Position numbers and translations under genes: made by a program. This document shows positions 1-64,000 of a stretch of 64,000 nucleotides of DNA, piece by piece. Below the pieces are notes generated by a model, which was given only the letters and a program-made list of their open reading frames with translations, was not told the origin of the DNA and ran no database searches. Location: NCBI GenBank assembly GCA_038087875.1, contig CM075990.1, positions 18,106,001 through 18,170,000 of the forward strand, read 5' to 3'. Within the stretch, counting starts at the first letter, position 1; each line of letters begins with the position of its first letter. The stretch comes from Malacoraja senta. Taxonomy: Eukaryota.

Positions 1-217
1 GCACTCTTCCTTCTAAACTCCAGTGAATACAAGTCTATTCTTTTGAATCTTTCCTCATGTGACAGTCCCGCCATCCCAGGGATCAATCTCGCGAACCTAC
101 GCTGCACTGCCTCAATCACAAGGATGTCCTTCCTCAAAATAGGAGACCAAAACTCTACACAATACTCCAGATGTGGTCTCACCAGAGCCCTGTACAACTG
201 CAGAAGAACCTCTATAC
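1..217 (-). mobile_element. CR1 LINE ORF2 (RT C-terminal region) fragment
   Basis: Reverse complement closely resembles the CR1 ORF2 3' region at ~11980-12200 (RPHLEYCV.FWSP..RKD...RLIPG.....LGLYSLEFRR motifs). Confidence 0.85.
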
Positions 218-235
218 TGAAATCCTCTTGTTAGA

Positions 236-823
236 GTGATGGGAACCCCCTCTTTCCCTGCACTCCCCACCCTGGTGATAGGAACCCCCTCTTTCCCAGC
301 ATGCCCCCCCCACCTTGGTGATGGGAACCCCACTCTTTGCATTCCCCCACCCTGGAGATGGGAACCCCCTCTTTCCCTGCACCCCCCACCCTGGTGATGG
401 GAACCCCCTCTTTCCCTGCACCCCCACCCTGGTGATAGGAACCCCCTCTTTCACTGCACTCCCCCCCACCCTGGTGATGGGAACCCCCTCTTTCCCTGCA
501 CTCCCCACTCTGGTGATAGGAACCCCCTCTTTCCGAGCACCTCACCCTGGTGATGGAAACCCCATCTTTCCCCCCCACCCCGGTGATTGGAACCCCCTCT
601 TTCCCTGCATCCCCCTACCCTGGTAATGGGAACCCCATCTTTCCCTGCACCCCACACCCTGGTGATGGGAACCCCATCTTTCCCTGCACCCCCCACCCTG
701 ATGATGGGAACCCCATCTTTCCCTGCACTCCCACCCTGGTGATGGGAACCCCATCCTTCCCTGCACCCCCCCCCAACCCTGATGATGGGAACCCCCTCTT
801 TCCCTGCACCCCCATCCTGGTGT
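236..823. repeat. ~39-bp C-rich minisatellite, ~15 copies
   Basis: Tandem unit GTGATGGGAACCCCCTCTTTCCCTGCACYCCCCACCCTG; the repetitive ORFs here reflect it. Confidence 0.95.
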
Positions 824-864
824 GAACACTTCCCTCAACACCTTGGTCACTCTGCTCCTTCCCT

Positions 865-1190
865 GTGTATGCTCACCTCCCAAACCAGTCTCATATTTCA
901 CTCTATCCCCTTCCACCCGTATCCCTCCCTCCAGCTTTACGTTTCACTCTTCTCATCTGTTGCACCTTTTGTCTCCTTGTCACCCCTAGCCAATGTCACA
1001 ACCCATCACCCTCTCCCCTGTATCCACTGATCATGTACCAGGCTTTGTCCTGCTCCCACCTCTTTCCCACTTTCTCAACCCAACTCCATCAGTCTGAAAG
1101 GGTCCCAACAGGAAACAACAGCATCTGTCCATTCCCTTTGTGGTCGGGTAGATGGTGCCTGATCTGCCAAGTACCTCCAGCACTTTGTTT
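865..1190 (+). repeat. Right arm of an old fold-back module (Penelope-like-derived short repeat)
   Basis: Similar to 4082-4382 and 14595-14913; ends in catcagtctga...gaaac...ctgtccattccc...ctccagcactttg. Confidence 0.7.
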
Positions 1191-1800
1191 TGGACCAGGT
1201 TACATCCCCTGGTTAAAGTAATCCTAGTTGGCTGCTGTTGCAGGGAAAGTAGTTTAATGTTGATGACACTTGAAGTCTCATTACAAATTATCAATCCAGC
1301 CGTTCACCCTACTATAGTTTTGGAATTTGTCTAAATCTACATTTGGTTTGAGTGTTTGTTGCCAGAATCCATTTCCTCTCCTCTCTGCTCTTTTGTGAAG
1401 GTGACCAATTAATGTTAGTTTCATTTCCACTTTCTCTACCCTACTCCATCAGTCTGAAGAAGGATCCCAACCTGAAACATCTGTCCATTCCCTTTGCAGG
1501 CAGGCAGATGTTGCCTGACCCACTGAGTACCTCCAGCACTTTGTTTTAGACCAGGTTACATCCCCTGGTTAAAGTCATCCTAGTTGGCTGCTGTTGCAGG
1601 GAAAGTAGTTTAATGTTGATGACACTTGTGTTTAAATCATTACAATTGGGTAATCTTGCCCCTTCCATTCACCCAACTGTAGCTTTGTTTGGAATTTGGT
1701 CTAAATCTATATTTGGTTTCGTATGTTTGTCTGTTGCCAGAATCCATTTCCTCTCCTCTCTGCTCCTTTCTAAAGGGGTGACCAATTAGTGTTAGTTTCC
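1083..1800. repeat. ~355-bp diverged tandem duplication (two copies; third homologue ~4285-4600)
   Basis: actccatcagtctga...gaccaggttacatcccctggttaaagt...gaccaatta.tgttagtttc occurs at ~1083-1421 and ~1443-1800. Confidence 0.85.
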
Positions 1801-2124
1801 ACCCAGGATCTCCAAAGACTGGGTCCTCTGATGCAGGAAGAGTCTGCCAGGGTTAGACTGTCTACCCCATTCTGCCAAATGTTGCATAAACTGGGTCAAA
1901 CTTCACTACTGTTCCTTTACTTGTACGTCTTATTTAATTCAAAGTATTTCTTGTCAATTAAAGTAGTATCTGGTTTGTCATGGTGTGTTTCTCCAGGTAT
2001 TTGTACTGCCTGTATGCTCTTATCTGTTTCTGTTTGTGCACAGGGTTTCAATGTCCATGGTAAAGGGCACAGTATCGGGGGCAGTGTCGGGGAGAACACT
2101 ACATGTGACATGGTACATTTCACA

Positions 2125-2734
2125 TTTAGAGACAGCGCAGAAACAGGCCCTTTGTTTGGCCCATAGAGTCTGCACCGACCAGCGATCCCCGCACATTAAC
2201 ACTATCCTACACACTAGGGACAATGTTGCATTTATACCAAGTCAATTAACCTACAAACCTGCACATCTTTGGATAGAAACATAGACAATAGGTGCAGGAG
2301 GAGGCCATTTGGCCCTTCGAGCCTGCACAGCCATTCAATATGATCATGGCTGATCATCCAACTCAGTATCCTGTACCTGTCTTCTCTCCATACCCCCTGA
2401 TCCCTTTAGCCACAATGGCTACATCTAACTCCCTCTTAAATATAGCCAATGAACTGGCCTCAACTACCTTCTGTGGCAGAGAGTTCCACAGATTCACCAC
2501 TCTCTGTGTAAAAAATGATTTTCTCATCTTGGTCCGAAAAGACTTCCCCCTTATCCTTAAACTGTGACCCCTTGTTCTGGACTTCCCCCAACATCGGGAA
2601 CAATCTTCCTGCATCTAGCCTGAAGATCTCTGAGAAAACCCACTTGGTCACTGGGAGAATGTACAAACTCCGTACAGAACCCATGTCTCTGGTGCTGTAA
2701 GGCAACAACTACCACTGTGCCACTGTGCTGCCCT
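2125..2734 (-). mobile_element. HE1/V-type tRNA-derived SINE, interrupted by a CR1 3' fragment
   Basis: Reverse complement matches the SINE at 6163-6420 (gggcagcacagtgg head, ccctagtgtgtaggatagtg core, ggcctgtttc tail); split at ~2273/2621. Confidence 0.8.
2274..2620 (-). mobile_element. 5'-truncated CR1 LINE 3' end nested in the SINE
   Basis: ORF 2363-2614 encodes RTRGHSLRIRGKSFRT..FFTQRVVNLWNSLP; 3'UTR with gcacctattgtctatgtttcta tail, like 12240-12592. Confidence 0.9.
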
Positions 2735-3617
2735 TCAACAAAGCTGACATGTTGCTGTGCCAGGGAATTACAGTAGTCAATGTATTCTGCTACCCTGTAG
2801 GGTTCACTACAATCCTTTCAATGGTTGATCCTGTTTCTCACGACATTTAATCTCAATTGGAATCTCTTCCTCTCTAGGTGTCCAGTGTGAAGGAGGATGT
2901 CGGCAGACTTCAAGTCACTAACGTGACATTGGTTTGTTTTGTATAAAACTTGTTCTATGTGAATATGGTTATGGAGTTGGTACAAAGGTAAGGCCCCTGT
3001 TTAGAACCTTCTCTTGGGCTTCAGTGTGGATGAAGGTTTGGGAAAGATTAAGAGGTGTTTTCTCTAATTGGGCTCAGCCTGTCTCGGCTTGGGGCCCACT
3101 TTAGTTTAAAGATTACATTTCCCCTCCCCCTCGTTAAGGTTTATTCACTAAAGTTGTGGTCTGGGCCTACTTGAAGGAGTTTAACAGGGACCACTGGTAT
3201 GTACTTGTGTCTCTATTTAGTAGTGAGTTTCTGCCTGTACCTGGGGCTGTTGGTCAGGGTGGGGACAGTGAGGGGGATGTATGGGGGGTGAGATATTGGT
3301 TCCACATGCCAATGTGGTGGATTCCCCTCCATCAGCATGATACCAATGATCACCTTCTCCTGTCAGCACTTGACTGGATGGCACTGCCTTCTGTCTCTGG
3401 ACTTTGCGTGGTGTGTTCTTGTGCTTGAGGAAACGATGACCTGAAGACTCGTCCAATCTGAGGTCTTGGCTGGGGAACGGCCACTTTGGTCTGACCCATG
3501 AGATCATTACCCTTGTCCAAATCTACTTGCCTTCATTATACTCCCCACTTCCTCATTGTCTTGGCCCTCATCCCAACAGGGATTTATTCTGAGTTTTGGC
3601 CATGCCATGGAACAAAT

Positions 3618-4382
3618 AAACAGTGCTGGCAGAACTGAGTGGGTCAGGCAACATATGTAGAGGAAATGGACAGATGACTTGGCTTGGAAGCCTTCAGACT
3701 GGAGTAGTGGGAGAAGGTTGGAAAAGGGAAATGGTGCAAAGCTTGGCAAGTGATGGGTGGATACAGGTGAAGGGATGAATTGCAGATGGTGGAGAAAAGG
3801 ACAAAGGCTAGAGGTGAAAATGTGACAAAACATTCCAGAGGTGTGAAATGTAAAGCTGGAGCGAGGTTTGTGGGTGTAATGGGGCGGGTCTGCGGGTGTA
3901 ATGGGACGGGTCTGCGGGTGTAATGGGACGGGTATAATGGGACCAGAAGGGATAAAAGGGAAGGTGATTTCGAGATGGGGATGAGTGTACTGATGAAGGG
4001 ACATCACCTCTTTCCCTACACTCCCCACCCTGGTGTGCCTCTCACTCAACACTCCGGTCACCCTACTCCTTTCCCCTCTAATGTACGCTCATCCTTGTCC
4101 CACATTCCTGTCTTTCCCAGATCCCTCCCTCTGGCTTTGCATGTCACACCTCTTCTTGTCTGATATTTGTCTCCTCTTCACCTCCAGCCTTTGTCATTAC
4201 TCCCCTCTCTACTAATCAGTCCCAACTGTATCTAGCATCACTCACCAGGCTTTGTCCTGCTCCCATCTCTTTCCAGCTTTCTCCCAGCTCCATCAGTCTG
4301 AAGAAAGATCCTGATCTGAAACATCTGTCCATTCCTTTGCAGTCGGGCAGAGGGTGCCTGACCCACTGAGTACCTCCAGCAC
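3618..4382. repeat. Old fold-back module (inverted Penelope-like-derived arms 3618-3990 and 4082-4382)
   Basis: Left arm ends gatgagtgtac, right arm starts tgtacgctcatc; outer ends cagtgctgg / ccagcac are complementary. Confidence 0.75.
3872..3933. repeat. 22-bp tandem repeat, ~3 copies
   Basis: gggtgtaatgggrcgggtctgc repeated. Confidence 0.85.
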
Positions 4383-5067
4383 GGTTTCTGACCTCGTTAT
4401 TCCTTGGTTAAAGTTATCCTAGGGAAAGTGAGTTTAATAGTCATGGCTCTTGAGTCTTATTACAATTTACCCATCCTGCCCCTTCCATTCACCCTACTGT
4501 AGTTCTTTAAAGTCGGTCTATATATTTGGTTTGGCGAGTGTCTGCGTTGCTGCAATCTGTTTGCTTTCTGCTTTCATCCTCTGAATAATTTGTTAATTTC
4601 TACCCAGGATCCCCAAGGACTGGACCTGTGTTGCTGGAAGTATCTGCTGGGGTTACAGTCTTCCCTTTTCTGCCAAATGTTGGTGTAAGATGGAATAAAC
4701 TTCTTCCCCATTGCTGTTCTCCTGATACACAAGTCTCATTTAATTCAATGTTTTTGTCGGTTAAAGTAGAGTCTGGTCTGTTGCGGTCGGGTTTCCTCTG
4801 ACATTGTGAACTGCTGCACGCCCTGTAACGTTCCTGCAACCTTATCCAGTCTATCTGGATTTGATCTTCATGGAGATGGTGTGAAGGTAAGCCTCCTATT
4901 TCAACCCCTCTTTTGGTTTCAGTGGGATAAGCTTTTGAAAGATTAACAATGGGGTTTCCTATTTATTTTTGGTCAAGGGTTTTATAATTCAGGATGCTGG
5001 ATCTTTAGCAATAAAAGCAGAGGTGGAGGAACTCGATGGGTCCGGCAGCATCTGTAGGCTGGCTCGG

Positions 5068-5348
5068 AGATTTGTAGGTTAATTGGTTTTAGTAAACTGT
5101 CCCTAGTGTGTAGGATAGTGCTGGTGTACGGGGTGATCGCTGGATTGTGCAGGATAGTGCTAGTGTATGGGGTGATCGCTGGATTGTGCAGGATAGTGCT
5201 GGTGTACGGGGTGATCGCTGGATTGTGTAGGATAGTGCTGGTGTACGGGGTGATCGCTGGATTGTGTAGGATAGTGCTAGTGTACGGGGTGATCGCTGGA
5301 TTGTGCAGACTCGGTGGGCCAGACGGCCTGTTTCCACACTATCTGTAA
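5068..5348 (+). mobile_element. 3' part of an HE1/V-type SINE with a 39-bp internal unit repeated 5 times
   Basis: gtgtaggatagtgctggtgtacggggtgatcgctggatt x5 (~5108-5302), followed by the ggcctgtttccacact tail. Confidence 0.85.
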
Positions 5349-5401
5349 TTATTTTTTATTCACGGTTCTTTCAATTCGGGGCGCTGGAATCTTGAGCATA
5401 A

Positions 5402-5958
5402 ACAACAGTGCTGGAGGAACTTGGTGGGTCAGGCAGTAACTGAAGAAATGGACAGATGACTAATCAGGTCGGGAGCCTTCAGACTGAATTACGGGAGAAA
5501 GCTGGAAATGAGGTGGGGGTGGGGCAGGGGCAGGGGCACTGCCTGACAGGTGATGGGTGGATACAGGTGAGTGGGTAATGGGCAGATGGGTGGAGTAAGT
5601 GACAAAGGCTGAAGGTGAAAGTGATAAAATATGTTGGATAAGGACAAGAACTGTGAAATGTAAAGCCATAGGGAGGTGGGTTGGGAAGGTAAAAGGGAAA
5701 TGTGGGACAAGGAGATGGGAGATGAGTGTACTTCCCTTCACCCCCCAAACACCCTGGTGTGCTAATTGACTGACTAACTAACTAATTAACTCACTAATTA
5801 ACTCACTAACTAACTAACCAACTAACACTGGTCCTTTCCCTTCCTCTGTACGCTCATCTCTCAAACAGGAAAGTTGCTGACCTGAGATGTCATCTGTCCA
5901 TTCCACTTGCAGTCAGGCAGATTGTGCTTGAACTGCTGAATGCCTCCAGCACTTTGTC
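5402..5958. repeat. Fold-back module with (CTAA)n-like loop; right arm internally deleted
   Basis: Left arm 5402-5731, loop with ctaactaact repeats 5762-5826, short right arm 5847-5958. Confidence 0.75.
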
Positions 5959-6162
5959 TTTAGACAGAGACATATTCCCTGGTTAATGTAATTGTAGTTG
6001 TCTCCTGTTACAGGGAAAGTAGTTTAATATTTGTGGTGTATTAATTTGACTGTTTTGTACATCTTTGTCAGCTCTTGGGATCTGGTCTTTCTGGCGATTA
6101 CTGTAAGGTAAGGCCCCTGTTTCAAAACCTCTCTTGGGTTTCAGTGTTTGGGGGAAAGATTA

Positions 6163-6420
6163 GGCAGCACAGTGGTAGAGTTGCTGCCTCACAGCGCCAG
6201 AGACCTGGGTTCAATCCTGACAACATGTGTTGTTTGTATGTTCTGCCTGTGACAATGTGGGTTTTCTCCAGGTGTTCTGGCTTCCAACACCAAAGACATT
6301 CAGATTTGCAGGTTAATTGGTTTTAGTAAACTGTCCCTAGTGTGTAGGATAGTGCTCGTGTACGGGGTGATTGCTGGATTGTGGTGACTTGGTGGACCAG
6401 AGGGCCTGTTTCCACACTTT
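6163..6420 (+). mobile_element. HE1/V-type tRNA-derived SINE (copies ~21644-21901, 37124-37381, 54897-55154)
   Basis: tRNA-like head with A-box-like cagtggtagag and B-box-like gggttcaatcc, central gggttttctcc core, 3' ggcctgtttcc tail shared with the adjacent LINE. Confidence 0.8.
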
Positions 6421-6451
6421 AGTTGGTCTTAATGTATTTATATTAGTACAA

Positions 6452-6640
6452 TGTGAAGAAGGGTCCTGTTCTGAAACGTCACCTATAAATGTTCTGCAGA
6501 GATGCTGCCTGACCAGCTGAGTTACTCCAGCACTCCATGAAACGTCACCTATAAATGTTCTCCAGAGATGCTGCCTGACCTGCTGAGTTACTCCAGCACT
6601 GTCTATTTTTTTGTAAACCAGCACCTGCAGTTCCTTGATT
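6452..6640 (+). repeat. Penelope-like-derived short repeat with a 66-bp tandem duplication (present in all four units)
   Basis: tgaagaagggtcc..tgaaacgtcacc...agagatgctgcctgacc..ctgagttactccagcact; tgaaacgtcacc at 6472 and 6538. Confidence 0.65.
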
Positions 6641-6828
6641 TTCATCCCAAATCTTCCCTGGTTTCAGGGCTTTTACAAACTTTGGCATCTGTACAATGGG
6701 TGAATTACAGGGAAAGGAAACGGGTCACAGACCAATAAAGCACCATTTTGCAGTAAAGAGAACAATTATATCTAATTTGAGGACAGCAGTCCCAATGTGC
6801 AGTGAATTTGTACAACAGGTCGCTCCAA

Positions 6829-6984
6829 TTTGTGGTCAACACTCCCACCGTGTGGTGATCCGCTGCACTGCAGGCCCATCCAGTTTGTGGTGAACACTCC
6901 CACCGTGTGGTGATCCGCTGCACTGCAGACCCATCCAGTTTGTGGTCAACACTCCCACCGTGTGGTGATCCGCTGCACTGCAGG
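6829..6984. repeat. 55-bp tandem repeat, ~2.8 copies (present in all four units)
   Basis: tttgtggtcaacactcccaccgtgtggtgatccgctgcactgcaggcccatccag starts at 6829, 6884 and 6939. Confidence 0.95.
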
Positions 6985-7097
6985 TCCATGTGACGTGGAC
7001 AAAGTACTAGTTTAACTCTGGTCAGGCAGCATCTCTGGAGAACGTAGACAGGAGTATCTTTTTGTCCACATTTACTGCATTGCACCGCATACCGCAC

Positions 7098-7220
7098 AGT
7101 GAGGAATTTCTTTAGTCGGAGGGCGGTGAATCTGTAGAATTCACTGCTACAGAAGGCTGTAGAGGCTGTCGATGGATATTTTTAAATTGGAGATAGATTC
7201 TTGATTAGCAATGGCGTTAA
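7098..7220 (+). mobile_element. Decayed CR1 3' ORF2 fragment
   Basis: gaggaatttctttagtcggagggcggtgaatctgtagaattcactgctacagaaggctgtagaggc resembles the CR1 FF.QRVVNLWNSLP.K.VEA region. Confidence 0.7.
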
Positions 7221-8926
7221 CCATATAACATATAACAATTACAGCACGGAAACAGGCCATCTCGGCCCTTCAAGTCCATGCCAAACACTTTTTCTCCCCT
7301 AGTCCCATCTACCTGCACTCAGACCATAACCCTCCATTCCTTTCCCATCCATATACCCATCCAATCTATTTTTAAATGATAAAATCGAACCTGCCTCCAC
7401 CACTTCCACTGGAAGCTCATTCCACACAGCTACCACTCTCTTTGAGTAAAGAAGTTCCCCTAATGTTACCCCTAAACTTCTGTCCCTTAATTCTCAAGTC
7501 ATGTCCCCCTTGTTTGAATCTTCCCCACTCTCAATGGGAAAAGCTTATCCACGTCAACTCTGTCTATCCCTCTCATCATTTTAAAGATCTCTATCAAGTC
7601 CCCCCTTAACCTTCTGCGCTCCAAAGAATAAAGACCTAACTTGTTCAGCCTTTCTCTGTAATTTAGTTGCTGAAACCCAGGCAACATGCTCGTAAATCTC
7701 CTCTGTACTCTCTCTATTTTGTTGACATCCTTCCTATAATTAGGCAACCAAAATTGTACTCCATACTCCAGAATTGGCCTCACCAATGCCTTGTACAATT
7801 TTAAAATTACATCCCAACTTCTATACTCAATGCTCTGATTTATAAAGGCCAGCACACCAAAAGCTTTCTTTACCACCCTATCTACATGAGATTCCACCTT
7901 CAGGGAACTATGCACAGTTATTCCTAGATCCCTCTGTTCAACTGCATTCCTCAATTCGCTACCATTTACCATGTACGTCATATTTTGATTTGTCCTGCCA
8001 AGATGTAGCACCTCACATTTATCAGCATTAAACTCCATCTGCCATCTTTCAGCCCACTCTTCCAAATGGCCTAAATCTCTCTGTAGACTTTGAAAATCTA
8101 CTTCATTATCCACAACACCACCTATCTTAGTATCATCTGCATACTTACTAATCCAAATTTCCACACCATCATCCAGATCATTGATGTACATGACAAACAA
8201 CAGTGGACCCAACAGACCCCTGAGGCACCCCACGAGTCACCGGCCTCCAACCTGACAAACAGCCATCCACCATTACTCTCTGGCATCTCCCATTCAGCCA
8301 CTGTTGAATCCATCTTGCTACTCCACCATTAATACCCAACAATTGAATCTTCTTAACCAGCCTTCCATGTCAAAGACCTTGTCAAAGGCCTTACTGAAGT
8401 CCATATAGACAACATCCACTGCTTTACCCTCATCAATTTCCCTAATAACCTCTTTGAAAAATTCTAGAAGATTAGTCAAACATGACCTTCCAGGCACAAA
8501 TCCATGTTGACTGTTCTTAATCAGACCCTGTTTATCCAGATGCTTATATATATTATCCCTAAGTATCCTTTCCATTAATTTGCCCACCACTGACGTCAAA
8601 GTAACAGGTCTATAATTGCTAGGTTTACTCTTAGAACCCTTTTTAAACAATGGAACAACATGCGCAGTACGCCAATCCTCCGGCACTATTCCAGTTTCTA
8701 ATGACATTTGAAATATTTCTGTCATAGCCCCTGCTATTTCTACACTAACTTCCCTCAATGTCCTAGGGAATATCCTGTCGGGACCTGGAGACTTATCCGT
8801 TTTCATATTTTTCAAAAGTGTCCACACCTCCTCTTCTTTGAATCTCATAGTTTCCATCGCTACTCTGCTTGTTTCCCTTACCTCGCATAATTCCATATCG
8901 TTCTCCTTGGTGAATACCGAAGAAAA
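7221..8926 (-). mobile_element. 5'-truncated CR1 LINE (HER1-like), frameshifted RT
   Basis: ORFs 8318-9004 (NYRPVTL, QHGF, YMDFSKAFD) and 7499-8233 (LGPLLF..YINDL, YADD); (TGTTATA)n-like tail at 7221-7240. Confidence 0.92.
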
Positions 8927-11900
8927 TGGAGTTACAGGGATGTGGTCACTCCAACACCACAGGAGGCAGGCAAGTGGATCACGGTTGGGAGAGGCAAGGG
9001 GCACAGGCAGGGACTAGAGAGTACCCCGGTGGCTGTACACCTTGACAGCAAGTACTCCTGTTTGAGCACTGTTGGGGTGGACAGCCTACCTGGGGGTAGT
9101 GACAGCGGCCGGGCCTCCGGTATAGAGACCGGCCCTGTTGCTCAGAAGGGCAAGGAAAAGAAGAGGAGGGCAATACTAATAGGGGACTCTATAGTTGGGG
9201 GGTCAGACAGGCGATTCTGTGGACGCAGTCGGGAGACCCGGATGGTAGTTTGCCTCCCTGGTGCCAGGGTCTGTGATGTGTCTCAACGTGTCCAAGATAT
9301 CCTGAAAGGGCAGGGAGAGGAGCCCGAGGTCATGGTACATATAGGTACCAATGACATAGGTAAAAAAAGAGAAGAGGTCCTGATAGGAGAATTTAGGGCG
9401 TTAGGAGGGGAGTTAAAGAGAAGGACAGCAAAGGTAACAATCTCGGGATTACTGCTTGTGCCATGGAGGATAAATGCGTGGCTGAAGGACTGGTGCAGAA
9501 GGCAGGGATTCAAATTTCTGGATCATTGGGACCTCTTTTGTGGAAGGTTCGACCTGTACAAAAAGGATGGTTTGCACTTGAACCTGAGGGGGACCGATAT
9601 CCTGGCGGGGAGATCTGCAAAGGCTACTGGGGAGACTTTAAACTAGAATGGTTGGGGGGAGGGACTCAAATAGAGAATGCTATTAGACAGTGTGTGAGGC
9701 AGGAGGCAGAGAAGGAAAGCACTCAGACCCAACATGTAGGGGGGAAAGAAGAAAACAACAATAAACAGAGAATAAGAGGTGGTGGGGTTCTTAAATGGGT
9801 GAGCAGAGAAACAGAGGGGTGTAAAATGCGGGCGGAAGCAATAGGTAGCAAGGTGAAAAGTAAACGTGGCAGGCAGACAAATCCAGGGCAAAAATCAAAA
9901 AGAGCCACTTTTCAACATAATTGTATAAGGGGTAAGAGCGTTGTAAAAACAAGCCTGAAGGTTTTGTGTCTCAATGCAAGGAGCATTCGTAATAAGGTGG
10001 ATGAGTTGAACATGCAGATAGCAATTAATGATTATGATATAGTTGGGATCACGGAGACATGGCTCCAGGGTGACCAAGGCTGGGAGCTGAACATCCAGGG
10101 ATATTCAATATTCAGGAGGGATAGAGAGAAAGGAAAAGGAGGTGGGGTAGCGTTGCTGGTTAGAGAGGAGATTAACGCAGTGGAAAGGAAGGACATTAGC
10201 TTGGAGGATGTGGAATCGGTATGGGTAGAGCTGCGAAACACTAAGGGGCAGAAAACGCTGGTGGGTGTTGTGTACAGGCCACCTAGCAGTACTAGTGAAG
10301 TTGGGGATGGCATCAAACAGGAAATTAGAAATGCGTGCAACAAAGGCAAAACAGTTATAATGGGTGACTTCAATCTACATATAGATTGGGTGAATCAAAT
10401 TGGCAGGGGTGCTGAGGAAGAGGATTTCTTGGAATGTATGCGGGATAGTTATCTAAACCAACATGTAGAGGAACCAACGAGAGAGCAGGCTATTCTAGAC
10501 TGGGTATTGAGTAATGAGGAAGGGTTAGTTAGCAGTCTTGTTGTGCGTGCCCCCTTGGGCAAGAGTGACCATAATATGGTTGAGTTCTTCATTAGGATGG
10601 AGAGTGACATTGTTAATTCAGAAACAACGGTTCTGAACTTAAAGAAAGGAAACTTTGAGGGTATGAGACGTGAATTGGCCAAGATTGACTGGCAATTAGT
10701 TCTAAAAGGGTTGACGGTGGATATGCAATGGAAGGCATTTAAAGACTGCATGGATGAACTACAAAAATTGTTCATCCCAGTTTGGCAAAAGAATAAATCC
10801 GGGAAGGTAGTGCATCCGTGGATAACAAGGGAAATCAGGGATAGTATCAAAGCAAAAGATGATGCATACAAATTAGCCAGAAAAAGCAGCATACCAGAGG
10901 ACTGGGAGAAATTCAGAGACCAACAGAGGAGGACAAAGGGCTTAATTAGGAAAGGGAAAATAGATTATGAAAGGAAACTGGCAGGGAACATAAAAAACTG
11001 ACTGCAAAGGTTTTTATAGATATGTGAAGAGAAAGAGATTAGTTAAAACAAATGTAGGTCCCTTGCAGTCAGAAACAGGTGAATTGATCATGGGGAACAA
11101 GGATATGGCGGACCCATTGAATAACTACTTTGGTTCCGTCTTCACTAAGGAAGACATAAATAATCTGCCGGAAATAGCAGGGGGCCGCGGGTCAAAGGAG
11201 ATGGAGGAACTGAGTGAAATCCAGGTTAGTCGGGAAGTGGTGTTGGGTAAATTGAATGGATTAAAGGCCGATAAATCACCAGGGCCAGAGGCTGCATCCC
11301 AGAGTACTTAAGGAAGTAGCTCCAGAAATAGTGGATGCATTAGTGATAATTTTTCAAAACTCCTTAGATTCTGGAGTAGTTCCTGAGGATTGGAGGGTAG
11401 CAAACGTACCACATTTTGACAAGGTACCACATAAGAGATTAGGATACAAACTTAAATCACACAGTATTGGGGGTTCAGTATTGATGTGGATAGAGAACTG
11501 GCTGGCAAACAGGAAGCAAAGAGTAGGAGTAAACGGGTCCTTTTCACAATGGCAGGCAGTGACTAGTGGGGTACCGCAAGGCTCAGTGCTGGGACCCCAG
11601 CTATTTACAATTTATATTAATGATCTGGACGAGGGAATTGAAAGCAACATCTCCAAGTTTGCGGATGACACTAAGCTGGGGGGCAGTGTTAGCTGTGAGG
11701 AGGATGCTAGGAGACTGCAAGGTGACTTTGATAGGCTGGGTGAGTGGGCAAATGTTTGGCAGATGCAGTATAATGTGGATAAATGTGAGGTTATCCACTT
11801 TGGTGGCGAAAACGGGAAGGCAGACTATTATCTAAATGGTGGCCGATTAGGAAATGGGGAGGTGCAGCGAGACCTGGGTGTCATGGTACACCAGTCATTG

Positions 11901-12592
11901 AAAGTAGGCATGCAGGTGCAGCAGGCAGTGAAGAAAGCGAATGGTATGTTGGCCTTCATAGCAAGAGGATTTGAGTATAGGAGCAGGGAGGTTCTACTGC
12001 AGTTGTACAGGGTCTTGGTGAGACCACACCTGGAGTATTGCGTACAGTTTTGGTCTCCAAATCTGAGGAAGGACATTATAGCCATAGAGGGAGTGCAGAG
12101 AAGGTTCACCAGACTGATTCCTGGGATGTCAGGACTTTCATATGAAGAAAGACTGGATAGACTTGGCTTATACTCGCTAGAATTTAGGAGATTGAGAGGG
12201 GATCTTATAGAAACGTACAAAATTCTTATGGGGTTGGACAGGCTAGATGCAGGAAGATTGTTCCCGATGTTGGGGAAGTCCAGGACAAGGGGTCACAGCT
12301 TAAGGATAAGGGGGAAATCCTTTAAGACCGAGATGAGGAAAAACGTTTTCACACAGAGTGGTGAATCTCTGGAACTCTCTGCCACAGAGGGTAGTTGACG
12401 CCAGTTCATTGGCTATATTTAAGAGGGAGTTAGATGTGGCCCTTGTGGCTAAAGGGATCGGGGGGTATGGAGAGAAGGCAGGTACGGGATACTGAGTTGG
12501 ATGATCAGCCATGATCATATTGAATGGCGGTGCAGACTCGAAGGGCCGAATGGCCTACTCCTGCACCTATTTTCTATCTATCTATCTATCTA
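8927..12592 (+). mobile_element. Composite CR1 LINE: ORF1 part (8927-9797) plus ORF2 and 3'UTR of a second subfamily, (TCTA)n tail; ORF2 frameshifted in unit 1
   Basis: SGNH ORF1, APE motifs (LNARSI, ETW, YRPP, GDFN, SDH), RT motifs (GVPQGSVLGP, FADD), tail tctatctatctatcta. Confidence 0.92.
8942..9646 (+). pseudogene. 5'-truncated CR1 ORF1 SGNH/GDSL esterase domain
   Basis: LIGDSIV, CLPGAR, HIGTND and DGLHLN blocks typical of the CR1 ORF1 esterase. Confidence 0.85.
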
Positions 12593-12960
12593 ATTCTATC
12601 ACCCTGAAGCAACGAAATCCTGGAATATTTAGTTTCCAATCACAGCCATCCTGCAACCATGTTTCACTGATCGCCACAACATCATACTTCCCGGTGTCAA
12701 TCCAGGCTCTAAGCTCATCCACCTTTCTTACAATGCTCCTAGCATTTAAATATACACATTTAAGAAACCCACCACCTCTTATTCTCTGTTTATTATCTTT
12801 TTCTTCTTTGTCCCCTACATGTTGGGTCCGAGTGCTTCCCTTCTCTGCCTCCTGCCTCGCACCCTGACTACTAGCTTTCCCTATTCGAGTCCCTCCCCCC
12901 AACCGTTCTAGTTTAAAGTCTCCCCAGTTGCCTTTGCAAATCTCCCCGCCAGGATATTGG
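12593..12960 (-). mobile_element. Inverted CR1 fragment spanning ORF1 end / ORF2 start (copies ~28076-28443, 43537-43904, 61310-61677)
   Basis: ORF 12582-12902 (-): KQRIRGGGFLKCVYLNARSIVRKVDEL..SETWL; reverse complement closely matches 9596-9797. Confidence 0.88.
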
Positions 12961-12973
12961 CGTTGAACGTTAC

Positions 12974-13060
12974 GGGGTCTGAATGATGATCTCGTCCCAA
13001 AATGTCACCTGTTCCTTCTCACCAGAGATGCTGCCTGACCCGCTGAGTTACTCCAGCTCG
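12974..13060 (+). repeat. Penelope-like-derived short repeat with a decayed hammerhead-like motif
   Basis: ggggt-ctgaatga-tgatctcgtccc-aaaat-gtc-acc followed by agagatgctgcctgacccgctgagttactccagc. Confidence 0.6.
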
Positions 13061-13721
13061 TTGTCTCACCATACATTTGGGTGCATCTACATTGTTACTA
13101 TCCATTTCTTCAGTACTCTCGGTTATACTCTCATCCTTGGCTCTGCTCTTGGCCTTTCCACCCTGACTTGACAATTTTTGACTGAAAATCTGGGGGGTTG
13201 AGTTTTTCCAGGTATTTTTAACCAACTGGACACCATTAAATGTTTGTTTATATAGAACGTTTCAATGTCCACGTGTAGAGTACTGCATCAGGCAACAAGG
13301 TTGGGAGAACACTTGTGAAATTTAATGTGTATTTGATGGGGTAACTGGGGTGTTGATGTGCTTGTCAATTGCAAGTCAGTGCTGGAGCAACTCGATGGGT
13401 CCAGCAATGTCACTGGAGAATATGGATTGGTAATTCTGGGTTGGGACTCTTCAGACCCTTAAGAATTTTAGTCTAAATATATTCGACTACCTTAATATTG
13501 GTCCAACCTGTAGGAGTCCTGACTGCAGAGACACAATGGTCCTGGTTGGAGATACATCTCCAGGCATTGTCCACATGTCCAAGTGTTGTTACCTTGAGGA
13601 CTAGAATCTTCCCACCCAGGACTGTCTGACCCACTGAGTTACTCCAGCACTTTGTCTAATTGTAGAGAAGGACGTTGGAACATTTCAAACAGTAAAATGT
13701 TATGTTAATTTGATTTTTCAG

Positions 13722-13765
13722 CATCAAGTCTTCCTGGATTTGGTCATTCTGGAAGTCATAGGAAG
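13722..13765 (+). other. 44-nt exon-like cassette (intact copies also 17828-17871, 20804-20847 and equivalents in other units)
   Basis: ttgatttttcag|catcaag...ggaag|gtaagg: pyrimidine tract, AG acceptor and strong donor. No transcript evidence. Confidence 0.4.
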
Positions 13766-13844
13766 GTAAGGTACCTATTTCTAACTCTCTTCAGTTCAAT
13801 GGGATAAATGTGTTAAATTATTGATGGCTTTTCAAAATTTGTTT

Positions 13845-14140
13845 CTTCAACATCGAGGAGCTTGAAGTCTCTGGTAGAGACCGATGTCGGGAAGTTCCAA
13901 AGAACGCAAAAGGTTCAACTAGACCCCAAGTGAGCTGGGATTCAACCCCCCGATGCAGGACCCCCGACACGGACGGCCTGACCGCCGGCTATGGGAGTCG
14001 AGATCGTGCGTCAACGGAAGGCTCGAGGCCCCAGACCGCGGGAGACCAAAGAAGGGAAGAGTTTGAAATTTGTGTTCTGTTGCTTTTTATTGGTATGAGT
14101 GGATGGTAAATGAAATTCCTCGAGTTGCAAACATACTTTT
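13845..14140 (+). repeat. CpG-rich unclassified interspersed-repeat-like segment in each 1.8-kb module
   Basis: GC/CpG-rich island with an AT-rich end (ttctgttgctttttattggtatga...gttgcaaacatact); absent from the older modules before 6.2 kb, so probably an insertion. Family not identified. Confidence 0.4.
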
Positions 14141-14181
14141 TTTGCAACACGAGCCACCCCATGCTTGAATCGTGAGTAAAT

Positions 14182-14913
14182 ACACAGTGTTGGAGGAACT
14201 TGGTGGGTTTGACAACCTCTGAAGAAATGGACAGATGACTCATTGGGTCAGGAGCTCTCAGTCTGAAATATGGGGGAGAGCTGGAAATGAGGTGGGGGTT
14301 GGGCACTGCCTGACAGGTGATGGGTGGATTACAGGTGAGTGGGTGATGGGCAAATGGATGGAATAAGTGCCAAAGTCTGAAGGTGGAAGTGATGAAACAT
14401 GTTGGATAAGGACAAGAACTGTGAAATGTAAAACCAGGGTGAGGTGGAGTTGGAAGGTAAAAGGGAAATATGGGACAGTTGAGAGATGAGCACACTTACC
14501 TTCATTAACTAAGTAATAACTAAATAGTAATAACTAAATAGTAATAACTAAATAGTAATAACTAAATAGTAATAACAACTAACTAGTCCTTTCTTGTACG
14601 CTCATTTCTCAAACAGTTCCATATTCCCTCTATCCATTCCACCCATCTCTCTCCTAGTTTCATATTTCCGTTCTCTGCTTATTTGGCATTTTGTCCCTTT
14701 CACCTTGAGCCTTTGGCACTCACTCCATCCATATGCTAATCACGCCTCACATGTACCACCTATTTACTTGCTGGCTTTGTCCTGCATGCCTCTGCATCTT
14801 TTCACTCTCTCATCAGTCTTTGGAAGGTTGCTGACCTGAGATGTCATCTGTCCATTCCACTTGCAGTTAGGCAGATTGTGCCTGTACTGCTGAATGCCTC
14901 CAGCACTTTGTCT
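14182..14913. repeat. Fold-back: ~315-bp inverted arms around a (TAATAACTAAATAG)n-type loop (also ~15974-16708, 18287-19015, 20074-20738 and all unit copies)
   Basis: gggaaatatgggacagttgagagatgagcaca is the reverse complement of tgtacgctcatttctcaaacagttccatattccc; tgccaaag/ctttggca, aatggacagatgac/gtcatctgtccatt and agtgttggagg/cctccagcact pair in nested order. Confidence 0.85.
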
Positions 14914-17239
14914 TTGGACAGAGCCATGTTCCCTGGTTGTAGTTGGCTCCTGTTACAGGGAAAATAGAGTTTAATATTTTTGACTGGAGCTCTGTGGGAT
15001 TGGGTTTTTCCAGGTATTTTTAACCATCTGGACACCACTGAATGTTTGTTTATATCTAATATCTAACGTTTAAATGTCCACGTGAGGAGTAAGGCATCGG
15101 GCAACAAGGTTGGGAGAACACTTGTGAAATATAATGGGTATTTGATGTAACTGGGGTGTTGCTGTGCTTGTAAATTGTGTCAGTGCTGGAGCAACTCGAT
15201 GGGTACAGCAACATCGCTGGGGAACATGGATTGGTAATTCTGGGTAGGGACTCTTCAGACCTTAATCTCTTGAGCTAGTCTAAATATATTCGACTACATT
15301 AATATTGGTCCAACCTGTAGGAGTCCTGACTGCAGAGACACAATGGTCCTAGTTGGAGATACATCTCCAGGCATTGTCCACATGTCCAAGTGCTTTTACC
15401 TTGAGGACTAGAATCTTCTCACCCAGGACTGTCCGACCCACTGAGTTACTCCCGCACTTTGTCTAATTGTAGAGAAGGATGTTGGAACATTTCAAACATT
15501 AAATTGTTATGTTAATTTGATTTTTCAGCATCGTCATCCTGGATTTGGTCTTTATGGATGTCATAGGAAGATATGGTACCTATATCTAACCCTCTTCAGT
15601 TTAATGGGGTAAATGTGTTAAATTATTGATGGCTTTTCCAAAATTGTTTCTTCAACATCGAGGAGCTCGCAGTCTCTGGTATAGACTGATGTCGGGAAGC
15701 TCCAAAGAATGCAAAAGGTTCGACTAGACCCCGAGTGAGCTGGGATTGAACTCCCCGATGCAGGACCCCCGACACGGACGGCCCGACCGCTGGCTACGGG
15801 AGTCAAGATCGTGCCGTCAACGGGAGGCTCGAGGCAGACCAAAGAAGGGAAGAGTTTGAACTTTGTGTTCTGTTGCATTTTATTGGTATGAGTGTATGGT
15901 AAATGAAATTCCTCGTGTTGCAAAGCATACTTTTTTTGCAACGAGCCACCCCATGCTTGAATCGTGAGTAAATACAGTGCTGGAAGAACTTGGTGGGTTT
16001 GACTACCTCTGAAAAATGGACAGGTGACTAATTGGGTCCGGAGCTCTCAGTCTGAAATACGGGGGAGAGATGGAAATGAGGTGGGGGTTGGGCACTGCCT
16101 GACAGGTGATGGGTGGATTACAGGTGAGTGGGTGATAGGCAAATGGATGGAGTAAAGGCTGGAGGTGGAAGTGATCAAACATGTTGGATAAGGACAAGAA
16201 CTCTGAAATGTGAACCAGGGTGAGGTGGGGTTGGTAGGTAAAAGTGAAATATGGGACAAGGAGTTGAGAGATGAGCGTACTTCCCTTCATTAACTAAGTA
16301 ATAACTAATTAATAATAACTAAATAATTATAACTAAGTAACAACTAAATAATAACAACTAAATAATAACAACTAACTAGCCCTTTCTTGTACGATCATCT
16401 CTCAAAAACAGTCCCATATTCCCTCTATCTCTTCCACCCATCTCTCTCCTAGTTTCATATTTCAGTTCTACTTATTTGGCATTTTGTCCCTTTCACCATG
16501 AGCCTTTGGCACTCACTCCATGCATATGCTAATCACACCTCACATGTACCATCTATTTACTTGCTGGCTTTGTCCTTCGTGCCTCTGCCTCTTTTCACTC
16601 TCGTTCATCAGTCTGAGGAAGGTTGCTGACCTGAGATGTCATCTGTCCATTCCACTTGCAGTCAGGCAGATTGTGCCTGTACTGCTGAATGCCTCCAGCA
16701 CTTTGTCTTTGGACAGAGCCATGTTCCCTGGTTGTAGTTGGCTCCTGTTACAGGGAAAGTAGAGTTTAATATTTTTGACTGAAGCTCTGGGGGGTTGGGT
16801 TTATCCAGGTATTTCTAACCATCTGGACACCACTGAATGTTTGTTTATATCTAATGTTTAAATGGCCACATGAAGAGTAAGGCATCGGGCAACACGGTTG
16901 TGAGGACACTTGTGAAATATAATGGGTATTTGATATAACTGGGGTGTTGCCGTGCTTGTAAATTGATCAGTGGTGGAGCAACTCGATGGGTACAGCAACA
17001 TCGCTGGAGAACATGGATTGGTAATTCTGGGTTGGGAATCTTCAGACCTTACTCTCTTGAGGTAGTCTAAATATATTCGACTACCATAATATTGGTCCAA
17101 CCTGTAGGAGTCCTGACTGCAGAGACACAATGGTCCTGGTTGGAGATACAACTCCAGGCATTGTCCAAGTGTTTTACCTTGAGGACTAGAATCTTCTCAC
17201 CCAGGACTGTCCTACGCACTGAGTGGGTCGGACAGTCCT

Positions 17240-17742
17240 TGTGATTGAGGCAGTGCAGCGTAGGTTCACGAGATTGATCCCTGGGATGGCGGGACTGTCA
17301 TATGAGGAAAGATTGAAAAGTCTAGGCTTGTATTCACTGGAGTTTAGAAGGATGAGGGGGGGGGGGGGGTCTTATAGAAACATATAAAATTATAAAAGGA
17401 CTGGACAAGCTAGATGCAAGAAAAATGTTCCCAATGTTAGGCGAGTCCAGAACCAGGGGCCGCAGTCTTAGAATAAAGGGGAGGTCATTTAAGACTGAGG
17501 TGAGAAAAAACGTTTTCACCCAGAGTTGTGAATTTATGGAATTCCCTGCCACAGAGGGCAGTGGAGGCCAAATCACTGGATGGATTTAAGAGAGAGTTGG
17601 ATAGAGCTCCACGGGCTAGTGGAGTCGAGGGATATGGGGAGAAGGCATGCAATGGTTATTGATAGGGGATGATCACAATGAATGGCGGTGCTGGCTCGAA
17701 GGGCCGAATGGCATCCTCGTGCACCTATTTTCTATGTTTCTA
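17240..17742 (+). mobile_element. 5'-truncated CR1 3' end inserted in one module (copies ~32723-33222, 48184-48684, 50496-50995)
   Basis: IEAVQRRFTRLIPG..LGLYSLEFRR region, 3'UTR and gcacctattttctatgtttcta tail; absent from sibling modules. Confidence 0.9.
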
Positions 17743-20700
17743 AGTTACTCCCACACTTTGTCTAATTGTAGAGAAGGAAGTTGGAACATTTCAAACATTA
17801 AAATGTTATGTTAATTTGATTTTTCAGCATCAAGTGTACCTGGATTTGGTCTTTATGGATGTCATAGGAAGGTAAGGCACATATTTCTAACTCTCTTCAG
17901 TTTAATGGAATAATTGTGTTACATTATTGATGGCTGTTCCAAATTTGTTTCTTCAACATCGAGCAGCTCGCAGTCTCTGGTAGAGACCGATGTCGGGAAG
18001 CTCCAAAGAACGCAAAAGGTTCGACTAGACCCCGAGTGAGCTGTGATTGAACCCCCCGATGCAGGACCCCCGACACGGACGGCCCGACTGCCGGCTACGG
18101 GAGTCAAGATTTTCCCGTCAACGGAAGACTCGAGGCCCCAGACTGCGGGAGACCAAAGAAGGGAAGAGTTTGAACTTTGTGTTCTGTTGCTTTTTATTGG
18201 TATGAGTGGATGGTAAATGAAATTCCTTGTGTTGCAAACATACATTTTTTGCAACACGTGCCACCCCATGCTTGAATCGTGAGTAAACAGTGCTGGAGGA
18301 ACTTGGTGGGTTTGACAACCTCTGAATAAACGGACAGATGACTCATCGGGTCGGGAGCTCTCAGTCTGAAATACAGGGGAGAGCTGGAAATGAGGTGGGG
18401 GTTGGGCACTGCCTGACAGGTGATGGGTGGATTACAGGTGAGTGGGTGATGGGCAAATGGGTGGAGTAAGTGCCAAAGTCTGAAGGTGGAAGTGATGAAA
18501 CATGTTGGATAAGGACAAGAACTCTGAAATGTGAACCAGGGTGAGGTGGGGTTGGTAGGTAAAAGTGAAATATGGGACAGTTGAGAGATGAGCGTACTTC
18601 CCTTCATTAACTAAGTAATAACTAATTAATAATAACTAAATAATTATAACTAAGTAACAACTAAATAATAACAACAACTAACTAGCCCTTTCTTGTACGA
18701 TCATCTCTCAGAAACAGTCCCATATTCCCTCTATCTCTTCCACCCATCTGTCTCCTAGTTTCACATTTCAGTTCTACTTATTTGGCATTTACTCCCTTTC
18801 ACCTTGAGCCTTTGGCACTGACTCCATCCATATGCTAATCACGGCTCGCATGTACCACCTATTAACTTGCTGGCTTTGTCCTGCGTGCCTCTGCCTCTTT
18901 TCACACTCTTTCATTAGGTCTGAGGAAGGTTGCTGACCTGAGATGTCATCTGTCCATTCCACTTGCAGTCAGGCAGATTGTGCCTGTACTGCTGAATGCC
19001 TCCAGCACTTTGTCTTTGGACAGAGCCATGTTCCTTGGTTGTAGTTGGCTCCTGTTGCAGGGAAAGTAGAGTTTAATATTTTTGACTGAAGCTCTGGAGC
19101 GTTGGGTTTTTCCAGGTATTTTTAACCATCTGGACACCACTGAATGTTTGTTTATCTAACGTTTAAATGTCCACGTGAGGAGTAAGGCATCGGGCAACAA
19201 GGTTGGGAGAACACTTGTGAAATATAATGGGTATTTGATGTAACTAGGGTGTTGCTGTGCTTGTAAATTGTGTCAGTGCTGGAGCAACTCGATGGGTACC
19301 GCAACATCGCTGAAGAACATGGATTGGTAATTCTGGGTTGGGACTCTTCAGACCTTAATCTCTTGAGCTAGTCTAAATATATTCGACTACATTAATATTG
19401 GTCCAACCTGTAGGAGTCCTGACTGCAGAGACACAATGGTCCTAGTTGGAGATACATCTCCAGGCATTGTCCACATGTCCAAGTATTTTTACCTTGAGGA
19501 CTAGAATCTTCTCACCCAGGACTGTCCGACCCACTGAGTTACTCCCGCACTTTGTCTAATTGTAGAGAAGGATGTTGGAACATTTCAAACATTAAAATGT
19601 TATGTTAATTTGATTTTTCAGCATCAAGTCATCCTGGATTTGGTCTTTATGGATGTCATAGGAAGATAAGGTACCTATATCTAACCCTCTTCAGTTTAAT
19701 GGGGTAAATGTGTTAAATTATTGATGGCTTTTCCAAATTTGTTTCTTAAACATCGAGGAGCTCGCAGTCTCTGGTATAGACTGATGTCGGGAAGCTCCAA
19801 AGAATGCAAAAGGTTCGACTAGACCCCGAGTGAGCTGGGATTGAACCCCCCGATGCAGGACCCCCGACATGGACGGCCCGACCGCTGGCTATGGGAGTCA
19901 AGGTCGTGCCGTCAATGGGAGGCTCGAGGCCTCAGACCAAAGAAGGGAAGAGTTTGAACTTTGTGTTCTGTTGCTTTTTATTGGTATGAGTGTATGGTAA
20001 ATGAAATTCCTCGTGTTGCAAAGCATACTTTTTTTGCAACACGAGCCACCCCATGCTTGAATCGTGAGTAAATACAGTGCTGGAAGAACTTGGTGGGTTT
20101 GACAACCTCTGAAAAATGGACAGGTGACTAATTGGGTCCGGAGCTCTCAGTCTGAAATACGGGGGAGAGATGGAAATGAGGTGGGGGTTGGGCACTGCCT
20201 GACAGGTGATGGGTGGATTACAGGTGAGTGGGTGATAGGCAAATGGATGGAGTAAAGGCTGGAGGTGGAAGTGATCAAACATGTTGGATAAGGACAAGAA
20301 CTCTGAAATGTGAACCAGGGTGAGGTGGGGTTGGTAGGTAAAAGTGAAATATGGGACAAGGAGTTGAGAGATGAGCGTACTTCCCTTCATTAACTAAGTA
20401 ATAACTAATTAATAATAACTAAATAATTATAACTAAGTAACAACTAAATAATAACAACTAAATAATAACAACTAACTAGCCCTTTCTTGTACGATCATCT
20501 CTCAGAAACAGTCCCATATTCCCTCTATCTCTTCCACCCATCTCTCGCCTAGTTTCATATTTCAGTTCTACTTATTTGGCATTTTGTCCCTTTCACCATG
20601 AGCCTTTGGCACTCACTCCATCCATATGCTAATCACACCTCGTGTACCATCTATTTACTTGCTAGCTTTGTCCTTCGTGCCTCTGCCTCTTTTCACTCTC

Positions 20701-22701
20701 GTTCATCAGTCTGAGGAAGGTTGCTGACCTGAGATGTCTAATTGTAGAGAAGGAAGTTGGAACATTTCAAACATTAAAATGTTATGTTAATTTGATTTTT
20801 CAGCATCAAGTGTACCTGGATTTGGTCTTTATGGATGTCATAGGAAGGTAAGGCACATATTTCTAACTCTCTTCAGTTTAATGGAATAATTGTGTTACAT
20901 TATTGATGGCTGTTCCAAATTTGTTTCTTCAACATCGAGCAGCTCGCAGTCTCTGGTAGAGACCGATGTCGGGAAGCTCCAAAGAACGCAAAAGGTTCGA
21001 CTAGACCCTGAGTGAGCTGTGATTGAACAGGTGATGGGTGGATACAGGTGAGTGGGTAATGGGCAGATGGGTGGAGTAAGTGACAAAGGCTGAAGGTGAA
21101 AGTGATAAAATATGTTGGATAAGGACAAGAACTGTGAAATGTAAAGCCATAGGGAGGTGGGTTGGGAAGGTAAAAGGGAAATGTGGGACAAGGAGATGGG
21201 AGATGAGTGTACTTCCCTTCACCCCCCAAACACCCTGGTGTGCTAATTGACTGACTAACTAACTAATTAACTCACTAATTAACTCACTAACTAACTAACC
21301 AACTAACACTGGTCCTTTCCCTTCCTCTGTACGCTCATCTCTCAAACAGGAAAGTTGCTGACCTGAGATGTCATCTGTCCATTCCACTTGCAGTCAGGCA
21401 GATTGTGCTTGAACTGCTGAATGCCTCCAGCACTTTGTCTTTAGACAGAGACATATTCCCTGGTTAATGTAATTGTAGTTGTCTCCTGTTACAGGGAAAG
21501 TAGTTTAATATTTGTGGTGTATTAATTTGACTGTTTTGTACATCTTTGTCAGCTCTTGGGATCTGGTCTTTCTGGCGATTACTGTAAGGTAAGGCCCCTG
21601 TTTCAAAACCTCTCTTGGGTTTCAGTGTTTGGGGGAAAGATTAGGCAGCACAGTGGTAGAGTTGCTGCCTCACAGCGCCAGAGACCTGGGTTCAATCCTG
21701 ACAACATGTGTTGTTTGTATGTTCTGCCTGTGACAATGTGGGTTTTCTCCAGGTGTTCTGGCTTCCAACACCAAAGACATTCAGATTTGCAGGTTAATTG
21801 GTTTTAGTAAACTGTCCCTAGTGTGTAGGATAGTGCTCGTGTACGGGGTGATTGCTGGATTGTGGTGACTTGGTGGACCAGAGGGCCTGTTTCCACACTT
21901 TAGTTGGTCTTAATGTATTTATATTAGTACAATGTGAAGAAGGGTCCTGTTCTGAAACGTCACCTATAAATGTTCTGCAGAGATGCTGCCTGACCAGCTG
22001 AGTTACTCCAGCACTCCATGAAACGTCACCTATAAATGTTCTCCAGAGATGCTGCCTGACCTGCTGAGTTACTCCAGCACTGTCTATTTTTTTGTAAACC
22101 AGCACCTGCAGTTCCTTGATTTTCATCCCAAATCTTCCCTGGTTTCAGGGCTTTTACAAACTTTGGCATCTGTACAATGGGTGAATTACAGGGAAAGGAA
22201 ACGGGTCACAGACCAATAAAGCACCATTTTGCAGTAAAGAGAACAATTATATCTAATTTGAGGACAGCAGTCCCAATGTGCAGTGAATTTGTACAACAGG
22301 TCGCTCCAATTTGTGGTCAACACTCCCACCGTGTGGTGATCCGCTGCACTGCAGGCCCATCCAGTTTGTGGTGAACACTCCCACCGTGTGGTGATCCGCT
22401 GCACTGCAGACCCATCCAGTTTGTGGTCAACACTCCCACCGTGTGGTGATCCGCTGCACTGCAGGTCCATGTGACGTGGACAAAGTACTAGTTTAACTCT
22501 GGTCAGGCAGCATCTCTGGAGAACGTAGACAGGAGTATCTTTTTGTCCACATTTACTGCATTGCACCGCATACCGCACAGTGAGGAATTTCTTTAGTCGG
22601 AGGGCGGTGAATCTGTAGAATTCACTGCTACAGAAGGCTGTAGAGGCTGTCGATGGATATTTTTAAATTGGAGATAGATTCTTGATTAGCAATGGCGTTA
22701 A

Positions 22702-24408
22702 CCATATAACATATAACAATTACAGCACGGAAACAGGCCATCTCGGCCCTTCAAGTCCATGCCAAACACTTTTTCTCCCCTAGTCCCATCTACCTGCACT
22801 CAGACCATAACCCTCCATTCCTTTCCCATCCATATACCCATCCAATCTATTTTTAAATGATAAAATCGAACCTGCCTCCACCACTTCCACTGGAAGCTCA
22901 TTCCACACAGCTACCACTCTCTTTGAGTAAAGAAGTTCCCCCTAATGTTACCCCTAAACTTCTGTCCCTTAATTCTCAAGTCATGTCCCCCTTGTTTGAA
23001 TCTTCCCCACTCTCAATGGGAAAAGCTTATCCACGTCAACTCTGTCTATCCCTCTCATCATTTTAAAGATCTCTATCAAGTCCCCCCTTAACCTTCTGCG
23101 CTCCAAAGAATAAAGACCTAACTTGTTCAGCCTTTCTCTGTAATTTAGTTGCTGAAACCCAGGCAACATGCTCGTAAATCTCCTCTGTACTCTCTCTATT
23201 TTGTTGACATCCTTCCTATAATTAGGCAACCAAAATTGTACTCCATACTCCAGAATTGGCCTCACCAATGCCTTGTACAATTTTAAAATTACATCCCAAC
23301 TTCTATACTCAATGCTCTGATTTATAAAGGCCAGCACACCAAAAGCTTTCTTTACCACCCTATCTACATGAGATTCCACCTTCAGGGAACTATGCACAGT
23401 TATTCCTAGATCCCTCTGTTCAACTGCATTCCTCAATTCGCTACCATTTACCATGTACGTCATATTTTGATTTGTCCTGCCAAGATGTAGCACCTCACAT
23501 TTATCAGCATTAAACTCCATCTGCCATCTTTCAGCCCACTCTTCCAAATGGCCTAAATCTCTCTGTAGACTTTGAAAATCTACTTCATTATCCACAACAC
23601 CACCTATCTTAGTATCATCTGCATACTTACTAATCCAAATTTCCACACCATCATCCAGATCATTGATGTACATGACAAACAACAGTGGACCCAACAGACC
23701 CCTGAGGCACCCCACGAGTCACCGGCCTCCAACCTGACAAACAGCCATCCACCATTACTCTCTGGCATCTCCCATTCAGCCACTGTTGAATCCATCTTGC
23801 TACTCCACCATTAATACCCAACAATTGAATCTTCTTAACCAGCCTTCCATGTCAAAGACCTTGTCAAAGGCCTTACTGAAGTCCATATAGACAACATCCA
23901 CTGCTTTACCCTCATCAATTTCCCTAATAACCTCTTTGAAAAATTCTAGAAGATTAGTCAAACATGACCTTCCAGGCACAAATCCATGTTGACTGTTCTT
24001 AATCAGACCCTGTTTATCCAGATGCTTATATATATTATCCCTAAGTATCCTTTCCATTAATTTGCCCACCACTGACGTCAAAGTAACAGGTCTATAATTG
24101 CTAGGTTTACTCTTAGAACCCTTTTTAAACAATGGAACAACATGCGCAGTACGCCAATCCTCCGGCACTATTCCAGTTTCTAATGACATTTGAAATATTT
24201 CTGTCATAGCCCCTGCTATTTCTACACTAACTTCCCTCAATGTCCTAGGGAATATCCTGTCGGGACCTGGAGACTTATCCGTTTTCATATTTTTCAAAAG
24301 TGTCCACACCTCCTCTTCTTTGAATCTCATAGTTTCCATCGCTACTCTGCTTGTTTCCCTTACCTCGCATAATTCCATATCGTTCTCCTTGGTGAATACC
24401 GAAGAAAA
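22702..24408 (-). mobile_element. CR1 LINE RT fragment, unit 2 copy
   Basis: Identical ORFs 22981-23715 and 23800-24486. Confidence 0.92.
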
Positions 24409-24423
24409 TGGAGTTACAGGGAT

Positions 24424-25128
24424 GTGGTCACTCCAACACCACAGGAGGCAGGCAAGTGGATCACGGTTGGGAGAGGCAAGGGGCACAGGCAGGGACTAGA
24501 GAGTACCCCGGTGGCTGTACACCTTGACAGTAAGTACTCCTGTTTGAGCACTGTTGGGGTGGACAGCCTACCTGGGGGTAGTGACAGCGGCCGGGCCTCC
24601 GGTATAGAGACCGGCCCTGTTGCTCAGAAGGGCAAGGAAAAGAAGAGGAGGGCAATACTAATAGGGGACTCTATAGTTGGGGGGTCAGACAGGCGATTCT
24701 GTGGACGCAGTCGGGAGACCCGGATGGTAGTTTGCCTCCCTGGTGCCAGGGTCTGTGATGTGTCTCAACGTGTCCAAGATATCCTGAAAGGGCAGGGAGA
24801 GGAGCCCGAGGTCATGGTACATATAGGTACCAATGACATAGGTAAAAAAAGAGAAGAGGTCCTGATAGGAGAATTTAGGGCGTTAGGAGGGGAGTTAAAG
24901 AGAAGGACAGCAAAGGTAACAATCTCGGGATTACTGCTTGTGCCATGGAGGATAAATGCGTGGCTGAAGGACTGGTGCAGAAGGCAGGGATTCAAATTTC
25001 TGGATCATTGGGACCTCTTTTGTGGAAGGTTCGACCTGTACAAAAAGGATGGTTTGCACTTGAACCTGAGGGGGACCGATATCCTGGCGGGGAGATCTGC
25101 AAAGGCTACTGGGGAGACTTTAAACTAG
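24424..25128 (+). pseudogene. CR1 ORF1 SGNH esterase fragment, unit 2
   Basis: Same translation as 8942-9646. Confidence 0.85.
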
Positions 25129-27881
25129 AATGGTTGGGGGGAGGGACTCAAATAGAGAATGCTATTAGACAGTGTGTGAGGCAGGAGGCAGAGAAGGAAA
25201 GCACTCAGACCCAACATGTAGGGGGGAAAGAAGAAAACAACAATAAACAGAGAATAAGAGGTGGTGGGGTTCTTAAATGGGTGAGCAGAGAAACAGAGGG
25301 GTGTAAAATGCGGGCGGAAGCAATAGGTAGCAAGGTGAAAAGTAAACGTGGCAGGCAGACAAATCCAGGGCAAAAATCAAAAAGAGCCACTTTTCAACAT
25401 AATTGTATAAGGGGTAAGAGCGTTGTAAAAACAAGCCTGAAGGTTTTGTGTCTCAATGCAAGGAGCATTCGTAATAAGGTGGATGAGTTGAACATGCAGA
25501 TAGCAATTAATGATTATGATATAGTTGGGCTCACGGAGACATGGCTCCAGGGTGACCAAGGCTGGGAGCTGAACATCCAGGGATATTCAATATTCAGGAG
25601 GGATAGAGAGAAAGGAAAAGGAGGTGGGGTAGCGTTGCTGGTTAGAGAGGAGATTAACGCAGTGGAAAGGAAGGACATTAGCTTGGAGGATGTGGAATCG
25701 GTATGGGTAGAGCTGCGAAACACTAAGGGGCAGAAAACGCTGGTGGGTGTTGTGTACAGGCCACCTAGCAGTACTAGTGAAGTTGGGGATGGCATCAAAC
25801 AGGAAATTAGAAATGCGTGCAACAAAGGCAAAACAGTTATAATGGGTGACTTCAATCTACATATAGATTGGGTGAATCAAATTGGCAGGGGTGCTGAGGA
25901 AGAGGATTTCTTGGAATGTATGCGGGATAGTTATCTAAACCAACATGTAGAGGAACCAACGAGAGAGCAGGCTATTCTAGACTGGGTATTGAGTAATGAG
26001 GAAGGGTTAGTTAGCAGTCTTGTTGTGCGTGCCCCCTTGGGCAAGAGTGACCATAATATGGTTGAGTTCTTCATTAGGATGGAGAGTGACATTGTTAATT
26101 CAGAAACAACGGTTCTGAACTTAAAGAAAGGAAACTTTGAGGGTATGAGACGTGAATTGGCCAAGATTGACTGGCAATTAGTTCTAAAAGGGTTGACGGT
26201 GGATATGCAATGGAAGGCATTTAAAGACTGCATGGATGAACTACAAAAATTGTTCATCCCAGTTTGGCAAAAGAATAAATCCGGGAAGGTAGTGCATCCG
26301 TGGATAACAAGGGAAATCAGGGATAGTATCAAAGCAAAAGATGATGCATACAAATTAGCCAGAAAAAGCAGCATACCAGAGGACTGGGAGAAATTCAGAG
26401 ACCAACAGAGGAGGACAAAGGGCTTAATTAGGAAAGGGAAAATAGATTATGAAAGGAAACTGGCAGGGAACATAAAAACTGACTGCAAAGGTTTTTATAG
26501 ATATGTGAAGAGAAAGAGATTAGTTAAAACAAATGTAGGTCCCTTGCAGTCAGAAACAGGTGAATTGATCATGGGGAACAAGGATATGGCGGACCCATTG
26601 AATAACTACTTTGGTTCCGTCTTCACTAAGGAAGACATAAATAATCTGCCGGAAATAGCAGGGGGCCGCGGGTCAAAGGAGATGGAGGAACTGAGTGAAA
26701 TCCAGGTTAGTCGGGAAGTGGTGTTGGGTAAATTGAATGGATTAAAGGCCGATAAATCACCAGGGCCAGATAGGCTGCATCCCAGAGTACTTAAGGAAGT
26801 AGCTCCAGAAATAGTGGATGCATTAGTGATAATTTTTCAAAACTCTTTAGATTCTGGAGTAGTTCCTGAGGATTGGAGGGTAGCAAACGTACCACATTTT
26901 GACAAGGTACCACATAAGAGATTAGGATACAAACTTAAATCACACAGTATTGGGGGTTCAGTATTGATGTGGATAGAGAACTGGCTGGCAAACAGGAAGC
27001 AAAGAGTAGGAGTAAACGGGTCCTTTTCACAATGGCAGGCAGTGACTAGTGGGGTACCGCAAGGCTCAGTGCTGGGACCCCAGCTATTTACAATTTATAT
27101 TAATGATCTGGACGAGGGAATTGAAAGCAACATCTCCAAGTTTGCGGATGACACTAAGCTGGGGGGCAGTGTTAGCTGTGAGGAGGATGCTAGGAGACTG
27201 CAAGGTGACTTTGATAGGCTGGGTGAGTGGGCAAATGTTTGGCAGATGCAGTATAATGTGGATAAATGTGAGGTTATCCACTTTGGTGGCGAAAACGGGA
27301 AGGCAGACTATTATCTAAATGGTGGCCGATTAGGAAATGGGGAGGTGCAGCGAGACCTGGGTGTCATGGTACACCAGTCATTGAAAGTAGGCATGCAGGT
27401 GCAGCAGGCAGTGAAGAAAGCGAATGGTATGTTGGCCTTCATAGCAAGAGGATTTGAGTATAGGAGCAGGGAGGTTCTACTGCAGTTGTACAGGGTCTTG
27501 GTGAGACCACACCTGGAGTATTGCGTACAGTTTTGGTCTCCAAATCTGAGGAAGGACATTATAGCCATAGAGGGAGTGCAGAGAAGGTTCACCAGACTGA
27601 TTCCTGGGATGTCAGGACTTTCATATGAAGAAAGACTGGATAGACTTGGCTTATACTCGCTAGAATTTAGGAGATTGAGAGGGGATCTTATAGAAACGTA
27701 CAAAATTCTTATGGGGTTGGACAGGCTAGATGCAGGAAGATTGTTCCCGATGTTGGGGAAGTCCAGGACAAGGGGTCACAGCTTAAGGATAAGGGGGAAA
27801 TCCTTTAAGACCGAGATGAGGAAAAACGTTTTCACACAGAGTGGTGAATCTCTGGAACTCTCTGCCACAGAGGGTAGTTGA
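24945..27881 (+). CDS. 978-aa CR1 ORF2-derived ORF: intact AP-endonuclease, RT with in-frame internal deletion, frameshifted C-terminus
   Basis: Open frame with all APE motifs; ...DWRVANVPHFDKVPH... lacks the LFKKG..NYRP..QHGF..YxDFxKA block. Start codon and expression uncertain. Confidence 0.6.
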   Translation: MEDKCVAEGLVQKAGIQISGSLGPLLWKVRPVQKGWFALEPEGDRYPGGEICKGYWGDFKLEWLGGGTQIENAIRQCVRQEAEKESTQTQHVGGKEENNNKQRIRGGGVLKWVSRETEGCKMRAEAIGSKVKSKRGRQTNPGQKSKRATFQHNCIRGKSVVKTSLKVLCLNARSIRNKVDELNMQIAINDYDIVGLTETWLQGDQGWELNIQGYSIFRRDREKGKGGGVALLVREEINAVERKDISLEDVESVWVELRNTKGQKTLVGVVYRPPSSTSEVGDGIKQEIRNACNKGKTVIMGDFNLHIDWVNQIGRGAEEEDFLECMRDSYLNQHVEEPTREQAILDWVLSNEEGLVSSLVVRAPLGKSDHNMVEFFIRMESDIVNSETTVLNLKKGNFEGMRRELAKIDWQLVLKGLTVDMQWKAFKDCMDELQKLFIPVWQKNKSGKVVHPWITREIRDSIKAKDDAYKLARKSSIPEDWEKFRDQQRRTKGLIRKGKIDYERKLAGNIKTDCKGFYRYVKRKRLVKTNVGPLQSETGELIMGNKDMADPLNNYFGSVFTKEDINNLPEIAGGRGSKEMEELSEIQVSREVVLGKLNGLKADKSPGPDRLHPRVLKEVAPEIVDALVIIFQNSLDSGVVPEDWRVANVPHFDKVPHKRLGYKLKSHSIGGSVLMWIENWLANRKQRVGVNGSFSQWQAVTSGVPQGSVLGPQLFTIYINDLDEGIESNISKFADDTKLGGSVSCEEDARRLQGDFDRLGEWANVWQMQYNVDKCEVIHFGGENGKADYYLNGGRLGNGEVQRDLGVMVHQSLKVGMQVQQAVKKANGMLAFIARGFEYRSREVLLQLYRVLVRPHLEYCVQFWSPNLRKDIIAIEGVQRRFTRLIPGMSGLSYEERLDRLGLYSLEFRRLRGDLIETYKILMGLDRLDAGRLFPMLGKSRTRGHSLRIRGKSFKTEMRKNVFTQSGESLELSATEGS

Positions 27882-30800
27882 CGCCAGTTCATTGGCTATA
27901 TTTAAGAGGGAGTTAGATGTGGCCCTTGTGGCTAAAGGGATCGGGGGGTATGGAGAGAAGGCAGGTACGGGATACTGAGTTGGATGATCAGCCATGATCA
28001 TATTGAATGGTGGTGCAGACTCGAAGGGCCGAATGGCCTACTCCTGCACCTATTTTCTATCTATCTATCTATCTAATTCTATCACCCTGAAGCAACGAAA
28101 TCCTGGAATATTTAGTTTCCAATCACAGCCATCCTGCAACCATGTTTCACTGATCGCCACAACATCATACTTCCCGGTGTCAATCCAGGCTCTAAGCTCA
28201 TCCACCTTTCTTACAATGCTCCTAGCATTTAAATATACACATTTAAGAAACCCACCACCTCTTATTCTCTGTTTATTATCTTTTTCTTCTTTGTCCCCTA
28301 CATGTTGGGTCCGAGTGCTTCCCTTCTCTGCCTCCTGCCTCGCACCCTGACTACTAGCTTTCCCTATTCGAGTCCCTCCCCCCAACCGTTCTAGTTTAAA
28401 GTCTCCCCAGTTGCCTTTGCAAATCTCCCCGCCAGGATATTGGCGTTGAACGTTACGGGGTCTGAATGATGATCTCGTCCCAAAATGTCACCTGTTCCTT
28501 CTCACCAGAGATGCTGCCTGACCCGCTGAGTTACTCCAGCTCGTTGTCTCACCATACATTTGGGTGCATCTACATTGTTACTATCCATTTCTTCAGTACT
28601 CTCGGTTATACTCTCATCCTTGGCTCTGCTCTTGGCCTTTCCACCCTGACTTGACAATTTTTGACTGAAAATCTGGGGGGTTGAGTTTTTCCAGGTATTT
28701 TTAACCAACTGGACACCATTAAATGTTTGTTTATATAGAACGTTTCAATGTCCACGTGTAGAGTACTGCATCAGGCAACAAGGTTGGGAGAACACTTGTG
28801 AAATTTAATGTGTATTTGATGGGGTAACTGGGGTGTTGATGTGCTTGTCAATTGCAAGTCAGTGCTGGAGCAACTCGATGGGTCCAGCAATGTCACTGGA
28901 GAATATGGATTGGTAATTCTGGGTTGGGACTCTTCAGACCCTTAAGAATTTTAGTCTAAATATATTCGACTACCTTAATATTGGTCCAACCTGTAGGAGT
29001 CCTGACTGCAGAGACACAATGGTCCTGGTTGGAGATACATCTCCAGGCATTGTCCACATGTCCAAGTGTTGTTACCTTGAGGACTAGAATCTTCCCACCC
29101 AGGACTGTCTGACCCACTGAGTTACTCCAGCACTTTGTCTAATTGTAGAGAAGGACGTTGGAACATTTCAAACAGTAAAATGTTATGTTAATTTGATTTT
29201 TCAGCATCAAGTCTTCCTGGATTTGGTCATTCTGGAAGTCATAGGAAGGTAAGGTACCTATTTCTAACTCTCTTCAGTTCAATGGGATAAATGTGTTAAA
29301 TTATTGATGGCTTTTCAAAATTTGTTTCTTCAACATCGAGGAGCTTGAAGTCTCTGGTAGAGACCGATGTCGGGAAGTTCCAAAGAACGCAAAAGGTTCA
29401 ACTAGACCCCAAGTGAGCTGGGATTCAACCCCCCGATGCAGGACCCCCGACACGGACGGCCTGACCGCCGGCTATGGGAGTCGAGATCGTGCGTCAACGG
29501 AAGGCTCGAGGCCCCAGACCGCGGGAGACCAAAGAAGGGAAGAGTTTGAAATTTGTGTTCTGTTGCTTTTTATTGGTATGAGTGGATGGTAAATGAAATT
29601 CCTCGAGTTGCAAACATACTTTTTTTGCAACACGAGCCACCCCATGCTTGAATCGTGAGTAAATACACAGTGTTGGAGGAACTTGGTGGGTTTGACAACC
29701 TCTGAAGAAATGGACAGATGACTCATTGGGTCAGGAGCTCTCAGTCTGAAATATGGGGGAGAGCTGGAAATGAGGTGGGGGTTGGGCACTGCCTGACAGG
29801 TGATGGGTGGATTACAGGTGAGTGGGTGATGGGCAAATGGATGGAATAAGTGCCAAAGTCTGAAGGTGGAAGTGATGAAACATGTTGGATAAGGACAAGA
29901 ACTGTGAAATGTAAAACCAGGGTGAGGTGGAGTTGGAAGGTAAAAGGGAAATATGGGACAGTTGAGAGATGAGCACACTTACCTTCATTAACTAAGTAAT
30001 AACTAAATAGTAATAACTAAATAGTAATAACTAAATAGTAATAACTAAATAGTAATAACAACTAACTAGTCCTTTCTTGTACGCTCATTTCTCAAACAGT
30101 TCCATATTCCCTCTATCCATTCCACCCATCTCTCTCCTAGTTTCATATTTCCGTTCTCTGCTTATTTGGCATTTTGTCCCTTTCACCTTGAGCCTTTGGC
30201 ACTCACTCCATCCATATGCTAATCACGCCTCACATGTACCACCTATTTACTTGCTGGCTTTGTCCTGCATGCCTCTGCATCTTTTCACTCTCTCATCAGT
30301 CTTTGGAAGGTTGCTGACCTGAGATGTCATCTGTCCATTCCACTTGCAGTTAGGCAGATTGTGCCTGTACTGCTGAATGCCTCCAGCACTTTGTCTTTGG
30401 ACAGAGCCATGTTCCCTGGTTGTAGTTGGCTCCTGTTACAGGGAAAATAGAGTTTAATATTTTTGACTGGAGCTCTGTGGGATTGGGTTTTTCCAGGTAT
30501 TTTTAACCATCTGGACACCACTGAATGTTTGTTTATATCTAATATCTAACGTTTAAATGTCCACGTGAGGAGTAAGGCATCGGGCAACAAGGTTGGGAGA
30601 ACACTTGTGAAATATAATGGGTATTTGATGTAACTGGGGTGTTGCTGTGCTTGTAAATTGTGTCAGTGCTGGAGCAACTCGATGGGTACAGCAACATCGC
30701 TGGGGAACATGGATTGGTAATTCTGGGTAGGGACTCTTCAGACCTTAATCTCTTGAGCTAGTCTAAATATATTCGACTACATTAATATTGGTCCAACCTG

Positions 30801-33800
30801 TAGGAGTCCTGACTGCAGAGACACAATGGTCCTAGTTGGAGATACATCTCCAGGCATTGTCCACATGTCCAAGTGCTTTTACCTTGAGGACTAGAATCTT
30901 CTCACCCAGGACTGTCCGACCCACTGAGTTACTCCCGCACTTTGTCTAATTGTAGAGAAGGATGTTGGAACATTTCAAACATTAAAATGTTATGTTAATT
31001 TGATTTTTCAGCATCGTCATCCTGGATTTGGTCTTTATGGATGTCATAGGAAGATATGGTACCTATATCTAACCCTCTTCAGTTTAATGGGGTAAATGTG
31101 TTAAATTATTGATGGCTTTTCCAAAATTGTTTCTTCAACATCGAGGAGCTCGCAGTCTCTGGTATAGACTGATGTCGGGAAGCTCCAAAGAATGCAAAAG
31201 GTTCGACTAGACCCCGAGTGAGCTGGGATTGAACTCCCCGATGCAGGACCCCCGACACGGACGGCCCGACCGCTGGCTACGGGAGTCAAGATCGTGCCGT
31301 CAACGGGAGGCTCGAGGCAGACCAAAGAAGGGAAGAGTTTGAACTTTGTGTTCTGTTGCATTTTATTGGTATGAGTGTATGGTAAATGAAATTCCTCGTG
31401 TTGCAAAGCATACTTTTTTTGCAACGAGCCACCCCATGCTTGAATCGTGAGTAAATACAGTGCTGGAAGAACTTGGTGGGTTTGACTACCTCTGAAAAAT
31501 GGACAGGTGACTAATTGGGTCCGGAGCTCTCAGTCTGAAATACGGGGGAGAGATGGAAATGAGGTGGGGGTTGGGCACTGCCTGACAGGTGATGGGTGGA
31601 TTACAGGTGAGTGGGTGATAGGCAAATGGATGGAGTAAAGGCTGGAGGTGGAAGTGATCAAACATGTTGGATAAGGACAAGAACTCTGAAATGTGAACCA
31701 GGGTGAGGTGGGGTTGGTAGGTAAAAGTGAAATATGGGACAAGGAGTTGAGAGATGAGCGTACTTCCCTTCATTAACTAAGTAATAACTAATTAATAATA
31801 ACTAAATAATTATAACTAAGTAACAACTAAATAATAACAACTAAATAATAACAACTAACTAGCCCTTTCTTGTACGATCATCTCTCAAAAACAGTCCCAT
31901 ATTCCCTCTATCTCTTCCACCCATCTCTCTCCTAGTTTCATATTTCAGTTCTACTTATTTGGCATTTTGTCCCTTTCACCATGAGCCTTTGGCACTCACT
32001 CCATGCATATGCTAATCACACCTCACATGTACCATCTATTTACTTGCTGGCTTTGTCCTTCGTGCCTCTGCCTCTTTTCACTCTCGTTCATCAGTCTGAG
32101 GAAGGTTGCTGACCTGAGATGTCATCTGTCCATTCCACTTGCAGTCAGGCAGATTGTGCCTGTACTGCTGAATGCCTCCAGCACTTTGTCTTTGGACAGA
32201 GCCATGTTCCCTGGTTGTAGTTGGCTCCTGTTACAGGGAAAGTAGAGTTTAATATTTTTGACTGAAGCTCTGGGGGGTTGGGTTTATCCAGGTATTTCTA
32301 ACCATCTGGACACCACTGAATGTTTGTTTATATCTAATGTTTAAATGGCCACATGAAGAGTAAGGCATCGGGCAACACGGTTGTGAGGACACTTGTGAAA
32401 TATAATGGGTATTTGATATAACTGGGGTGTTGCCGTGCTTGTAAATTGATCAGTGGTGGAGCAACTCGATGGGTACAGCAACATCGCTGGAGAACATGGA
32501 TTGGTAATTCTGGGTTGGGAATCTTCAGACCTTACTCTCTTGAGGTAGTCTAAATATATTCGACTACCATAATATTGGTCCAACCTGTAGGAGTCCTGAC
32601 TGCAGAGACACAATGGTCCTGGTTGGAGATACAACTCCAGGCATTGTCCAAGTGTTTTACCTTGAGGACTAGAATCTTCTCACCCAGGACTGTCCTACGC
32701 ACTGAGTGGGTCGGACAGTCCTTGTGATTGAGGCAGTGCAGCGTAGGTTCACGAGATTGATCCCTGGGATGGCGGGACTGTCATATGAGGAAAGATTGAA
32801 AAGTCTAGGCTTGTATTCACTGGAGTTTAGAAGGATGAGGGGGGGGGGGTCTTATAGAAACATATAAAATTATAAAAGGACTGGACAAGCTAGATGCAAG
32901 AAAAATGTTCCCAATGTTAGGCGAGTCCAGAACCAGGGGCCGCAGTCTTAGAATAAAGGGGAGGTCATTTAAGACTGAGGTGAGAAAAAACGTTTTCACC
33001 CAGAGTTGTGAATTTATGGAATTCCCTGCCACAGAGGGCAGTGGAGGCCAAATCACTGGATGGATTTAAGAGAGAGTTGGATAGAGCTCCACGGGCTAGT
33101 GGAGTCGAGGGATATGGGGAGAAGGCATGCAATGGTTATTGATAGGGGATGATCACAATGAATGGCGGTGCTGGCTCGAAGGGCCGAATGGCATCCTCGT
33201 GCACCTATTTTCTATGTTTCTAAGTTACTCCCACACTTTGTCTAATTGTAGAGAAGGAAGTTGGAACATTTCAAACATTAAAATGTTATGTTAATTTGAT
33301 TTTTCAGCATCAAGTGTACCTGGATTTGGTCTTTATGGATGTCATAGGAAGGTAAGGCACATATTTCTAACTCTCTTCAGTTTAATGGAATAATTGTGTT
33401 ACATTATTGATGGCTGTTCCAAATTTGTTTCTTCAACATCGAGCAGCTCGCAGTCTCTGGTAGAGACCGATGTCGGGAAGCTCCAAAGAACGCAAAAGGT
33501 TCGACTAGACCCCGAGTGAGCTGTGATTGAACCCCCCGATGCAGGACCCCCGACACGGACGGCCCGACTGCCGGCTACGGGAGTCAAGATTTTCCCGTCA
33601 ACGGAAGACTCGAGGCCCCAGACTGCGGGAGACCAAAGAAGGGAAGAGTTTGAACTTTGTGTTCTGTTGCTTTTTATTGGTATGAGTGGATGGTAAATGA
33701 AATTCCTTGTGTTGCAAACATACATTTTTTGCAACACGTGCCACCCCATGCTTGAATCGTGAGTAAACAGTGCTGGAGGAACTTGGTGGGTTTGACAACC

Positions 33801-36800
33801 TCTGAATAAACGGACAGATGACTCATCGGGTCGGGAGCTCTCAGTCTGAAATACAGGGGAGAGCTGGAAATGAGGTGGGGGTTGGGCACTGCCTGACAGG
33901 TGATGGGTGGATTACAGGTGAGTGGGTGATGGGCAAATGGGTGGAGTAAGTGCCAAAGTCTGAAGGTGGAAGTGATGAAACATGTTGGATAAGGACAAGA
34001 ACTCTGAAATGTGAACCAGGGTGAGGTGGGGTTGGTAGGTAAAAGTGAAATATGGGACAGTTGAGAGATGAGCGTACTTCCCTTCATTAACTAAGTAATA
34101 ACTAATTAATAATAACTAAATAATTATAACTAAGTAACAACTAAATAATAACAACAACTAACTAGCCCTTTCTTGTACGATCATCTCTCAGAAACAGTCC
34201 CATATTCCCTCTATCTCTTCCACCCATCTGTCTCCTAGTTTCACATTTCAGTTCTACTTATTTGGCATTTACTCCCTTTCACCTTGAGCCTTTGGCACTG
34301 ACTCCATCCATATGCTAATCACGGCTCGCATGTACCACCTATTAACTTGCTGGCTTTGTCCTGCGTGCCTCTGCCTCTTTTCACACTCTTTCATTAGGTC
34401 TGAGGAAGGTTGCTGACCTGAGATGTCATCTGTCCATTCCACTTGCAGTCAGGCAGATTGTGCCTGTACTGCTGAATGCCTCCAGCACTTTGTCTTTGGA
34501 CAGAGCCATGTTCCTTGGTTGTAGTTGGCTCCTGTTGCAGGGAAAGTAGAGTTTAATATTTTTGACTGAAGCTCTGGAGCGTTGGGTTTTTCCAGGTATT
34601 TTTAACCATCTGGACACCACTGAATGTTTGTTTATCTAACGTTTAAATGTCCACGTGAGGAGTAAGGCATCGGGCAACAAGGTTGGGAGAACACTTGTGA
34701 AATATAATGGGTATTTGATGTAACTAGGGTGTTGCTGTGCTTGTAAATTGTGTCAGTGCTGGAGCAACTCGATGGGTACCGCAACATCGCTGAAGAACAT
34801 GGATTGGTAATTCTGGGTTGGGACTCTTCAGACCTTAATCTCTTGAGCTAGTCTAAATATATTCGACTACATTAATATTGGTCCAACCTGTAGGAGTCCT
34901 GACTGCAGAGACACAATGGTCCTAGTTGGAGATACATCTCCAGGCATTGTCCACATGTCCAAGTATTTTTACCTTGAGGACTAGAATCTTCTCACCCAGG
35001 ACTGTCCGACCCACTGAGTTACTCCCGCACTTTGTCTAATTGTAGAGAAGGATGTTGGAACATTTCAAACATTAAAATGTTATGTTAATTTGATTTTTCA
35101 GCATCAAGTCATCCTGGATTTGGTCTTTATGGATGTCATAGGAAGATAAGGTACCTATATCTAACCCTCTTCAGTTTAATGGGGTAAATGTGTTAAATTA
35201 TTGATGGCTTTTCCAAATTTGTTTCTTAAACATCGAGGAGCTCGCAGTCTCTGGTATAGACTGATGTCGGGAAGCTCCAAAGAATGCAAAAGGTTCGACT
35301 AGACCCCGAGTGAGCTGGGATTGAACCCCCCGATGCAGGACCCCCGACACGGACGGCCCGACCGCTGGCTATGGGAGTCAAGGTCGTGCCGTCAATGGGA
35401 GGCTCGAGGCCTCAGACCAAAGAAGGGAAGAGTTTGAACTTTGTGTTCTGTTGCTTTTTATTGGTATGAGTGTATGGTAAATGAAATTCCTCGTGTTGCA
35501 AAGCATACTTTTTTTGCAACACGAGCCACCCCATGCTTGAATCGTGAGTAAATACAGTGCTGGAAGAACTTGGTGGGTTTGACAACCTCTGAAAAATGGA
35601 CAGGTGACTAATTGGGTCCGGAGCTCTCAGTCTGAAATACGGGGGAGAGATGGAAATGAGGTGGGGGTTGGGCACTGCCTGACAGGTGATGGGTGGATTA
35701 CAGGTGAGTGGGTGATAGGCAAATGGATGGAGTAAAGGCTGGAGGTGGAAGTGATCAAACATGTTGGATAAGGACAAGAACTCTGAAATGTGAACCAGGG
35801 TGAGGTGGGGTTGGTAGGTAAAAGTGAAATATGGGACAAGGAGTTGAGAGATGAGCGTACTTCCCTTCATTAACTAAGTAATAACTAATTAATAATAACT
35901 AAATAATTATAACTAAGTAACAACTAAATAATAACAACTAAATAATAACAACTAACTAGCCCTTTCTTGTACGATCATCTCTCAGAAACAGTCCCATATT
36001 CCCTCTATCTCTTCCACCCATCTCTCGCCTAGTTTCATATTTCAGTTCTACTTATTTGGCATTTTGTCCCTTTCACCATGAGCCTTTGGCACTCACTCCA
36101 TCCATATGCTAATCACACCTCGTGTACCATCTATTTACTTGCTAGCTTTGTCCTTCGTGCCTCTGCCTCTTTTCACTCTCGTTCATCAGTCTGAGGAAGG
36201 TTGCTGACCTGAGATGTCTAATTGTAGAGAAGGAAGTTGGAACATTTCAAACATTAAAATGTTATGTTAATTTGATTTTTCAGCATCAAGTGTACCTGGA
36301 TTTGGTCTTTATGGATGTCATAGGAAGGTAAGGCACATATTTCTAACTCTCTTCAGTTTAATGGAATAATTGTGTTACATTATTGATGGCTGTTCCAAAT
36401 TTGTTTCTTCAACATCGAGCAGCTCGCAGTCTCTGGTAGAGACCGATGTCGGGAAGCTCCAAAGAACGCAAAAGGTTCGACTAGACCCTGAGTGAGCTGT
36501 GATTGAACAGGTGATGGGTGGATACAGGTGAGTGGGTAATGGGCAGATGGGTGGAGTAAGTGACAAAGGCTGAAGGTGAAAGTGATAAAATATGTTGGAT
36601 AAGGACAAGAACTGTGAAATGTAAAGCCATAGGGAGGTGGGTTGGGAAGGTAAAAGGGAAATGTGGGACAAGGAGATGGGAGATGAGTGTACTTCCCTTC
36701 ACCCCCCAAACACCCTGGTGTGCTAATTGACTGACTAACTAACTAATTAACTCACTAATTAACTCACTAACTAACTAACCAACTAACACTGGTCCTTTCC

Positions 36801-38181
36801 CTTCCTCTGTACGCTCATCTCTCAAACAGGAAAGTTGCTGACCTGAGATGTCATCTGTCCATTCCACTTGCAGTCAGGCAGATTGTGCTTGAACTGCTGA
36901 ATGCCTCCAGCACTTTGTCTTTAGACAGAGACATATTCCCTGGTTAATGTAATTGTAGTTGTCTCCTGTTACAGGGAAAGTAGTTTAATATTTGTGGTGT
37001 ATTAATTTGACTGTTTTGTACATCTTTGTCAGCTCTTGGGATCTGGTCTTTCTGGCGATTACTGTAAGGTAAGGCCCCTGTTTCAAAACCTCTCTTGGGT
37101 TTCAGTGTTTGGGGGAAAGATTAGGCAGCACAGTGGTAGAGTTGCTGCCTCACAGCGCCAGAGACCTGGGTTCAATCCTGACAACATGTGTTGTTTGTAT
37201 GTTCTGCCTGTGACAATGTGGGTTTTCTCCAGGTGTTCTGGCTTCCAACACCAAAGACATTCAGATTTGCAGGTTAATTGGTTTTAGTAAACTGTCCCTA
37301 GTGTGTAGGATAGTGCTCGTGTACGGGGTGATTGCTGGATTGTGGTGACTTGGTGGACCAGAGGGCCTGTTTCCACACTTTAGTTGGTCTTAATGTATTT
37401 ATATTAGTACAATGTGAAGAAGGGTCCTGTTCTGAAACGTCACCTATAAATGTTCTGCAGAGATGCTGCCTGACCAGCTGAGTTACTCCAGCACTCCATG
37501 AAATGTCACCTATAAATGTTCTCCAGAGATGCTGCCTGACCTGCTGAGTTACTCCAGCACTGTCTATTTTTTTGTAAACCAGCACCTGCAGTTCCTTGAT
37601 TTTCATCCCAAATCTTCCCTGGTTTCAGGGCTTTTACAAACTTTGGCATCTGTACAATGGGTGAATTACAGGGAAAGGAAACGGGTCACAGACCAATAAA
37701 GCACCATTTTGCAGTAAAGAGAACAATTATATCTAATTTGAGGACAGCAGTCCCAATGTGCAGTGAATTTGTACAACAGGTCGCTCCAATTTGTGGTCAA
37801 CACTCCCACCGTGTGGTGATCCGCTGCACTGCAGGCCCATCCAGTTTGTGGTGAACACTCCCACCGTGTGGTGATCCGCTGCACTGCAGACCCATCCAGT
37901 TTGTGGTCAACACTCCCACCGTGTGGTGATCCGCTGCACTGCAGGTCCATGTGACGTGGACAAAGTACTAGTTTAACTCTGGTCAGGCAGCATCTCTGGA
38001 GAACGTAGACAGGAGTATCTTTTTGTCCACATTTACTGCATTGCACCGCATACCGCACAGTGAGGAATTTCTTTAGTCGGAGGGCGGTGAATCTGTAGAA
38101 TTCACTGCTACAGAAGGCTGTAGAGGCTGTCGATGGATATTTTTAAATTGGAGATAGATTCTTGATTAGCAATGGCGTTAA

Positions 38182-39888
38182 CCATATAACATATAACAAT
38201 TACAGCACGGAAACAGGCCATCTCGGCCCTTCAAGTCCATGCCAAACACTTTTTCTCCCCTAGTCCCATCTACCTGCACTCAGACCATAACCCTCCATTC
38301 CTTTCCCATCCATATACCCATCCAATCTATTTTTAAATGATAAAATCGAACCTGCCTCCACCACTTCCACTGGAAGCTCATTCCACACAGCTACCACTCT
38401 CTTTGAGTAAAGAAGTTCCCCCTAATGTTACCCCTAAACTTCTGTCCCTTAATTCTCAAGTCATGTCCCCCTTGTTTGAATCTTCCCCACTCTCAATGGG
38501 AAAAGCTTATCCACGTCAACTCTGTCTATCCCTCTCATCATTTTAAAGATCTCTATCAAGTCCCCCCTTAACCTTCTGCGCTCCAAAGAATAAAGACCTA
38601 ACTTGTTCAGCCTTTCTCTGTAATTTAGTTGCTGAAACCCAGGCAACATGCTCGTAAATCTCCTCTGTACTCTCTCTATTTTGTTGACATCCTTCCTATA
38701 ATTAGGCAACCAAAATTGTACTCCATACTCCAGAATTGGCCTCACCAATGCCTTGTACAATTTTAAAATTACATCCCAACTTCTATACTCAATGCTCTGA
38801 TTTATAAAGGCCAGCACACCAAAAGCTTTCTTTACCACCCTATCTACATGAGATTCCACCTTCAGGGAACTATGCACAGTTATTCCTAGATCCCTCTGTT
38901 CAACTGCATTCCTCAATTCGCTACCATTTACCATGTACGTCATATTTTGATTTGTCCTGCCAAGATGTAGCACCTCACATTTATCAGCATTAAACTCCAT
39001 CTGCCATCTTTCAGCCCACTCTTCCAAATGGCCTAAATCTCTCTGTAGACTTTGAAAATCTACTTCATTATCCACAACACCACCTATCTTAGTATCATCT
39101 GCATACTTACTAATCCAAATTTCCACACCATCATCCAGATCATTGATGTACATGACAAACAACAGTGGACCCAACAGACCCCTGAGGCACCCCACGAGTC
39201 ACCGGCCTCCAACCTGACAAACAGCCATCCACCATTACTCTCTGGCATCTCCCATTCAGCCACTGTTGAATCCATCTTGCTACTCCACCATTAATACCCA
39301 ACAATTGAATCTTCTTAACCAGCCTTCCATGTCAAAGACCTTGTCAAAGGCCTTACTGAAGTCCATATAGACAACATCCACTGCTTTACCCTCATCAATT
39401 TCCCTAATAACCTCTTTGAAAAATTCTAGAAGATTAGTCAAACATGACCTTCCAGGCACAAATCCATGTTGACTGTTCTTAATCAGACCCTGTTTATCCA
39501 GATGCTTATATATATTATCCCTAAGTATCCTTTCCATTAATTTGCCCACCACTGACGTCAAAGTAACAGGTCTATAATTGCTAGGTTTACTCTTAGAACC
39601 CTTTTTAAACAATGGAACAACATGCGCAGTACGCCAATCCTCCGGCACTATTCCAGTTTCTAATGACATTTGAAATATTTCTGTCATAGCCCCTGCTATT
39701 TCTACACTAACTTCCCTCAATGTCCTAGGGAATATCCTGTCGGGACCTGGAGACTTATCCGTTTTCATATTTTTCAAAAGTGTCCACACCTCCTCTTCTT
39801 TGAATCTCATAGTTTCCATCGCTACTCTGCTTGTTTCCCTTACCTCGCATAATTCCATATCGTTCTCCTTGGTGAATACCGAAGAAAA
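38182..39888 (-). mobile_element. CR1 LINE RT fragment, unit 3 copy
   Basis: Identical ORFs 38461-39195 and 39280-39966. Confidence 0.92.
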
Positions 39889-42800
39889 TGGAGTTACAGG
39901 GATGTGGTCACTCCAACACCACAGGAGGCAGGCAAGTGGATCACGGTTGGGAGAGGCAAGGGGCACAGGCAGGGACTAGAGAGTACCCCGGTGGCTGTAC
40001 ACCTTGACAGCAAGTACTCCTGTTTGAGCACTGTTGGGGTGGACAGCCTACCTGGGGGTAGTGACAGCGGCCGGGCCTCCGGTATAGAGACCGGCCCTGT
40101 TGCTCAGAAGGGCAAGGAAAAGAAGAGGAGGGCAATACTAATAGGGGTCAGACAGGCGATTCTGTGGACGCAGTCGGGAGACCCGGATGGTAGTTTGCCT
40201 CCCTGGTGCCAGGGTCTGTGATGTGTCTCAACGTGTCCAAGATATCCTGAAAGGGCAGGGAGAGGAGCCCGAGGTCATGGTACATATAGGTACCAATGAC
40301 ATAGGTAAAAAAAGAGAAGAGGTCCTGATAGGAGAATTTAGGGCGTTAGGAGGGGAGTTAAAGAGAAGGACAGCAAAGGTAACAATCTCGGGATTACTGC
40401 TTGTGCCATGGAGGATAAATGCGTGGCTGAAGGACTGGTGCAGAAGGCAGGGATTCAAATTTCTGGATCATTGGGACCTCTTTTGTGGAAGGTTCGACCT
40501 GTACAAAAAGGATGGTTTGCACTTGAACCTGAGGGGGACCGATATCCTGGCGGGGAGATCTGCAAAGGCTACTGGGGAGACTTTAAACTAGAATGGTTGG
40601 GGGGAGGGACTCAAATAGAGAATGCTATTAGACAGTGTGTGAGGCAGGAGGCAGAGAAGGAAAGCACTCAGACCCAACATGTAGGGGGGAAAGAAGAAAA
40701 CAACAATAAACAGAGAATAAGAGGTGGTGGGGTTCTTAAATGGGTGAGCAGAGAAACAGAGGGGTGTAAAATGCGGGCGGAAGCAATAGGTAGCAAGGTG
40801 AAAAGTAAACGTGGCAGGCAGACAAATCCAGGGCAAAAATCAAAAAGAGCCACTTTTCAACATAATTGTATAAGGGGTAAGAGCGTTGTAAAAACAAGCC
40901 TGAAGGTTTTGTGTCTCAATGCAAGGAGCATTCGTAATAAGGTGGATGAGTTGAACATGCAGATAGCAATTAATGATTATGATATAGTTGGGATCACGGA
41001 GACATGGCTCCAGGGTGACCAAGGCTGGGAGCTGAACATCCAGGGATATTCAATATTCAGGAGGGATAGAGAGAAAGGAAAAGGAGGTGGGGTAGCGTTG
41101 CTGGTTAGAGAGGAGATTAACGCAGTGGAAAGGAAGGACATTAGCTTGGAGGATGTGGAATCGGTATGGGTAGAGCTGCGAAACACTAAGGGGCAGAAAA
41201 CGCTGGTGGGTGTTGTGTACAGGCCACCTAGCAGTACTAGTGAAGTTGGGGATGGCATCAAACAGGAAATTAGAAATGCGTGCAACAAAGGCAAAACAGT
41301 TATAATGGGTGACTTCAATCTACATATAGATTGGGTGAATCAAATTGGCAGGGGTGCCGAGGAAGAGGATTTCTTGGAATGTATGCGGGATAGTTATCTA
41401 AACCAACATGTAGAGGAACCAACGAGAGAGCAGGCTATTCTAGACTGGGTATTGAGTAATGAGGAAGGGTTAGTTAGCAGTCTTGTTGTGCGTGCCCCCT
41501 TGGGCAAGAGTGACCATAATATGGTTGAGTTCTTCATTAGGATGGAGAGTGACATTGTTAATTCAGAAACAACGGTTCTGAACTTAAAGAAAGGAAACTT
41601 TGAGGGTATGAGACGTGAATTGGCCAAGATTGACTGGCAATTAGTTCTAAAAGGGTTGACGGTGGATATGCAATGGAAGGCATTTAAAGACTGCATGGAT
41701 GAACTACAAAAATTGTTCATCCCAGTTTGGCAAAAGAATAAATCCGGGAAGGTAGTGCATCCGTGGATAACAAGGGAAATCAGGGATAGTATCAAAGCAA
41801 AAGATGATGCATACAAATTAGCCAGAAAAAGCAGCATACCAGAGGACTGGGAGAAATTCAGAGACCAACAGAGGAGGACAAAGGGCTTAATTAGGAAAGG
41901 GAAAATAGATTATGAAAGGAAACTGGCAGGGAACATAAAAACTGACTGCAAAGGTTTTTATAGATATGTGAAGAGAAAGAGATTAGTTAAAACAAATGTA
42001 GGTCCCTTGCAGTCAGAAACAGGTGAATTGATCATGGGGAACAAGGATATGGCGGACCCATTGAATAACTACTTTGGTTCCGTCTTCACTAAGGAAGACA
42101 TAAATAATCTGCCGGAAATAGCAGGGGGCCGCGGGTCAAAGGAGATGGAGGAACTGAGTGAAATCCAGGTTAGTCGGGAAGTGGTGTTGGGTAAATTGAA
42201 TGGATTAAAGGCCGATAAATCACCAGGGCCAGAGGCTGCATCCCAGAGTACTTAAGGAAGTAGCTCCAGAAATAGTGGATGCATTAGTGATAATTTTTCA
42301 AAACTCCTTAGATTCTGGAGTAGTTCCTGAGGATTGGAGGGTAGCAAACGTACCACATTTTGACAAGGTACCACATAAGAGATTAGGATACAAACTTAAA
42401 TCACACAGTATTGGGGGTTCAGTATTGATGTGGATAGAGAACTGGCTGGCAAACAGGAAGCAAAGAGTAGGAGTAAACGGGTCCTTTTCACAATGGCAGG
42501 CAGTGACTAGTGGGGTACCGCAAGGCTCAGTGCTGGGACCCCAGCTATTTACAATTTATATTAATGATCTGGACGAGGGAATTGAAAGCAACATCTCCAA
42601 GTTTGCGGATGACACTAAGCTGGGGGGCAGTGTTAGCTGTGAGGAGGATGCTAGGAGACTGCAAGGTGACTTTGATAGGCTGGGTGAGTGGGCAAATGTT
42701 TGGCAGATGCAGTATAATGTGGATAAATGTGAGGTTATCCACTTTGGTGGCGAAAACGGGAAGGCAGACTATTATCTAAATGGTGGCCGATTAGGAAATG

Positions 42801-43536
42801 GGGAGGTGCAGCGAGACCTGGGTGTCATGGTACACCAGTCCTTGAAAGTAGGCATGCAGGTGCAGCAGGCAGTGAAGAAAGCGAATGGTATGTTGGCCTT
42901 CATAGCAAGAGGATTTGAGTATAGGAGCAGGGAGGTTCTACTGCAGTTGTACAGGGTCTTGGTGAGACCACACCTGGAGTATTGCGTACAGTTTTGGTCT
43001 CCAAATCTGAGGAAGGACATTATAGCCATAGAGGGAGTGCAGAGAAGGTTCACCAGACTGATTCCTGGGATGTCAGGACTTTCATATGAAGAAAGACTGG
43101 ATAGACTTGGCTTATACTCGCTAGAATTTAGGAGATTGAGAGGGGATCTTATAGAAACGTACAAAATTCTTATGGGGTTGGACAGGCTAGATGCAGGAAG
43201 ATTGTTCCCGATGTTGGGGAAGTCCAGGACAAGGGGTCACAGCTTAAGGATAAGGGGGAAATCCTTTAAGACCGAGATGAGGAAAAACGTTTTCACACAG
43301 AGTGGTGAATCTCTGGAACTCTCTGCCACAGAGGGTAGTTGACGCCAGTTCATTGGCTATATTTAAGAGGGAGTTAGATGTGGCCCTTGTGGCTAAAGGG
43401 ATCGGGGGGTATGGAGAGAAGGCAGGTACGGGATACTGAGTTGGATGATCAGCCATGATCATATTGAATGGCGGTGCAGACTCGAAGGGCCGAATGGCCT
43501 ACTCCTGCACCTATTTTCTATCTATCTATCTATCTA
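39889..43536 (+). mobile_element. Composite CR1 LINE, unit 3 copy (17-bp ORF1 deletion, 2-bp ORF2 frameshift)
   Basis: ORFs 39904-40221, 40187-40591, 40408-42255, 42275-43342. Confidence 0.92.
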
Positions 43537-46500
43537 ATTCTATCACCCTGAAGCAACGAAATCCTGGAATATTTAGTTTCCAATCACAGCCATCCTGCAA
43601 CCATGTTTCACTGATCGCCACAACATCATACTTCCCGGTGTCAATCCAGGCTCTAAGCTCATCCACCTTTCTTACAATGCTCCTAGCATTTAAATATACA
43701 CATTTAAGAAACCCACCACCTCTTATTCTCTGTTTATTATCTTTTTCTTCTTTGTCCCCTACATGTTGGGTCCGAGTGCTTCCCTTCTCTGCCTCCTGCC
43801 TCGCACCCTGACTACTAGCTTTCCCTATTCGAGTCCCTCCCCCCAACCGTTCTAGTTTAAAGTCTCCCCAGTTGCCTTTGCAAATCTCCCCGCCAGGATA
43901 TTGGCGTTGAACGTTACGGGGTCTGAATGATGATCTCGTCCCAAAATGTCACCTGTTCCTTCTCACCAGAGATGCTGCCTGACCCGCTGAGTTACTCCAG
44001 CTCGTTGTCTCACCATACATTTGGGTGCATCTACATTGTTACTATCCATTTCTTCAGTACTCTCGGTTATACTCTCATCCTTGGCTCTGCTCTTGGCCTT
44101 TCCACCCTGACTTGACAATTTTTGACTGAAAATCTGGGGGGTTGAGTTTTTCCAGGTATTTTTAACCAACTGGACACCATTAAATGTTTGTTTATATAGA
44201 ACGTTTCAATGTCCACGTGTAGAGTACTGCATCAGGCAACAAGGTTGGGAGAACACTTGTGAAATTTAATGTGTATTTGATGGGGTAACTGGGGTGTTGA
44301 TGTGCTTGTCAATTGCAAGTCAGTGCTGGAGCAACTCGATGGGTCCAGCAATGTCACTGGAGAATATGGATTGGTAATTCTGGGTTGGGACTCTTCAGAC
44401 CCTTAAGAATTTTAGTCTAAATATATTCGACTACCTTAATATTGGTCCAACCTGTAGGAGTCCTGACTGCAGAGACACAATGGTCCTGGTTGGAGATACA
44501 TCTCCAGGCATTGTCCACATGTCCAAGTGTTGTTACCTTGAGGACTAGAATCTTCCCACCCAGGACTGTCTGACCCACTGAGTTACTCCAGCACTTTGTC
44601 TAATTGTAGAGAAGGACGTTGGAACATTTCAAACAGTAAAATGTTATGTTAATTTGATTTTTCAGCATCAAGTCTTCCTGGATTTGGTCATTCTGGAAGT
44701 CATAGGAAGGTAAGGTACCTATTTCTAACTCTCTTCAGTTCAATGGGATAAATGTGTTAAATTATTGATGGCTTTTCAAAATTTGTTTCTTCAACATCGA
44801 GGAGCTTGAAGTCTCTGGTAGAGACCGATGTCGGGAAGTTCCAAAGAACGCAAAAGGTTCAACTAGACCCCAAGTGAGCTGGGATTCAACCCCCCGATGC
44901 AGGACCCCCGACACGGACGGCCTGACCGCCGGCTATGGGAGTCGAGATCGTGCGTCAACGGAAGGCTCGAGGCCCCAGACCGCGGGAGACCAAAGAAGGG
45001 AAGAGTTTGAAATTTGTGTTCTGTTGCTTTTTATTGGTATGAGTGGATGGTAAATGAAATTCCTCGAGTTGCAAACATACTTTTTTTGCAACACGAGCCA
45101 CCCCATGCTTGAATCGTGAGTAAATACACAGTGTTGGAGGAACTTGGTGGGTTTGACAACCTCTGAAGAAATGGACAGATGACTCATTGGGTCAGGAGCT
45201 CTCAGTCTGAAATATGGGGGAGAGCTGGAAATGAGGTGGGGGTTGGGCACTGCCTGACAGGTGATGGGTGGATTACAGGTGAGTGGGTGATGGGCAAATG
45301 GATGGAATAAGTGCCAAAGTCTGAAGGTGGAAGTGATGAAACATGTTGGATAAGGACAAGAACTGTGAAATGTAAAACCAGGGTGAGGTGGAGTTGGAAG
45401 GTAAAAGGGAAATATGGGACAGTTGAGAGATGAGCACACTTACCTTCATTAACTAAGTAATAACTAAATAGTAATAACTAAATAGTAATAACTAAATAGT
45501 AATAACTAAATAGTAATAACAACTAACTAGTCCTTTCTTGTACGCTCATTTCTCAAACAGTTCCATATTCCCTCTATCCATTCCACCCATCTCTCTCCTA
45601 GTTTCATATTTCCGTTCTCTGCTTATTTGGCATTTTGTCCCTTTCACCTTGAGCCTTTGGCACTCACTCCATCCATATGCTAATCACGCCTCACATGTAC
45701 CACCTATTTACTTGCTGGCTTTGTCCTGCATGCCTCTGCATCTTTTCACTCTCTCATCAGTCTTTGGAAGGTTGCTGACCTGAGATGTCATCTGTCCATT
45801 CCACTTGCAGTTAGGCAGATTGTGCCTGTACTGCTGAATGCCTCCAGCACTTTGTCTTTGGACAGAGCCATGTTCCCTGGTTGTAGTTGGCTCCTGTTAC
45901 AGGGAAAATAGAGTTTAATATTTTTGACTGGAGCTCTGTGGGATTGGGTTTTTCCAGGTATTTTTAACCATCTGGACACCACTGAATGTTTGTTTATATC
46001 TAATATCTAACGTTTAAATGTCCACGTGAGGAGTAAGGCATCGGGCAACAAGGTTGGGAGAACACTTGTGAAATATAATGGGTATTTGATGTAACTGGGG
46101 TGTTGCTGTGCTTGTAAATTGTGTCAGTGCTGGAGCAACTCGATGGGTACAGCAACATCGCTGGGGAACATGGATTGGTAATTCTGGGTAGGGACTCTTC
46201 AGACCTTAATCTCTTGAGCTAGTCTAAATATATTCGACTACATTAATATTGGTCCAACCTGTAGGAGTCCTGACTGCAGAGACACAATGGTCCTAGTTGG
46301 AGATACATCTCCAGGCATTGTCCACATGTCCAAGTGCTTTTACCTTGAGGACTAGAATCTTCTCACCCAGGACTGTCCGACCCACTGAGTTACTCCCGCA
46401 CTTTGTCTAATTGTAGAGAAGGATGTTGGAACATTTCAAACATTAAAATGTTATGTTAATTTGATTTTTCAGCATCGTCATCCTGGATTTGGTCTTTATG

Positions 46501-49500
46501 GATGTCATAGGAAGATATGGTACCTATATCTAACCCTCTTCAGTTTAATGGGGTAAATGTGTTAAATTATTGATGGCTTTTCCAAAATTGTTTCTTCAAC
46601 ATCGAGGAGCTCGCAGTCTCTGGTATAGACTGATGTCGGGAAGCTCCAAAGAATGCAAAAGGTTCGACTAGACCCCGAGTGAGCTGGGATTGAACTCCCC
46701 GATGCAGGACCCCCGACACGGACGGCCCGACCGCTGGCTACGGGAGTCAAGATCGTGCCGTCAACGGGAGGCTCGAGGCAGACCAAAGAAGGGAAGAGTT
46801 TGAACTTTGTGTTCTGTTGCATTTTATTGGTATGAGTGTATGGTAAATGAAATTCCTCGTGTTGCAAAGCATACTTTTTTTGCAACGAGCCACCCCATGC
46901 TTGAATCGTGAGTAAATACAGTGCTGGAAGAACTTGGTGGGTTTGACTACCTCTGAAAAATGGACAGGTGACTAATTGGGTCCGGAGCTCTCAGTCTGAA
47001 ATACGGGGGAGAGATGGAAATGAGGTGGGGGTTGGGCACTGCCTGACAGGTGATGGGTGGATTACAGGTGAGTGGGTGATAGGCAAATGGATGGAGTAAA
47101 GGCTGGAGGTGGAAGTGATCAAACATGTTGGATAAGGACAAGAACTCTGAAATGTGAACCAGGGTGAGGTGGGGTTGGTAGGTAAAAGTGAAATATGGGA
47201 CAAGGAGTTGAGAGATGAGCGTACTTCCCTTCATTAACTAAGTAATAACTAATTAATAATAACTAAATAATTATAACTAAGTAACAACTAAATAATAACA
47301 ACTAAATAATAACAACTAACTAGCCCTTTCTTGTACGATCATCTCTCAAAAACAGTCCCATATTCCCTCTATCTCTTCCACCCATCTCTCTCCTAGTTTC
47401 ATATTTCAGTTCTACTTATTTGGCATTTTGTCCCTTTCACCATGAGCCTTTGGCACTCACTCCATGCATATGCTAATCACACCTCACATGTACCATCTAT
47501 TTACTTGCTGGCTTTGTCCTTCGTGCCTCTGCCTCTTTTCACTCTCGTTCATCAGTCTGAGGAAGGTTGCTGACCTGAGATGTCATCTGTCCATTCCACT
47601 TGCAGTCAGGCAGATTGTGCCTGTACTGCTGAATGCCTCCAGCACTTTGTCTTTGGACAGAGCCATGTTCCCTGGTTGTAGTTGGCTCCTGTTACAGGGA
47701 AAGTAGAGTTTAATATTTTTGACTGAAGCTCTGGGGGGTTGGGTTTATCCAGGTATTTCTAACCATCTGGACACCACTGAATGTTTGTTTATATCTAATG
47801 TTTAAATGGCCACATGAAGAGTAAGGCATCGGGCAACACGGTTGTGAGGACACTTGTGAAATATAATGGGTATTTGATATAACTGGGGTGTTGCCGTGCT
47901 TGTAAATTGATCAGTGGTGGAGCAACTCGATGGGTACAGCAACATCGCTGGAGAACATGGATTGGTAATTCTGGGTTGGGAATCTTCAGACCTTACTCTC
48001 TTGAGGTAGTCTAAATATATTCGACTACCATAATATTGGTCCAACCTGTAGGAGTCCTGACTGCAGAGACACAATGGTCCTGGTTGGAGATACAACTCCA
48101 GGCATTGTCCAAGTGTTTTACCTTGAGGACTAGAATCTTCTCACCCAGGACTGTCCTACGCACTGAGTGGGTCGGACAGTCCTTGTGATTGAGGCAGTGC
48201 AGCGTAGGTTCACGAGATTGATCCCTGGGATGGCGGGACTGTCATATGAGGAAAGATTGAAAAGTCTAGGCTTGTATTCACTGGAGTTTAGAAGGATGAG
48301 GGGGGGGGGGGTCTTATAGAAACATATAAAATTATAAAAGGACTGGACAAGCTAGATGCAAGAAAAATGTTCCCAATGTTAGGCGAGTCCAGAACCAGGG
48401 GCCGCAGTCTTAGAATAAAGGGGAGGTCATTTAAGACTGAGGTGAGAAAAAACGTTTTCACCCAGAGTTGTGAATTTATGGAATTCCCTGCCACAGAGGG
48501 CAGTGGAGGCCAAATCACTGGATGGATTTAAGAGAGAGTTGGATAGAGCTCCACGGGCTAGTGGAGTCGAGGGATATGGGGAGAAGGCATGCAATGGTTA
48601 TTGATAGGGGATGATCACAATGAATGGCGGTGCTGGCTCGAAGGGCCGAATGGCATCCTCGTGCACCTATTTTCTATGTTTCTAAGTTACTCCCACACTT
48701 TGTCTAATTGTAGAGAAGGAAGTTGGAACATTTCAAACATTAAAATGTTATGTTAATTTGATTTTTCAGCATCAAGTGTACCTGGATTTGGTCTTTATGG
48801 ATGTCATAGGAAGGTAAGGCACATATTTCTAACTCTCTTCAGTTTAATGGAATAATTGTGTTACATTATTGATGGCTGTTCCAAATTTGTTTCTTCAACA
48901 TCGAGCAGCTCGCAGTCTCTGGTAGAGACCGATGTCGGGAAGCTCCAAAGAACGCAAAAGGTTCGACTAGACCCCGAGTGAGCTGTGATTGAACCCCCCG
49001 ATGCAGGACCCCCGACACGGACGGCCCGACTGCCGGCTACGGGAGTCAAGATTTTCCCGTCAACGGAAGACTCGAGGCCCCAGACTGCGGGAGACCAAAG
49101 AAGGGAAGAGTTTGAACTTTGTGTTCTGTTGCTTTTTATTGGTATGAGTGGATGGTAAATGAAATTCCTTGTGTTGCAAACATACATTTTTTGCAACACG
49201 TGCCACCCCATGCTTGAATCGTGAGTAAACAGTGCTGGAGGAACTTGGTGGGTTTGACAACCTCTGAATAAACGGACAGATGACTCATCGGGTCGGGAGC
49301 TCTCAGTCTGAAATACAGGGGAGAGCTGGAAATGAGGTGGGGGTTGGGCACTGCCTGACAGGTGATGGGTGGATTACAGGTGAGTGGGTGATAGGCAAAT
49401 GGATGGAGTAAAGGCTGGAGGTGGAAGTGATCAAACATGTTGGATAAGGACAAGAACTCTGAAATGTGAACCAGGGTGAGGTGGGGTTGGTAGGTAAAAG

Positions 49501-52500
49501 TGAAATATGGGACAAGGAGTTGAGAGATGAGCGTACTTCCCTTCATTAACTAAGTAATAACTAATTAATAATAACTAAATAATTATAACTAAGTAACAAC
49601 TAAATAATAACAACTAAATAATAACAACTAACTAGCCCTTTCTTGTACGATCATCTCTCAAAAACAGTCCCATATTCCCTCTATCTCTTCCACCCATCTC
49701 TCTCCTAGTTTCATATTTCAGTTCTACTTATTTGGCATTTTGTCCCTTTCACCATGAGCCTTTGGCACTCACTCCATGCATATGCTAATCACACCTCACA
49801 TGTACCATCTATTTACTTGCTGGCTTTGTCCTTCGTGCCTCTGCCTCTTTTCACTCTCGTTCATCAGTCTGAGGAAGGTTGCTGACCTGAGATGTCATCT
49901 GTCCATTCCACTTGCAGTCAGGCAGATTGTGCCTGTACTGCTGAATGCCTCCAGCACTTTGTCTTTGGACAGAGCCATGTTCCCTGGTTGTAGTTGGCTC
50001 CTGTTACAGGGAAAGTAGAGTTTAATATTTTTGACTGAAGCTCTGGGGGGTTGGGTTTATCCAGGTATTTCTAACCATCTGGACACCACTGAATGTTTGT
50101 TTATATCTAATGTTTAAATGGCCACATGAAGAGTAAGGCATCGGGCAACACGGTTGTGAGGACACTTGTGAAATATAATGGGTATTTGATATAACTGGGG
50201 TGTTGCCGTGCTTGTAAATTGATCAGTGGTGGAGCAACTCGATGGGTACAGCAACATCGCTGGAGAACATGGATTGGTAATTCTGGGTTGGGAATCTTCA
50301 GACCTTACTCTCTTGAGGTAGTCTAAATATATTCGACTACCATAATATTGGTCCAACCTGTAGGAGTCCTGACTGCAGAGACACAATGGTCCTGGTTGGA
50401 GATACAACTCCAGGCATTGTCCAAGTGTTTTACCTTGAGGACTAGAATCTTCTCACCCAGGACTGTCCTACGCACTGAGTGGGTCGGACAGTCCTTGTGA
50501 TTGAGGCAGTGCAGCGTAGGTTCACGAGATTGATCCCTGGGATGGCGGGACTGTCATATGAGGAAAGATTGAAAAGTCTAGGCTTGTATTCACTGGAGTT
50601 TAGAAGGATGAGGGGGGGGGGGTCTTATAGAAACATATAAAATTATAAAAGGACTGGACAAGCTAGATGCAAGAAAAATGTTCCCAATGTTAGGCGAGTC
50701 CAGAACCAGGGGCCGCAGTCTTAGAATAAAGGGGAGGTCATTTAAGACTGAGGTGAGAAAAAACGTTTTCACCCAGAGTTGTGAATTTATGGAATTCCCT
50801 GCCACAGAGGGCAGTGGAGGCCAAATCACTGGATGGATTTAAGAGAGAGTTGGATAGAGCTCCACGGGCTAGTGGAGTCGAGGGATATGGGGAGAAGGCA
50901 TGCAATGGTTATTGATAGGGGATGATCACAATGAATGGCGGTGCTGGCTCGAAGGGCCGAATGGCATCCTCGTGCACCTATTTTCTATGTTTCTAAGTTA
51001 CTCCCACACTTTGTCTAATTGTAGAGAAGGAAGTTGGAACATTTCAAACATTAAAATGTTATGTTAATTTGATTTTTCAGCATCAAGTGTACCTGGATTT
51101 GGTCTTTATGGATGTCATAGGAAGGTAAGGCACATATTTCTAACTCTCTTCAGTTTAATGGAATAATTGTGTTACATTATTGATGGCTGTTCCAAATTTG
51201 TTTCTTCAACATCGAGCAGCTCGCAGTCTCTGGTAGAGACCGATGTCGGGAAGCTCCAAAGAACGCAAAAGGTTCGACTAGACCCCGAGTGAGCTGTGAT
51301 TGAACCCCCCGATGCAGGACCCCCGACACGGACGGCCCGACTGCCGGCTACGGGAGTCAAGATTTTCCCGTCAACGGAAGACTCGAGGCCCCAGACTGCG
51401 GGAGACCAAAGAAGGGAAGAGTTTGAACTTTGTGTTCTGTTGCTTTTTATTGGTATGAGTGGATGGTAAATGAAATTCCTTGTGTTGCAAACATACATTT
51501 TTTGCAACACGTGCCACCCCATGCTTGAATCGTGAGTAAACAGTGCTGGAGGAACTTGGTGGGTTTGACAACCTCTGAATAAACGGACAGATGACTCATC
51601 GGGTCGGGAGCTCTCAGTCTGAAATACAGGGGAGAGCTGGAAATGAGGTGGGGGTTGGGCACTGCCTGACAGGTGATGGGTGGATTACAGGTGAGTGGGT
51701 GATGGGCAAATGGGTGGAGTAAGTGCCAAAGTCTGAAGGTGGAAGTGATGAAACATGTTGGATAAGGACAAGAACTCTGAAATGTGAACCAGGGTGAGGT
51801 GGGGTTGGTAGGTAAAAGTGAAATATGGGACAGTTGAGAGATGAGCGTACTTCCCTTCATTAACTAAGTAATAACTAATTAATAATAACTAAATAATTAT
51901 AACTAAGTAACAACTAAATAATAACAACAACTAACTAGCCCTTTCTTGTACGATCATCTCTCAGAAACAGTCCCATATTCCCTCTATCTCTTCCACCCAT
52001 CTGTCTCCTAGTTTCACATTTCAGTTCTACTTATTTGGCATTTACTCCCTTTCACCTTGAGCCTTTGGCACTGACTCCATCCATATGCTAATCACGGCTC
52101 GCATGTACCACCTATTAACTTGCTGGCTTTGTCCTGCGTGCCTCTGCCTCTTTTCACACTCTTTCATTAGGTCTGAGGAAGGTTGCTGACCTGAGATGTC
52201 ATCTGTCCATTCCACTTGCAGTCAGGCAGATTGTGCCTGTACTGCTGAATGCCTCCAGCACTTTGTCTTTGGACAGAGCCATGTTCCTTGGTTGTAGTTG
52301 GCTCCTGTTGCAGGGAAAGTAGAGTTTAATATTTTTGACTGAAGCTCTGGAGCGTTGGGTTTTTCCAGGTATTTTTAACCATCTGGACACCACTGAATGT
52401 TTGTTTATCTAACGTTTAAATGTCCACGTGAGGAGTAAGGCATCGGGCAACAAGGTTGGGAGAACACTTGTGAAATATAATGGGTATTTGATGTAACTAG

Positions 52501-55500
52501 GGTGTTGCTGTGCTTGTAAATTGTGTCAGTGCTGGAGCAACTCGATGGGTACCGCAACATCGCTGAAGAACATGGATTGGTAATTCTGGGTTGGGACTCT
52601 TCAGACCTTAATCTCTTGAGCTAGTCTAAATATATTCGACTACATTAATATTGGTCCAACCTGTAGGAGTCCTGACTGCAGAGACACAATGGTCCTAGTT
52701 GGAGATACATCTCCAGGCATTGTCCACATGTCCAAGTATTTTTACCTTGAGGACTAGAATCTTCTCACCCAGGACTGTCCGACCCACTGAGTTACTCCCG
52801 CACTTTGTCTAATTGTAGAGAAGGATGTTGGAACATTTCAAACATTAAAATGTTATGTTAATTTGATTTTTCAGCATCAAGTCATCCTGGATTTGGTCTT
52901 TATGGATGTCATAGGAAGATAAGGTACCTATATCTAACCCTCTTCAGTTTAATGGGGTAAATGTGTTAAATTATTGATGGCTTTTCCAAATTTGTTTCTT
53001 AAACATCGAGGAGCTCGCAGTCTCTGGTATAGACTGATGTCGGGAAGCTCCAAAGAATGCAAAAGGTTCGACTAGACCCCGAGTGAGCTGGGATTGAACC
53101 CCCCGATGCAGGACCCCCGACACGGACGGCCCGACCGCTGGCTATGGGAGTCAAGGTCGTGCCGTCAATGGGAGGCTCGAGGCCTCAGACCAAAGAAGGG
53201 AAGAGTTTGAACTTTGTGTTCTGTTGCTTTTTATTGGTATGAGTGTATGGTAAATGAAATTCCTCGTGTTGCAAAGCATACTTTTTTTGCAACACGAGCC
53301 ACCCCATGCTTGAATCGTGAGTAAATACAGTGCTGGAAGAACTTGGTGGGTTTGACAACCTCTGAAAAATGGACAGGTGACTAATTGGGTCCGGAGCTCT
53401 CAGTCTGAAATACGGGGGAGAGATGGAAATGAGGTGGGGGTTGGGCACTGCCTGACAGGTGATGGGTGGATTACAGGTGAGTGGGTGATAGGCAAATGGA
53501 TGGAGTAAAGGCTGGAGGTGGAAGTGATCAAACATGTTGGATAAGGACAAGAACTCTGAAATGTGAACCAGGGTGAGGTGGGGTTGGTAGGTAAAAGTGA
53601 AATATGGGACAAGGAGTTGAGAGATGAGCGTACTTCCCTTCATTAACTAAGTAATAACTAATTAATAATAACTAAATAATTATAACTAAGTAACAACTAA
53701 ATAATAACAACTAAATAATAACAACTAACTAGCCCTTTCTTGTACGATCATCTCTCAGAAACAGTCCCATATTCCCTCTATCTCTTCCACCCATCTCTCG
53801 CCTAGTTTCATATTTCAGTTCTACTTATTTGGCATTTTGTCCCTTTCACCATGAGCCTTTGGCACTCACTCCATCCATATGCTAATCACACCTCGTGTAC
53901 CATCTATTTACTTGCTAGCTTTGTCCTTCGTGCCTCTGCCTCTTTTCACTCTCGTTCATCAGTCTGAGGAAGGTTGCTGACCTGAGATGTCTAATTGTAG
54001 AGAAGGAAGTTGGAACATTTCAAACATTAAAATGTTATGTTAATTTGATTTTTCAGCATCAAGTGTACCTGGATTTGGTCTTTATGGATGTCATAGGAAG
54101 GTAAGGCACATATTTCTAACTCTCTTCAGTTTAATGGAATAATTGTGTTACATTATTGATGGCTGTTCCAAATTTGTTTCTTCAACATCGAGCAGCTCGC
54201 AGTCTCTGGTAGAGACCGATGTCGGGAAGCTCCAAAGAACGCAAAAGGTTCGACTAGACCCTGAGTGAGCTGTGATTGAACAGGTGATGGGTGGATACAG
54301 GTGAGTGGGTAATGGGCAGATGGGTGGAGTAAGTGACAAAGGCTGAAGGTGAAAGTGATAAAATATGTTGGATAAGGACAAGAACTGTGAAATGTAAAGC
54401 CATAGGGAGGTGGGTTGGGAAGGTAAAAGGGAAATGTGGGACAAGGAGATGGGAGATGAGTGTACTTCCCTTCACCCCCCAAACACCCTGGTGTGCTAAT
54501 TGACTGACTAACTAACTAATTAACTCACTAATTAACTCACTAACTAACTAACCAACTAACACTGGTCCTTTCCCTTCCTCTGTACGCTCATCTCTCAAAC
54601 AGGAAAGTTGCTGACCTGAGATGTCATCTGTCCATTCCACTTGCAGTCAGGCAGATTGTGCTTGAACTGCTGAATGCCTCCAGCACTTTGTCTTTAGACA
54701 GAGACATATTCCCTGGTTAATGTAATTGTAGTTGTCTCCTGTTACAGGGAAAGTAGTTTAATATTTGTGGTGTATTAATTTGACTGTTTTGTACATCTTT
54801 GTCAGCTCTTGGGATCTGGTCTTTCTGGCGATTACTGTAAGGTAAGGCCCCTGTTTCAAAACCTCTCTTGGGTTTCAGTGTTTGGGGGAAAGATTAGGCA
54901 GCACAGTGGTAGAGTTGCTGCCTCACAGCACCAGAGACCTGGGTTCAATCCTGACAACATGTGTTGTTTGTATGTTCTGCCTGTGACAATGTGGGTTTTC
55001 TCCAGGTGTTCTGGCTTCCAACACCAAAGACATTCAGATTTGCAGGTTAATTGGTTTTAGTAAACTGTCCCTAGTGTGTAGGATAGTGCTCGTGTACGGG
55101 GTGATTGCTGGATTGTGGTGACTTGGTGGACCAGAGGGCCTGTTTCCACACTTTAGTTGGTCTTAATGTATTTATATTAGTACAATGTGAAGAAGGGTCC
55201 TGTTCTGAAACGTCACCTATAAATGTTCTGCAGAGATGCTGCCTGACCAGCTGAGTTACTCCAGCACTCCATGAAATGTCACCTATAAATGTTCTCCAGA
55301 GATGCTGCCTGACCTGCTGAGTTACTCCAGCACTGTCTATTTTTTTGTAAACCAGCACCTGCAGTTCCTTGATTTTCATCCCAAATCTTCCCTGGTTTCA
55401 GGGCTTTTACAAACTTTGGCATCTGTACAATGGGTGAATTACAGGGAAAGGAAACGGGTCACAGACCAATAAAGCACCATTTTGCAGTAAAGAGAACAAT

Positions 55501-55954
55501 TATATCTAATTTGAGGACAGCAGTCCCAATGTGCAGTGAATTTGTACAACAGGTCGCTCCAATTTGTGGTCAACACTCCCACCGTGTGGTGATCCGCTGC
55601 ACTGCAGGCCCATCCAGTTTGTGGTGAACACTCCCACCGTGTGGTGATCCGCTGCACTGCAGACCCATCCAGTTTGTGGTCAACACTCCCACCGTGTGGT
55701 GATCCGCTGCACTGCAGGTCCATGTGACGTGGACAAAGTACTAGTTTAACTCTGGTCAGGCAGCATCTCTGGAGAACGTAGACAGGAGTATCTTTTTGTC
55801 CACATTTACTGCATTGCACCGCATACCGCACAGTGAGGAATTTCTTTAGTCGGAGGGCGGTGAATCTGTAGAATTCACTGCTACAGAAGGCTGTAGAGGC
55901 TGTCGATGGATATTTTTAAATTGGAGATAGATTCTTGATTAGCAATGGCGTTAA

Positions 55955-57661
55955 CCATATAACATATAACAATTACAGCACGGAAACAGGCCATCTCGGC
56001 CCTTCAAGTCCATGCCAAACACTTTTTCTCCCCTAGTCCCATCTACCTGCACTCAGACCATAACCCTCCATTCCTTTCCCATCCATATACCCATCCAATC
56101 TATTTTTAAATGATAAAATCGAACCTGCCTCCACCACTTCCACTGGAAGCTCATTCCACACAGCTACCACTCTCTTTGAGTAAAGAAGTTCCCCCTAATG
56201 TTACCCCTAAACTTCTGTCCCTTAATTCTCAAGTCATGTCCCCCTTGTTTGAATCTTCCCCACTCTCAATGGGAAAAGCTTATCCACGTCAACTCTGTCT
56301 ATCCCTCTCATCATTTTAAAGATCTCTATCAAGTCCCCCCTTAACCTTCTGCGCTCCAAAGAATAAAGACCTAACTTGTTCAGCCTTTCTCTGTAATTTA
56401 GTTGCTGAAACCCAGGCAACATGCTCGTAAATCTCCTCTGTACTCTCTCTATTTTGTTGACATCCTTCCTATAATTAGGCAACCAAAATTGTACTCCATA
56501 CTCCAGAATTGGCCTCACCAATGCCTTGTACAATTTTAAAATTACATCCCAACTTCTATACTCAATGCTCTGATTTATAAAGGCCAGCACACCAAAAGCT
56601 TTCTTTACCACCCTATCTACATGAGATTCCACCTTCAGGGAACTATGCACAGTTATTCCTAGATCCCTCTGTTCAACTGCATTCCTCAATTCGCTACCAT
56701 TTACCATGTACGTCATATTTTGATTTGTCCTGCCAAGATGTAGCACCTCACATTTATCAGCATTAAACTCCATCTGCCATCTTTCAGCCCACTCTTCCAA
56801 ATGGCCTAAATCTCTCTGTAGACTTTGAAAATCTACTTCATTATCCACAACACCACCTATCTTAGTATCATCTGCATACTTACTAATCCAAATTTCCACA
56901 CCATCATCCAGATCATTGATGTACATGACAAACAACAGTGGACCCAACAGACCCCTGAGGCACCCCACGAGTCACCGGCCTCCAACCTGACAAACAGCCA
57001 TCCACCATTACTCTCTGGCATCTCCCATTCAGCCACTGTTGAATCCATCTTGCTACTCCACCATTAATACCCAACAATTGAATCTTCTTAACCAGCCTTC
57101 CATGTCAAAGACCTTGTCAAAGGCCTTACTGAAGTCCATATAGACAACATCCACTGCTTTACCCTCATCAATTTCCCTAATAACCTCTTTGAAAAATTCT
57201 AGAAGATTAGTCAAACATGACCTTCCAGGCACAAATCCATGTTGACTGTTCTTAATCAGACCCTGTTTATCCAGATGCTTATATATATTATCCCTAAGTA
57301 TCCTTTCCATTAATTTGCCCACCACTGACGTCAAAGTAACAGGTCTATAATTGCTAGGTTTACTCTTAGAACCCTTTTTAAACAATGGAACAACATGCGC
57401 AGTACGCCAATCCTCCGGCACTATTCCAGTTTCTAATGACATTTGAAATATTTCTGTCATAGCCCCTGCTATTTCTACACTAACTTCCCTCAATGTCCTA
57501 GGGAATATCCTGTCGGGACCTGGAGACTTATCCGTTTTCATATTTTTCAAAAGTGTCCACACCTCCTCTTCTTTGAATCTCATAGTTTCCATCGCTACTC
57601 TGCTTGTTTCCCTTACCTCGCATAATTCCATATCGTTCTCCTTGGTGAATACCGAAGAAAA
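55955..57661 (-). mobile_element. CR1 LINE RT fragment, unit 4 copy
   Basis: Identical ORFs 56234-56968 and 57053-57739. Confidence 0.92.
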
Positions 57662-60600
57662 TGGAGTTACAGGGATGTGGTCACTCCAACACCACAGGAG
57701 GCAGGCAAGTGGATCACGGTTGGGAGAGGCAAGGGGCACAGGCAGGGACTAGAGAGTACCCCGGTGGCTGTACACCTTGACAGCAAGTACTCCTGTTTGA
57801 GCACTGTTGGGGTGGACAGCCTACCTGGGGGTAGTGACAGCGGCCGGGCCTCCGGTATAGAGACCGGCCCTGTTGCTCAGAAGGGCAAGGAAAAGAAGAG
57901 GAGGGCAATACTAATAGGGGTCAGACAGGCGATTCTGTGGACGCAGTCGGGAGACCCGGATGGTAGTTTGCCTCCCTGGTGCCAGGGTCTGTGATGTGTC
58001 TCAACGTGTCCAAGATATCCTGAAAGGGCAGGGAGAGGAGCCCGAGGTCATGGTACATATAGGTACCAATGACATAGGTAAAAAAAGAGAAGAGGTCCTG
58101 ATAGGAGAATTTAGGGCGTTAGGAGGGGAGTTAAAGAGAAGGACAGCAAAGGTAACAATCTCGGGATTACTGCTTGTGCCATGGAGGATAAATGCGTGGC
58201 TGAAGGACTGGTGCAGAAGGCAGGGATTCAAATTTCTGGATCATTGGGACCTCTTTTGTGGAAGGTTCGACCTGTACAAAAAGGATGGTTTGCACTTGAA
58301 CCTGAGGGGGACCGATATCCTGGCGGGGAGATCTGCAAAGGCTACTGGGGAGACTTTAAACTAGAATGGTTGGGGGGAGGGACTCAAATAGAGAATGCTA
58401 TTAGACAGTGTGTGAGGCAGGAGGCAGAGAAGGAAAGCACTCAGACCCAACATGTAGGGGGGAAAGAAGAAAACAACAATAAACAGAGAATAAGAGGTGG
58501 TGGGGTTCTTAAATGGGTGAGCAGAGAAACAGAGGGGTGTAAAATGCGGGCGGAAGCAATAGGTAGCAAGGTGAAAAGTAAACGTGGCAGGCAGACAAAT
58601 CCAGGGCAAAAATCAAAAAGAGCCACTTTTCAACATAATTGTATAAGGGGTAAGAGCGTTGTAAAAACAAGCCTGAAGGTTTTGTGTCTCAATGCAAGGA
58701 GCATTCGTAATAAGGTGGATGAGTTGAACATGCAGATAGCAATTAATGATTATGATATAGTTGGGATCACGGAGACATGGCTCCAGGGTGACCAAGGCTG
58801 GGAGCTGAACATCCAGGGATATTCAATATTCAGGAGGGATAGAGAGAAAGGAAAAGGAGGTGGGGTAGCGTTGCTGGTTAGAGAGGAGATTAACGCAGTG
58901 GAAAGGAAGGACATTAGCTTGGAGGATGTGGAATCGGTATGGGTAGAGCTGCGAAACACTAAGGGGCAGAAAACGCTGGTGGGTGTTGTGTACAGGCCAC
59001 CTAGCAGTACTAGTGAAGTTGGGGATGGCATCAAACAGGAAATTAGAAATGCGTGCAACAAAGGCAAAACAGTTATAATGGGTGACTTCAATCTACATAT
59101 AGATTGGGTGAATCAAATTGGCAGGGGTGCCGAGGAAGAGGATTTCTTGGAATGTATGCGGGATAGTTATCTAAACCAACATGTAGAGGAACCAACGAGA
59201 GAGCAGGCTATTCTAGACTGGGTATTGAGTAATGAGGAAGGGTTAGTTAGCAGTCTTGTTGTGCGTGCCCCCTTGGGCAAGAGTGACCATAATATGGTTG
59301 AGTTCTTCATTAGGATGGAGAGTGACATTGTTAATTCAGAAACAACGGTTCTGAACTTAAAGAAAGGAAACTTTGAGGGTATGAGACGTGAATTGGCCAA
59401 GATTGACTGGCAATTAGTTCTAAAAGGGTTGACGGTGGATATGCAATGGAAGGCATTTAAAGACTGCATGGATGAACTACAAAAATTGTTCATCCCAGTT
59501 TGGCAAAAGAATAAATCCGGGAAGGTAGTGCATCCGTGGATAACAAGGGAAATCAGGGATAGTATCAAAGCAAAAGATGATGCATACAAATTAGCCAGAA
59601 AAAGCAGCATACCAGAGGACTGGGAGAAATTCAGAGACCAACAGAGGAGGACAAAGGGCTTAATTAGGAAAGGGAAAATAGATTATGAAAGGAAACTGGC
59701 AGGGAACATAAAAACTGACTGCAAAGGTTTTTATAGATATGTGAAGAGAAAGAGATTAGTTAAAACAAATGTAGGTCCCTTGCAGTCAGAAACAGGTGAA
59801 TTGATCATGGGGAACAAGGATATGGCGGACCCATTGAATAACTACTTTGGTTCCGTCTTCACTAAGGAAGACATAAATAATCTGCCGGAAATAGCAGGGG
59901 GCCGCGGGTCAAAGGAGATGGAGGAACTGAGTGAAATCCAGGTTAGTCGGGAAGTGGTGTTGGGTAAATTGAATGGATTAAAGGCCGATAAATCACCAGG
60001 GCCAGAGGCTGCATCCCAGAGTACTTAAGGAAGTAGCTCCAGAAATAGTGGATGCATTAGTGATAATTTTTCAAAACTCCTTAGATTCTGGAGTAGTTCC
60101 TGAGGATTGGAGGGTAGCAAACGTACCACATTTTGACAAGGTACCACATAAGAGATTAGGATACAAACTTAAATCACACAGTATTGGGGGTTCAGTATTG
60201 ATGTGGATAGAGAACTGGCTGGCAAACAGGAAGCAAAGAGTAGGAGTAAACGGGTCCTTTTCACAATGGCAGGCAGTGACTAGTGGGGTACCGCAAGGCT
60301 CAGTGCTGGGACCCCAGCTATTTACAATTTATATTAATGATCTGGACGAGGGAATTGAAAGCAACATCTCCAAGTTTGCGGATGACACTAAGCTGGGGGG
60401 CAGTGTTAGCTGTGAGGAGGATGCTAGGAGACTGCAAGGTGACTTTGATAGGCTGGGTGAGTGGGCAAATGTTTGGCAGATGCAGTATAATGTGGATAAA
60501 TGTGAGGTTATCCACTTTGGTGGCGAAAACGGGAAGGCAGACTATTATCTAAATGGTGGCCGATTAGGAAATGGGGAGGTGCAGCGAGACCTGGGTGTCA

Positions 60601-61309
60601 TGGTACACCAGTCCTTGAAAGTAGGCATGCAGGTGCAGCAGGCAGTGAAGAAAGCGAATGGTATGTTGGCCTTCATAGCAAGAGGATTTGAGTATAGGAG
60701 CAGGGAGGTTCTACTGCAGTTGTACAGGGTCTTGGTGAGACCACACCTGGAGTATTGCGTACAGTTTTGGTCTCCAAATCTGAGGAAGGACATTATAGCC
60801 ATAGAGGGAGTGCAGAGAAGGTTCACCAGACTGATTCCTGGGATGTCAGGACTTTCATATGAAGAAAGACTGGATAGACTTGGCTTATACTCGCTAGAAT
60901 TTAGGAGATTGAGAGGGGATCTTATAGAAACGTACAAAATTCTTATGGGGTTGGACAGGCTAGATGCAGGAAGATTGTTCCCGATGTTGGGGAAGTCCAG
61001 GACAAGGGGTCACAGCTTAAGGATAAGGGGGAAATCCTTTAAGACCGAGATGAGGAAAAACGTTTTCACACAGAGTGGTGAATCTCTGGAACTCTCTGCC
61101 ACAGAGGGTAGTTGACGCCAGTTCATTGGCTATATTTAAGAGGGAGTTAGATGTGGCCCTTGTGGCTAAAGGGATCGGGGGGTATGGAGAGAAGGCAGGT
61201 ACGGGATACTGAGTTGGATGATCAGCCATGATCATATTGAATGGCGGTGCAGACTCGAAGGGCCGAATGGCCTACTCCTGCACCTATTTTCTATCTATCT
61301 ATCTATCTA
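57662..61309 (+). mobile_element. Composite CR1 LINE, unit 4 copy
   Basis: ORFs 57677-57994, 57960-58364, 58181-60028, 60048-61115. Confidence 0.92.
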
Positions 61310-64000
61310 ATTCTATCACCCTGAAGCAACGAAATCCTGGAATATTTAGTTTCCAATCACAGCCATCCTGCAACCATGTTTCACTGATCGCCACAACATC
61401 ATACTTCCCGGTGTCAATCCAGGCTCTAAGCTCATCCACCTTTCTTACAATGCTCCTAGCATTTAAATATACACATTTAAGAAACCCACCACCTCTTATT
61501 CTCTGTTTATTATCTTTTTCTTCTTTGTCCCCTACATGTTGGGTCCGAGTGCTTCCCTTCTCTGCCTCCTGCCTCGCACCCTGACTACTAGCTTTCCCTA
61601 TTCGAGTCCCTCCCCCCAACCGTTCTAGTTTAAAGTCTCCCCAGTTGCCTTTGCAAATCTCCCCGCCAGGATATTGGCGTTGAACGTTACGGGGTCTGAA
61701 TGATGATCTCGTCCCAAAATGTCACCTGTTCCTTCTCACCAGAGATGCTGCCTGACCCGCTGAGTTACTCCAGCTCGTTGTCTCACCATACATTTGGGTG
61801 CATCTACATTGTTACTATCCATTTCTTCAGTACTCTCGGTTATACTCTCATCCTTGGCTCTGCTCTTGGCCTTTCCACCCTGACTTGACAATTTTTGACT
61901 GAAAATCTGGGGGGTTGAGTTTTTCCAGGTATTTTTAACCAACTGGACACCATTAAATGTTTGTTTATATAGAACGTTTCAATGTCCACGTGTAGAGTAC
62001 TGCATCAGGCAACAAGGTTGGGAGAACACTTGTGAAATTTAATGTGTATTTGATGGGGTAACTGGGGTGTTGATGTGCTTGTCAATTGCAAGTCAGTGCT
62101 GGAGCAACTCGATGGGTCCAGCAATGTCACTGGAGAATATGGATTGGTAATTCTGGGTTGGGACTCTTCAGACCCTTAAGAATTTTAGTCTAAATATATT
62201 CGACTACCTTAATATTGGTCCAACCTGTAGGAGTCCTGACTGCAGAGACACAATGGTCCTGGTTGGAGATACATCTCCAGGCATTGTCCACATGTCCAAG
62301 TGTTGTTACCTTGAGGACTAGAATCTTCCCACCCAGGACTGTCTGACCCACTGAGTTACTCCAGCACTTTGTCTAATTGTAGAGAAGGACGTTGGAACAT
62401 TTCAAACAGTAAAATGTTATGTTAATTTGATTTTTCAGCATCAAGTCTTCCTGGATTTGGTCATTCTGGAAGTCATAGGAAGGTAAGGTACCTATTTCTA
62501 ACTCTCTTCAGTTCAATGGGATAAATGTGTTAAATTATTGATGGCTTTTCAAAATTTGTTTCTTCAACATCGAGGAGCTTGAAGTCTCTGGTAGAGACCG
62601 ATGTCGGGAAGTTCCAAAGAACGCAAAAGGTTCAACTAGACCCCAAGTGAGCTGGGATTCAACCCCCCGATGCAGGACCCCCGACACGGACGGCCTGACC
62701 GCCGGCTATGGGAGTCGAGATCGTGCGTCAACGGAAGGCTCGAGGCCCCAGACCGCGGGAGACCAAAGAAGGGAAGAGTTTGAAATTTGTGTTCTGTTGC
62801 TTTTTATTGGTATGAGTGGATGGTAAATGAAATTCCTCGAGTTGCAAACATACTTTTTTTGCAACACGAGCCACCCCATGCTTGAATCGTGAGTAAATAC
62901 ACAGTGTTGGAGGAACTTGGTGGGTTTGACAACCTCTGAAGAAATGGACAGATGACTCATTGGGTCAGGAGCTCTCAGTCTGAAATATGGGGGAGAGCTG
63001 GAAATGAGGTGGGGGTTGGGCACTGCCTGACAGGTGATGGGTGGATTACAGGTGAGTGGGTGATGGGCAAATGGATGGAATAAGTGCCAAAGTCTGAAGG
63101 TGGAAGTGATGAAACATGTTGGATAAGGACAAGAACTGTGAAATGTAAAACCAGGGTGAGGTGGAGTTGGAAGGTAAAAGGGAAATATGGGACAGTTGAG
63201 AGATGAGCACACTTACCTTCATTAACTAAGTAATAACTAAATAGTAATAACTAAATAGTAATAACTAAATAGTAATAACTAAATAGTAATAACAACTAAC
63301 TAGTCCTTTCTTGTACGCTCATTTCTCAAACAGTTCCATATTCCCTCTATCCATTCCACCCATCTCTCTCCTAGTTTCATATTTCCGTTCTCTGCTTATT
63401 TGGCATTTTGTCCCTTTCACCTTGAGCCTTTGGCACTCACTCCATCCATATGCTAATCACGCCTCACATGTACCACCTATTTACTTGCTGGCTTTGTCCT
63501 GCATGCCTCTGCATCTTTTCACTCTCTCATCAGTCTTTGGAAGGTTGCTGACCTGAGATGTCATCTGTCCATTCCACTTGCAGTTAGGCAGATTGTGCCT
63601 GTACTGCTGAATGCCTCCAGCACTTTGTCTTTGGACAGAGCCATGTTCCCTGGTTGTAGTTGGCTCCTGTTACAGGGAAAATAGAGTTTAATATTTTTGA
63701 CTGGAGCTCTGTGGGATTGGGTTTTTCCAGGTATTTTTAACCATCTGGACACCACTGAATGTTTGTTTATATCTAATATCTAACGTTTAAATGTCCACGT
63801 GAGGAGTAAGGCATCGGGCAACAAGGTTGGGAGAACACTTGTGAAATATAATGGGTATTTGATGTAACTGGGGTGTTGCTGTGCTTGTAAATTGTGTCAG
63901 TGCTGGAGCAACTCGATGGGTACAGCAACATCGCTGGGGAACATGGATTGGTAATTCTGGGTAGGGACTCTTCAGACCTTAATCTCTTGAGCTAGTCTAA

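Follow-up and report, generated by a model that had tools for sequence, protein, structure and literature searches.

A nested macrosatellite with long fold-backs in the genome of the skate Malacoraja senta

The window, by which we mean the whole 64,000-nt stretch of Malacoraja senta DNA analysed here, carries a nested tandem repeat of 1.8-kb modules, a 4.1-kb dimer and a 15.5-kb unit that is present four times. On balance, we read this array as a methylated complex macrosatellite whose hairpins are passengers of its amplification. Arm-end homology and a shared right flank suggest that a Penelope-type repeat may have inserted once, in inverted form, into an ancestral exon-intron unit; the 15.5-kb macrosatellite was likely amplified from part of a plus-strand non-coding transcript that probably was spliced at one time; and three levels of identity point to unequal crossing-over and deletions as the processes that would have built its layers. 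Contig depth and occurrence in two further organisms are consistent with a family whose copies number in the hundreds or more and which predates the other carrier species, and CpG decay, dead hammerhead cores and donor loss suggest a repeat that is methylated, largely unconstrained and transcribed at most weakly. Satellite turnover, which a preliminary description had offered as its own alternative to a small-RNA role, fits at least as well as that role.

Tandem hierarchy and CpG decay

The array and its CR1-type neighbours are laid out as follows.

5546-21026, no strand: higher-order unit 1, 15.48 kb, 99.2-99.99% identity between units
21027-36506, 36507-54279 (17.8 kb) and 54280-64000 (partial): higher-order units 2 to 4
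13174-14975, plus strand: young module M1, 1802 bp
14976-16770, plus strand: young module M2, with a dead donor and a cassette that lacks 2 nt
16771-17224, plus strand: 5' part of a module, interrupted by a CR1 3' fragment
17740-19077, plus strand: 3' part of young module M3, donor intact
19078-20738, plus strand: young module M4, with a dead donor and a truncated right arm
20735-21028, plus strand: partial module with an intact-donor cassette, whose end at the unit boundary falls within the CpG insert
about 13866-14160, no strand: CpG-rich insert of M1
17244-17742, plus strand: 3' fragment of a CR1-type LINE, 76% identical to 12084-12584
7499-9013, minus strand: antisense CR1-type LINE fragment with RT pieces
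8891-12584, plus strand: broken sense CR1-type LINE with GDSL esterase ORF1, endonuclease and RT

Identity between the 15.5-kb units refers to their colinear parts only, the third unit being a variant with 2.3 kb extra. Four young modules of 1.3-1.8 kb lie inside the 15.5-kb unit together with fragments; full young modules are mutually 89-95% identical, and M2, M3, M4 and the partial modules match M1 at 86-92%. The dimer (13634-16640 against 17740-20738, offset 4106) is 95% identical. By identity, three duplication layers can be told apart, at about 60-77%, 89-95% and over 99%, in agreement with the several rounds of duplication, the 4.1-kb dimer and the 15.5-kb macrosatellite that had been proposed before. 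Module junctions resemble deletions and unequal exchange, and the G+C content of the repeat is 45%.

The CpG-rich insert previously noted in the module is confirmed, with a CpG o/e of 0.89 as compared to 0.34 for the window; depth peaks at 13844-13911 and 14048-14115 make it probable that the insert is a piece of some other dispersed repeat. Transitions affect 13 of 40 CpG sites in the insert as compared to 6 of 116 other C/G sites, and in the fold-back 9/29 as compared to 29/349, where counting a CpG site if present in any copy inflates the CpG rate somewhat. Because this fast decay resembles that of methylated DNA, we read the array as methylated.

The module also occurs, at high depth, in public DNA contigs of two other organisms, which supplies the homologous copies that the preliminary description had proposed to look for in related genomes; organisms B, C and D (share 0.20-0.24) and E, G and I (small shares) were left out of this support. 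Contig cover was compared in four of the 24 listed runs, two of DNA (X1, X12) and two RNA-like (X19, X23). One joint in X1 leads from 14990 back 1802 nt to 13189, as in head-to-tail modules, and X12 holds single contigs of depth 1,100-3,250 next to contigs of 16-26. Module bins reach a depth of 3,000-70,000 in the DNA runs as compared to 8 and 325 in spacer outside the module, a depth that is no copy number. A large family persisting across species is compatible with function.

Folding and origin of the hairpin

Each fold-back consists of two arms around a loop, and the relevant features are the following.

14178-14915, plus strand: M1 fold-back, with left arm, loop and right arm carrying a dead hammerhead-like core
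about 14496-14590: A+T-rich tandem loop of the M1 fold-back
15970-16710, 18285-19013 and 20070-20738: young fold-back homologues of M1
866-1190, plus strand: old lone right arm without fold-back, z +1.1
1424-1545: second partial old arm
3616-4389, plus strand: old complete fold-back, z -8.2
5399-5962, plus strand: old fold-back, partial through deletion of the inner right arm, z -4.8
12977-13066, plus strand: copy of a dispersed short repeat directly upstream of M1, depth 16-22 million
13374-13456, minus strand: decayed copy of the dispersed short repeat
13608-13657, plus strand: dispersed short repeat, 3' tail, with a depth in DNA runs that sums to more than 1 million

Folding of 14182-14913, a check suggested at the outset, gave an MFE of -324.7 kcal/mol and a z of -18.6 (20 shuffles), far beyond chance. 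Shuffling the arms separately still gave -16.5, so purine/pyrimidine composition is not the cause of folding; the truncated M4 fold-back reaches -6.9. The arms are 58-63% identical, 76% of bases are paired, the longest Watson-Crick run is 11-14 bp and local pairing reaches 31-33 of 35 nt. Three older fold-backs had been placed upstream: that at 3618-4382 is complete, 5402-5958 is only partial, its outer arms aligning over about 130 nt only, and 865-1190 proved to be a lone right arm. Likewise, the earlier figure of about 20 long hairpins holds only if partial copies are counted, since the window contains 11 complete and 3 truncated young fold-backs, and one complete and four partial old ones.

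Selection maintaining the pairing appears borderline from these alignments. Pair-breaking substitutions number 25 as compared to a simulated mean of 29.7 (P 0.053, 206 matched simulations); a first test had given P 0.006, biased by taking the structure from the majority sequence. Breaks on the minus strand are similar (27). Arm differences on the plus strand that are compatible with G-U, as opposed to A-C, stand at 29:18 in the old fold-back and 31:17 in M1, neither significant, and polarised M1-M4 substitutions lack strand asymmetry (C>T 15, G>A 14; A>G 8, T>C 7). The mild G-U excess and the shortfall in pair breaks nonetheless speak against a pure passenger reading.

The ends of the fold-back arms match a dispersed short repeat at 69-72%. 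In two DNA runs this repeat shows loose ends by the thousand and its depth sums to 16-22 million; its loose-end consensus combines CTGAAGA, one extra base, a G-C closed stem II, GAAA and a palindromic CG. The available part of PMC4209133 describes the minimal type I hammerhead of Penelope elements by an extra base after position 9, G10.1-C11.1 and palindromic 15.2-16.2, and read against it the consensus of the dispersed family has these features. Penelope-like insertions typically show inverted copies (PMC8557442, in the part available), and inverted copies of the short repeat sit at both ends of the fold-back, a pseudo-LTR-type arrangement. The same right flank accompanies all five aligned fold-backs or arms (7/7 flanks); old and young fold-backs thus point to one insertion followed by serial duplication. 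No Penelope RT or GIY-YIG ORF was found in the window, where 11 scanned ORFs gave CR1-type domains only, and the Penelope class therefore rests on motif and arrangement. The short repeat had no match in metagenome or viral contigs. Most likely, judging from these homologies, a Penelope-type repeat inserted once, long ago and in inverted form, and left the hairpin as its remnant.

All six hammerhead cores found by a motif scan of 1-21700 are defective: CUGA is lost in M1 and GAAA has become GAGA in M2-M4. This bears on whether the module is a mobile retrozyme-like element spreading via hammerhead-cut RNA monomers, which we consider extremely unlikely. A tandem array with hammerhead-derived sequence does recall non-LTR retrozymes (PMC7229834), tandem derivatives of Penelope pLTRs that are known in a chondrichthyan (bioRxiv 10.64898/2026.07.22.740005). 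The latter source, however, requires that two or more tandem units in succession each hold a complete hammerhead and gives monomers of 51-972 bp, whereas here no module has an intact core, consecutive units lack a complete hammerhead, the monomer of 1.8 kb is much longer than the limit of about 1 kb, and the junctions look like the products of deletion and unequal exchange.

The exon-like cassette and RNA-like contigs

Upstream of the insert, each module carries a short cassette followed by a splice donor or its relic.

13722-13765, plus strand: M1 exon-like cassette, donor GT at 13766
15529-15570, 17828-17871, 19622-19665 and 20804-20847: young cassette homologues of M1
2941-2992, plus strand: old homologue of the cassette that keeps its donor but has lost the homologous acceptor AG
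4850-4891, plus strand: old cassette (37 nt) with donor
6072-6112, plus strand: old cassette (36 nt) with donor, present in every 15.5-kb unit

The M1 cassette measures 44 nt from the first AG, or 37 nt from the AG at 13727-13728. The AG..GTAAGG arrangement had been ascribed to every module; AG..GT is kept, with its donor GT, in 11 of 17 young cassettes and the donor is lost in the other six, AT replacing GT in M2- and M4-type copies, two of the four module types. The old donor cassettes reported to end at 2987, 4886 and 6107 were recovered, and the alignment of candidate older homologues, at 1811-1855, at 4608-4651 and within the right flank, is only loose (48% mean column identity). Across four old lineages, in which 46 of 160 columns are invariant, the longest invariant run is the 8-nt donor motif (P 0.003, column shuffle, post hoc). 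This suggests selection on splicing, at least earlier, and since the donor is the most conserved motif of the old copies, the ancestor was probably a spliced plus-strand transcript. Such invariance sits uneasily with a passenger reading. Among M1-M4 the cassette diverges (0.074) as fast as the remainder of the module (0.03-0.09).

RNA-like contigs from two studies span module-specific junctions, largely unspliced and at a depth of about 4-20; their RNA label is a guess, and they carry no strand. A search of run records listed no carrier marked as RNA, a blank to which no weight is given. Of 30 bins, 28 have such contigs in X19 and 17 in X23, the empty stretches (13776-13843 in X19, 13 bins in X23) carrying no evidential weight. 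Two X19 contigs are confined to about 13727-13762 and one X23 contig departs after 13763 with 38 unaligned letters, so that three contigs end at 13762-13763, 2-3 nt before the donor cut site, a weak hint of splicing. RNA-like contigs over module-specific junctions, three of them stopping beside the donor, are a further observation at odds with passenger status. The longest contigs continue unspliced across the module and the predicted acceptor, and no splice joint occurs among the 15 joints listed (223 more lie beyond these). Relative to the short-repeat bin, module bins stand about 50-200-fold higher in DNA runs than in RNA-like ones, a figure not counted because contig depth cannot rank expression. 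The spliced transcript proposed earlier thus finds support for its plus-strand ancestor in the conserved donor and, weakly, in these contigs, but 6/17 donors are dead.

Could the array instead be a functional repeated-exon non-coding host gene, with cassettes spliced and intronic hairpins diced to endo-siRNAs, or a piRNA cluster directed at Penelope-type and CR1 elements? We regard this as possible though unlikely. The conserved donor, the RNA-like cover with its stops near the donor, local pairing, the mild G-U excess and borderline pairing maintenance would all suit such a gene. Against it stand the unspliced long contigs, stops that fall short of the cut site in contigs whose RNA label is a guess, the lack of a joint among those listed, helices of at most 14 bp, donor loss, CpG decay and the likely derivation of the hairpin from one decayed inverted repeat insertion. 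Nor was a pre-miRNA-like hairpin found in 66 local windows (the best is a 13-bp stem at the insert end), and an Rfam search of 1-22500 with E up to 1 returned one chance match, outside the module array. If a small-RNA reading held, the array would be a long-hairpin small-RNA source in the vertebrate germline. Less probable still is a skate-wide repeated-exon non-coding gene of hundreds of copies, each intron releasing a 740-nt hairpin from a domesticated inverted Penelope-type repeat and supplying siRNAs or piRNAs that target the most abundant repeat of the genome; among vertebrates, such a gene would correspond to the tandem hairpin-RNA loci of Drosophila. To our knowledge, no hpRNA pathway has been described in cartilaginous fish.

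No tRNA was found in the window, and an H/ACA snoRNA candidate in the flank right of the fold-back was rejected, with z between -1.1 and +0.2 in all six copies.

That the cassette is a relic or live short protein-coding exon of a tandem-exon gene, with a hydrophobic L-D-L-V-F-type frame, we judge very improbable. Old and young copies share one frame that encodes similar hydrophobic peptides; in M3 it runs for 42 codons without a stop, as it does along the corresponding part of M1, and the replacements are conservative. However, a codon-position test found no constraint on the cassette (P 0.48) and a BLOSUM test, best of three frames, gave P 0.055, the 3-nt gap of one old copy being placed off-frame in both; one old copy contains a stop, another is in a different phase, and M2 is frameshifted. 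Protein searches found no relative among longer proteins, the single phmmer match being an artefact of eight 5.4-bit matches in a tandem-repeat ORF.

Relation to known systems

The reading as a macrosatellite has precedents in D4Z4, DXZ4, NBL2/SST1 and RS447, several of which yield low-level long and small non-coding RNAs and which likewise consist of head-to-tail kilobase units of complex, repeat-derived sequence (PMC5687341, as far as its available part goes). Unlike those described there, the skate array is nested at 1.8, 4.1 and 15.5 kb, has a lower G+C (45%) and a 740-nt fold-back per module, and no ORF was found in it. It resembles Penelope-like pLTR relics, as described in the available parts of PMC4209133 and PMC8557442, in the minimal type I core features of the family consensus and in the two inverted copies that frame the fold-back, but differs in its dead cores, in the lack of an RT or GIY-YIG ORF in the window, and in copies multiplied by tandem duplication, not transposition.

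Two systems share an outline with the host-gene reading. According to the accessible part of PMC2691840, C19MC also combines a repeated short exon, some copies of which are unused, with interspersed-repeat debris and a hairpin per unit, but it holds 46 pre-miRNA hairpins and proven spliced ladders, whereas the skate hairpin is a 740-nt decayed inverted repeat in which no pre-miRNA was found and the splice sites are predicted. Tandem hp-CG4068 of Drosophila similarly has long imperfect fold-backs in fluctuating copy number; what defines Drosophila hpRNAs is Dicer-2-dependent siRNAs made from transcripts that are capped and in many cases spliced (PMC10317233, in part), whereas for the skate array such products would be a prediction.

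No description of the repeat family was found in the literature searched, most subscription papers being outside its coverage, nor in the available parts of PMC11406177 and bioRxiv 2025.06.08.657570; this complex repeat family of skates is apparently undescribed so far. As read here, the array records the growth of a nested macrosatellite out of a gene-like fragment with transposon debris. It also draws attention to a minimal-hammerhead repeat that is hyper-abundant in skate genomes.

Nested tandem units and the features they carry

Self-alignment of the window revealed four copies of a 15.48-kb unit, the third a 17.8-kb variant and the fourth partial, with 99.2-99.99% identity across colinear parts. 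Every unit contains the young modules M1-M4 and fragments, including a 4.1-kb dimer; these 1.3-1.8-kb modules are 89-95% alike, and 28,022 of the 64,000 bases are module-related sequence.

5546-21026, 21027-36506, 36507-54279: first three units
8891-12584: broken LINE encoding GDSL esterase, endonuclease and RT
13174-14975: module M1
13722-13765, + strand: M1 cassette, a short exon-like AG..GT-bounded piece, donor GT at 13766
14178-14915: M1 fold-back, a long imperfect hairpin
3616-4389: old complete fold-back

On balance, we lean towards a methylated nested macrosatellite (definitions in an excerpt of PMC5687341; general background in one of PMC6155905), which would have grown from a once-spliced fragment, with the hairpins carried as passengers. 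Relative to the remaining C/G sites, CpG sites change ~6x faster in the CpG-rich insert (13/40 vs 6/116) and ~4x faster in the fold-back, as expected of germline-methylated DNA.

The third unit holds an additional 2.3-kb block within 47715-50992, likely an unequal crossover, where a duplicated CR1-interrupted module yields a hybrid module (48682-50026). A short inverted target-site copy (37-nt inverted match, 17203-17243) precedes the module-interrupting CR1 3' fragment. Immediately upstream of the oldest module remnants lies a C-rich minisatellite (236-822, 39-bp period, 15 copies). Pieces of another interspersed repeat, which we take to be SINE-like, occur at ~2100-2270, 5068-5340 (with an internal 39-bp tandem expansion, 5107-5308) and 6167-6418. 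Among named hits, the LINE RT comes closest to proteins of Leucoraja erinacea (the top two at 89-91%), which places the window in a skate-like cartilaginous fish.

The module in other organisms

Among the matches listed, 13174-21700 was matched in 23 runs from 11 studies, and contigs from 4 of 24 listed runs were aligned in detail. The homologous module anticipated for related species was found in the DNA runs of organisms A (X1) and F (X12), with 30/30 bins covered in each. Mean summed depth over eight module-specific bins was 24,000 (X1) and 34,000 (X12), while the adjacent spacer had 8 and 325. Contig depth is not copy number, yet this contrast suggests a family of hundreds of copies or more, older than organisms A and F, although conservation does not by itself show function, since repeats can persist without it. 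Single X12 contigs reach depths of 1,100-3,250 alongside contigs of 16-26, and one X1 joint jumps back exactly 1802 nt.

An X12 contig spans the junction upstream of M1 (13027-13235), which probably predates the split from organism F, where M1-type alleles occur at low depth. Organism A, the best match, displayed none of several M1 alleles and is probably not the source of the window.

Structure and origin of the hairpins

Folding of 14182-14913 bore out the proposed long fold-back (-324.7 kcal/mol, z -18.6; z -16.5 with arms shuffled separately), its arms sharing 58-63% identity with longest perfect runs of 11-14. Of the young fold-backs in the window, 11 are complete and 3 truncated. Two older ones had been overcalled in the preliminary description: there is just a single arm at 865-1190 (z +1.1), and only part of a fold-back at 5402-5958. 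On the + strand, the left arm contains a consensus splice donor (14333-14339 and homologues).

Over ~100 nt at its outer end, each arm is 69-72% identical to short repeats found in other parts of the window; copies of this repeat lie at 12977-13066 and 13608-13657 (both +). Alignment of X1 and X12 to 12960-14990 gave this short dispersed repeat a summed depth of 16-22 million and thousands of loose ends, whose consensus reads CTGAAGA, one extra base, a G-C-closed stem, GAAA and a palindromic CG. The same features mark minimal hammerheads of Penelope-like elements (excerpt of PMC4209133), whose insertions frequently give inverted repeats (excerpt of PMC8557442). We infer that repeat and arms are of Penelope type, a label given with no RT/GIY-YIG ORF found; our literature search found no description of this minimal-hammerhead repeat for skates. 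The repeat is extremely abundant in skate DNA and in RNA-like runs, many joints being tandem or inverted copy pairs. As general background, palindromic elements of this kind are common in skate genomes.

The inner 250 nt of each arm and the module-specific bins have DNA depths of similar magnitude, so few dispersed copies still match the inner arms at 80%. Because old and young fold-backs have a common right flank, the sequence points to a single insertion, then copied along with the module. All six hammerhead cores that a motif scan of 1-21700 detected are defective. We consider it very improbable that the module is a retrozyme (excerpts of PMC7229834 and bioRxiv 10.64898/2026.07.22.740005).

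We weighed a functional repeated-exon host gene yielding hairpin siRNAs or piRNAs, modelled on C19MC (excerpt of PMC2691840) and hp-CG4068 (excerpt of PMC10317233), and regard it as a plausible but less probable alternative. Of 57 substitutions, 25 broke pairs, where simulation gave 29.7 on average (P 0.053, 206 simulations; 27 on the minus strand), and pair-keeping ones showed no excess (12 vs 13.2). On the + strand, G-U-compatible versus A-C arm differences were 29:18 and 31:17, neither significant alone. Searches found no Rfam families, tRNAs or pre-miRNA-like stem; an H/ACA fold was rejected, none being found.

Splicing and transcription

Across four old lineages, no invariant run is longer than the 8-nt donor motif (46/160 columns are invariant; P 0.003, a post hoc choice), which suggests that the module's ancestor was a spliced + strand transcript. 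Old donor cassettes end at 2987, 4886 and 6107. Among the young modules, the cassette has diverged at the same pace as the neighbouring sequence. The AG..GTAAGG cassette ascribed to every module keeps its GT in 11 of 17 young copies and lacks it in the rest; copies of the M2 and M4 types have a dead donor, probably owing to a single change common to both. Viewed by eye, a hydrophobic frame across the cassette looks suggestive, but a coding exon is unlikely, as codon and substitution tests failed or were borderline and protein searches gave no relative.

Two runs from two studies, whose RNA label is a guess, cover 28/30 (X19) and 17/30 (X23) bins with contigs of depth ~4-20 that run unspliced over module-specific junctions and the predicted acceptor. 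Two X19 contigs are confined to ~13727-13762 (position by arithmetic), and one X23 contig departs after 13763 with 38 letters unaligned; DNA contigs continue past 13762-13763. Because these stops fall 2-3 nt before the cut site, they are a weak hint of donor use; among the 15 joints listed, none is a splice joint.

Further short AG..GT-bounded pieces, loosely cassette-like, lie at 1811-1855, 4608-4651, ~1970-2000, 13187-13212 and in the flank at 14925-14967; the ancestral unit was possibly a shorter exon-intron repeat.
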